Shown: positions 1-64,000 of the stretch, in pieces | How the letters are laid out: every line of letters begins with the position of its first letter | Position numbering within the stretch: the stretch's first letter is position 1 | Origin: Mobula hypostoma | Lineage: Eukaryota | Direction of reading: 5' to 3' | Length of the DNA stretch: 64,000 nt | NCBI RefSeq assembly: GCF_963921235.1 | Contig: NC_086097.1 | Span: 174,904,001 to 174,968,000, forward strand | Position numbers and translations under genes: made by a program | The notes under the pieces: model-generated | What the model was told of the DNA's origin: nothing | Databases searched by the model: none | What the model saw: the letters and a program-made list of their open reading frames with translations, nothing else

Positions 1-339
1 GTCTAACTGCCTCTTAAGTGTATCTCCCTCCTTTATCAGTTAAACCTCCTGCCTGTGGAGATGCTTTATTTCTTTATTACCCTCGATATCTCTCTCAGAG
101 CATCCCAAAAGAGCCAGTGAGGTCCATTGAAGTGGGAAATATAGGCCAATATGAAGAGCAAATTAAAATTCATTGTCATGGGCAAATATACCCTGCATAC
201 AAATGCCATGAAAATTAGCTTTTTACAGCCGCAGCAGCACTGTGCATTACAAGATGAGGACAAGGATATCTTAAATTTAAATTAACATAAATTATATATA
301 AATTACAGACGTGCAAATTAGTAACAACGCTGGTGCAGG

Positions 340-650
340 AATTTCTCTCTGCTGGTGTGGTACTGTGACACCACAAAGCACTGCTGCATCGCAGCTCGGG
401 CTGTGACCCTGATCTCGGCTGCTGTCTGTGAAGAGTTTGTGCATTATCCCTGTGACCCCGTGGGTTTCCCCAGGCGCTACTGTTCTTCCCACAACCCCAA
501 GGTGTGCCGATAGGTTAACTAACTGCTGTAAGTTGTCCCAGGTGTAGGCCAAGGGCAAGGAGAATCAAAGGGGGAGTTAATGAGCATGTCAGATAAAATA
601 ATGTGCAGGGGAGGACGAGGAATATTGAGAACTCGGGGCTGAATGGTCTC
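340..650 (+). mobile_element. V-SINE (HE1-like) copy, degenerate
   Basis: Core similar to the V-domain consensus gtttgcatgttctccc..gtgggtttcctccgggtgctccggtttcctcccaca (here gagtttgtgcattatccctgtgaccccgtgggtttccccaggcgctactgttcttcccaca). Confidence 0.65.
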
Positions 651-1800
651 CTTTTTGTAATAATAAGTAAGCAAGCTGGTCCCTATAAGTTAGTGCATCC
701 TGGAATATCAGCTGCTGTTTATACTGATCTTATCCCACTGGCGTCTGTACCACTGTGCTAAACACAGGCAAATGGGATTGGCATGGATAGGCACCATGGA
801 CAAATTGGACCGAAGGGCCTGTTTACATATTGTATAACGCTATGGCTAAATCAAAGCCTCGAGGCTAACAATCAAAAGATCAAATCCTGCCACAGCTTCG
901 GTAAATTTGGATTTAAATACTTCATCTCAGTAGTAGTGACAATGTAGTAGTAACTAGATTGTCTTGTCATAAAACCCAGAAGCATCTTCCACATCTGCAA
1001 GTCCAGCTTTGTTAACTTGGTGTGGTCTACATCTGACTCCAAGGTGTTTGATTCTTAACTGTCTCAGCCTGCAGTTTGACTCAGTTAAAGTGAAATTAGG
1101 GGTGCTAACAGGGCCAGAGGAGTCTGCATGAACAGATTTTTTAAAGGAGTGCGAAGAAGTATAGTCAGCTCAAACATGCTTTTACTGCTGGTGCTCAGAG
1201 GTAAATTTCAGTGAGGGCAGTTTCAGTGGTTGAGAAGGGAAGCCTCAAGCATGGCAAAATCTGCCTTTAGCTGTAAGTGAATAAATACTTCAGAATAAAC
1301 AAGTTAACAGATACATTAATCAAGGTGCTAGTTTTGATAATGTTTCGAGCGAGTATTAACGAATGTAGTGGAAAGGGATATTCTTGTTGAACCATGGGTC
1401 TGCTGGAACTGGTGGATTACTCTCCAAGAACTCGTAACTGGCAATTATTTTATTATTGCCACATGTACGAAGTACAGTGAAGATTTTCAGCCTAATTTCT
1501 AACAGCCTGAAGTGCAAATATACTATTTGCTGTGTTAATTGCTTTATTGCATCTGTACATTCACATTAATTGGCTTATTAAAGTTACATATGTTGAGATA
1601 CAGTGAAAAGCTTTGTTTGCATGCTATCAGATAGGTTAGTAGTACAAAAGGAAAAGCAGTAACGGAATGCAGAACAGATATCCAGAGTTCTTCTTTATCC
1701 TTCAAAACGGCCATTCAAGAGTCAAATAACTGCAGGAATGAAACTGTTTTTGATGTGTAAGAATATGTTTAGAGATTTTTAAAAATCTGTTTAATTGTAG

Positions 1801-1864
1801 GAGTGATATTTTATCAGGAGTTCTATGGTGCTGCTTTACTCAATATCTTCATGTTCCTGTTTGG
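1801..1864 (+). CDS. NIPAL2: NIPA-like domain-containing protein 2 (putative Mg2+ transporter), internal coding exon
   Basis: Acceptor ttgtAG ends at 1800 and donor GTaagt starts at 1865. Translates (G)VIFYQEFYGAALLNIFMFLF(G), matching the recalled vertebrate NIPAL2 segment GIIFYQEF...F.FG. The phase-2 end joins the next exon. Confidence 0.9.
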
Positions 1865-1989
1865 GTAAGTGATGAAGCCAACCAAATGCCTCACTTCTCC
1901 AGTGTGAATTGGGATTTGTGCTGGGGCATAGTTTATGGGTGACTTACCCGCCCCCCCCTGCCCCCGTATCATGGAGGGGTTGTGTTCCC

Positions 1990-2415
1990 ATCTAACACAA
2001 ATAGAGTAAGGTTGGGATTGCTGGGATATTTTCCTTGGAGTGTAGGGGACTGAGGAATGACCTTATAGAGGTGTATAAAATTATGAGGGCATAAGACAGA
2101 GTGAATGCACAGAAGGTTTGAAGAATCAAGAGCTGGACTGCACACGATTAAAGTGAGAGGGGAGAGGTGTCATAGGAAGCGGAGTGGCAACATTATTTGC
2201 ACAGAGGGGCAACTTTATTTGCACGGAGAGCCATGGGTTTATGGAATGAGCCGCCAGAGGAAGTATTTGAGGCCGGTACAATAACAATATTTAAAAGACA
2301 AGTGCATGGATGAGGAAAGTTTAGAGGGATATAGGCCAAAAGTGGGCACATTAGATTAGCTTGCACGGGTATCTTCATCCACTTGGGTTGAAGAGTCTGT
2401 TTCTGTGCTATATAA
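1990..2415 (+). mobile_element. CR1-clade LINE 3' fragment
   Basis: Decayed ORF2 C-terminus (GLFSLE.R.LR.DLIEVYKI..W N.LP) followed by a CR1-type 3' UTR ending ctgtttctgtgcta. Confidence 0.75.
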
Positions 2416-2779
2416 TATTTGTAACAAATCCACGTTATCTGCGTGTACATCGAGAAAAGAGAGCTGAAAATAATTTTTTTTTAAAATCCATTGAAGTAAA
2501 TTGTTCTGCTGTGTCTCAGATAATTTGTGATCTCCATAAAGCAAGTTTCCATTCCCCGAGCTTCTGTAACACCAAGGTTGCCTGTAACATGGCTTATTAT
2601 ATCAGAGTGTGGGTTTTGTGAAGTGGCTTTCTGTTGAGTACATTCTCAGAGTGTGACTGCATCTGTGAACAGCTTTTGCAAGCTAGAACCATTGGAGAAT
2701 TGTGTGAGAAGTCAGGATCCAGATGGAGTGCATGTTTTGTCTTCACAGGTGCTGTAGTATCTTGTTTGAATATTTCTAG

Positions 2780-2874
2780 GTGTATGCTGTCATTCCTCGG
2801 TGTTTTCCTGATCGCCAAGAACAGGGAGAAGCGGACAGCTGACATCCGATATATTGATTTGGGCACCATTCCAA
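2780..2874 (+). CDS. NIPAL2: NIPAL2 penultimate coding exon (last TM helix and start of cytosolic tail)
   Basis: Acceptor ttctAG ends at 2779 and donor GTatga starts at 2875. Translates (G)CMLSFLGVFLIAKNREKRTADIRYIDLGTIP, similar to recalled NIPAL2 GCFLSFLGVFLVTRNREK...YIDFGNIP. Length 95 nt (1+93+1) keeps frame. Confidence 0.92.
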
Positions 2875-3514
2875 GTATGAATCTTTTATTATGTTCATCA
2901 ATTTTCGTTATTTTATAAAATATTGTTGGAGAAGTAAAACAAAATCTGGCAGCAATTAGGTCCGCAAAGCCTTATAGGACCTAGAAACATGGAGAAGTGT
3001 CAAATAAAACTAGACTTTGGTGACCTTTGTTTAGCTTGGAGAGTTGGCAAAAGTGGCAGGGGTAAAGTTGACGAAGAGTGCAATTCTTTCTGGACTGTGA
3101 CGAAGCAGACTGCCAATTTCACAGTAAGATCTTGCAAAGGTGGGGATGCAAAGAATGAGTTAATGGTTGGTGACATCTTCACTGCTCCCACTCCACGTGT
3201 AGAATGTGACTTTGGAGATCTGCTGTCAAGCCTGTTTTTAGTGAACAAACTAAGGGTTCCTTTAATAAAATATAAATATTGACCAGTTATCCTGTTTTCC
3301 TATAACATAATTCTGTCAGCCTATAAGTTTACAACCTCATTGCTATAAATCCTTTTATCAATAGCATTTAAAACTCAGAACACCAAACAGAACATTACAG
3401 CACAGTATTGGCATTTCAGCCCATGATGTTATGCCAACCTTTTAACCTACTCAAACTAACTCTTTCCGTGTACATAACCCTTCATTTTTCTGTCATCCAT
3501 GTGCCAACCCAAGA

Positions 3515-3775
3515 GTTCTTCACTGCTACCATCAGGGAGGAAGTACCGGAGCCTGAAGACCCACATTCAGTGTTTTAGGAACAGTTTCCTCTCCTCTGCC
3601 ATCAGATTCCTGAATGGTCAATGAACCGTGAACACGATCTCACTATTCCTCCTTTGTACTAGGTATTTTAATTGTAACTTACAGTAATGTTTTTATTTAT
3701 ATATTGCTGTGTTGCTGCCACAAAACAACAAACTTCATGACATATGTCAGTGATAATAAACCTGAGTCTGATTTC
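3515..3775 (+). mobile_element. Rex1/Babar-like LINE 3' fragment
   Basis: Encodes LLPSGRKYRSLKT...FRNSF..SAIRFLN and ends gataataaacctgagtctgatt. Confidence 0.7.
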
Positions 3776-4829
3776 AATCTTATCCTGAGACTGTAACCCC
3801 TTATTTCTAAACTCCTCAGCCAGGGAAAGACAGAATCTCATTTGTTGACCTTTCTGAGGTCATGCTTCTAAATTGTACAGATTGGGGACTTATCTCCTGT
3901 ATCATCCCTGCCTCAGCCTTCACACCCCCCTTTCCACACCGTACTCCATCTACCTCTCGTTTATTCCCCCTCTCTCTGTCTGCCTCCATCTCTCATTAAC
4001 CTGACTCTGCCTCCCCTCTCCATCTCTGCTCTCCTCCACTACCTGAAGCCCTTCTCAATCCACCAATCTCTTGAGACTCCTGTTTCACCTATTCCCTTCT
4101 TTTCCTTATACCATTCTTCTCAACTCCCCACTCTCAGTCCCGATGCTGGGTTTTGACCCAAGACATTGACAGTTCCTTTCCTCCTGATTCTTTCTTCGCA
4201 AATGCTGCCATTTCTGATGAGTGTTTCCGACACTAGAATTTTACGTAGATTTACATTGCCAGGTTGTTTGCTGCTGATGAATTCTTGGTGCACTCTACCT
4301 GTGATAAAAAAATATTTAATAATTAGGTAAACATATCAAAGTTATACACAATGATCTGCGCACGTGTTCTCTCCATGGCTCTGTGTGTCTGTAATAGGGA
4401 TCATGAAGCCAGTACAGGAGATGAACATGACATGTAGCCTATCCCCAAATGGTGATGAGTCTCTGAACTATTGAGCATTTCTTTCTTCAGTCTTTTATGG
4501 GGATCAATTACTGTGAGGAAGAGTCTTCATATTCTACTTGGCAAAGGCCACAGAATCGCAGGAGGGGGAAAAAAAATCTACCTGTAGTACAAGTGCTGAT
4601 TACCAAGCACTTCAGGTCACAGATATTCAAAAATAAAACTCCGCAGATGCAGGATATCTGAAATAAAATTGCTCCTTTACAGGAAGCATGTTGGAGGCTT
4701 TGGAGAGGTTCCAGATTAGGTTTGCCAGGAAACTGCGTGGATAAGAGGAAAGGATGGACAAATGTGTGTTGTTTTCTCTGTGTCAGAGGCTGAGGGGTGA
4801 TCTGACAGAAGCTTATACAGAGGAGGAGA

Positions 4830-5775
4830 ATGGACAAACAAATGGCAGAAGGAATACAGTGTCAGGAAGTGTATGATCGTGCACTTTGGTAGAAGAAGTG
4901 AAAGAGTTGACTATGTTCTAAATGGAGAGAAAATACGAAAAACTGAGGTTCTTTACAGGATTCCCTAAGGTTAATTTGCAGGTTTTCAATGAGGTCACCC
5001 TCATTCTTCTGAATTCCAGTGAATACAGGCCCAGAGCCATCACATGCTCTTCATATGACAAGCCATTCAATCCTGGTATCATTTTCCTGAACCTGCTTTG
5101 AACTCTCTCCAGAGGAAGTGTGAGGAAGCCAAATGCGATGTCAGCATTCATTTCAAGAGGACTACAGTATAAAAGCATGGATGTAATGTTGAGAATTTAT
5201 AAAGCCTTGGTGAGAGCTCACTTGGGGTATTGTGAGCAGTTTCAGGGCCCTTATCTTAGAAAGAATATGCAATAATTGGAGAGAGTTCAAAGCAGGTTCA
5301 GGAAAATGATACCAGGATTGAATGGCTTGTCATATGAAGAGCATGTGATGGCTCTGGGCCTGTATTCACTGGAATTCAGAAGAATGAGGGTGACCTCATT
5401 GAAAACCATCAAGTGGTGAAAGGCCTTGATAGAGTGGATGTGGAGAGGATGTTTCCTAGGGTGGAAGAGTCTAAGACCAGAGGACACAGCCTCAGAACAG
5501 AGGGGTGTCCTTTTAGATTGGAGATGATGAAGCATTTCTTTAGCCAGAGAGTGGTGAATCTGTGGAATTCTTTGTCACAGGCAGCTGTGGAGGCCAAGAC
5601 TTCATGTATATTTAAGCTGAAGGTTGATGGATTCTTGATTGGTCAGGCATGAAGGGATACGGGGAGAAGGTAGGAGAATGGGGCTGAGAGGGACATTGGA
5701 TCAATCATGATGAAATGGCAGAGCAGACTCAATGGGCCAAATGGCCTAATTCTGCTCCTATATCTTATGGTCTTG
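4830..5775 (+). mobile_element. CR1 LINE 3' portion containing an internal inverted duplication
   Basis: ORF2 remnants (YKALVR.HL.YC.QF; KGLDRVDVERMFP..ESKTRGHSLR...NLWNSL) and tail ctatatcttatggtctt. Confidence 0.88.
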
Positions 5776-5848
5776 TATCAGACTGCTGGAAAATTATGCT
5801 GGAGAGGTAGCAATTGGGGACAAGGCAGACAAACTGAATAAGTATTTT

Positions 5849-7724
5849 AGACCATAAGACATGAGAGCAGAATTAGGCCTTTGGGCCCATCGAATCTGCT
5901 TTGCCATTCAATCATGGCTGATCCTTTTTTCCCCTCCTCTGGTCCACTGTCTGGCTTTCTCCCCATAACCTTTGATGTCGTGGGTAATCAAAAACCTATC
6001 AATCTCTGCCTTAAATACACCCAATGACATGGCCTCCACAGCTGCCTGTGGTAAATTCCACAAACTCACCACCCAATTTGTGGAAATTGCACAAAATTCA
6101 CCACCAAAAAATTGCCCTGCGTGGTTTAAGTGGCCGTCCCTTTATCCTGAGGCTGTACTCGCTTGTTCTAGACTCCCGCACCATGGGAAACATCCTTTCC
6201 ACATCCATTCTATCACATCAGTAGGCCACAACATCATACCAGACAATCTGTAATAGTGCAGCAAGGTCATCCATCTTATTTTTATACTCTGTGCATTGAG
6301 ATATAACACCTTGAGTACAGTATTTGCTACCCTTTTTGATTCTGCATCCCTAATGCACTGATACTTACCCTGCTGGCTGCAATTTTGCCCTATCATCTGC
6401 CTACCCTTCCTGACAGTCTGATGGCATGCTATCTTTGCTTTTTAGCCATCTGTCCTATCCTGAGTCCCTTCACTCTGGTTCACATCCCCCTGCTAAATTA
6501 GTTTAAACCCTCCCTAACAACTCTAACAAACCTGCCTGCGAGAATATCGGTCCCCCTTAGGGTCAGGTGCAACACATCCTTTGTACAGATCATACCAACC
6601 CCAGAAGAGCTCCCAACCAGAAACCCCTGCTCCCTGCACCAGCTCCTCAGCCACACATTAATCTGCCAAATCATCCTGTTTCTACCCTTCTGGAAAGGAA
6701 AGGCTTATCCTGAGAACAGATGTGGCAGAGACAGAGGAACTGAGAAACGAAATGGCTTTTTTTTTCAAGTGACCGGGTAGGAAGAAAAAGTAGGAAGGAA
6801 GAGTCATTGGGCCTGGTTTGTTCTACACTGGCATGTTAAAGAACTGTTTCTGAATTGAAATTTCAGCTTATGGCTGGATTGGTTTATTTGGCCTTCCTTG
6901 ATCCTGCCTGGAAGTTCTTGAATCTAAAATTGGATGATGCCTGTTTTATTTTTCAAGATGCAGCACAGTAACTGAGCCTACCAACTCAACACAACAAGCC
7001 TGCATTGCACAATTACACCCATTTAACCAATTAACCTAATAACCAGTACGTCTTTGGAAAATGGGATAAAATCCATGTAATCACAGGGAGAATGTATAAA
7101 CTCCTTACAGCGGTGGAATTGAATCTGGTTTGCTGGTGCCATTGTAGTGTAATGCTAACTAGTACTCTACCAGGGGCCTTTGTTGGCTCCCTATTAAAAT
7201 ATACTTGCAGAAATGCCCAGAAAAGCTATTTTAGAATGAAGCTGAGTGATTCTGTGCTTGGATGTTAAAAAAAATAGTTTTCCCTTCTTTCACTGAATGG
7301 TGTCATTTGCAGAGAAAGGAGCAAGTTAAGATCGAAAGTCTTGGAATGGTACAGCATAAAACAGCCTCTTCAACACAATATGCCTGTTTACATTGTGCCT
7401 ATGTATACTAATCCCATATAACCACAAGAGGTCTATAGTCTTTTGTGATCAACAATGCAAGTACTTGTCTAGATGTTTCTTAAATACTTGGTGTGTTTGC
7501 CTCCACCACCTCTACAGGCAACATATTCTAAACTCCAGCCACCCTCTGCTGAGGAGAAATATTCATCTTCATCTACCCTCATGTGGTAACCCTTTCATTC
7601 ATTTACCCTTTCTGATTTTACATCCCTCTTGCACTGATAGTCACCCTGCTGGCTGCAAGTTTGTCCTATCATCTGCCTGCCCTTCCTGACAGTTGATTGC
7701 ACGCAGTCTTTGCTATTTTTTGAT
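5849..7724 (-). mobile_element. Rearranged minus-strand CR1 pieces (3' end plus endonuclease start), with a V-SINE and other inserts, interrupting a plus-strand CR1
   Basis: Reverse-strand CR1 tail at 5850-6210 is joined to the endonuclease N-terminus LKVLYLNAQSIK (ORF 6142-6396). A segment at ~6335-6445 is repeated at ~7600-7720. V-SINE-like sequence at ~7020-7170. Confidence 0.7.
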
Positions 7725-9363
7725 TTTTGCATCAGTCTTCACTGTGGTAGGCACTAACAATATGCCTGAAGTTGAAGAATATCCGTGGGAAAAAGTGAAT
7801 AAAGTTGCCATTACCAGGGAGAAAGTGCTTGGGAAACTGAAAGGTTTGAAGGTAGAAAAATCAGTTGACCAGATGGTTTGCACCCCAGGGTTCTGAAGGA
7901 GGTGGCTGAACATGTCTTGGAGGCATTAGTAATGGTCTTTCAAGAATCAATAGATTCTGGCATAGTTGCAGAGGACTGAAAAATTGCAACTGTCACTTCA
8001 CTCGTCAAGAAGGAAGAGAGAAGAAAGAAAATTACAGGCTAGTTAGTTTGACCTCAGTGGCTGGGAAATTTTTGGAGTTGATTGTTAAGGATGTGGTTTG
8101 GGGTACTTGGAGATACATGATAAAATAGGCTGAAGTCAGCATGGTTTCCTTAAGGGAAAATTTTGCCTGTTGGAATTCTTCGAAGAAATAGCAAACAGGA
8201 TTCGCAAAGGAGAATCAATGGATGTTGTGTACTTGGATTTCCAGAAGGCCTTTGACAAGGTGCCGCACACGAGGCTGCTTAACAGGTTAGGAGCCGATGG
8301 TATTACAAGAAAGATACTAGCATGGATAGAGTGTTGGCTAATGGTCAGGAAGCAAAGATTGGGAATAAATGGATTATTTTCTGGTTGGCTGCCAGTGACT
8401 AGTGGTGTTCTGCAGTGGTCTGTGTTTGGACTGCTTTTTAAGTGACATGGCAATGACTTGGATGACAGAATTGATGGCTTTGTGGCCAAGTTTGCGGACT
8501 GTACAAAGATAGGTGGAGTGGCAAATAGTGTTGAAGAAAGAGGGAGGCTGCAGAAAGACAAACAGATCAGGAGAATGGGCAAAGAAGTGACAGATGGAAT
8601 ACAGTGTCGAGAAGTGTATGATCATGCACGTTGGTAGAAGAAATAAAAGTGTAGACTAATTTCTAAATAGAGAGAAAATTCTAAAAATCTGGGAGTCATC
8701 ATGCAGGATTCTCTAGAGATTAACTTGCTGGTTGAGTCAGTGGTGAGCATGACAAATACAATATAAGCATTTATTTCAAAAGGATTAGAATATAAAAGCA
8801 AAGATGTAATGCTGAGGATTTATAAGGCACTAGCAAGGCCTCACCCTTGGAATAATGTGAGCAGTTCTGGGCCTTAATTAAGAAAGGATTTGCTGACTTT
8901 GGAGAGGGTTCAGAGGAGGTTCAAGAGAATGATTCTGGGAATGAAAAGGTTACCATATGAGGTCTGACTGATGGCTCTAAACCTATACTCACTGGAATTA
9001 AGAAGAATGAGGGGAGACCTCATTGAAACCTATCGAATGTTAAAAGGCCTTGATAGAGTGGATGTGGAGAGGATGTTTCCTATGGTGGGAGAGTCTAAGA
9101 CCAGAGGACACAACCTCAGGGTAGAAGGGCATCCATTTAAAGTGGCAATGAGGAGGAATTTCTTTAGCCAGTGAGTGGAGAATCTCTGGAATTCGTTGCC
9201 ACAGGCCAAGTGGAGGCCAAGTCATTGGGTACATTTTAAGGCAGAGTTAGGTCAGGGCATGTAGAGTTACGGAGAAAAGACAGGAGATTGGAGCTTAGAG
9301 GGAAATGGATCAGACTCGATGGGCCAAATGACTTAATTCTGCTTCTATACCTTATGGTCTTAT
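7725..9363 (+). mobile_element. CR1 LINE ORF2 (reverse transcriptase) pseudogenised copy with 3' end
   Basis: FASVFT, YLDFQKAFDKVPH, SGVLQWSVFG (QGSVLG-like) and FADCTK (YADD-like) motifs with frameshifts. Tail cttatggtcttat. Confidence 0.92.
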
Positions 9364-9567
9364 GAAGAAGAAGAAGAAAGCCCTTAACTCCGAGTGGAGT
9401 CATCAGGACGCCATCATGACGGCGTTTTTTAAGTAGGCTTTCTTATTTTTACGAGCTCGACGCTTGACCCAGCACGGATGGAAAGCGTGCAAGGGAGCCG
9501 GCTGGATTCGAACTCGGGAGCCTTCGCTCTGATGTCCGGCACTGATGCCACTACGCCGCCAGCTGGC
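9364..9567 (-). mobile_element. Young tRNA-derived SINE with (CTT)n tail
   Basis: Minus strand carries A-box-like CGGCGTAGTGG (9558-9548) and B-box GAGTTCGAATCC (9515-9504). CpG-rich. Flanked on both sides by TGGTCTTAT. Confidence 0.8.
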
Positions 9568-11474
9568 TTTGTGGTCTTATAGTCTTACGCATTTAGGGTC
9601 AGAGGAAGAAAGGTTTAAGGAGATGTGTGGTAAAAGTTTTTTTTCGCAAAAATGTGCTGGGTGCTTGGAACATGCCATTAGGGGTGGTGCTGGAAGCGGA
9701 TATAGTGACACTTGAAAGGCTTTTTGGCAGGCATATGGATAAACGGAATGGAGGCATACGATCAAGTCAAGGCAGAAGACAATTAGTTTAATTTGGCATC
9801 ATGTTCAGCGTAGCCATCGTGGTAAGAATGTTATACTGTTCTATGTTCTAAGAAGTGCTGGAATCTCTCAGCAGATAAAAACCATCTGTGGAGAGAGAAA
9901 TAGGATTACCATTTCAGGGTGCTGACCTTTCATCAAGAAGGAGTCCACAGATGGAATGTGATGGGCTGAGCTGTGTCCACAACTCTGCTGTTTCTTGTGG
10001 TCACGTGCAGAGCAGATATCACGCCAAGCAGTGATACATCCAGACAGAACGCTTTCTACGGTGCTTTGATAAAAATTGGTGAGAGAATTGGGACATGCCA
10101 AATTTCTTTGGCCTTCTGAGGAAGTAGAGATGTTGGTGAGTTTTCTTAGCCATGGCTTCAACAGGTGACTCAATGTTTCAATTTAGCTTCTAACATACTT
10201 GGGTCAAAAGAAAGTTTTGTTTATAATATAATGGAGATTATTAGTGATTAATGTTGTGTTACCATTCCATTCTCTGTTTCAAGGGTGTCTTGGTCTTGTT
10301 AATGGATGACAGTGCTAACAATGTCACTGTCCTAAGAAGGGAAAACAAAGCCAGTCTCCATTTACTGCTGATCCCGAGAATCAGCGACACCTCCCTCCCC
10401 AAACCTCCCTGCAGCTTTCCTTTGTCTCTGTCCCAGTTCTGAACCCGAAACATTGGCTCTGTTTCCCCTCCCACAGATGGGTATTTGGTAATGCGAATTG
10501 CCCCTATTGTCGGAGGGTAGTGATGTGAAATGGTATTGTGAAAGAGAATAGGTTAATAACAGCTGGGAATCAAAATAATAACGTAACAGATGAGATCAAA
10601 AATGAGAGAGCATACGTTTAAGGTGAGAGGGGCAAGGTTTAAAGGGGACCTGAGAGGGAATATTTTTACAGAGAAACTGGTGGTTAGGTGCAAGAAGCTG
10701 CCAGGGGAAGTGATAGAAGAAGATACATCAACAACATTTAAAAGACACGTGGGCAGATACACAGATAGGAAAAGCTTAGGTGGATAGGGGCCAAAAGTGG
10801 GCAAACAGGACAACTGGGCCTTCATCCATGCCTTAATAAAAATACGAAAGATGAGCCAGAAAGCTCTGGAATGGAACCGTTCAGTACAGTACAGTCTCTT
10901 TGGTTCACAATGTTGTGCCAACCTGTCTAAACCTACTCCACAATCAATCTGACCCCTCCCTCCTACATAGTCCATAACCCTCCATATTTCCTAATCCATT
11001 TGCCTATCTAAAAGTCTCTTAAATGTCCCTTTTGTGCCAGTCTCTTCCACCATCCCCAGCAGTGTGTTCCAGGCACATGCCACTCCTTGTCATCTCCCCC
11101 AAGCTTTTCTCAACTCACCTTAAAAGGAAGGCCACTGGTACTGGCCGTTGCCATCCTGGAAAAAGGGCAATTACTGTCCAATATCATTCTATCCTAAAGG
11201 AAGAAAACGAACTTCCTTACGGAATAGAAAGCCACTCCACGTACTTAACTGGGCATTAATGAGTTCATTTCCTGTCAATTTCGACACTAAACACGATTAA
11301 TGTCTTGTCGTTCAGCGGAGTCCAGTCTTGTACATATGTTGCTGTGTGAAGGGAAATTGGCACTGAGTGGGTAATTATATTTAATCAAACTGGTGCTTTT
11401 GCAGGAGTACTTGAAGTGATAGATTGCTCCGTATATACGTCCCTTATCCTCTTTACTCTCTTCACCACCAATGC

Positions 11475-14060
11475 TCAAAATTCAAAGTTCAAAGTAAATT
11501 TATTGTCAAAGTACATATTTATCACCATATACAATTGCAGACAGTCACAGTAAATACAAGAAACAATAGAATCAACAGAGGATCACACCATCAGGGCAGA
11601 CAACAACCAATGTGCAAACAAAACAACAAACAGTGCAAATACAAAAAGAAAGATTAAAAAATTAGAAATACTAATAATAAATAAACAATAACTATCGAGA
11701 ACGAAAGATGAAGAATTCTTGAAACAGTCCAGTTCAGTGGGAATAGTTCAGTGATCGGGCAAGTGAAGTTATCTCTTCTGGCTCAAGAGCCTGATCGTTG
11801 AGGGGTAATAACATTTCCTGAAATGGGTAGTGCAGGTCCTGAGGCTCCTGTACCTTCTTCCTGGTGGCAGCAGTGAGAAGAGAGCATGGCTTGGAAGGTG
11901 GGGGTTGTTGATGATGGATCCTGTTTTCCTGTGACAGTGCTCCATGTAGATGTACTCAATGGTGGGGAGGGCTTTAACCATGATGGACTGGGCTGTATCC
12001 ACTACTGTTAGTAGAACTTTTCATGCAAGGGCATTGGTGTTTTCATTCCAGACCATAATAAACTCTCCGCTACACATCTATAGAAGTTTGTTCAAAGGTT
12101 TAGATGACATACTGAATCTTCACCAACTTCAGAGAAAGTGGAGGCGCTGCCATGCTTTTATTGTAATTGCACCTGCATACTGGACCTGGGCCAGGTCCTC
12201 GGAAACGATAACACCGAAGAATTTGAAGCTACTGACCCTCTCCACCCCTGATTCTCTGATGAGGACTGGCTCGTGGACCTTCAGTTCTTTCCTCCAGAAG
12301 TCAATAATCAGCTCCTTGGTCTCACCAGTGCTGAGTAAGAGGTTGTTGCCGTGCCACCACTCAGCCAGATTTTCCATCTCCCTCCTATATGCTGATTCAT
12401 CATCTTTGATTCAGCCCCCGACAGTGATGTAGTCAGCAAACTGAGATATGGCATTAGCCTCATAGTCTTGAGGGTAGATCAAGAGGCCGCGCACACAGCT
12501 TTGTGATGCACCTGTGCTGATGGAGATTGTGGAGGAGATGTTATTCCGAATCTGAACTGACTGGGGTCTACAAGTAGGGAAATTTGGGATCCAGTTGCAC
12601 AAGGAGGTACTGAGGCCTTGGACTTAAAGCTTATTGATTAGCTTTGAGGGGATAATAGCCAAGCCATAGTCAATTAATCGCTTCCTGATGTATCCACCTT
12701 CACTGTCCAGATGTTCCTGGGTTGAGTGAAGAGCCAGTGAATTGGTATCTGCTGTTGACCTGTGCAACAGTAGGCAAATTGGTATGGATCCAAGTTGCTT
12801 CTCAAGCAAGAGTTGATATGTTTTTCATCACCAGCCTCTCAAAGCACTTTGTCACGGTGGATGTAAGTGTACTGGACTATAGTTATTGAGCTGGGTTACC
12901 ATGTTCTTCTCAAGCACCAGTATAATTGAAGCCTGATTGAAGCAGGTGGGTACTTCAGACTGCCAAAGCAAGAGGTTAAAGAAATCGGTGAACACTGCAG
13001 CCAGTTGACCAGCACCAGTCTTTAGTCCTTGACCAGGTGCTTTCCATGGGTTCACCCTCCTGAAAGATGCTCTGATGTTGGTCTCAGAGCCAATAGACTG
13101 TTCCTGGACTTATTTCCTGGCATAATTTACATATTACTATTTAACTATTTATGGTTTTATTACTATTATTATTTATGGTGCAACTGTAACGAAAACCAAT
13201 TTCCCCCGGGATCAATAAAGTATGACTATGAGAATGAAATCACAGGGTCGTCAGGGGCTGTGGGAGTTTGTGAAGTTGTCCCCAGGCTTTGATGGTCAAA
13301 GAGAGCATAAAAGGCATTGAGCTCATCTGGAAGCGAAATCCTATTATTACCTATGTCACTTGTTTCAGTTTGGTCTAGAATTGCCACTTCTTTCGTGACA
13401 TGGCTTTCTGGAGATTTGTTCCTGGACCTCTTGTATTTAATTTGGTTACTAGACCTGAATGCCACTGATCTGGCCCTCAGCAGATTGGTTAGTAAAGACT
13501 GAATGATTTTGTGGGGACACACTCCTCTACAACTGGTTTTATAGAGTCTGTAACAACCTTGTGTATTTGTACAGATCCTCTGATGAGTCCTTGAACACGG
13601 CCTAGTCTCCCAACTCGAAGCAATCCCATAGCCACTTCTCTGCCTTCTGCACCACCTCTATGTTGTCCGTGTCTCTGTAGCCAGCCTCTGTCTGTGTGCA
13701 GATAGGAGGAGGACTGCTAAGTGATCAGACTTCCCGAAATGCAGTCTCGGCATGGAACAGTAGGCATTCCTAATCGCGGGGTAACTGTGGTCGAATGTAT
13801 AGGGACCCCTGGTGCTTCAGGTGATATGTTGATGAGAATTGTGCAGAATTTTCTGCAAACAAGCCTGATTGAAGTCCCCGACAATTATTTGAAAGGCATC
13901 AGGGGTAGGCTGTTTCTTGTCGACGAATTGTGGGATTCGATACATCAAGTGCTTGTTCAACATCTGCTTTTGGTGGGATGTAAACTACGGTCAGGATCAC
14001 GGAGAAAACTCTTGGTAGGTAGAGCTCTGTTGGTCCTCAGTATTGCTCTCCAGTGACTGT
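11475..14060 (-). mobile_element. Rex1/Babar-like LINE, long decayed ORF2 (endonuclease remnant, RT, C-terminus)
   Basis: Fragments include [65 protein letters not shown] and LPPGRRYRSLRT.TT.FR. Confidence 0.88.
13087..13230 (+). mobile_element. 5'-truncated 3' end of a younger Rex1-like family nested in the older element
   Basis: Closely similar to the reverse complement of ~59215-59368 (gccaatag.ctg.tcctggacttatttcctggcataatttacatatta...gggatcaataaagtatgactatg). Confidence 0.8.
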
Positions 14061-15299
14061 ACATTTTCTAACAAGATGCTGGGTAGAAGGAGCTTCATTC
14101 CTCTGCGTTTCAGCCTGGAGTGGAGTCCATTCCTCCTGCCATGGCGATGTACCTTTGTCTGTTCAGTGGTTCCATACCTGCATGCATCACATGCAGAGTG
14201 GCATTTAGAAACTTAGTCATGCAGCAGAGAGGCAGGCCGTTCAGCTATCATGCCCATACGGAATTTTCAGCCCATCTACACTAATCCCATTAACCCGCAC
14301 TAGGACCGTATACCTCTAATGCCACTGAAACATAATAACTAGTTGGTTCCACCATCTCTTCTGGCATTGCATTCCAGATATCAACCACTTTCTGTGTAAA
14401 ACAAAAGCTTAACCCTCAAATACCCTGTAAAATGCCTTAAATCTATGCCCTCTTGTTTTGATTCCTGAACCCTATCTGTGCTTCTTGTCTTATACACCTA
14501 TATGTGTCACTCTCTAGTGAGCTTCATCACAAGGAAAACACACTCAGCCGATACAATCTCAGTCCATGGCCAAAGCCTTCCAATCTATTGAATCTCCTTT
14601 GCACTCTCTCCAATGCAGCCACATCTTTCCTCAGTAGGGTCCTGGCATTGCGGTTTCAACCCAAAATATTGACAATACCCCCTTGCCCAACAGATGTTGC
14701 TCAAACTGCTGAGTTCCTCCAGCAGGCTCTTTGTTGCTCTGGATTCCAGCATCTCCTGTGTCCACATCTTTCCCACAGTGTGGTGAGCAGTCTTGAACAC
14801 CATACTCGTGTGGCCCAAGCACTGCTTTGTAAATCTTTGCAAAACTGTAATGTTTGATGGCACCTTTCAAACTATGAACCCTACTACTAAAAAGTCTGGG
14901 GTAGCTGGGAGCCCCACCGCCTCCGGGTTCCCTTGCAAGCTGCACGTCATCTTGACTTGGAAATGTGTCATTGCCAAGTCAAACTCCTGGATCTGCCTCC
15001 TCAGCAGCACCAAGGGAACACCAGAAGGACTGCAGTTGTTCATAGAGGTAGCTACCCAAGGAGCAGTTGGGGATGCGCAATAAGTGCCCACCTCTGTATC
15101 ACTATTTTTGCCAAATATACCTTTGGAAAATCGGACTTCCGATTTCATCTTCATTGTGGCCACATTTCTGAAGTAGTTCATTGTAAATATATTGTCATTC
15201 ACAACATTTCCTTAGATTTTACTTTTTATTTTTTATTTATTGAGATACAACCCTTCAGTCTGTGCTGTGCAGCAATGCCCCGACTTAATCCTAGCCCAG

Positions 15300-15492
15300 T
15301 CACAGGACAATTTACAATGAACAATTAAGCTACCAACCAGTACGTCCTGGGACTGTGGGAGGAAACTGGAACACTTGGTGCAAACCCACGTGGTCACGGG
15401 GAAATCGTACAGACTCCTTACAGGCAGTAGCGGGAATTAAACTGGGTCACTGGTAAAGCGTTGTGCTAACCACTATGCTACTCTGCCGCCCT
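15300..15492 (-). mobile_element. V-SINE (HE1-like)
   Basis: Reverse V-domain (ggactgtgggaggaaactggaacac...acccacgtggtcacgggga) and a tRNA-like head (minus strand ggcggcagagtagcatagtggttagcacaacgct). Confidence 0.75.
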
Positions 15493-15869
15493 CTTAAGAA
15501 TGTTTAACTTAGAGCACTGTAAAGCGTTCCACTCCTTTGTGATATAGTGTGGTTACTCTCCTTGGCTTTTAGATTGCATGATGATAACTGACGGAGGTGT
15601 TTGGTCTGGCTGTTTAATTGTGATTTTCTATGAAGTTTAACAATTAATTGTCTGCTGTTTAATATGGCTCTTAGTGGTCATATGTAAATAGCAGCTGTTT
15701 AGGCAGCCCCCTAGAGGTTACATTTGTAGATTCTGGAAAGCTCTGGAGGCTTCTCTTGGTATTGAATTATTTGAATAGTGGCTTTTGGATTGTCAGACTT
15801 TTACCTGCAAATTTGAATGGAATGTTTCTTCCCTATGTGTATAAAAAGAGCTGACTACATAAAATCACT

Positions 15870-16660
15870 CCCGCCATGACTCCCTTGACCATTTGTCCCT
15901 CCCCACTGATCTCCCTCCTGGCACTTATCCTTGCAAGTGGAACAAGTACCATACCTGCCCCTGGACCTCCTCCCTCACCACAGGTCAGGGCCCCAAACAG
16001 TCCTATCAGGTGAGGTGAGTCTGCTGGGGTCATCTACTGTATCTGGTACTCCCAATGTGGCCTCTTGGATATCGGTAAGACCCAATGTACATTGGGAGAC
16101 TGCTTCGCCGAGCACCTACACTCCATCTGCCAGAAAAGAGTAGGATCTCCCAGTGGCCACCCATTTTAATTCCACTTCCCATTCCCATTCCGATATGTCA
16201 ATCCATGTCCTCCTCTACTGCTGCGATGAGGCCACACTCAGGTTGGAGGGGCAGCTCCTTGTATTCTGTCTGGATAGCCTCCAACCTGATGGCATGAATA
16301 TCAATTTCTCAAACTTCCAGCAATGCCTCCCTCCCCCCACCCCCTTCACCATTCCCCATTCCCTTTTCCCTCTCACCTTATCTCCTTGCCTGCCCATCAC
16401 CTCCCTCTGGTGCTCCTCCCCACTTTTCTTCTTTCCATGGCCTTCTGTCCTCTCCTGTTAGGATTCCACTCTTCTCTAGCCCTGTATCTCTTTCACCAAT
16501 CAACTTCCCAGCCCTTTACTTCGCCCCTCCCCCTCCTCCTGGTTTCATCTATCACCTTGTGTTTGTTTCTTCCTTCCCTCCCCCAACCTTCTAACTCTGA
16601 CTCCCATCTTTTTTTCTTCAGTCCCGACGAAGGGTCTCAGCCCAAAATGTTGACTGTTTA
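15870..16660 (+). mobile_element. Penelope-like element 3' part: decayed GIY-YIG endonuclease plus terminal repeat with hammerhead-like motif
   Basis: 16030-16130 translates VIYCIWYSQCGLLDIGKTQCTLGDCFAEHLHSI (GIY-YIG type: VIY..C..C..YIGET.R.L..RF.EH). It is followed by PVATHFNS..HS, a pyrimidine tract and cagtcccgacgaagggtctcagcccaaaatgttgactg. Confidence 0.82.
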
Positions 16661-17489
16661 AAGATATTTTACAATGCAGAGTATTATTGCCTTCACTATC
16701 CCCTCCCCCGACATCATTAGCAACCCCAAACCACTTTACAGCCAGTGAAGTACTTTTGGGCTGTAAGCACTGTTAGGAACATGGCAAGCGATGTATGCAC
16801 AGACAATGACATGGTTATTGATAGTTGACTGTTAGCCCAGGGCACAGGAGATAACTTCCCTCCTCTACTTCAGAATAGTGCCTTTGTAGCTTTACATATC
16901 TGACAGAAGCGAGATTAATGTTTCATTTGATGGTGAAGTACCAGTCGGAAGTGTGTGTGATAACAAGCCCCGAGTGACGCTCAGCTGAAATATATATCTG
17001 TATGTTAATGTGCGTAATACGTATAATGTGCACCTGTTTAGAGTGCCTTTTCCAAACAGTCACATTGAACTCCGGTGTTGGCCTAGAGTTTATGTTAACA
17101 GGCACAAGAGAGGATTTGAGCTCTGGGGACAATTGACCATTATCATATTGAATAGTGGGTAAGGACAACGTGACCACACACTATTTTTGTTTGTATTTTT
17201 GTGGATCTTGAGTGTATCCATAAACCTCCGAGCTCAGGAATGTACTCAGGGCCCCACAGCTGAGAGCGCCAAACGTTATTGGCTAGAGTCAACAACATCT
17301 TATAGTTTCGGCCTTGCCATCTCAAAGCTCCTGATTGCACTGGGTAGATTCAGACACATGACCACGTGTGGGGAAATTACAATTCGCACATTCCTAGTGG
17401 CTCTGACGGGTTTAACATTGACAAATTCCTTGCCACTAACGTGTCAGAGGATCTGTCCTGGGACCACCACATAGTGTCATCATGAAGGA

Positions 17490-18125
17490 GGCCCCTACTT
17501 TCTTAGAAGATGACATAGAATCAGCATGTCACCAAAAACTACGACAAGCCCCTATAACTGCAGAGTGGAGAGTATCCGAACTGGTTGCATCACAGTCTGG
17601 TATGGAAACACTGATGCCTGGGAATGGAAAAGACTGCAGAAAGTGGTGGACACTGCTAAGCCCATCACAGGCAAAGCTGGCCCCACCATTGAATATATTT
17701 ACATGGAACACTGCCACAAGAAAGCAGCATCCATCATCACAGACCTCTACTAACCAGGCCATGCCCTCTTCTTGATACTAACATCAGGCAGGAAGTAGGT
17801 CTCACACCACCAGGTTCTGGACAAATCATTACCCTAAAACCATTGGGCTCCTCAACCAGCATGGATAATTTCAATCGCCACTACTCTGAACTGATCCTAC
17901 ATCCTACAGACTAACTTTCATGGACTCCTTGTAAATCATGTTTTCAGCATCTTTTTAATTTGCACAGCTTCTCTTCTTTTGCACATTGGTGGTTTTTGAT
18001 CTTTGTTTATATATAGTTTTTGGTAATTGCTATTGAATTTATTTTTTCCCTATAAATGCCTGTAAGAAAATGAATCTCAAGGTAGTACGTGGTAACATAT
18101 TCCATATTTTTACTTTGAACTTGGT
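17490..18125 (+). mobile_element. Rex1/Babar-like LINE 3' fragment
   Basis: ORF 17526-17753: ESIRTGCITVWYGN...KRLQKVVDTA..ITG...P.IE.IY..HC.KKAASII.D. Confidence 0.85.
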
Positions 18126-18710
18126 TTATTATTGTCATAAGTACTGAGGTAAGTGAAAACTTTGTTTTGCATTCCATCCATACAGTTCATTTCATTACAA
18201 CAGTGCATAGAGGCAGTACGAAGGAAAACAGTAACAGAATGCAGAATAAAATGTTACAGAAAATGTACTATTATCATACTAAGGGATCATTCAATAGATT
18301 TATAACAATAGGATAGAATTCTAAAGTAAGTACATGTTCGGCACAGCATTATGGCCAAAGGGCCTGTGTTGTGATGTAGGTTTTCTATGTTTCTAAGCTG
18401 CCCTTGGGCTTGGGGGCTTTTCATTTCAGGCTTTTGTAACCACTGCTCAAAGGGAGGGGGGAGAAGAGAGAATGTCTGGGGTAGGATAAGTCTTTGATTT
18501 TGTTTTTGATGGGGCAATAATAAGTGTAGATAGTCCATGGAAAGGAGATTGGTTTCTGTGGTGTGCTAAGCTGTATCCACAATTCTCTACAGTTTCTTCA
18601 GGTCTTGGGCAGAGCAAGCTATGATATATTTGTTTAGGTCAGTGATATTAATGCCATCTTAAGCAATTAAAAGAAAATATATTAACCATATTTTTCTGTT
18701 TATTTTTCAG

Positions 18711-18820
18711 AGCAGAAAAAGTCAGGAAAAATCCAGCCGGAACTCAACAATATCAGTTCTTACGGAACTGTATGGGATGGAGAACAGAACAATGATTCTG
18801 TGGGTGAAAATGCAAAGTAA
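18711..18820 (+). CDS. NIPAL2: NIPAL2 terminal coding exon
   Basis: Pyrimidine-rich acceptor tttttctgtttatttttcAG ends at 18710. Phase fits the previous exon (A|AG=Lys). Translates KQKKSGKIQPELNNISSYGTVWDGEQNNDSVGENAK*, similar to recalled KQMLDKIQPD..SYGTL.DG. TAA at 18818-18820. Confidence 0.85.
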
Positions 18821-19219
18821 CCAGCAAATGGCAGATTGAAATGGATTTAATACTTGAACTAAGTATTAACTCAACCTTAACACCTCATCACGTTAGATGT
18901 TCTTGGTTTGGATTCTGGATTCATCCTACGTTGTACTGTTGAGGGGCTGTGGTCTAATCACACTTCAATGTTTACAGTGGAAAATGTCACTTCATCAGTC
19001 ATGTGACTTCTAAAAAAGAAATTTATAAAGGGGCATTCTTTTGATTTTGGACTTTGAAATCCATTTGACAAACAAACATATTTATTCCAAGATTTAAGCA
19101 GAAAAGCAGGATGATAATTCTTTCTATAATTTATTTACAGTTTGCATTGTTGGAGGATGCTAACATTGAAGGGTAGAGGGAAAGTTACTAAGTGAGGCAA
19201 CAGTTCCAGGTTAATAGAA

Positions 19220-19970
19220 GGTTGCCTGAAAAAACAAAGAATTTGTATATATCTAGCATCTTCAAGAGCTCAGGGTTTCCCTGCATGCCTTACTGCAGAA
19301 GATACCACTTCTGAACGTGGTAATGTTGTCGTATAGAAATTGCGGAATATCTCACAGGGCATGAACATTGATTTCTCTAACTACTGGCAGTTTCTCCCCA
19401 CATCTTCCCTCCTCTCCTTTTCCATTCCCTATTCTGGTTCCCCTCATACCCTATTTCTTATCCTCATCTGCCCATCGTCCTTCTCTGGTTTCTCTCTTCC
19501 ATGGTCACTCTCCTCACAGCTTCTTACTTCAACCCTCCTCTTCCCCCTCCCCATCCTTCATCCACTTGTACCCTCCCACCTTCTTATCCTGTCATCTACC
19601 CTCATTCTTTTCCAGTCCTGATGAAAGGTCTCGGCCCAAAATGTCAATTGTTCATGGCCCTGCATGGATGCTACCTGATCTGCTGAGTTCCTCCAGCATT
19701 TTGCATGTGTAGACCTCCTGCTGATAATGTTTTATTGACGTTGGTTGTAGGGGATTTATATTGGCCAGGGGAGTTGAGATATCTGACTGTCAGCAAAGTG
19801 ATACGATAGGGTATTTTACATTCACTGGTGGAAAAGGACTGGACTTTCAACTATCATCTGACCCATGGCACTTCCAACAGTGCAGTACTCCTTCAGTAAG
19901 GCACTGGAGTGTCAGTGTGGACTGAATACCTGTGTCTCTGGTGTTGAACCCTATAAACCTTAAGTACTGT
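19220..19970 (-). mobile_element. Old Deu-SINE (SacSINE1/AmnSINE-like) in the putative NIPAL2 3' UTR, interrupted by a Penelope fragment
   Basis: Characteristic reverse-strand blocks cacttctgaacgtggtaatgttgtcgtatagaaa (~19305-19340) and ggcacttccaacagtgcagtactccttcagtaaggcactggagtgtcag (~19867-19916). Related copies at ~16720-16925 and ~60420-60605. Family assigned from memory. Confidence 0.6.
19345..19712 (+). mobile_element. Penelope-like terminal fragment with hammerhead-like motif
   Basis: Contains ggcatgaacattgatttctctaac (same block as 16291), a pyrimidine tract, ccagtcctgatgaaaggtctcggcccaaaatgtc, and gatgct.cctg..ctgctgagttcctccagcattttg. Confidence 0.8.
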
Positions 19971-20135
19971 AATTACAAAGTTTAGCCGTTTATATTAATC
20001 AGCACAGTAGCATATTTAATTTTAGTTACTTTCCAGTATTTACTTAATATTTGATATTTTCAAGTTAAGTTCTTTTATCATTATGACTAAAATAGTTTCT
20101 TGTTTAAAATGTTCAATTAACTTGTCAACAAATGG

Positions 20136-20141
20136 AATAAA
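20136..20141 (+). promoter_or_regulatory. Candidate polyadenylation signal for NIPAL2 (implies a ~1.3 kb 3' UTR)
   Basis: AATAAA preceded by AU-rich sequence and followed by GT/T-rich sequence (tgttctcttgtttgct). No transcript evidence. Confidence 0.5.
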
Positions 20142-20809
20142 ATGTTGTTTCCTGTAACGTTTCACATGAATGTTCTCTTGTTTGCTCCTGCTTCTCTCCA
20201 TAATGCTGTCAGAGTCAGAGAGACATACAGCATGGAAACAGGCCCCTCCCTCATCTGAAACTGGTCCATGCTGACCAAGATGCTCATTTCAGCTCGTCCC
20301 ATTTGCCCACATTTAGTTCACATCTCTTTAAGCCTTTCCTAACTATGTACCTTTCCAAGTGCCTTTTAAATGTTGTTAACATATCTGCAATTACCTCTTT
20401 CTCTGGCAGGTTGTTCCTTATATTGACCACCCGCTGCTTGGAGAAAATGCCCCCCCAGGTTCCTATTAAACCTCTCCTCTCTCACCTTGTGCCTTCTAGT
20501 GCTTGATTTCCCAACCCTAGTGTGTATATTAACTATATCTATAATCCTCATGGGGAAGTCAGAGGTAAGATTACTAGGGTGGTGAGTGCATGGGACACAT
20601 TGCCATGGGTGGTCATAGAGGCTGCTGCAATAGGGACATTTCAGAGGCTCTTAGATAGGCATATGTGTGGAAGAAAAAATAGAGGGTTATAGGCAGTATA
20701 GGAGGGAAGTGTTAGATTGATTGTGAAATATGTTCATATTGGTCATAACATAGTGGGCTGAAGGGCTTGTACTGTTTATTCTTGTTCTCATTCCCCTATG
20801 CTCCAATGA

Positions 20810-21485
20810 ATTAGATTAGATTATGAGGACACTCAGTCCTCGTTTATTGTCATTTAGTAATGCATGCATTAAGAAATGATACAATGTTCCTCCAGTATGA
20901 TATCACAGAAACACAAGACAGACCAAGACTAAAACTGACAAAAACCACATAATTATAACATATAGTTACAACAGTGCAAAGCAATACCGTAATTTGATAT
21001 AGAGCAGACCATGGGCACGGTTAAAAAAAAGTCTCAAAGTCCCGATAGCCCCATCATCTCACTCAGACGGTAAAAGGAAGAAACTCTCCCTGCCATGAAC
21101 CTCCAGCACTGCAAACTTGCCGATGCAGCACCCTGGAAGCACCCAACCACAGCCGACTCCGAGTCTGTCCGAAAACTTCAAGCCTCTGACCAGCCCTCCG
21201 ACACCGAGCACCGAGCACCATCTCTGTCGAGCGCTTCGACCCCGGCCCCGGCCACCAAGCAACAGGCAAAGCCGAGGATTCGAGGCCTTCCCCTCCGGAG
21301 ATTCTGGATCACACAGTAGCAGAGACGGTGAAACAAGCATTTCAGAAGTTTCACCAGATGTTCTTCCGTGCTTCTCACGTCCATCTACATCAAATCAGGA
21401 TTGTGCATGGTATCCTACTTGACAAATAACAGATATTCATCACCGGCGTGGCTGCTGCGTGCTGCATCGCGCCGCCATCTTCTCT
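20810..21485 (-). mobile_element. Non-autonomous retroelement (~680 bp), CpG-rich, with (ATCTA)n tail
   Basis: Minus strand starts agAAGATGGCGGCG and ends gacaataaacgaggactgagtgtcctcataatctaatctaa. No coding similarity recognised. Confidence 0.6.
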
Positions 21486-21607
21486 TCTGAGATGGTTAAG
21501 TTCCAGGTTGCTTAACCTCTCTCCTTAACTCAGTCCCTTGAGTCCTTGGACAAATCATTGTAAATTTCTTTAACTCCATCATCTTTATCCTGATTCTTTA
21601 GTTGCAG

Positions 21608-24600
21608 GTGGGATGGGGATGGAATGGTTTTGACCGTGGGATGGGGATGGAATGGTTTTGTCTGTGGGATGGAGATGGAATGGTTTTGGCCGTGGGATGA
21701 GGATGGAATGGTTTTGACCATGGGATGGGGATGGAATGGTTTTGGGGATGGGATGGTTTTTGCCGTGGGTGAGGATGGAATGGTTTTGTCTGTGGGATGG
21801 GGATGGAATGGTTTTGACCGTGGATGGGGATGGGATGGTATTGACCGTGGGATGGGGATGAAATGCTTTTGGCCGTGGGATGGGGATGGGATGGTTTTGA
21901 CCGTGGGATGGGGATGGAATGATTTTGGCCGTAGGATGGAATGGTTTTGACCGAGGGATGGGGCTGGAATGGTTTTGGCCGTGGGATGGGGATGAAATGC
22001 TTTTGGCCGTGGGATGGGGATGGGATGGTTTTGACCGTGGGCTGGGGATGGGGGGATGGAATGGATTTCGTATTTGACCGTGGGATGGGGATGGAACGGT
22101 TCTGACTGTGGGATGGGGATGGAATGGTTTTGGGGATTGGATGGTTTTGACCGTGGGATGGGGATGGAATGGTTTTGGCCATGGGCTGGGGATGGGGGGA
22201 TGGAACGGGTTTCGGATTTGACCGTGGGATGGGGATGGAACAGATTTGCCTGTGGAATGGGGATGGAATGGTTTTGACGGTGGGATGGGGATAAAATGGT
22301 TTTGGCCGTGGGATGGGGATGGGATGGTTTTGACCGTGGGATGGGGATGGAATGGTTTTGGCCATGGGCTGGGGATGGGGAGATGGAACGGGTTTCGGAT
22401 TTGACCGTGGGATGGGGATGGAATGGTTTTGACGGTGGGATGGGGATGGAATGGTTTTGACGGTGGGATGGGGATAAAATGGTTTTGGCCGTGGGATGGG
22501 GATGAAATGCTTTTGGCCGTGGGATGGGGATGGGATGGTTTTGACCGTGGGATGGGGATGGAATGGTTTTGGTCATGGGCTGGGGATGGGGGTATGGAAT
22601 GGATTTCGTATTTGACCGTGGGATGGGGATGGAACGGTTCTGACTGTGGGATGGGGATGGAATGGTTTTGGGAATTGGATGGTTTTGACCGTGGGATGGG
22701 GATGGAATGGTTTTGGGAATTGGATGGTTTTGACCGTGGGATGGGGATGGAAAGGTTTTGGGGATGGAATGGTTTTGGCCATGGGCTGGGGATGGGGAGA
22801 TGGAACGGGTTTCGGATTTGACCGTGGGATGGGGATGGAATGGTTTTGATGGTGGGATGGGGATGGAATGGTTTTGACGGTGGGATGGGGATAAAATGGT
22901 TTTGGCCGTGGGATGGGGATGAAATGCTTTTGGCCATGGGATGGGGATGGGATGGTTTTGACCGTGGGATGGGGATGGAATGGTTTTGGTCATGGGCTGG
23001 GGATGGGGGTATGGAATGGATTTCGTATTTGACCGTGGGATGGGGATGGAACGGTTCTGACTGTGGGATGGGGATGGAATGGTTTTGGGAATTGGATGGT
23101 TTTGACCGTGGGATGGGGATGGAAAGGTTTCGGGGATGGAATGGTTTTGGCCATGGGCTGGGGATGGGGAGATGGAACGGGTTTCGGATTTGACCGTGGG
23201 ATGGGGATGGAATGGTTTTGACGGTGGGATGGGGATAAAATGGTTTTGGCCGTGGGATGGGGATGAAATGCTTTTGGCCGTGGGATGGGGATGGGATGGT
23301 TTTGACCGTGGGATGGGGATGGAATGGTTTTGGTCATGGGCTGGGGATGGGGGTATGGAATGGATTTCGTATTTGACCGTGGGATGGGGATGGAACGGTT
23401 CTGACTGTGGGATGGGGATGGAATGGTTTTGGGAATTGGATGGTTTTGACCGTGGGATGGGGATGGAAAGGTTTTGGGGATGGAAAGGTTTTGGCCATGG
23501 GCTGGGGATGGGGAGATGGAACGGGTTTCGGATTTGACCGTGGGATGGGGATGGAATGGTTTTGACGGTGGGATGGGGATAAAATGGTTTTGGCCGTGGG
23601 ATGGGGATGAAATGCTTTTGGCCATGGGATGGGGATGGGATGGTATTGACCGTGGGATGGGGATGGAATGGTTTTGGCCGTGGATTGGGGATGGAATGGT
23701 TTTGGGGATGGGATGGTTTTGACCGTGGGATGGAGATGGAACAGTTCTGATTGTGGGATGGGGATGGAATGGTTTTGGGGATGGGATGATTTTGACCGTG
23801 GGATGCGGATGGAATGGTTTTGGCCGTGGGCTGGGGATGGGGGGGATGGAACGGGTTTCGGATTTGCCTGTGGGATGGGGATGGAATGGTTTTGACAGTG
23901 GGATGGGGATAAAATGGTTTTGGCCGTGGGATGGAATGGTTTTGGCCGTGGGATGGAATGGTTTTGGCCGTGGGATGGGGATGGAATGAATTTGGCTGTG
24001 GGATGGAGATGGAATGGTTTTGGCCGTGGGATGGAGATGGGATGGTATTGACCGTGGGATGGGGATGGAATGGTTTTGGCCGTGGATTGGGGATGGAATG
24101 GTTTTGACCCTGGGATGGGATGGAATGGTTTTGGCTGTGGGATGCGGATGGAATGGTTTTGACCATGGGATGGGGATGAAATGGTTTTGACCATGGGATG
24201 GGGATGGAATGGTTTTGACCATGGGATGGGAATGGAAAGGTTTTGGGGATGGGATGGTTTGGACTGGGATGGGGATGGAAAGGTTTTGGGGATAGAAAGG
24301 TTTTGGGGATGGAATGGTTTTGGCTGCGGGATGGGGATGGAATAGTTTTGGCCGTGGGATGGGGATGGAATGGTTTTGGCCGTGGGATGGAGATGGAATA
24401 GTTTTGGCCGTGGGATGGGGATGAAGTGGTTTTGACCGTGGGATGGGGATGGGATGGTTTTGACTGTGGGATGGGGATGGGGATGGAACGGATTTGACCG
24501 TGGGATGGGGATGGAACAGATTTGACTGTGTGATGGGGATGGAATGGTTTTGACCTTGGGATGGGGATAAAGTGTTTTCGGCTGTGGGATGGAGATGGAA

Positions 24601-27600
24601 AGATTTTGGGGATGGAATGGTTTTGGTCATGGGCTGGGGATGGGGGTATGGAATGGATTTCGTATTTGACCGTGGGATGGGGATGGAACGGTTCTGACTG
24701 TGGGATGGGGATGGAATGTTTTTGGGAATTGGATGGTTTTGACCGTGGGATGGGGATGGAAAGGTTTTGGGGATGGAATGGTTTTGGCCATGGGCTGGGG
24801 ATGGGGAGATGGAACGGGTTTCGGATTTGACCGTGGGATGGGGATGGAATGGTTTTGACGGTGGGATGGGGATAAAATGGTTTTGGCTGTGGGATGGGGA
24901 TGAAATGCTTTTGGCCATGGGATGGGGATGGGATGGTTCTGACTGTGGGATGGGGATGGAATGGTTTTGGGGATGGGATGGTTTTGACCGTGGGATGGAG
25001 ATGGAACAGTTCTGATTGTGGGATGGGGATGGAATGGTTTTGGGGATGGAATGGTTTTGGCCGTGGGCTGGGGATGGGGGGGATGGAACGGGTTTCGGAT
25101 TTGCCTGTGGGATGGGGATGGAATGGTTTTGACAGTGGGATGGTGATAAAATGGTTTTGGCCGTGGGATGGAATGGTTTTGGCCGTGGGATGGGGATGGA
25201 ATGAATTTGGCCGTGGGATGGAGATGGAATGGTTTTGGCCGTGGGATGGAGATGGGATGGTATTGACCGTGGGATGGGGATGGAATGGTTTTGGCCGTGG
25301 ATTGGGGATGGAATGGTTTTGACCCTGGGATGGGATGGAATGGTTTTGGCTGTGAGATGCGGATGGAATGGTTTTGACCATGGGATGGGGATGAAATGGT
25401 TTTGACCATGGGATGGGGATGGAATGGTTTTGACCATGGGATAGGAATGGAAAGGTTTTGGGGATGGGATGGTTTTGACTGGGATGGGGATGGAAAGGTT
25501 TTGGGGATAGAAAGGTTTTGGGGATGGAATGGTTTTGGCTGCGGGATGGGGATGGAACAGATTTGACTGTGGGATGGGGATGGAACGGTTTTGACCGTGG
25601 GATGGGGATGGAATAGTTTTGGCCGTGGGATGGAGATGGAATAGTTTTGGCCGTGGGATGGGGATGAAGTGGTTTTGACCGTGGGATGGGGATGGGATGG
25701 TTTTGACTGTGGGATGGGGATGGGGATGGAACGGATTTGACCGTGGGATGGGGATGGAACAGATTTGACTGTGTGATGGGGATGGAATGGTTTTGACCGT
25801 GGGATGGGGATAAAGTGTTTTCGGCTGTGGGATGGAGATGGAAAGATTTTGGGGATGGAATGGTTTTGGCCGTGGGATGGGGATGGAACGGTTTTGACCA
25901 TGGGATGGGGATGGAATGGTTTTGACCGTGGGATTGGAATGAAATGGTTTTGGCCATGGGATGGGGATGGAATGGTTTTGGCCGTGGGATGAGGATGGAA
26001 TGGTTTTGTCCGTGGAATGGTGATGGAATGGTTTTGACTGTGGGATGGGGATGGAATGGTTTTGGCCGTGGGATGGAGGTGGGATGGTATTGACCGTGGG
26101 ATGGAGATGGAATGGTTTTGGCCGTGGGATGAGGATGGAATGGTTTTGTCCGTGGGATGGTGATGGAATGGTTTTGACTGTGGGATGGGGATGGAATGGT
26201 TTTGGCCGTGGGATGGAGGTGGGATGGTATTGACCGTGGGATGGAGATGGAATGGTTTTGGCCGTGGGATGGGGATGGAATGGTTCTGACCGTGGGATAG
26301 GGATGGAATGAACTTGGCCGTGGGATGGGGATGGAATGGTTTTGGCCGTGGGATGGAATGGTTTTGGCCGTGGGATGGGATGGTTTTGGCCGTGAGATGG
26401 GATGGTTTTGACCGTGAGATGGGATGGTTTTGACCGTGGGATTGGGATGGAATGGTTTTGACCGTGGGATGGGGATGGGATGATTTTGACCGTGGGATGG
26501 GGATGGAAAGGTTTTGGGGATGGAATGGTTTTGGCCGTGGGCTGGGGATGGGGGGATGGAACGGGTTTCGGATTTGACCGTGGGATGGGGATGGAACAGA
26601 TTTGCCTGTGGGATGGGGATGGAATGGTTTTGACGGTGGGATGGGGATGAAATGCTTTTGGCCGTGGGATGGGGATTGGATGGTTTTGACCGTGGGATGG
26701 GGATGGAATGGTTTTGGCCGTGGGCTGGGGATGGGGGGGATGGAACGGATTTCGTATTTGACTGTGGGATGGGGATGGAACGGTTCTGACTGTGGGATGG
26801 GGATGGAATGGTTTTGGGAATTGGATGGTTTTGACCGTGGGATGGGGATGGAAAGGTTTCGGGGATGGAATGGTTTTGGCCATGGGCTGGGGATGGGGAG
26901 ATGGAACGGGTTTCGGATTTGACCGTGGGATGGGGATGGAATGGTTTTGACGGTGGGATGGGGATAAAATGGTTTTGGCCGTGGGATGGGGATGAAATGC
27001 TTTTGGCCGTGGGATGGGGATGGGATGGTTTTGACCGTGGGATGGGGATGGAATGGTTTTGGTCATGGGCTGGGGATGGGGGTATGGAATGGATTTCGTA
27101 TTTGACCGTGGGATGGGGATGGAACGGTTCTGACTGTGGGATGGGGATGGAATGGTTTTGGGAATTGGATGGTTTTGACCGTGGGATGGGGATGGAAAGG
27201 TTTTGGGGATGGAAAGGTTTTGGCCATGGGCTGGGGATGGGGAGATGGAACGGGTTTCGGATTTGACCGTGGGATGGGGATGGAATGGTTTTGACGGTGG
27301 GATGGGGATAAAATGGTTTTGGCCGTGGGATGGGGATGAAATGCTTTTGGCCATGGGATGGGGATGGGATGGTATTGACCGTGGGATGGGGATGGAATGG
27401 TTTTGGCCGTGGATTGGGGATGGAATGGTTTTGGGGATGGGATGGTTTTGACCGTGGGATGGAGATGGAACAGTTCTGATTGTGGGATGGGGATGGAATG
27501 GTTTTGGGGATGGGATGATTTTGACCGTGGGATGGGGATGGAATGGTTTTGGCCGTGGGCTGGGGATGGGGGAGATGGAACGGGTTTCGGATTTGCCTGT

Positions 27601-30600
27601 GGGATGGGGATGGAATGGTTTTGACAGTGGGATGGGGATAAAATGGTTTTGGCCGTGGGATGGAATGGTTTTGGCCGTGGGATGGGGATGGAATGAATTT
27701 GGCTGTGGGATGGAGATGGAATGGTTTTGGCCGTGGGATGGAGATGGGATGGTATTGACCGTGGGATGGGGATGGAATGGTTTTGGCCGTGGATTGGGGA
27801 TGGAATGGTTTTGACCCTGGGATGGGATGGAATGGTTTTGGCTGTGGGATGCGGATGGAATGGTTTTGACCATGGGATGGGGATGAAATGGTTTTGACCA
27901 TGGGATGGGGATGGAATGGTTTTGACCATGGGATGGGAATGGAAAGGTTTTGGGGATGGGATGGTTTGGACTGGGATGGGGATGGAAAGGTTTTGGGGAT
28001 AGAAAGGTTTTGGGGATGGAATGGTTTTGGCTGCGGGATGGGGATGGAATAGTTTTGGCCGTGGGATGGGGATGGAATGGTTTTGGCCGTGGGATGGAGA
28101 TGGAATAGTTTTGGCCGTGGGATGGGGATGAAGTGGTTTTGACCGTGGGATGGGGATGGGATGGTTTTGACTGTGGGATGGGGATGGGGATGGAACGGAT
28201 TTGACCGTGGGATGGGGATGGAACAGATTTGACTGTGTGATGGGGATGGAATGGTTTTGACCGTGGGATGGGGATAAAGTGTTTTCGGCTGTGGGATGGA
28301 GATGGAAAGATTTTGGGGATGGAATGGTTTTGGTCATGGGCTGGGGATGGGGGTATGGAATGGATTTCGTATTTGACCGTGGGATGGGGATGGAACGGTT
28401 CTGACTGTGGGATGGGGATGGAATGTTTTTGGGAATTGGCTGGTTTTGACCGTGGGATGGGGATGGAAAGGTTTTGGGGATGGAATGGTTTTGGCCATGG
28501 GCTGGGGATGGGGAGATGGAACGGGTTTCGGATTTGACCGTGGGATGGGGATGGAATGGTTTTGACGGTGGGATGGGGATAAAATGGTTTTGGCTGTGGG
28601 ATGGGGATGAAATGCTTTTGGCCATGGGATGGGGATGGGATGGTTCTGACTGTGGGATGGGGATGGAATGGTTTTGGGGATGGGATGGTTTTGACCGTGG
28701 GATGGAGATGGAACAGTTCTGATTGTGGGATGGGGATGGAATGGTTTTGGGGATGGAATGGTTTTGGCCGTGGGCTGGGGATGGGGGGGATGGAACGGGT
28801 TTCGGATTTGCCTGTGGGATGGGGATGGAATGGTTTTGACAGTGGGATGGTGATAAAATGGTTTTGGCCGTGGGATGGAATGGTTTTGGCCGTGGGATGG
28901 AATGGTTTTGGCCGTGGGATGGGGATGGAATGAATTTGGCCGTGGGATGGAGATGGAATGGTTTTGGCCGTGGGATGGAGATGGGATGGTATTGACCGTG
29001 GGATGGGGATGGAATGGTTTTGGCCGTGGATTGGGGATGGAATGGTTTTGACCCTGGGATGGGATGGAATGGTTTTGGCTGTGAGATGCGGATGGAATGG
29101 TTTTGACCATGGGATGGGGATGAAATGGTTTTGACCATGGGATGGGGATGGAATGGTTTTGACCATGGGATAGGAATGGAAAGGTTTTGGGGATGGGATG
29201 GTTTTGACTGGGATGGGGATGGAAAGGTTTTGGGGATAGAAAGGTTTTGGGGATGGAATGGTTTTGGCTGCGGGATGGGGATGGAACAGATTTGACTGTG
29301 GGATGGGGATGGAACGGTTTTGACCGTGGGATGGGGATGGAATAGTTTTGGCCGTGGGATGGAGATGGAATAGTTTTGGCCGTGGGATGGGGATGAAGTG
29401 GTTTTGACCGTGGGATGGGGATGGGATGGTTTTGACTGTGGGATGGGGATGGGGATGGAACGGATTTGACCGTGGGATGGGGATGGAACAGATTTGACTG
29501 TGTGATGGGGATGGAATGGTTTTGACCGTGGGATGGGGATAAAGTGTTTTCGGCTGTGGGATGGAGATGGAAAGATTTTGGGGATGGAATGGTTTTGGCC
29601 GTGGGATGGGGATGGAACGGTTTTGACCATGGGATGGGGATGGAATGGTTTTGACCGTGGGATTGGAATGAAATGGTTTTGGCCATGGGATGGGGATGGA
29701 ATGGTTTTGACCGTGGGATGGGGATAAAGTGTTTTCGGCTGTGGGATGGAGATGGAAAGATTTTGGGGATGGAATGGTTTTGGTCATGGGCTGGGGATGG
29801 GGGTATGGAATGGATTTCGTATTTGACCGTGGGATGGGGATGGAACGGTTCTGACTGTGGGATGGGGATGGAATGTTTTTGGGAATTGGATGGTTTTGAC
29901 CGTGGGATGGGGATGGAAAGGTTTTGGGGATGGAATGGTTTTGGCCATGGGCTGGGGATGGGGAGATGGAACGGGTTTCGGATTTGACCGTGGGATGGGG
30001 ATGGAATGGTTTTGACGGTGGGATGGGGATAAAATGGTTTTGGCTGTGGGATGGGGATGAAATGCTTTTGGCCATGGGATGGGGATGGGATGGTTCTGAC
30101 TGTGGGATGGGGATGGAATGGTTTTGGGGATGGGATGGTTTTGACCGTGGGATGGAGATGGAACAGTTCTGATTGTGGGATGGGGATGGAATGGTTTTGG
30201 GGATGGAATGGTTTTGGCCGTGGGCTGGGGATGGGGGGGATGGAACGGGTTTCGGATTTGCCTGTGGGATGGGGATGGAATGGTTTTGACAGTGGGATGG
30301 TGATAAAATGGTTTTGGCCGTGGGATGGAATGGTTTTGGCCGTGGGATGGAATGGTTTTGGCCGTGGGATGGGGATGGAATGAATTTGGCCGTGGGATGG
30401 AGATGGAATGGTTTTGGCCGTGGGATGGAGATGGGATGGTATTGACCGTGGGATGGGGATGGAATGGTTTTGGCCGTGGATTGGGGATGGAATGGTTTTG
30501 ACCCTGGGATGGGATGGAATGGTTTTGGCTGTGAGATGCGGATGGAATGGTTTTGACCATGGGATGGGGATGAAATGGTTTTGACCATGGGATGGGGATG

Positions 30601-33600
30601 GAATGGTTTTGACCATGGGATAGGAATGGAAAGGTTTTGGGGATGGGATGGTTTTGACTGGGATGGGGATGGAAAGGTTTTGGGGATAGAAAGGTTTTGG
30701 GGATGGAATGGTTTTGGCTGCGGGATGGGGATGGAACAGATTTGACTGTGGGATGGGGATGGAACGGTTTTGACCGTGGGATGGGGATGGAATGGTTTTG
30801 GCCGTGGGATGGAGATGGAATAGTTTTGGCCGTGGGATGGGGATGAAGTGGTTTTGACCGTGGGATGGGGATGGGATGGTTTTGACTGTGGGATGGGGAT
30901 GGGGATGGAACGGATTTGACCGTGGGATGGGGATGGAACAGATTTGACTGTGGGATGGGGATGGAATGGTTTTGACGGTGGGATGGGGATGAAATGGTTT
31001 TGGCTGTGGGATGGAGATGGAAAGATTTTGGGGATGGAATGGTTTTGGCCGTGGGATGGGGATGGAACGGTTTTGACCATGGGATGGGGATGGAATGGTT
31101 TTGACCGTGGGATTGGAATGAAATGGTTTTGGCCATGGGATGGGGATGGAATGGTTTTGGCCGTGGGATGAGGATGGAATGGTTTTGTCCGTGGAATGGT
31201 GATGGAATGGTTTTGACTGTGGGATGGGGATGGAATGGTTTTGGCCGTGGGATGGAGGTGGGATGGTATTGACCGTGGGATGGAGATGGAATGGTTTTGG
31301 CCGTGGGATGGGGATGGAATGGTTCTGACCGTGGGATAGGGATGGAATGAACTTGGCCGTGGGATGGGGATGGAATGGTTTTGGCCGTGGGATGGAATGG
31401 TTTTGGCTGTGAGATGCGGATGGAATGGTTTTGACCATGGGATGGGGATGAAATGGTTTTGACCATGGGATGGGGATGGAATGGTTTTGACCATGGGATA
31501 GGAATGGAAAGGTTTTGGGGATGGGATGGTTTTGACTGGGATGGGGATGGAAAGGTTTTGGGGATAGAAAGGTTTTGGGGATGGAATGGTTTTGGCTGCG
31601 GGATGGGGATGGAACAGATTTGACTGTGGGATGGGGATGGAACGGTTTTGACCGTGGGATGGGGATGGAATGGTTTTGGCCGTGGGATGGAGATGGAATA
31701 GTTTTGGCCGTGGGATGGGGATGAAGTGGTTTTGACCGTGGGATGGGGATGGGATGGTTTTGACCGTGGGATGGGGATGGGGATGGAACGGATTTGACCG
31801 TGGGATGGGGATGGAACGGATTTGACTGTGGGATACGGATGGAATGGTTTTGACCGTGGGATGGGGATAAAATGGTTTTGGCTGTGGGATGGAGATGGAA
31901 AGATTTTGGGGATGGAATGGTTTTGGCCGTGGGATGGGGATGGAACGGTTTTGACCATGGGATGGGGATGGAATGGTTTTGACCGTGGGATTGGAATGAA
32001 ATGGTTTTGGCCATGGGATGGGGATGGAATGGTTTTGGCCGTGGGATGAGGATGGAATGGTTTTGTCCGTGGAATGGTGATGGAATGGTTTTGACTGTGG
32101 GATGGGGATGGAATGGTTTTGGCCGTGGGATGGAGGTGGGATGGTATTGACCGTGGGATGGAGATGGAATGGTTTTGGCCGTGGGATGAGGATGGAATGG
32201 TTTTGTCCGTGGGATGGTGATGGAATGGTTTTGACTGTGGGATGGGGATGGAATGGTTTTGGCCGTGGGATGGAGGTGGGATGGTATTGACCGTGGGATG
32301 GAGATGGAATGGTTTTGGCCGTGGGATGGGGATGGAATGGTTCTGACCGTGGGATAGGGATGGAATGAACTTGGCCGTGGGATGGGGATGGAATGGTTTT
32401 GGCCGTGGGATGGAATGGTTTTGGCCGTGGGATGGGATGGTTTTGGCCGTGAGATGGGATGGTTTTGACCGTGAGATGGGATGGTTTTGACCGTGGGATT
32501 GGGATGGAATGGTTTTGACCGTGGGATGGAGATGGGATGATTTTGACCGTGGGATGGGGATGGAAAGGTTTTGCGGATGGAATGGTTTTGGCCGTGGGCT
32601 GGGGATGGAATGGTTTTGGCCGTGGGATGGGGATGGAATGAACTTGGCCGTGGGATGGGGATGGAATGGTTTTGGCCGTGGGATGGGGATGGAACAGTTT
32701 TGACCATGGGATGGGGTTGGAATGGTTTTGGCTGTGGGATGGGTATGGAATGGTTTTGACTATGGGATGGGGATGGGGATAGAACGGATTTGACCGTGGG
32801 ATGGGGATGGAATGGTTTTGGCCGTGGGATGGGGATGAAATGGTTTTGGCTGTGGGATGGGGATGAAATGGTTTTGGCCATGGGATGGGGATGGAATGGT
32901 TTTGGCCATGGGATGAGGATGGAATGGTTTTAGCCATGGGATGAGGATGGAATGGTTTTGTCCGTGGGATGGGGATGGAATGGTTTTGACTGTGGGATGG
33001 AGGTGGAAAGGTTTTGGGGATGGAATGGTTTTGGCCGTGGGCTGGGGATGGAATGGTTTTGGCCGTGGGATGGGGATGGAATGAATTTGGCCGTGGGATG
33101 GGGATGGAATGAACTTGGCCGTGGGATGGGGATGAGATGGTTTTGGCCATGGGATGGAATGGTTTTGACCGTGGGATTGGGATGGAACAGATTTGACCGT
33201 GGGCTTGGGATGGAACAGATTTGACCGTGGGATGGAACAGATTTGACCATGGGATGGGGATAGAAAGGTTTTGGGGATGGAATGGTTTTGGCCGTGGGAT
33301 GGGGATGGAACAGTTTTGACCATGGGATGGGGTTGGAATGGTTTTGGCTGTGGGATGGGTATGGAATGGTTCTGACCGTGCGATGGTTTTGACCATGGGA
33401 TGGGGATGGGACGGATTTGGCCGTGGGATGGGGATGGGACGGATTTGGCCGTGGGATGGGGATGGGATGGTTTTGACCGTGGGATGGAGATGAAATAGTT
33501 TTGGCTGTGGGATGGGGATGGAACGGATTTGACCATGGGATGGGGATGGAATGGTTTTGACTGTGGGTTGGGCATGGAATGGTTTTGACAGTGGGATGGG

Positions 33601-34534
33601 GATGGAACGGTTTTGTCCATGGGATGGGGATGGAATGGTTTTGACCGTTTGACCGTGGGATGGAGATGAAATAGTTTTGGCTGTGGGATGGGGATGGAAC
33701 GGATTTGGCCATGGGATGGGGATGGAACGGATTTGACCGTGGGATGGGGATGGAACAGTTTTGACCGTGAGATGGGGATGAAACGGTTTTGGCCGTGGGA
33801 TGGGAATGGAAAGGTTTTGGGGATGCAATGGTTTTGACTGTGGGTTGGGGATGGAAAGGTTTTGTCCGTGGGATGGGGATGGCAATGGTTTTGACCGTGG
33901 GATGGGGATGTAATGGTTTTGGCCGTGGGATGGAATGGTTTTGACTGTGGGTTGGGCATAGAATGGTTTTGACAGTGGGATGGGGATGGAACGGTTTTGT
34001 CCATGGGATGGGGATGGAATGGTTTTGACCGTTTGACCGTGGGATGGAGATGAAATAGTTTTGGCTGTGGGATGGGGATGGAACGGATTTGGCCATGGGA
34101 TGGGGATGGAACGGATTTGACCGTGGGATGGGAATGGAACGGTTTTGACCGTGAGATGGGGATGAAACGGTTTTGGCCGTGGGATGGGAATGGAAAGGTT
34201 TTGGGGATGCAATGGTTTTGACTGTGGGTTGGGGATGGAAAGGTTTTGTCCGTGGGATGGGGATGGAAAGGTTTTGTCCGTGGGATGGGGATGGCAATGG
34301 TTTTGACCGTGGGATGTGGATGGAATGGTTTTGACCGTGGGATGTGGATGGAATGGTTTTGGTCGTGCAATGGGGATGGAATGGTTTTGACTGTGGGTTG
34401 GGCATGGAATGGTTTTGACAGTGGGATGGGGATGGAACGGTTTTGTCCGTGGGATGGGGATGGAATGGTTTTGACCGTGGAATGGGGATGGAATGGTTTT
34501 GTCCGTGGGATGGGGATGGAATGGTTTTGACCGT
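21608..34534. repeat. ~12.9 kb G-rich satellite/minisatellite, consensus 28-mer GGGATGGGGATGGAATGGTTTTG(A/G)CCGT with 17-, 22- and 34-nt variants and kb-scale internal duplications
   Basis: Directly visible tandem array with sharp ends. Identical ORF translations recur at fixed offsets (23136 vs 26865; 24767 vs 28474 vs 29924). Confidence 0.98.
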
Positions 34535-35948
34535 TGGTTAGAGAACAGAATTACTACCACTTCAGGCTTCATTTTTGTTTCAGTCACTGTATCACGGATG
34601 CACTGATTGCAAACTGGGGTGCATACATTGTCCATCAGTGGTTACATTGTTCATCAGCTTGTTTGAGCAGCTGGTACATTTCTGCCCCATGGAATCTTGC
34701 ACTTATATGGATTCAAGGGCAAAACATACAGATGTTTAAGGGAATAAAAGATATCAATGATCAAGTATCAACTTTATTTTCCATATACGTTTACATGGAT
34801 TAGGAATTTGCTGTGATGTGTTGCGCAACATGTAACAACAAATTCAACAATTATAAAGAATTGTGTAAAATAAAGTTAGAAGTATGGATATGGAATAAAA
34901 TGTACATGAATACATAAATACCAGCATGCATTTACAATGTATACAGCATTATAAAAAATGGCTTAAAGTGTTTCCGTGCAGTGACTGATGTAATAGATAG
35001 AAGTGATATGGGAATAGTGTGGGATTGTGCTCTCAAGGCGGAGGGACAACCTTGCTTTTAAATGGCTTTGCAGATTGTAAGGACCTACTATGGTTCCTGG
35101 CAGCAAAATAAAATGCTAGTTCAGGCACAATGGGCCAAATGGCTTCAGCTACACCAATTTGAGTTAAGATAAAGGAAATCAGGAGGCTGAGAGTCGTCAG
35201 ACATATCCACCCTGACTGGTGTAAGGTGAGATGAATCTGCTAGAGTCCAGGAGGTATAATGGAGACCAGAACCAGGTAGGCCATCTGATTTTCTTCTGTA
35301 TTTTTCAGTTTTTATTCATCAAAATCTGGTCATTTTATTTGCTAAAATAAACCTAAGAGATGCATCAATTTTCATTCATCATAGTGCGCAATGCAATTGA
35401 GATTATCATATATACACTTGTATTAATAGTCATATTACTCATTAAAATGTGGCTAGATACACACAAGTGAACTGTGCATCTCTTATGCAGATGCATGGAC
35501 GTTTTGAAAATCAGATCCAAATTTCTGAAAGCAAAATGAAAATGAAAATTTGGCATGGTCAATATTTATTTGCAGTGTAGAGTTTTACAGATGAAATAAA
35601 ACTTCAAAGCCTTTGGGAGTTGCTTTTTATTGATTAAAACCAGAAATTTCTAGCTCTAGGGTGAAACAGCTCAACAATAATTCAAACTGGAGTAATTCTA
35701 AGTATACTTGTGGTATAGTGTTGCCTGTAGGAAACGAATTAAAAGACAATTAAGCAGGGCAAAGATTTAGTTGTGGAACTTTTATCCAAACCACTGATGT
35801 GTGTTTACTTAAATTCCAGAGAGTAAGTTAGCCTTCAGAAACCTGAACCCAATGAACCTCACTCCACTGGAGGCAGAAGCCATGAGGAATGCCCATACAA
35901 TGATAAGTGATTTACAAATAAGCATCTTAATTCGATGCATGGCAAAAC

Positions 35949-36049
35949 GTGTGTTCGTCCATCATCGACGTCGATGAGGACCTCGACACCATTATGATGG
36001 TGTCAAGACCAGCACGTGGTTTGGATTTAAGTGAGGGAGAGTTGCGCAT
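35949..36049 (-). mobile_element. Short RTE-type LINE 3' terminus with stem-loops
   Basis: Minus strand reads ctccctcacttaaatccaa...gtcttgacaccatc..ggtgtcgaggtcctcatcgacgtcgatgatggacgaacacac. Flanked by AAAAC repeats (35944-35948, 36050-36054). Family assigned from memory. Confidence 0.55.
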
Positions 36050-36289
36050 AAAACATAATTATAATTGTCCTAATATACATGGGTTCAAATCTTGTCTCTC
36101 AGCTCATTAAAGAACTGAAAGTAATGTAAGAGCTCTACATTTTAAGATTGTTAAGAACAATCTTAAATCTAGGCTGAAAGGTTCCTTGTTGGACTTCAAC
36201 CTGATTTAGTAGTTGATAAGTAAGCAGACATTTATATAGCACTTGCTATAACCAAAGAATCACGAGAAGAGCAATAATAACCAGAAGAG

Positions 36290-36500
36290 ACACTACAGAT
36301 GCTGGAAACTGGGGCAACATAAAAAGCACTGGAGAAACTCAATAGATCAGGTATCATTTCTGGAGGGAAATGGATAGTTTATGTTTTGGTTCGAGACCCT
36401 TCATCTCAGGTGAACAGTCTCGACCCAAAATGTCGACAGCCACTTCCCTCCAAAGATGATGCCTGCCCGCTGAGTTCTTCCAGTGTCTTTTGTGTTGCTA
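36290..36500. mobile_element. Palindromic Penelope-derived terminal-repeat element
   Basis: Arms 36314-36406 and 36408-36498 are imperfect reverse complements. Each carries the (tga)agggtctcg.ccc.aaa.gtcgac motif. Confidence 0.75.
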
Positions 36501-37319
36501 ACAACTAACCAAGTTCCTTTTGAAGAGCAGTTGCTCCTCTAGAAAAGCAAAATTTCAGTGAATTGAAGGATAAATATTGGCCTGGACTTCAAACTGGGCT
36601 CATCTGCACACTTTGGTATATCTGAGAGTGAGTAGATGTTTGAACATTGGTCTCAGTAAGCCACAGTTGACTTCTGAAATCCTCATTAACTGGAGACTAT
36701 CATTTGTCAGGATGCTCAACATAAATTCAAAACTGGAAGCAAGAATCCCATTCATCGTCTCCCAAAGCCCTGCATGATCACATAGCTGCAGAAGGGAAAG
36801 CCATGATAGAGGCCTAGAAAGCCAAAATAAACAAAAGCACTATGAAATTTGAGAACATCTGTGAATGTTCTAAGACAAAATCTTACAATCTGTGTAAACA
36901 TGTTCTTCAATGTGTTACCAATTATTTCATTACATAGAGATCACTATCTTTATAGTTGTCATCATTTGCCAAGTCAAAAAGCTACATGTAGCCAAGATAA
37001 GTTGGAACATCGTTCATGTTCTGATGGTTCCATTGTTGCCGATGGCGTTTTAAAAACCTTTAATCGCTGATTCTACAGAAATAGATGGAAAACTCTCCAA
37101 TGTGTCATGCCTCTTGAATCCCCAAATCTTTCCTTTTGCCCAGCTTGGGATGGAATCGCCTGCACATGTGTGGACAGGGTAATTGGGGTCGTTTATCAGA
37201 ATGGAGGCCTGAGTCTAGCAGTGTGATATGGGGTTTGGTGCTAGAACATTTGCTGTAACTTGTATAAAAGATTTGGATGTGAATGTACATACAAGTTATG
37301 GCTAGTAAGTCTGTGGAGT

Positions 37320-38145
37320 CTGTCTTCACATGCTGGGATAGATAACTCCCTATCTCACCGAGGGTTTGAGACCCGTCGGCTGCCCTCACCTGGTTTAGCC
37401 GGCTTGTCAAAGCCGCTGCGCAGGGTTTGGCCACTGTCCCATGCAAACAGCTATGAGGAGCCACAGGTGAGAGCTGAGTGCCAGGCAGGGAACCAAAGGT
37501 GGACAAACCACCTGAAAAGGACACGGCATGTTCCCCCACCGAGTTGTTCCAGTCCTTTTGGAAGCAAGGATCCATTCCTCAGGATCTTAAAGATGCGCTC
37601 GTCTGGCATACGGATGACATGACCTGCCCTCAGGGGTAGACTGATGGTAGACTTGCTCTAAAGAGAACTTCAGTGTCTGGTACTTTGTCTTGCCATCTGA
37701 TGCCTAATATTCTGCGAAGACAAGTCATGTGGAAATGGTTGAGCTGTCTTGCATGCCTTCTATACACAGTCCACGTTTCACAGGCATACAGGAGGGTAGT
37801 GAGTACCACGGCTCGGCTCTGTAGACCTTCAGTTTTGTTGCTGGACTGATCCCTTGACGTTCCCATACAGTGGAGCGCAGTCTACCGAAAGCAGAACTTG
37901 CTATTCTGCAGTTAACTTATGTAACAATAGTCACTGCTTGGGAGAAGGTGCTGCCAAGGTAAGTAAACTGGTCCACTGCCTGTAGTTTCTGTCCTTTGAT
38001 TGTGATTTTGGGTTCTGTGTACGGTGCATGAGGAGCAGGCTGGTGCATGATTTCTGTCATTTTGATGTTGATGGTGAGTCCAAAGTTGTCACAAGCCACG
38101 AAGAATTTGTCCGTATTGACTTGCATCTCTGGCTCTGAACCAGTA
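37320..38145 (-). mobile_element. RTE-clade LINE fragments
   Basis: FGLTINIKMTEIMHQPAP...LQAVDQFTYLGST and LLYACETWTVYRRHARQLNHFHMTCLRRILGIRWQDKVPDTEVL are typical of RTE ORF C-terminal regions. 37320-37545 resembles an RTE 5' region (lower confidence). Confidence 0.85.
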
Positions 38146-38280
38146 TTACTTTCAAATCTCTTACTATCGCTTTCTTCTGTTAGTCCTGATGAAGGGTTTC
38201 GACCCAAAACATTGACTGTACTTCTTCCAATAGATGCTGCCCGGCCTGCTGCGTTCCACCAGCATGTTGTGTGTTTTTCT
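38146..38280 (+). mobile_element. Penelope terminal-repeat fragment containing the best-folding hammerhead-like copy
   Basis: tagtcctgatgaagggtttcgacccaaaacattgactg followed by gatgctgcccggcctgctgcgttccaccagcat. Confidence 0.8.
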
Positions 38281-38644
38281 ATGACCATATGCCTTCCACA
38301 CTATCCTCATGATGAATAATTACCAGTGAGGCTCAGACAGGACAGTGAGTACAGAGGTAACTGAAACATCTGGTTTATTACCAACCCTATACAGTCAAAC
38401 CTTCATATTCTTAACTGCCTGAACAATCTATTAAAAATAATTCTTGTGACTTTACTATCACTGTGCTTAAAGGCAATATCCAAAAATAGCCATTACATCA
38501 AACATTTGGTTATGACAGCACAGTTTTATTTTTTTCTCTTCTAGTCACTTCACAGTCAGCCATGATTCAGTAGTAAAATCTTGACTCACCAAAGCCAGAA
38601 GGATGGAATTCCATCCTTAACTATCATTATGCCAGGCTGATAAT

Positions 38645-39130
38645 CAAATCAAATTTAATGTCATGTGCACTGAGGTGCAGGTGCAATAAAATTCTTGCTT
38701 GAAGCAACAGCACAGACATATGGAATCAGACAAAACATGAATTGTACATAAACCAGATGAGACAGTGAAGAAAAATACTTTATAAAACAAGTCATTAGTG
38801 TGGAAACACTATCAGAGACAAATCCACGCAAGAGCAAGAGGTGGTCTATAGTATTTCATTGCTGAGATAGGGTTAGGTTTCTGCTGGTTGGTTCAAGAAC
38901 TTGATGGTTGTAGGAAAGTAGCTATTCCTGAATCTGATGCTGTGGCTTTTGTACTTTCTGCTGAACTGTAACAGTGAGAAGAGAACATGAGCCAGATGGT
39001 GGGGATCATTGATGAAAGATGCCATCTTCTTGATGCAGTCCCTCATGTAGAAGCTGTGCCCACGATGGAACAGGCTGTGTCCACAACTCTTTGCATTGGT
39101 ACTGACAACACGTGGCATTGCCTTCCCCTG
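38645..39130 (-). mobile_element. Rex1/Babar-like LINE 3' fragment
   Basis: KMASFINDPHH.AH.LFSLL...RKYKS...RFRNSYFPTTIKFLN. Confidence 0.75.
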
Positions 39131-39344
39131 TTGGTCTTTCAGTAAAAGATACCTATTGTAGGTGAGTGAATCTGGAGTAACACACACAAAATGCTGAAGG
39201 AACACAGCAGGTCAGTCTGGATCTTTGGAGGGAAATGAACAGTCGACGTTTTGAGCCAGAACACTTAATCAGGACTGGAAAGGAAGGGAGCAGAAGCCAG
39301 AATAAAAGGGTGGGGTAGGAGCAAGAACTGGCAGGTGATGGATG

Positions 39345-42300
39345 TTTCTGATCACGTCCAAGATATCCTGGTGGGAAGGAGAACAACCAGAGGTAGTGGT
39401 ACATATTGGCAGGAAAAGGGAGGAGGTCCTGTAAGCAGACTACAGGGAGTTAGGTAAGAAGTTGAAAAGCAGGACCACAAAGTTAATCATCTCAGGATTA
39501 CCGCCTGTGTCATGCGACAGTGAGTATAGGAATAGAATGAGATGGAGGATAAATGCGTGGGTGAGGGATTGGAGCAGGGGACAGGGATTCAGATTTCTGG
39601 ATTATTGGGACCTCTTTTGGGGCAGGAATGACCTGTACAAAAAGGACAGGTTGCACTTGAATCCCGGGGGACCAATATGCTGTTGGGGAGGTTTGCTGAG
39701 GCTGTTGAGAGTTTAAACTAGGATTGCTGGGGGTGGAAACCAAACTGAAGAGACAGAGGAAGAGGCGGTTGGCTCACAAACAGAGAAAGCTTGGAGACAG
39801 TGTGAGAGGGAGGATAGGTAAGTGATCAAGAAGGGACAAACTCAGACCGATGGTTTGAAATGTGTCTATTTATAGACCACCCAATAGTAACAGGGACATC
39901 AAGGAGCAGATAGGAAGACAGGTTCTGGAAAGGTGTAATAATAACAGGGTTGCCATGGTGGGAGATTTTAATTTCCCAAATATTAATGGCATGTTCCTAG
40001 AGCAAGGGGTTTAGATGGGGTGGAATTTGTTGGGTGTGCTAAAGAAGGTTTCTTGACACAATATGTAGATAAGCCTACAAGAGAGGCTGTACTTGATCTG
40101 GTATTAGGAAATGAACCTGGTCAGGTGTCAGATCTCTCAGTGGGAGAGCATTTGTGTGGAGTTCTGCATAGGTACGTTCCAATGAGACAGGGAAGTTATG
40201 GTAGGGTACAGGAACCGTGGTGTACAAAGGCTGTTTTAAATCTAATCAAGAAGAAAAGAGCTTACGAAAGGTTCAAAAAGCAAGGTAATGACAGAGAGCT
40301 AGAAGATTATAAGGCTAGCAGGAAAGAGCTCAAGAAAGAAATTAGAAGATCCAGAAGGGGCCATGAGAAGGCCTTGGTGGACAGGATTAAGGAAAATCTT
40401 TTACTTTTACTTTACTTTATTGTTGCCAAACAATTGATACTAGAGCGCACAATCATCACAGCGATATTTGATTCTGCGCTTCACGCTCCTGGAGTACAAA
40501 TCGATAGTAAATATTAAAACTTTAAATTATAAATCATAAATAGAAAATAGAAAAGGGAAAGTAAGGTAGTGCAAAAAAAATGAGAGGCAGGTCCGGATAT
40601 TTGGAGGGCAGGGCCCAGATCTGGGTCAGGATCATTCAGCAGTCTTATCACAGTTGGAAAGAAGCTGTTCCCAAATCTGGCCGTATGAGTCTTCAAGCTC
40701 CTGAGCCTTCTCCTGGAGGGAAGAGGGACGAAAAGTGTGTTGGCTGGGTGGGTCATGTCCTTGATTATCCTGGCAGCACTGCTCCAACAGCGTGTGGTGT
40801 AAAGTGAATCCAAGGACAGAAGATTGGTTTGTGTGATGTGCTGCGCTGTGTTCACAATCTTCTGCAGCTTCTTCCGGTCTTGGCCAGGACAACTTCCATA
40901 CCAGGTTGTGATGCACCCTAGAAGAAGGCTTTCTACGTTGCATCTATAAAATTAGTGAAGGTTTTAAGGGGACAGGCCAAATTTCTTCAGCATTCTCAGG
41001 AAGTAAAGGTGCTGGTGGGCCTTCTAAACCCCAAGATATTCTACAAGTATGTTAAGAGCAAGAGGATAAGATGTGAGAGAATAGGAGCAATCAAGTGTGA
41101 CAGTCGAAAAGTGTATATGGAACCAGAGGAGATAGCAGAGGTACTTAATGAGTACTTTGCTTCAGTATTTACTACAGAAAAGGATCTTGGTGATTGTAGG
41201 GATGACTTACAGTGGACTGAAAAGCTTGAGCATGTAGATATTAAGAAAGAGGATGTGCAGGAGCTTTTGGAAAGCATCAAGTTGGCTAAGTCACCTGGAC
41301 TGGACTAGATGTACCCCAGGCTACTGTGGGAGGTGAAGGAGGAGATTGCTGAGCCTCTGGCAATGATCTTTGCATCATCAATGGGGCCGGGAGAGGTTCT
41401 AGAGGATTGGAGGGTTGTGGATGTTGTTCCATTATTCAAGAAAGGGAGTAGAGATACCCAGGAAATTATAGACCAGTGAGTCTTACTTCATTGGTTGGTA
41501 AGTTGATGGAGAAGATCCTAAGAGGCAGGATTTATGAACAGCTGGAGAGGCATAATATGATTAGGAATAGTCAGTATGGCTTTGTGAAAGGCAGATCATG
41601 CCTTATGAGCCTGATTGAATTTTTTGAGGATGTGACTAAACACATTGAAGGTAGAGCAGTAGGTGGTGTATATGGATTTCAGCAAGGCATTTGACAAGGC
41701 ACCCCATGCAAGGCTTATTGAGAAAGTAAGGAGGCAAGGGATCCAAGGGGACATTGCTTTGTGGATCCGGAACTGGCTTGCCCACAGAAGGCAAAGAGTG
41801 GTTGTAGATGGGTCATATTCTGCATGGAGATCAGTCACCAGTGGTGTACCTCAGGGATCTGTTCTGGGACCCCTACTCTTCATGATTTTTATATATGACC
41901 TGGATGAAGTAGTGGAGGGATGGGTTAGTAAATCTGATGATGACATAAATGTTGGAGGTGTTGTGGATAGGGTGGAGGGCTGTCAGAGGTTACAGCAGGA
42001 CATTGATAGGATGCAAAACTGGGCTGAGAAGTGGTAGATGGAGTTCAACCCAGGTAAGTGTGAGGTGGTTCATTTTGGTAGGTCAAATATGATGACAGAA
42101 AATAGTATTAATGGTAAGACTCTTGGTAGCATGGAGGATCAGAGGGATCTTGGGGTCCAAGTTCATAGGACACTCAAGGCTGCTGTGCAGGTTGACTCTG
42201 TGGTTAAGAAAGCATACAGTGCATTGGCCTTCATCAATTGTGGGATTGAGTTTAGGAGCCGAAAGGTAATGTTGCATCTATATAGGACCCTGGTAAGACC

Positions 42301-42836
42301 CCACTTGGAGTACTGTGCTCAGTTCTGGTCGCCTCACTATAGGTAGGATGTGGAAACCATAGAAAGGGTGCAGAGGACATTTACAAGGATGTTGTCTGGA
42401 TTGGAGAGTATGCCTTGTGAGAATAAGTTGAGTGAACTCGGCCTTTTCTCCTTGGAGCGATGGAGGATGAGAAGTGACCTGATAGAGGTGTATAAGATGA
42501 TGCGAGGCATCGATCATGTGGATAATCAGAGACTTTTTCCCAGGGCGGAAATGGCTAGCACGAGAGGGTACAGTTTTACAGTGCTAGAAGTAGGTACAGA
42601 GGAGATATCGGGGTTAAGTTTTTTTTACGCAGAGAGTGGTGAGTGCGTGGAATGGGCTGCCGACAACAGTGGTGGAGATGGATACGATAGGGTCTTTTAA
42701 GAGACTCTTGGATAGGTATATGGAGCTCAGAAAAATAGAGGGCTATAGGTAACCCTAGTTAATTTCTCAGGACATTTTCTGCACAGCTTTGTAGGCCGAG
42801 GGGCCTGTATTGTGCTGTAGGTTTTCTATGTTTCTA
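39345..42836 (+). mobile_element. Long CR1 LINE: ORF1 SGNH/GDSL-esterase remnant, internally deleted endonuclease, RT and 3' end
   Basis: ORF1: VVVHIG..KSRTTKLIISGLPPV..NAWVRDW..GQGFRFLDYW..LYKKDRLHLN. ORF2: MVGDFNFP, VLDLVLGN, YMDFSKAFDK.PH, SGVPQGSVLGPLLF, RPHLEYCAQFWSP. Tail ttttctatgtttcta. Confidence 0.93.
40398..41022 (-). mobile_element. Rex1/Babar-like 3' fragment with (AAAGT)n-type tail nested in the CR1
   Basis: HPANTLFVPLPSRRRLRSLKTHTARFGNSFFPTVIRLLN. The host CR1 reading (RIKEN|PKIFYKYV) resumes after the insert. Confidence 0.88.
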
Positions 42837-44334
42837 ATCCAGGTGAGAGGAGGTAGGTAGAAAGGAAGGGGAGAGAGGGGAGGTGGAAGGTGGAAGAAGG
42901 AAGAAGCAGAGTTGAACCTGATGTAATCTGGGACATCTGAGAATCTCACTCCCACCATACTTGCTTTGCACAGAGGGTAAGAATGGATATTTTAGATGCT
43001 ATCTTCATAAATATGGTTCCTCTGTGTGAGACGACACTATTTCCTATGTCTGTAAGAATGTGCAAGCAAATGTTTTTCTATTTTAAGTATTCCAAATATT
43101 TCATTAAGAATTTGCAGCTTGTCATGACTGATGTTTTGCATATTAAGTGCTAATTTGAAGGGATTCAGCCTCATCATTGCAAAATAAATTGAGTATATTA
43201 TCCTCAGAGTCTTGGCCAAAATGTATGGCTAAGAGCAACAGATTATCTGCTATCACTTTGCAGTTTTTTGGGAGATTCTCTTGTGCAAAAAATGGCTACC
43301 TTGCTTGTGATGGCTACCTCATTGTCACAAAGTGCATTTCAGCTACTGGCCAAGAAATACATTCAGATACAAAGGTTTGTGGTTTCTTGAGCTATCTGTA
43401 CATTACCTCAGAATGGAAAAGATGTGACTTCTAAAGCAACATTGGAATAAATGACAGGGCAATTTTTAAAAACCTAAGAGCAATCTCTTTTCAATCCAGT
43501 ATGTTTTTCCAAAATGAGGTCATGAAGAAACACTTTTAGATATTTCTAACTGGCGAGTGAAAATGTATGAGGAGAGTCAACATTTCGACCTGTGACCCGA
43601 TGAAGAATTTCAGCCTGAAATGTTGACTGTTTGTTCCTCTTTATAGATGCTGCCCGACCTGCTGAGATCCTCCAGCATCTGTAGAATTTCTTTAAGATTG
43701 CAGAGTAGAGACATAATCTGGCTTTAAAATATCTAATTCTATTAAGTGACATGGTTTGATTGATCATTAAATTAATTTTGTTTTAATTGTTATTTTCAAC
43801 TCTGGGCTGAACATTAATGGAGATAAGGGACACTGCATCAGAACTTCTAAAATTCCTGCCATTTCCCCACCCCACACCACCACGCGTGTACGCACAAGCA
43901 GCAACTGCTTGATCCACTGAGTTCCTCCTGCAGTTTAATTTTTGCTCTGGATTCTTATATCTGCAGTCTCTTATGTTATCGGTAGCGATTGGCTGTAAAT
44001 GTTTCCCTGAAGTAACTATTGCTTTGCATATCAAGTGGTAACTTCAAGAAATTCCTCCTCACCATCACAAAGGACAAATGACTTTTCCTCAGCTCTTTGG
44101 CCAAAATGTGTCCCCTGGCTGTGAAAGGCACACAGCAAGTCTTTTAATCTATCCCTGGAATGGTGGAAAACTAGGTAGAGGAAAGCATTTTCTGAAGCTT
44201 TAGTGCCCTCTAAAGGGCTATATTTTATACACCAGCTCAAAATATTTAGAACTTGGTGTATTCAAAAATTTCTATTAATGTCCAGAAACAAATGCAGTTG
44301 TGCCAGGACAGTGTAAAGACACAGAATCACTATT

Positions 44335-45090
44335 AATTAATATTAATGGCTCCGTCTAAGTAGACAATGGATGTGCCCGGTTTAGGACTCAATTGGGTGT
44401 GGAACAGCGTCGGCTGTGGCTGAATAAGCCGATTCTTGAGCGGCAGTCTTTGGCACAGCTGCGGCACAGGAAGGCTGATGGCTGCGGCTGGGGAGTCACT
44501 GCCACAGCTTTCCTTCTCTCTCTTCTGTCCGACCACAGTCGAGGTCGTTTTTCCTCTGCATTGGTAATGCCTGTACGTACAGCCTGTCGCCAGGTACAGC
44601 GATTTGCAGCTGTCTCTTCCCAAGTGTCCACCCCGATATCAGACTTCAGGTCACGTTTACAGACATCCCTGTAACGCAGCAGTGGTCACCCTGTGGGCCG
44701 GGATCCTGTGGCGAGTTCTCCGTATAGGATGTCCTTGGGGATGCGGCCATCTTGCATGCGGCAGACGTGGCCAAGCCAGCGCAGTCATCGCTGTGTGAGA
44801 AGGACATACATGCTTGGCATGCTGGCCTGGTCCAGGATACCCTTGTTTGGCACGCGGTCTTTCCAGGAAATGCCCAGGAACTGATGCAAGCACCGTAGGT
44901 GGAAACCGTTGAGGTGGTGCTCTTGGTGCGCGTAGGTGGGCCAACTCTCGCTGCCGTAGAGAAGAGTACTCAGTACGCAGGCTCTGTACGCTGCAATCTT
45001 GGTGGCTGTGGTGAGTTTCTTGTTTCTCCACACTCCCTCTGACAGCTTGGCCATAGCAGCAGCGGCTTTCCCTATTCGCCTGTTGAGCTC
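44335..45090 (-). mobile_element. RTE-clade LINE 3' portion, relatively young
   Basis: LSTLLYGSESWPTY..HHLNGFHLRCL..ISWKDRVPN, plus the C-terminal zinc finger FLCRSCAKDCRSRIGLFSHSRRC. CpG-rich. Confidence 0.9.
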
Positions 45091-46294
45091 TGGATAAATT
45101 ACAAAAATAAGTAATGCAGTAAATAGAAATAGAGGTTGTGTTCATAGACCGTTAGAAAGTATGATGGCGAAGGGGAAGAAGCTGTTCCTGAATCATTGAG
45201 GGTGGGTTGTCAGGCACGTGTACCTCCTTCTCAATGGTGGTAACAAGAAGAGGGTATGGGTGGGTCCTCACTGAAAGATGCCACCTTCTTGGAGCATCGT
45301 CTTTTGAAGATCTCTCGATGGTGGGGAGGGTTGTGCCTGTGGTGGAGCTGGGTGAGTCTACAATCCTCTGCAACTTCTTTTCATCCTGCACATTGGGGAC
45401 TCCATACTAGGAGGCAATGCAACTAGTCATAATGCTCTCCAAATTGCAACTGTATATCAGGGCAGCACTGGTAGCATTTTGTGTTCCTTCAGCAGTTGTC
45501 TCCAATCTTCATACTCCCTCCCCCATCTTGCATTGCTCTGATGCACTCTCCCATCTTCTGACAGCACCTTCCCTTGTAACTGAAGAAGCTACACCTGTTC
45601 TACCTCCTCCATTCTGCATTCTAAACAAGTTCCAGCTGAAGCAATGATTTACTTATACTTCTGTGTTCATAATCTGTGCTCATCTCTGAGGATACTTAAC
45701 TGAGAATAGATCTGTTCAGTTATATATATTAACCAAGACTCCCAATACCTGAAATTTTAATTTCAGATTTTTGGTGCTTGTGTGTTTTTTTTTCCCATGT
45801 ACATAAACTTTAAATTTCTAAAAAAAAGTTAACACAGGCATAAAACAAATAACATTTATCCCAGCAGTCTTATATAGTGATATAGTTTTCATAGTGATAA
45901 ACTCAATTGCACTGACTTACTGTTTAATTCATTCTATGTGGGCTTAATCTCTCATAAATCCTCTGGATTCAAACACTGATTACAATTAAACAAACAAGAG
46001 TTCAGTTTAATGTCAGTAAAATATATTGCAGTCACAATGAATTTCAACTACGTGCAGATCAATGCAAGGCAATCTTGTCAGCACTGCATGGCTGGAAATA
46101 GCAAATAAGAAACAAATCTGTTCAGAGAGTTATCTTTGAGTCAATTAGCATCAGAATTCAAACTCAGCTTAACAGGATGTACCATTTAATTGAAGACAAG
46201 AGCTCTGGCCATTGGAGAGAGAATGTAAACAGTGAACTTCAGACAAGCTTTGAGATACCGCCTGAAACTTGCACAAGTATCTAGTAGCATCTTT

Positions 46295-46943
46295 TTAAAC
46301 TTCAATATTTATTTTTGCGAGGCGATACTGCAGGGAAGCGGAATTCCTCACCAGTACCAAGCCACGCTTCTCTGCCGGTTGATTGGACAGCATATGCAAG
46401 AGTCCTAATAAGCTAACAAATGCCAAGGCTTCCCCACAGCCTACATTCAGTGAAAAATCCCCTTGGCTTACATATCCAATTGCAAGTCTGGAGCAGTGGG
46501 ACATCACATCCTGTGGTGGATCAGGCCACAAGCCTAGAACTAAGTCCTTTTGATAATTTGAAACTGATTCGAAGTCCTGTCCTCCAGAGCCACTTTCTTG
46601 AACTTTTGACAAAGCTCCTTTCTTTTTCTTCAAGATTTTAATTTGCCGTTTGTAGGGGTCTCTGTGCTTTGGTTCTTGAGGAGCACATCTCTGAGGCTCA
46701 GAGGCTGCAAACTGGAGGTCTTCCTCAGAAGGAATACAAATTGTTGCATTGGCAATGGGACAGCCCTTTGTCAATGATGAGAGTCTGGCCCAGACAAGGA
46801 ACCGGGGATAGGAGCACACAATGGAATTCACCACATCTGCAGCCATCTGCACTTGCAGGGACCCACGGGCGAGTTTAGCTTGCTGACCACGGCTTGATGT
46901 GGGGCGACACCATGCAGATAATTGCTTCAATAACTTTCTGCTC
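46295..46943 (-). CDS. POP1: POP1 (RNase P/MRP protein subunit), terminal coding exon
   Basis: Minus-strand acceptor tttctgttgtgttctAG before 46943. Translates (R)SRKLLKQLSAWCRP...LVLGLWP...HCSRLAIGYVSQGDFSL..GCGEALAFVSL.GLLHML...GLVLVRNSASLQYRLAKINIEV*, the typical vertebrate POP1 C-terminus. TAA at 46297-46295. Confidence 0.95.
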
Positions 46944-47454
46944 CTAGAACACAACAGAAACAACGATGACTACAATACCCTGCTAACTTATAGAATCACT
47001 TGAGCACAACCATGTTTTAAATTATGCTTTTCAGAGTACATTGGCACGAAGTTGGAGAACAGTTGGAAAGCAGTTACTGCAGTTTGAATTGAGTGCAGCA
47101 CAAGAGGGATACAGATTTAAAACATTTAAAGAAAAACTTGGAACAAGTTTCGAAGTCTATAAAGTCAAATTTATTGTCATATGCACAAGTTTATGTCTGC
47201 ACAGATGCAATGAAAATCTTGCTTGCAGGAGAATCTCAGGTATATAGCATATAAGCAGCATTCTTAAGATAAAAAATTTACAAGAAATAACACAATTATA
47301 ACAAAAAGTGCACTAAAATAATTGTTCCAAGCAGACACAGTGCTCAGTATGCAAGATGGACAACCAGATCAGAACAAAACCCCCTAAAACATTATAAAAA
47401 TAGATAGTGCACTTTGTCTTTCAGAATATGAAAACAATGAGCAGCTAGTTACAG

Positions 47455-48085
47455 ACAGGGGTCTTGGGGGTCCATGTCCACAGCTCCCTGAAAATAGCTG
47501 GGCAAGTAAATTGGTGCTAAAGGTGGCATATTGCATGCTTACCCTTGTTCCTCATGGTATTGAACACAAGACTCAGTGCACCATATTGCAGCTATATAAA
47601 GCTTTGATTAGACTGAACTTAAGAGTAGTGTACAATTCTGGTTGACCCATTACAGAAGGATGCGGAGCCTTTGGAAAGGGTACAGAAGAGATTCACCAGG
47701 ATGCTGCCTGGACTAAAAGGTATAAGAGTTTGGAAAAACTTGCATTGTTTTCTCTGGAGCATCAGAGGAAGGGGGGAAACCTTATATTAGTTTGTGAAAG
47801 GCATAGATAAGCAGAATCGTTTTCCCAGGGAAGAAATATCAAATACTAGAGGGCATGTATTAAGAGTGAAAAGATTAAAAGAGGTGTTCAGGGCAGAGAG
47901 TGGTAGAGACTGGAACAGGCTGCTGGGGTATTAGTAGATAAATGCCATTTAGATAAAAACATGAATATACGGGAAATTAAAGGGGATGGATCATGTGTAA
48001 GCAGAAGAGTTTCATTTAATCTGGATTATATTTAACGCAGACATTATGAGCTGAGGGGCCTGTTCCTGTGCTGTACTGTTCTATG
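47455..48085 (+). mobile_element. CR1 LINE 3' fragment, followed by a V-SINE at ~48086-48330
   Basis: LERVQKRFTRMLPGL-like sequence and tail gggcctgttcctgtgctgtactgttctatg. The V-domain follows at 48170-48240. Confidence 0.8.
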
Positions 48086-48525
48086 GTCGTGATATAGCGC
48101 AACGTTATTACAGCTCGGGGCAATACAGTGTTTGGAGTTCAATTCTGGGTCCGTTATTTAAGGGTTCTCTGTATGTCCTCCCCATGGAATGCATGGGTTT
48201 TCTCTGGGTCCTCCATTTTCCTCCCACAGTCCAAAGGCGTATACGGTAGGTTAAACGGTCATTGGAAATGCTCCCATAATTAGGTTTGTCGGGGCCTGCT
48301 CTGCTCTGTTTTGCTAAGTATAAATAAAGTGCAGGAGATGCAGATTGCTTACTGTCCTTGCCTTAAAACATTGAAGCTATTTTATCAGTAATTAGAGACT
48401 GATAATGAAATCAAGATATCATCCTTTCTAATGCTTCTACTCAATAAAAAGAGGAATCCTTTCTCAGGCATACCTTCATTAGTAATATTGATAGACTTTG
48501 GAAAAAGACCAAGTGATATACAGAC

Positions 48526-48870
48526 CTTAGTACAGAAACATGACCACTTTCTGCTGGAATGTCTTTAGTGCTTGAAATTGTTGGCCCAAGAACAACATTT
48601 TCAGAATCCTCTTCCATTTCCTCCCCAGGCTCAGGAGTTTTCTCGTTATTTGATGACTGTTTGGGCATTTTTCCTTCATCTACACAAACTGGACTATCCT
48701 TTGAGTTCTGCACTTCAGAAGTTAGCTCTGTTTCTTTGCCAAAGAGAGTAGGTTTGACACTGTTAGCTTTGCACTTTCCTTCCCATTCCTCTACAAGTTG
48801 CTGCCAAGGACAACGAAATGGAGTCATGGTGCCATAGTGGATATAGTTGGGTCTCTTGGCAGGTGGATAT
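48526..48870 (-). CDS. POP1: POP1 coding exon
   Basis: Acceptor ttctctttAG and donor GTctgt. Length 345 nt (1+342+2). Translates (R)YPPAKRPNYIHYGTMTPFRCPWQQLVEEWE...HVSVL(R), containing the conserved PPAKRPNY..G...PF..PW motif. Confidence 0.93.
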
Positions 48871-49275
48871 CTAAAGAGAAATATGGTTAGTCTGTAGAAC
48901 AAATGGGTAAAACTTCAATATAATGTTATCAAGAGAATAATATACAAGCCTTCTAAGACAACTACAATAAACTATGATGAAGCCCAGGCTGGAATCTGGC
49001 GCAAAGAATAAACTGCTGGAGGAACTCAGCAGGTCAAATTGTGTGGGGGAAGCGGGGTGGTGAAAGAATTGTCAATGCTCCTGATTGTGATTATATATCA
49101 GAACTCAAATGTCTTGACTCTTACATTTTGTTCTGATCCTGACGTAGCATCTTAACAAAATATGTCAACAGTCCCTTTCCCTTCACAAAAGACAAAGCCC
49201 ATGCTCATTTTTCAAAAATCTGCTAGTTTGCAATAAATTACATTAGTTCAGGTAGATCTTTAAATGGCACAAAAA

Positions 49276-49839
49276 CACTCAGTAGCCACTTTATTAGGTA
49301 CTTCCTAGTACAGGAGGTACTTACTAAAGTGGCCACTGAGTGTATTTCTGTATGTTCGTGGTCTTCTGCTGCTGCAGCCTATCCACTTCATGGTTCAACA
49401 TGTGCGTTCAGAGATGCTCTTCTGCACACTACTGTTGTAACGTGGTTATTGGACTTCCTGTCGCCTTCCTGTCATCTGAACCAGTCTGGCCATTCTCCCC
49501 TGACCCCTCTCAATTAACAAGGTGTTTTGCTCACAGAACTGACACTTACGGGATGATTTTTTTTGTTTGTTTTTTGCACCATTCTCTGTACACTCCAGGG
49601 ACAGTTACGCATGAAAATCCCAGGAGACCAGCAATTTCTGAGATAGTCAAACCACCCTATCTGGCACCAACCATCAGTCACTTTGATCACATTTCTTCCC
49701 CATTTTGATGCTTGGTTTAAACAACAACTGAACCTCTTGACCATACCTGCCCATGTTTTTATGTATTGAATTGCTGCCACATGATTGACTGATATTTGCA
49801 TTAACATACAGATGTACCTAATAAAGTGGCCACTGAGTG
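49276..49839 (-). mobile_element. Non-autonomous Tc1/mariner DNA transposon
   Basis: TIRs CACTCAGT(A/G)GCCACTTTATTAGGTAC at 49276-49301 and 49814-49839, with TA after the right TIR. Minus-strand remnant of a Tc1 transposase N-terminus (MGKKCD...MVGAR..GLTISEIAGLLGFS..TV.GVYREWCKK). Confidence 0.85.
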
Positions 49840-50597
49840 TATATGTTGACATATCTCATTAAGATGCTACATCAGGATCAGAACAAAACGCAAGAGTCAA
49901 AACGTTTGAGTCATCCTTTTATTAGGTGATGTTCAGTGAAATTGATTCATTAATGTTTTAATTTTAAACTTCAAATGCAAATATTTAAGCTTTAGCTACA
50001 AGTGAACCAATACTGTAGTGGTTCAAAATGCTCAACTCCACAAATTAGCAGACAAAAATAACTAATTTTCAATAAGAAGGCAAAGCAGTATAGGATTAAA
50101 TTACTATCCAGATGCCTAGACAAATAAACTGTTAGAAGAGTGTCACATTGGGCAGCACAGTGCTGCAATGACCATGAGCACAGAAACCTGGTGGAATCAA
50201 ACCAGTTAGACATGGAACCATAATGAGTGAAGGTGTAAAGAAATGCATGATGTAATCTGCATAAAGCTTTTAAAGTCTTAATTAATTCAAATGGAAATAG
50301 AATTGTAAATGTAGCAAGTCAAATAAAAACAGTGCAGGCATATACTAAAAATCTCAAGCAGAAATACTTGATAAAGGTTTCCATTCATATTTCCACCCAA
50401 TTACATTAACCCCAATACTGAAGAGTACCTCCGAAGTTAATTTGGCATCAAAAGGTCTCCGACAAAGGATGCAAAAAATTTTCCCAGAATGTTGACCCAA
50501 GTTTAAATCTTATGATATGATTTAAATGCTATGTACTTTTATTTTTATTCTGTTGTTAAATTCTTATAATGCTACCTGTAATAGGATTGCTGCTTAC

Positions 50598-50752
50598 CTC
50601 TTGTATTTGTCCATTAGCTCTTTCTCAGTCTCCTCACTGTGCCGCATGCCAGCTGGACAGTCTGGAAAATCATCAGGGAAATGTGGGATTCCCTGATACT
50701 GAGAATGCTTAACTCCTTCTTGCAAACCTCCTGCTCGTATACCCCTATAGAT
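50598..50752 (-). CDS. POP1: POP1 coding exon (POPLD domain region); not shown in the supplied ORF track
   Basis: Acceptor tatgtcAG and donor GTaagc. Length 155 nt. Translates [51 protein letters not shown](R), with conserved IYRG.R.GGL and [10 protein letters not shown] motifs. Confidence 0.95.
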
Positions 50753-53700
50753 CTGACATAATAGTCACAAAATTTCATACATGATTAAAACCTCAAAACA
50801 TGGACATTTTACCTACTGGAAAGAAGGGAGGAATTCAAAGAAACAGAGTAGACAGCATCTTTAACTATTGGGTTAATTGAGGGAGGACATAGGAGTGGTA
50901 CAGGTTAAACAGCTCTGGATAGGAGACTGGAGGTGATAGCGGATAAAGTAATGAGTCAGCCTCCCATTACAGCTAAAACAAGCTGCTGGAGGAACTCAGT
51001 GAGTCAGGCAGCACCTGTACAAGGAAATGGACAGTTGATTTCAGGTCGAGACCCTTCACTTGTACCAAAAGAGTACAGGGAAGATAGCTAGTGTAAAAGC
51101 TGGCATGAAATACCTAACATTAGAGGTGGGTAAGATTGCAAAAATGAAAATTAAATGTTCTTCATTTAAAAATATAATTAAAGACAGTCAGCATAGATTT
51201 GTACAAGTCATGTCTCATCTTATGAATTAGAGTTATTTGAGAAAGGATTTCAGTACATTGAAAAGAGAAAAGCATTCGATAAGATACTGCTTTGTGCATT
51301 AATGGCAAGTTCATAATATGCAGTATTAAAAGTATCAGCACTACAACAGGTAGTTGAAGATTTTTGGAGGACCAAGAACAATACCGACTAATCGACTTTT
51401 AATGACTTGAACAACGCTTGCCCCACTGTAAAACAACACAGGTGTCGATCTCAAAAGATAACTAAATAATCTGGCCTTGGTTTACAGGATACAATAGAAA
51501 AATGTACAGACAAAACAAAAAGACAAGCATGGTTAGCTGCCAGGAGGTCTGCAGACGAGTTAAGAGATTAAGTAGAATTAGAAGAGGTCAAGCAACACAC
51601 ACAAAATGCTGGAGGAACGCAGCAGGCCAGGCAGCATCTATGGAAAAGAGTACAACTGACATTTCCGGCCAAGGCCCTTCATAGGGACTAGTTTTTAGAC
51701 GAGGTCAAGGCCACTTGGCCCAAGTAATCAAGTCAGTGTTTGTGATGCATTGGAGACTCCTCCAATCTCCCTTTTAAACACTTTGAAATAATTCCTTCTA
51801 GTTTTCACTGCGATAGTGAATTCTATATCCTGAGCACTCTCGAGGGAAAAGGGCTTACTCTGAATCCACTTCTGATTTCCTTCAAAATATCTCAAATTGA
51901 AAGCATATTTCCCATTATATGAGACACTTTCCTTGTGTGTACTCCATTGAAAGCCTCCATAACTTTGAAAATAATCTGGAGCCACTTTCAAGACACTGGG
52001 AAGATGACAAATGAAATTTAATGCTGGGAAATTAGAAGTTTTGGAACAAGGAACAAGAACATAAATCCAGTAAATGAAAAATCTTTAAAAGCAAGAAAAG
52101 CAGACGGATTGAAGGAATCCAGATAAGTCTTTACCAGTGACAAGTTGACAAGGCTATCTGATAAAGGAAAATAGAACTTAAGTTTTCAAACTGGATTCCA
52201 AATAAGGATAGTGCTGAAGTTAATTACTATATTACTGGCTCACACAAGATTACAAATGCCTGACTTATGTACAACCCTGTACATAATGACAAACATTTGG
52301 GAGACCAGGGGGATAATTTGTCAGCTGTTATGGGGCTGCAGGTACTGTATCCTCTGCCACTTGAGAACTCAGTTTGCACCAATATCATTGCAATTTGCAG
52401 AGAAATTCAAATGGTCGAGTTCAATACCCTGGCTTAACTACACAACACACAAGGTGTTGGAGGAATTTGGCCGATCAGGCAGCATCTTTGGAGGACAATG
52501 AACAGTTGATAGTTTGGGTTGAGGCCCTTCATCTGAACTGATACATTTAACTACACATTACTCTTGATTGATTTAGATTTGTATTTAAATACGCATATTG
52601 CCGGATAGCCACATTTCAAACTTGTGAATGCATAACAACGACAAAAACACCTTTGGCTCCCGAGAAGTTGTCACCTTCCCCACTTTGTTTTCTGTGCTGT
52701 GAAACAATTCTCAATATGCTCGCCTGTTCTCTATTCCTCAGTGTACGCCAATCTTGTTGACCAACTCCTGCATGGAGCCATACAAGAAGTGTTCAGTTAG
52801 GAGGGAAAACTTGGTAATTGGGGTTTCCTTTACCAGGGCATGGGTCAGACGACCTGACAGATGGTCTCTCTGACAAGGATTGTAAACTGGGTAAAGGTGG
52901 GACAAATAAAGGCAGGAGGTGAAAAGTCAAAGGAAATATGCAAAGAAACCTTTTTTTAAAAAAAGAGTAGGTGCCAGGAATCTGCTGTCAGGGGAGATGG
53001 TGGAGGCTGATACAATAGATATATTTAAGCACTTCTTAGGTAGGTGCATGAATATGCAGAGAATGGAGGGATATGGACCATGGGAAGGCAGAAGGGACAA
53101 TTAGGTGTCATGAACTTAATTATTTCAGTACAATAACAAGGGCTGAAGGATTGTCCCCATGTTGGACTGTTCTATGTTCTTAAATTATTTTTGTTGATTG
53201 GTGAATTAAACCAGAGCAAATAATAGTAATGAATTTATCAATCAAATGAATGAGGTGGAAGAACACATTAAATATAGTCATAGAAAAATACAGCACAGAA
53301 GCGGGCCCTTCGGCCCATCTAGTCCATGCCAAAACCATTTAAACTGCCTACTCCCATCGACCTGCATGGGATCATTGACCTTCATACCCCTACTATCCGT
53401 GTACCTATCTAAAATTCACTTAAACAGTGAAATTTGAATTCATGTGCACCATTTGTGCTGGCAGCTCATTCTACACTCTTACGACCGTCTGAGTGAAGTT
53501 CCCCTTAAAACTTTTCACCTTTCACCCTCAATCCATGACCTCTGTTTGCAGTCCCACCCAACTTCAGTGGAAAAATCCTCCTTGCATTTACCCTGTCTAT
53601 ACCCCTCATACTTTTGTACACCTCTATCAAATCTCTTCTCAATCTTCTACGTTCTAAGGAATAAATTCCTAACCAATTCAACCTTTCCTTATAACTCAAG

Positions 53701-54682
53701 TCCTCCAAACTCAGCAGCATCCTTGTACATTTTCTCTGTACTCTTTTTACATCTTTCCTGTAGGTAGGTGGCCAAAACTGCACACAATACTCCATATCAG
53801 GCCTCACCAATGTCTTATACAACTAACATAATATCCCATCTCCTGTACTCAACACTTAGATTTATGAAGGCCAATCTGCCAAAGGCTTTCTTTACAACCC
53901 TATCAACCTGTGATGCCACTTTCAATGAATTATGGAGCTGTATTTCCAGATCCCTTTGTTCTACCACACTCCTCGGTGCCCTACTGTTCACTGTGCTACC
54001 AGAGTACAACACTTCGCACGTAGCAGCACTAAATTCCATCTGCCATTCTTCAGCCCATTTCCCAGCTGATCCAAATCCCTCTGCAAACCATGATAGCCTT
54101 CCTCACTGTCCACTGCAACCCCAATCTTGGTGTCATCCACAAATTTGCTGATCTAGATAACTGTATTATCATCCAGATCATTGATATAGATGACAAACAG
54201 CCAACCCAACACTGATCGGTGTGGCACACCACTAGTCACAGGCCTCTAGTTACAGAGGTGACCATCTACTACCACACTCTGGGTTCCCCCACATAGACAA
54301 TGTCTAATCCAATTTACCTCATCTTGAATACAGAGCAACTGAACCTTCTTGATCAACCTCCCCTGCGGGACCTTGTCAAATGTCCATGTAGACAACATCA
54401 ATTGGCTTGCCTTCATTCACTTTTCTGGAACCTCCTTGAAAAAATCTATAGGGTTTGTTAGACATGACCAACAACGCACAATTCCATGCTGACTATCCTT
54501 TATCAGTCCATGTCTATCCAGATACTTATATTCGGTCCCTTAGAATACCTTCTAATAATTTTCCCACAACTGATGTCAGACTCATCAGCCTATAATTTTC
54601 TTGTTTATGCTTGGAGCCTTTCTTAAACAGCAGAACAACATTAGCTATCCTCCAATCCTCCACTACCTCATCTATTGGTCGT

Positions 54683-55485
54683 CGTTAGGTCACATCTGGA
54701 ATTTCCAGTTGGCGGATGATTTCCCTCCACACCGCTGTCCCAACAATTGTCCACAACATCCTTAGTCTTGTCCAGCTTGGTCCAATCCTTGATGTTATCC
54801 AGCCACGTTGTTCTTTGCCTTCCTCTTCATTTCTTTCCCTCCACCTTTCCATTTAGCAAGTCCAAGATGTTATCTCTCTGCGTAATTTGTCCACAGTAAG
54901 CAACTTTTAACTTCATAATCTTCTCCAGCAATATCCGTGGTCTATCAACTTCGGACAAAACCCTCTCATTTGAAACTTTCTCTACCCAGCTGATCTTCAA
55001 TATTCGTCGATAGCACCACATTTCAAAAGCATTAATTTGTTTCATGTCATCCTTCTTCAGGGTCCATGTTTCTGATCCATACCTCCGTAATGACCATACG
55101 TAACACTCGAGGCAGCGGATTCTACTTTGGATGTCTACCTTCCGATTGTATCGTAGATCTTTTAGCTTCATGAACTGGGTCTTACCCATACCTATTCTCC
55201 TTCTGATCTCAACTTCACATCTCCCGTCACTGCCAAGATATTCAAACTTTCGCACCTGTTTAATGTCTTGTCCATTCACTTGTAACGATACTATCATGAA
55301 TGAGTCTTTAGTGTTTATTTTGCTTACCACCATCGATTTTGTTTTCTTAGGGCTGATTTAAGTCCGTAGTCAAGACTTTTCTTATTCACTTTATTCAGCA
55401 TAATTTGCAGTTCGCATTCGCTGTCAGCTAACAACATGGTGTCGTCCGCGTACCTGATGTTATCCACCTTCCTGCCTCCGCTTGG
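54683..55485 (-). mobile_element. RTE-clade LINE 3' fragment nested in CR1 (a different, more AT-rich lineage)
   Basis: NIRYADDTMLLADSECELQIMLNKV and FEYLGS..CEVEIRRRIGMGK..YGSETWTL...INAFEMWCYRRILKISWVEKVSNERVL. Confidence 0.9.
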
Positions 55486-56364
55486 AATACCTATTCCTAA
55501 GGATGATATAAATATCTCTGCTAAGGCCCCTGGCACCTCCCACAGGGTCCGAGGGAACAACTTGTCAACCCTGGGAATGTATCCATCCTTATTTGCCTCC
55601 AAGACAACAAACACCTCCTCCTCTGTAATCTATATAGGGTCCACAAATCAATGCTGCTTTGCTTCACTGCAATTGACCCCATGTCCATCTCCTGAGTAAA
55701 TACAAATACAGAACACTTATTTAAGGTTGCCCCAATTTATTTTCGTTCCTCACATAGATTACCATTCTGATCTTCCAGAGGACGAGAGGACCAATTTTGT
55801 CTTTTGCAATCATTTTCCTCTTAACGAATCTGTAGATGCCATCAGGATTCTCCTTCACCACGTCTTCTAGGGCAACTTTATGTCTTCTTTTAGCCCTCCT
55901 GATTTCATTACTAAGCGTTCTCTTGCATTTCTTATACTCCATAAGCACCTCATTTGTTTCTACCTGCCCATGCACCTCATTTTTTTCTCTTAACCAGGAC
56001 CTCAATATCTCCTGAAAACTGAAGTTCCTTACACTTGTTATCTTTACCTTTTATTCTGACAGGCACATACAAACTGTGCACTCTCAAAATTTCATTTTTG
56101 AAAGCCTCCCTCTTACCAAGCACACCTTTGCCAGAAAACAGCCTGTTTCAATCCACATGCCAGATCATTTCTGATACCATCAAAATTGGCCTTTCTCCAA
56201 CTTAGAATCTCAACCCATGGACCAGACCGATCTATTTGCATATTCATTTTGAAACTAATGGCATTGTGATCACAGATGTAAAATGCTCCCCTACACAAAC
56301 TTCTGTCACCTGCCCTGTCTCATTCCCTAAAAGCAGATCACACATTCTCTCGTTGGACTTCTGA

Positions 56365-56935
56365 ATTAAACCGACGTTGTTACTTACATCCTTCACATGC
56401 ACGAGGAGTAAAAATATTTACGTTACATCTCTAAATGAGCAATGTGCAATTTATAGTAATTTGTAATTAGTAGTGTATACAATGGGACAGTTAATATAAC
56501 AGAGAAAAACAATTGTATCAGCGCGAATTAATCAGTCTGATGGCCTAGTGGAAGAAGCTGTCCCGGGCCCTGTTGGTCCTGGTTTTTATTCTGTGGTACC
56601 ATTTCCCAAATGGTAGCAGCTGGAACAGTTTGTGGTTAGGGTGAGTCAGGTCCCCAATGATCCTTCAGGCCCTTTTTACACACCTGTCTTTGTAAATATC
56701 CTGAATAGTCAGAAGTTCACAACTACAGATGAGCTAAGCTGTCCACACCACTCTCTGCAGAATTTTGCGATTGAGGGAATTACAGTTCCCATACCAGGCG
56801 GTGATGCAGCCAGTCAGGATGCTCTCAATTGTGCCCCTTTAGAAAGTCCTTAGGATTTGGGGGCTCAAACCAAACTTCTTCAACCGTCTGAGGTGAAAGA
56901 GGCACTATTGTGCTTTTTTTCTACCACAGCCGGTA
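56365..56935 (-). mobile_element. Rex1/Babar-like 3' fragment nested in CR1
   Basis: Minus strand encodes IESILTGCITAWYGN..QNSA.VVW.TA..LPFGKWY.RIKTRTNR..DSFFH.AIRLIN-like sequence. Confidence 0.8.
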
Positions 56936-57536
56936 TGCAAATTCTATCCCATCTAGTTCTTTTACAGTATGAGAGTCCCAGTCAATATGTGAAAAGTTGA
57001 AATCACCTACTATAACAAAACTATGTTTCTTGCAACAGTCTGCCACCTCTCTATAAATTTGTTCCTCTAAATCCCTTGGGCTTTTCGGTGGTCTGTAATA
57101 TAGCCCCATTAACGTGGTCATACCTTTATTATGTCTCAGTTCCACTCATAACGCCTCACTAGGTGAGTTTGCGAATCTATCCTGACGGAGCACACAGTGA
57201 CATTTTCCCTCACTAGTACCATCACCCCTCCTCCTTTAATCCCTCTCACTCTGTCACATCTAAAACAACAGAACCCCGGACTATTGAGCTGCCATCCTGT
57301 CCCTCCTGCAACCGTCTCACTAATAGCTTCAATATCATAATTCCAGGTGTTGATCCACGCCCTGAGCTCATCTGCCTATACATATTTTAAATATCCATAT
57401 ATTACATATATTTGCTGTGTTCTGGCCATCATCTGTACTTTTGAGAAAACAAAATGGATCGCTATGTAAAAAGCAAAGAATCAAGGAGCCAACAATCCAA
57501 TAGAACCTTTGCAGACAATCATCACAGTGAAATTGG

Positions 57537-57812
57537 GCGCCATGGTAGTGTAGTAGCTAGCGCGATGCTATTACAACTTGGGCTGTTGGAGTCTGGAATT
57601 CAATTTGACGTCCTTGGTGAGGAGTCTGTATGTCCTCCCTGTGGAATGCATCAGTTTCCCCTGGGTATACCCATTTTCTCCTACAGTTCAAAGACATACC
57701 AGGTTGGTGAATTATTCATTGTAAAATGTCCCGCGGGTCAAATTGGGGTTGTTAGAGTTTGCTGCTGAAAGGGCCAGAAGGCCTACTCCGCACTGTATCA
57801 TTAAGTAATAAA
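57537..57812 (+). mobile_element. V-SINE (HE1-like)
   Basis: tRNA-like head ggcgccatggtagtgtagtagctagcgcgatgcta, a V-domain-like core, and tail gggccagaaggcctactccgcactgtatc. Confidence 0.7.
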
Positions 57813-57951
57813 TAACCTCCTGTGTGGCACAGTTTTGCAACTAGCACCATTAGGAAAGGAAAACTCAACCTAAGTTTTGAACTACAACCAAGAACAATAC
57901 ACAAGACATGCAGACAGATCTAAAGTTCAATAATACTTCACACAACATTAC

Positions 57952-58143
57952 CAGAGGAATCCAGAATGCCATTCCCCATCCTTTTGGGAATAGGATATCC
58001 CAGCCACTCCCCCAACCGATGTGCTCCTTTCCAGCCACTTTCCCCGGTTGCTGCACCAGCAGGATGGGAATCTTAGATTCCCGTAGCCCCAGATTCAGCT
58101 GAGATCCAGGGACTAAGAGCTTGCTTTTCATCTGATTTAGCTC
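57952..58143 (-). CDS. POP1: POP1 coding exon
   Basis: Acceptor ttcttgtgttccAG and donor GTaatg. Length 192 nt, phase 0/0. Translates [16 protein letters not shown]...[13 protein letters not shown]....[23 protein letters not shown]. Confidence 0.95.
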
Positions 58144-59209
58144 CTGGAACACAAGAAAAATAACAGCATCTTTAACTTGATAACAAGGCATGAGTTGAAT
58201 ACCACTTCAGTTTATTTTGGAATAACTATTAAAACATTGAAAACTTTGCTGCAAATACGTTTTACTGAAAAAAATTTACAGTACAGTTGGAACCTACTTT
58301 CCACATAATTTCATTATCAGTGTCTTGCTAGAGTAATCCATGACTAATACCTGTCCCACTTTCTCTATTGCCCCTCCCTTTCAATGTTTTCCTGCTGCAA
58401 ACATTTATTTGCTCTTCCGTTGAGAGATGCAACAGTTTCTGCCTTAGCTGCTCCCTACTGAACACTTCAAACATCAAGAACAGATAAAGGTATTAATCAT
58501 GTTTCCACAGTTTCATACTGCACAGAACTGCTGTATTACAGTACAAGTACGAGATCATTTCTTGTGAGAGACGAGAAGAAATTGATTTCTGTATTCCTCA
58601 TTTCCTCACTACCCATTTACCAGGAGCAATGTATAACAGAGATGCAAAGTGCACCAGGTAACAGAAAACAGACAACTTTTTCCAATAAGGTTGTGTGAGA
58701 CTAGAACTGAAGGTCATAGGTTAAGGATGAAAGATGAAATATTAAGGGGAAACTTCTTCACTCAGAGGGTGGCGTGAGTGTGGAACGAGCTGCCACCAAA
58801 GTGGTGGATGCGGGTTTGATTTCAACATTTAAGAGAAGTTTGAATAGGTACATAAATGGGAGAGGTATGGAGGACTATAGCACAGGTATGGGTTGATGGG
58901 ACTAGGCAGAATAACGGTTCAGCACAGGCTAGATGGGCTGAAGGGCCTGCTTTTGTGCCGCAGTGCTATGACTTTTTAACAATTGTGGGAGACAATGGAA
59001 GACTGATTGGTATCCAGGGATTGGGAGTGATTGACCGGTGGTTGAAGAATATCCGGAGGTTGAGGCCCAAAGTTCGAAACACTTGGGTTGGTATGTCCAG
59101 AGGTTGGAGGACTGAGTCCGGGCCAGGGACTGGAGGTTGAAAGCCCAATATCTGTATCTGAGAGCCCAAGGCCAAGGACTGGTGGTCAGAGGCCTGCAGA
59201 CAGCCTTTC

Positions 59210-60090
59210 ATAGCCATAGTCATACTTTATTGATCCCGAGGGAAATTGGGTTTCGTTACAGTTGCACCAACCAAGAATAGAGTATAAATATAGCAATATA
59301 AAACCATAAAAAATTAAATAATATGTAAATTATGCCAGGAAATAAGTCCAGGACCAGCCTATTGGCTCAGGGTGTCTGACCCTCCAAGGGAGGAGTTGTA
59401 AAGTTTGATGGCCACAGGCAGGAATGACTTCCTATGACGCTCAGTGCTGCATCTCGGAGGAATGAGTCTCTGGCTGAATGTACTCCTGTGCCCACACAGT
59501 ACATTATGTAGCGGATGGGAGACATTGTCCAAGATGGCATGCAACTTGGACAGCATCCTCTTTTCAGACACCACCGCGAGAGAGTCCAGTTCCATCCCCA
59601 CAACATCACTGGCCTTACGAATGAGTTTGTTGATTCTGTTGGTGTCTGCTACCCTCAACCTGCTGCCCCAGCACACAACAGCAAACATGATAGCACTGGC
59701 CACCACGGACTCGTAGAACATCCTCAGCATCGCCCGACAGATGTCAAAGGACCTCAGTCTCCTCAGGATATAGAGATGGCTCTGACCCTTCTTGTAGACA
59801 GCCTCAGTGTTCTTTGACCAGTCCAGTTTATTGTCAATTCGTATCCCCAGGTATTTGTAATCCTCCACCATGTCCACACTGACCCCCTGGATGGAAACAG
59901 GGGTCACCGGTGCCTTAGCCCTCCTCAAGTCCACCATCAGCTCCTTAGACTTTTTCACATTAAGCTGCAGAAAATTCTGCTCACATCATGTGACAAAGTT
60001 TCCTACCGTAGCCCTGTACTCAGCCTCATCTCCCTCGCTGATGCATCCAATTATGGCAGAGTCATCAGAAAACTTCTGAAGATGGCAAGA
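59210..60090 (-). mobile_element. Young 5'-truncated Rex1/Babar-like LINE with uninterrupted 199-aa ORF2 C-terminus
   Basis: QKFSDDSAIIG (RT motif) upstream, and ORF 59359-59958 KELMVDLRR..YKYLGIRIDNKLDW..LRRLRSF..SFLPVAIKLYN. (ACTATG)n tail. CTTTC repeated at 59205-59209 and 60091-60095. Confidence 0.92.
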
Positions 60091-60753
60091 CTTTCCTGGG
60101 TATGCAGGCCTATCTGTGTGTGAGAGTAGGGAAAAAGAGCTTGTTTGCTGTAGTATCGTTATCCGTGTGGGTGAGTGGGAGGGAGGAAAAGGGCTTGTTT
60201 TGCTGTTGTTGTTTTGTTGCTTATTGTGTTCTGTGTTGTTCTGCTGAACATTGTGGGAATATGTGGCGATACTTGTGGACTACCCCCAGCACATCCTTAG
60301 GTTGTGCTGGTTATTAACACAAACACCACAGTATGTTTTGATGTACATGTGACATAAATAAATGAATCTGATTTGGTATCACTAGAGCCACTAAATTTTT
60401 TTTGAGTTCGCGGTAGCCAGCCATGGGATCTTTTTCCAAGGGTAAGAGGGCAGAAAGAACCATATCCAAGAGACCTCATCCCTAGCAGCGCAGTGCTTAC
60501 TTGGTTTTGGAGAGTCAGCCTAGATTCCTGGCTCATCACTCTGCAGTAGGAATTAAACACACAAACCTTCTGATTCAGAGGCAAGTGTGATAACAAAGAC
60601 AAGCTGAAAGAAGCAACAAATCCATAAAGCAGGACCAACCAATCATCCAAGAGTTGGAGCAAAGGGAAAACAAAGAGTGAAGAAAAAAAAATCAACTCTG
60701 TATGATATTTTTTCTATTGCAAATATTTTGTCCTTTCACTGTAGTCAAATTAC

Positions 60754-60869
60754 CTGTTCGGAAATTTTAGTTTCTGTAACAAAATTGCGAATGTTCCGAT
60801 CCCAGATCTGACTCTGAGCACATTCTGCCGGAAGTCCTTTAAGAGACAGCTCCTTTTCTTTTTCCAGAT
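60754..60869 (-). CDS. POP1: POP1 coding exon (most 5' one found in this window; upstream exons presumably lie beyond 64000)
   Basis: Acceptor ttgcattgcAG and donor GTaatt. Length 116 nt (2+114). Translates LEKEKELSLKGLPAECAQSQIWDRNIRNFVTETKISEQ, in frame with the next exon (ELNQ...). Confidence 0.88.
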
Positions 60870-62851
60870 CTGCAATGCAAGGGGAAGATCACTGCAGTAA
60901 ACATGTGTTAGTCACATAATCGGAATGCACACAGTTCCCACACCTTGTAGATTTACATTATTTTCTAGAATCGGGTAGCAAAGCCATGGGGATACAAAAC
61001 TGAAAGTTGGGGAAGGGAAGAGTGGGAAGCCAAAAAAAAGAGTAGCAAGATGATTTGTAGTTGCTTTGTTTCCTAAGTAAAGCAGTATAGAGAATGTTGT
61101 AACAGGATTATCTAAAATTGTGCTTATCTTGCACTTTGTTTTCTCCCTGGAAACAAAGACATTTTTAATTTCTTATGAACAACCACAAATACACTTCATC
61201 TGCAGCAGAATGAGGGAATTCCTACAGCAGTCATAAAAGAGAACAAAAACACAAATCAAAGTTAACAATCTAGCAAGAAATCACAACTCAAAACCACTAA
61301 ATGTAACAAATAAACAGGTCCTACAGAAACAATTAGTGTCAGTAAACACAGGATTACACAGGAATCCATAAAGCACTGAGGTCACCTCTGCTGTTAGGAA
61401 AGGAATTCAGAAATTTTCTATAGGTGGTTGGAAGCATCTTCATAAATTCGACAGGTACTTGTGTTGTCCACTGAACTCAACCCCTGCTCACTGCCCCATC
61501 TGATAAGTTTTTTTTAAATATAGGAAGGATTCTAAAGCAAAGGCTCAAACCCAAAGATCCACAATCTCCTATTCAAGTTTAAGACAAGTGCTTGCTGCTC
61601 TGGCAAATTTTTACATCATTATGGTTTAGTTAACATATGGGTACATTTGAAGAAGAGGGTGTTGCCTATTTTTTTTTACCCCCAGGCTAAATGAAGTCAG
61701 ATAAACAAAATAGAAAGATATCAAATATTGCAAGTATGACTGCTCAAGATTTTGGAGTCAAATGCTAGTTATAAATCAAATTGAGGTAAGTCAACTAGAA
61801 CAGTAACTGATTTGTTTACTACAGGCATAATCTGACCCACTCACTGTTTCCAGCATTTTCAGTTTCTATATCAAAAATCAGTAAATGTGGCATGTTTGAC
61901 CTTACCTTTTCATAGGTCCTGCACACATCAATGCGAAACAAAATGATAAGAATGAAAACGAGATAGAATTGCACAGCACTAATAAAGCAGAAAATATGTC
62001 CAAAACATTTGCTCCAATGACATAGCTGGATAAAATTTGATGACAAACAAAATTCTGATATTAGAAGGGGTGATAAAAAGACTGGTCAAAGATGCATGTT
62101 TTAAAGATAACATAAGGAGAGAAGTGTAAATCTAGGTTTTCCTTAATAAATTCAAAAGTACTGCATTATCTTCCCTGATTATAATGAACATTTCAAAAGC
62201 ACTCCATCTGAGATAACAGCTGAGGTTATTAGTACAGTTTGCGTGTGTGCCGCATGCATAGATGTGCAAAGGAAAAGTGAAAAGTCCTTTGTGGATTTCT
62301 GCTGCAAAGCTGCCAGAAAAGCTGTGTGTAATGAAAAACACTTTACAAATATCCACATTTTGCTTTGCTGAAATTTTCCTGTGTTGCTATGGCAGAACCA
62401 AAATATCATTCGGGGTATTTAAATTAAGTGCTCATGGCTGATTTTTTTTTAAGGGTTGCAAAATATTTAACCAAATAAAAAGTGGAAAAATCAGGGCAAG
62501 GATATAAAGGAACACCACAACTTCAACAATTAAAATTACTAATGTCCTAAGCAGCTCATCTGGCAAAAAGCAACCAATTAAATATGGAATACATACACTA
62601 AAACTGTGCGCTCTGCAGGGAAGTTTAACATCACGTTATGTGGATATTCTGACGCCAGTTTAGATCTATGCAACATGTTAATCGTTGCAAATTTCTTGTT
62701 GCAAATACTGTTCTGCACCAAGATGGCCTTGCCAGGATTCAAACCTGGAACATCTGTATGAAGAACAGAGGCTCTCACTGAGCACAAGACCAGCAAAATG
62801 TGCCTAAGTATTTGCTGTTACTGAGATCATAATAATCTAAGACCAAAGGAC

Positions 62852-64000
62852 AGAATCAGGTTTATTATCACCAGCATGTAACGTGAAATTTGTTAACTTA
62901 GCAGCAGCAGTTCAATGCAATCCATAATCTAGCAGAGACACAAAAAAAAAGTAAATTAATTACATATATTGAATAGATTTTTTAAAATGTCCAAAAACAG
63001 AAATACTGTATATTAAAAAAAAGTGAGGTAGTGTCCAAAGATTCAATGTCCATTTAGGAATTGGATGGCAGAGGGGAAGAAGCTGTTCCTGAATCACTGA
63101 GTGCGTGCCTTCAGGTTTCTGTACCTCCTACCTGATGGTAACAGCGAGAAAAGGGCATGCCCTGGGTGCTGGAGGTCCTTAATAATGGATGGGGCCTTTA
63201 TGAGACACCGCTCCCTAAAGATGTCCTGAGTACTTTGTAAGCTAGTGCTCAAGATGGAGCTGACTAGATTTACAACCTTCTGCAGCTTCTTTTGGTCCTG
63301 TGAAGTAGCCCCTCCACACCAGACAGTGATGCAGCTTGTCAGAATTGTCTCCACAGTACAACTAAAGAAGTTTTTGAGTGTATTTGTTGACATGCAAAAT
63401 CGCTTCAAACTCCTAACAAAGTATAGCTGCTGTCTTGCCTTCTTTATAATTACTTCAATATTTTAGGACCAGGTTAGATCCTCAGAGATCTTGACACCTA
63501 GGAAATTGAAGCTGCTCACTCTCTCCACTTCCGTTCCCTCTATGAGGATTGGTATGTGTTCCTTCGTCTTATCCTTCCTGAAGTCCACAATCAGCTCTTT
63601 CGTCTTACTGAGTAGAGTGCCATGTTGTTGCTGTGGCACCATTCCACTAGTTGCATTATCTCACTCCCGTATGCCCTCTCGTCACCACCTGAGATTCTAC
63701 CAACAATAGTTATCAGCAAATTTATAGATGGTATTTGAGCTCTGCCTAGCCACATAGTCATATATAGAGAGTAGAACAGTGGGCTAAGCACACACCCGAG
63801 GTGCACCAGTGTTGATCGTCAGCTAGGAGGATATGTTATCACCAATCCGCAGATTGTGGTCTTCCAGTTAGGAAGTCGAGGATCCAACTGCAGAGGGAGG
63901 TATAGAGGCCCAGGTTCTGCAACTTCTCAATCGAGATTCTGGGAATGATGGTATTAAATGCTGAGCTACAGGCGATGAACAGCATCCTGACATAGGTGTG
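62852..64000 (-). mobile_element. Rex1/Babar-like LINE RT/C-terminal fragment, runs off the window edge
   Basis: GAPRVC/GCVLSPLFYSLY, KFAD, ETILTSCITVWCG..KKLQKVVN..HPGHALFSLLPSGRRYRNL. Tail gataataaacctgattctg. Confidence 0.9.

Follow-up and report, generated by a model that had tools for sequence, protein, structure and literature searches.

The sequence at 38182-38217 of this Mobula hypostoma contig resembles a hammerhead ribozyme, and the locus raises the question of what carries such a motif, whether it could still cut, and how it came to be inserted. The whole 64,000-nt stretch of DNA, referred to here as the window, was analysed together with public sequence data. The focal sequence is very probably a mutated minimal type I hammerhead from the terminal repeat of a Penelope-like retrotransposon that is present in high copy number and likely belongs to the Neptune clade; it is predicted not to cleave.

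The letters and parts given for the motif in the initial annotation (stem I, the CUGAUGA box, a 4-bp stem II and a UUCG loop) were confirmed at 38182-38217 on the plus strand. The helix I arms occupy 38182-38185 and 38214-38217, or 5 bp if the U-G pair 38181/38218 is counted; CUGAUGA at 38186-38192 is followed by one extra A, the 4-bp stem II and the UUCG loop, and on the 3' side AAAA replaces GAAA before C-AUU. Part by part, this anatomy matches the published consensus of the minimal type I hammerheads (PMC4209133), the class to which the motif had been assigned. Core numbering follows PMC3088659.

38181..38218, plus strand: focal minimal hammerhead motif, with G12>A (38206), a broken palindrome (38211 A) and a predicted cut after 38213
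38148..38276, plus strand: whole focal insertion, comprising a pyrimidine-rich upstream part of about 33 nt, the motif and a short tail

The limits of the insertion, about 38148-38276, follow from contig depth, which spans 38150 to about 38275, and from loose ends at 38274; a target-site duplication was looked for at its flanks and none was found. G12 is the general base of the hammerhead, and the values reported in PMC2553840 for G12A range from a >500-fold to an approximately million-fold slowing of cleavage. The predicted self-duplex energy of the focal palindrome is +2.8 kcal/mol versus -3.1 for the reconstructed palindrome, and the focal monomer is predicted to fold into a rod, with the core paired to the helix III strand, at -8.6 kcal/mol versus -7.6 for the open form. 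From G12>A and the broken palindrome the focal copy is predicted to be dead.

A LINE reverse-transcriptase-like fragment (37917-38147, minus strand) adjoins the 5' end of the focal insertion and a second lies at 44785-45141 (minus strand), both without Pfam support. We take these two fragments to be RTE-like. A crude search for membrane-protein exons over positions 1-46000 of the window gave nothing convincing.

The focal motif is one of 12 copies in the window. All seven other copies claimed by the initial annotation are present, within 1-4 nt of where it had placed them, and four further copies were found at 4135 (plus), 14638 (plus), 36402 (plus) and 36412 (minus).

4135..4172, plus strand: diverged motif copy, absent from the earlier list
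14631..14761, plus strand: 131-bp diverged mini-copy with a long tail and a 12-bp target-site duplication (14619-14630, 14762-14773)
16619..16656, plus strand: motif copy after the endonuclease remnant, with U4>C and G12>A, without a tail
19613..19650, plus strand: motif copy with upstream part and tail, with G12>A and G10.1>A
36288..36499, both orientations: head-to-head inverted pair of motifs 36375-36412 (minus) and 36402-36439 (plus), whose junction falls within the CUGAUGA box, with a long tail on one side and a short tail on the other
39240..39277, minus strand: motif copy with upstream part and tail, the sole window copy with an intact ACGU palindrome, with G8>U and G12>A
43592..43629, plus strand: short copy starting within helix I/core, with U4>C and G12 intact
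50976..51060, minus strand: short copy starting inside the CUGAUGA box, with a 2-nt deletion, sense in a POP1 intron
51593..51694, minus strand: 102-bp mini-copy (motif 51653-51690) with a 15-bp target-site duplication containing one mismatch (51695-51709, 51578-51592), sense in a POP1 intron
52445..52546, minus strand: 102-bp mini-copy (motif 52503-52540) with an 11-bp target-site duplication (52547-52557, 52434-52444), sense in a POP1 intron

The column counts omit 51060 (deletion) and 14638 (diverged) and use the 10 gap-free copies. Each of these 10 was recovered by a profile of the other nine (E 1.5e-10 to 1.7e-3), against a top match of only E 0.14-1.7 in the reversed window. The word CTGATGA is not enriched (13 observed versus 15.4 expected), so the evidence for the family is homology among its copies and not the box. 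Weaker traces were found at 49137 (plus) and 9935 (minus), with tail-only matches at 49036 (minus) and 43905 (plus), all at E 2e-4 to 3e-3. Older and more diverged relatives of the repeat, with other loops and tails, lie at 9851-9935 (minus), 10438-10479 (plus) and 49137-49189 (plus). An 8-nt repeat beside the inverted pair was considered as a target-site duplication and rejected, as it is not at the ends of the pair.

The repeat extends beyond its 38-nt motif, which is followed by a conserved tail, and 5 of the 12 copies also carry the pyrimidine-rich upstream part. The tails end about 63 or about 90 nt past the predicted cut site, giving two 3' ends about 27 nt apart. When contigs of four public runs were aligned to 38150-38310 at 80% likeness, the repeat was found in 9401, 8933 and 6011 contigs of DNA-type or unlabelled runs from three organisms and in 1115 contigs of a putative RNA run, numbers that, like the aligned depths, do not translate into copies. 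The abundance of the family is nevertheless clear, and the very high copy number proposed earlier is borne out by these thousands of contigs. Besides the focal letters, the only letters that the family carries at 10% or more of depth at these three positions are G at 38206 (28-46%), G at 38211 (28-47%) and C at 38213 (33-48%); these shares are not true frequencies, because the alignment favours the focal letters, as seen from double changes that are frequent in the window and never reach 10%. No alternative letter reaches 10% of depth at 38186-38197, and intact-core letters make up less than half of the depth in all four runs. The UUCG loop is real in the focal copy but private to it: 83-92% of the depth reads C at 38198, so that the family loop is CUCG, and the fourth stem II pair is mostly U-G (85-94% of depth).

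The nature of the carrier element is indicated by the copy at 16619, which lies behind a broken reading frame on the same strand.

15896..16326, plus strand: broken C-terminal Penelope-like ORF (linker and GIY-YIG endonuclease) in three frames with one stop, located by tblastn with P0001 aa 224-371
16327..16618, plus strand: pyrimidine-rich 3' region between the ORF and the motif

The GIY-YIG remnant noted upstream of this copy at 16030-16130 is thus present but larger, and ends about 295 nt before 16619. It is 62-83% identical to aa 224-371 of the Mobula protein P0001 (E 9e-51, tblastn). A search with the fragment 16144-16338 returned five related proteins among 12 candidates, all from Mobula or Hypanus, with 73-84% identity. 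P0001, P0002 and P0004 match the Pfam GIY-YIG family PF01541 at E 5e-4 to 2e-3, with scores that fall short of the curated cut-off; of the other two relatives, one has only a weak RNase H match and the other has no Pfam match; the ORF fragments of the window itself matched no Pfam family. P0001, P0002, P0004 and P0005 contain a CX2-5CxxC linker, as does L001, a metagenome locus described below, and the window remnant has lost one Cys of it. The Cys/His positions of the GIY-YIG CCHH were read by eye in the relatives; the window remnant is frameshifted, with one Cys lost. A Penelope reverse transcriptase is absent from the window. P0001 aligns to the L001 frame at 47% over 382 aa, and that frame matches RVT_1 at E 5e-5, below the cut-off. 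Linkage to the endonuclease within the window is limited to one of the 12 motif copies. The GIY-YIG relatives, the linker and the place of the motif behind the remnant on the coding strand bear out the Penelope-like carrier that had been suggested.

Judged from its sequence, the carrier likely belongs to the Neptune clade, with a linker that also fits Nematis: the CX2-5CxxC linker is described in Neptune and Nematis, and Penelope and Poseidon are described as lacking it (PMC8557442). Neptune is the likelier of the two, since a preprint reports only Neptune and Poseidon from vertebrates (bioRxiv 10.64898/2026.07.22.740005). Neptune-clade elements as described by Craig et al. 2021 (PMC8557442) and Arkhipova et al. 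2013 (PMC3846280) share with the ray element the C-terminal GIY-YIG domain and linker zinc finger, 5' truncation, an inverted 5'-truncated partner, a tail on one arm and short target-site duplications. The rotifer elements in particular form head-to-head pairs with a long tail on one arm (PMC3846280), as at 36288-36499. Unlike these elements, the ray repeat shows no microsatellite target at the three duplicated sites.

The same kind of element was described by Cervera and De la Pena 2014 (PMC4209133). Their minimal hammerheads share with the ray family the CUGANGA box, the extra nucleotide before stem II, the G10.1-C11.1 pair, GAAA and UH, a loopless palindromic 15.2-16.2, a short helix I and a U-rich upstream region; they also occur mostly as solo dispersed copies, with some opposite-strand pairs, in thousands per genome. 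The ray family differs in that its 4-bp stem II is at the short end of the described range and every window copy is decayed. The ray repeat belongs to this described kind; the searched portion of the 2014 supplement holds no shark, skate or Callorhinchus entry.

Decay has a distinctive pattern. The earlier observation that no copy has a fully intact core holds: a strict descriptor gave 0 matches in the window, each of the 10 gap-free copies is defective at one or more core positions, and no intact ray copy was seen among the window copies or the aligned contigs. Across four CpG sites in these copies only 7 of 40 are intact, and 30 of the 33 altered dinucleotides are TG or CA (manual count). 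The palindrome reads ACGU in one copy (39277), with TG in five, CA in three and TA in one. The occurrence of both TG and CA at these sites points to CG as the ancestral dinucleotide, and from such pairs and the family alleles we infer by reconstruction an ancestral core that was probably intact. Nine of 10 copies have an A as the additional nucleotide preceding stem II, and pair 10.1-11.1 is G-C in six and G-U in one. The initial annotation attributed most defects to CpG decay; this accounts for G12 and the palindrome, but for only 8 of 22 core-nucleotide defects, all of them G12>A. The remaining 14 are not CpG-type, and seven of these are at U4 (in the copies 4135, 16619, 43592, 51690, 52540, 36402 and 36412), which is intact in three of the 10 copies, C in four and A in three, making C the plurality letter. 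The C and A at U4, unexplained by CpG decay, are possible subfamily variants.

Such a spectrum could also arise if the motif, though of hammerhead descent, had already been disabled in the source elements of most ray copies (A12, C4 or A4 subfamilies), and now served the terminal repeat only in a structural or protein-binding role, or were carried as a passenger. The excess of G12>A (8/10) over C11.1>T (1/10) and the altered U4 in 7/10 would fit this reading, as would the unaffected in vitro insertion of hammerhead mutants reported in PMC11167929 and the Naiad elements, which thrive without the motif (PMC8557442). However, when three more copies are included the CA:TG ratio is 9:3 (manual count), which is not significant; G still makes up 43-46% of the depth at 38206 in three runs despite the bias toward A, and at U4 every alternative letter stays below 10%. 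Moreover, three of the altered U4 positions coincide with 5' junctions, and U4C is a natural hammerhead variant with reduced activity (PMC3088659). We consider a source that was already disabled unlikely, and regard decay of the minimal hammerhead after insertion as the better account.

The ends of the copies bear on how they were inserted. Target-site duplications of 15, 11 and 12 bp were found on three of the 10 single copies tested and not for the other seven; a score of at least 11 was reached by 0.07% of 1489 random pairs. The three flanked copies (102, 102 and 131 bp) start 4-7 nt before helix I, and these short copies were inserted as mini-copies. Seven of the 12 copies start within about 15 nt of the helix I edge, in a sample in which detection favours copies that include the motif. 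None of the 12 window copies starts at the cut site, and no pile at that site was seen among the loose ends listed; all window copies carry the motif uncut.

A transcript start, a splice junction or a reverse-transcriptase stop at helix I would explain this boundary. A pyrimidine tract with YAG within helix I is present in 5/5 copies that keep the upstream part, and helix I also marks the end of an intron in Drosophila virilis (PMC4209133). A splice acceptor at helix I nevertheless gained no support, as the loose-end consensus ends in CAA. Loose ends before 38184 numbered 28/1115 in the putative RNA run versus 200/9401, 191/8933 and 154/6011 in the other runs, counts in which true junctions cannot be separated from upstream parts of other subfamilies. 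We tentatively suggest that the 5' base of helix I may be a discrete template end, where a reverse transcriptase primed in the tail would stop after about 100 nt, at a transcript start or an intron end. If this is true, the ribozyme fold, and not the cut, would set the size of a mass-produced mini-retroelement of 100-130 bp, and whether helix I is present would depend on splicing. No paper on a helix I boundary was found in the literature search.

The same ends might instead mark a distinct SINE- or retrozyme-like family, non-autonomous and mobilised in trans by the Penelope protein, whose fixed 5' end would lie at helix I. The three duplicated mini-copies and the seven starts near helix I would be expected of such a family, and non-LTR retrozymes are reported as non-autonomous Penelope derivatives bearing a type I hammerhead of Penelope terminal-repeat origin, including in one cartilaginous fish (bioRxiv 10.64898/2026.07.22.740005). 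Retrozymes are, however, tandem units each with an intact motif, whereas the ray copies are solo or inverted and broken, and no tandem array covers any motif copy in the window. The mini-copies also differ in tails and leaders, so they have no common master, and long copies with the same tails carry the upstream part. We judge a separate family quite unlikely and favour short insertions of the Penelope-like element itself.

On this preferred reading the life cycle can be sketched in steps. On the coding strand, the motif follows the endonuclease frame at a distance of about 295 nt. In the parent element a single motif would fold into an inactive rod, and in a tandem transcript two motifs could pair through the ACGU palindrome and build helix III; lone minimal motifs are reported not to cut and dimers to cut weakly (PMC4209133). 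The cut after GUC would be slow and, on the model of the anole element, aided by the element-encoded protein, and the reverse transcriptase would prime inside the tail of uncut RNA, which would make cutting unnecessary for insertion. The 3' ends of the insertions fall about 63 or about 90 nt past the predicted cut, and some gain 11-15 bp target-site duplications. After insertion, CpG decay would strip G12 and the palindrome, with the remaining changes accumulating neutrally.

The Anolis carolinensis Poseidon element (PMC11167929, Frangieh et al. 2024) offers a comparison for these steps. Like the ray element it has a motif in the terminal repeat, two downstream ends owing to an optional tail, and uncut copies; its reverse transcription starts about 85-92 nt after the cut, whereas the ray ends lie about 63 or 90 nt downstream of the predicted cut. 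In the account of PMC11167929 the anole motif requires the element's protein in order to cut, reverse transcription is primed within the tail, hammerhead mutants still insert in vitro, and the RNA-seq data contain no reads ending at the cut. The two differ in that the Poseidon clade, as described, lacks the CX2-5CxxC linker present in the ray proteins, and activity has been demonstrated for the anole element, whereas cutting by the ray family is putative.

A chance resemblance in an ordinary repeat tail is very unlikely, even though several tests internal to the family are silent. Besides the unenriched CTGATGA word, the Rfam hammerhead models gave no match in the window, a null that is uninformative because the same models miss intact motifs in four control loci. 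Helix pairing within the family holds in 78% of cells versus 14-41% when slid, but the claim that stem II varies while keeping its pairing did not survive: the variation is a one-sided U-A/U-G change, and covariation in 11 window copies is 0.240 versus 0.253 shuffled, with 311 of 500 shuffles as high. The initial annotation looked to a consensus with GAAAC-GUC and to stem covariation; the G, G and C alleles are present at 28-48% of depth, and covariation is absent within the family and present only across distant families. Single-copy folding was no better than shuffles (z -1.15 to +1.10, 8 stretches). Two-strand folding, with the plurality C at position 4 as reference, gave a plain duplex and not the active dimer, which this method cannot show.

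Distant families provide what the window lacks. We scanned 31 of 64 metagenome parts with a pattern of the core around a free 6-nt middle, leaving helix I and position 17 free, and obtained 121 loci with 129 matches and 91 distinct intact motifs; pattern scans of viral contigs and prokaryotic genomes gave 0 matches. The window profile recovers none of these loci at E 0.01, so they represent other families and not ray DNA. Helix I has at least 3 pairs in 58 of 87 scorable motifs versus 0-3/87 when slid, and position 17 is G in 0/90, counts that are not independent events since the motifs form few related families. The end of a related endonuclease lies upstream on the same strand of nine of the 91 motifs, that of L001 among them, with eight of the nine at 81-138 nt, and downstream of none; the other 82 have no endonuclease match upstream. 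In an alignment of four window copies with nine loci picked by eye from the 91 for their differing helix I arms, 29 two-sided cells were counted versus 12.8 shuffled, and two-sided changes occur in all five helix I pairs. Against chance, then, distant families keep the core while both sides of helix I change, and the place and strand agree with the published motif. L001 contains a frame with reverse transcriptase and GIY-YIG; an intact motif follows 130 nt after the stop of this frame, and a second copy, inverted, lies on the 5' side. The element at L001:1061-3608 is nearly complete and its 5' repeat is inverted, and back-to-back intact motifs 26 nt apart occur in other distant families (L008:1643-1721, L021:3001-3079), resembling the inverted pair of the window.

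The host gene of the window is POP1, of which five 3' coding exons lie on the minus strand from 60870 to 46298 with 98-100% identity to the Mobula hypostoma protein; the last coding exon is 100% identical to it over 167 aa and 85% to the sawfish protein. Three short motif copies, all without the pyrimidine tract, lie sense in the POP1 intron 50752-57949, and the focal copy keeps both stems, which might point to co-option by the host for cutting or processing POP1 or a neighbouring transcript; this is extremely improbable, as every copy has core defects and the focal copy lies about 8 kb beyond the POP1 stop, on the opposite (plus) strand, with differences from the family that are ordinary in kind.

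As a mutated minimal hammerhead of a Penelope-like element, the focal repeat brings batoid fishes into a published class and contributes a very abundant family of repeats, without changing any view. Our search, which had subscription papers, Repbase and Dfam outside its scope, found only the retrozyme preprint for cartilaginous fish as a description of hammerheads or Penelope elements in rays or sharks. The wider interest concerns the role of Penelope hammerheads, as the sole element tested depends on its protein for cleavage yet inserts uncleaved, by the account of PMC11167929. Ray genomes hold thousands of natural junctions around one motif and so could show whether the template is cut, where it starts, and whether subfamilies with a dead core spread; such a junction study requires the genome and not the focal copy.

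Several other features of the window were noted. A 13-kb satellite at 21608-34534 has a 28-bp base unit, higher-order repeats and a G-rich plus strand (GC skew about 0.73), and its long stop-free frames are a by-product of the satellite. A perfect 131-bp inverted duplication (4981-5111 / 5277-5407) has arms of 100% identity 165 nt apart. A tRNA-like sequence at 62724-62791 (minus, Rfam E 6e-7) may be a tRNA gene, a pseudogene or a SINE head. The hairpin at 49268-49350 matches two microRNA models below their cut-offs and is presumably a small inverted-repeat DNA-transposon derivative. A broken LINE reverse transcriptase lies at 41663-42700 (plus, RVT_1 E 2e-13), with several related relics elsewhere in the window.
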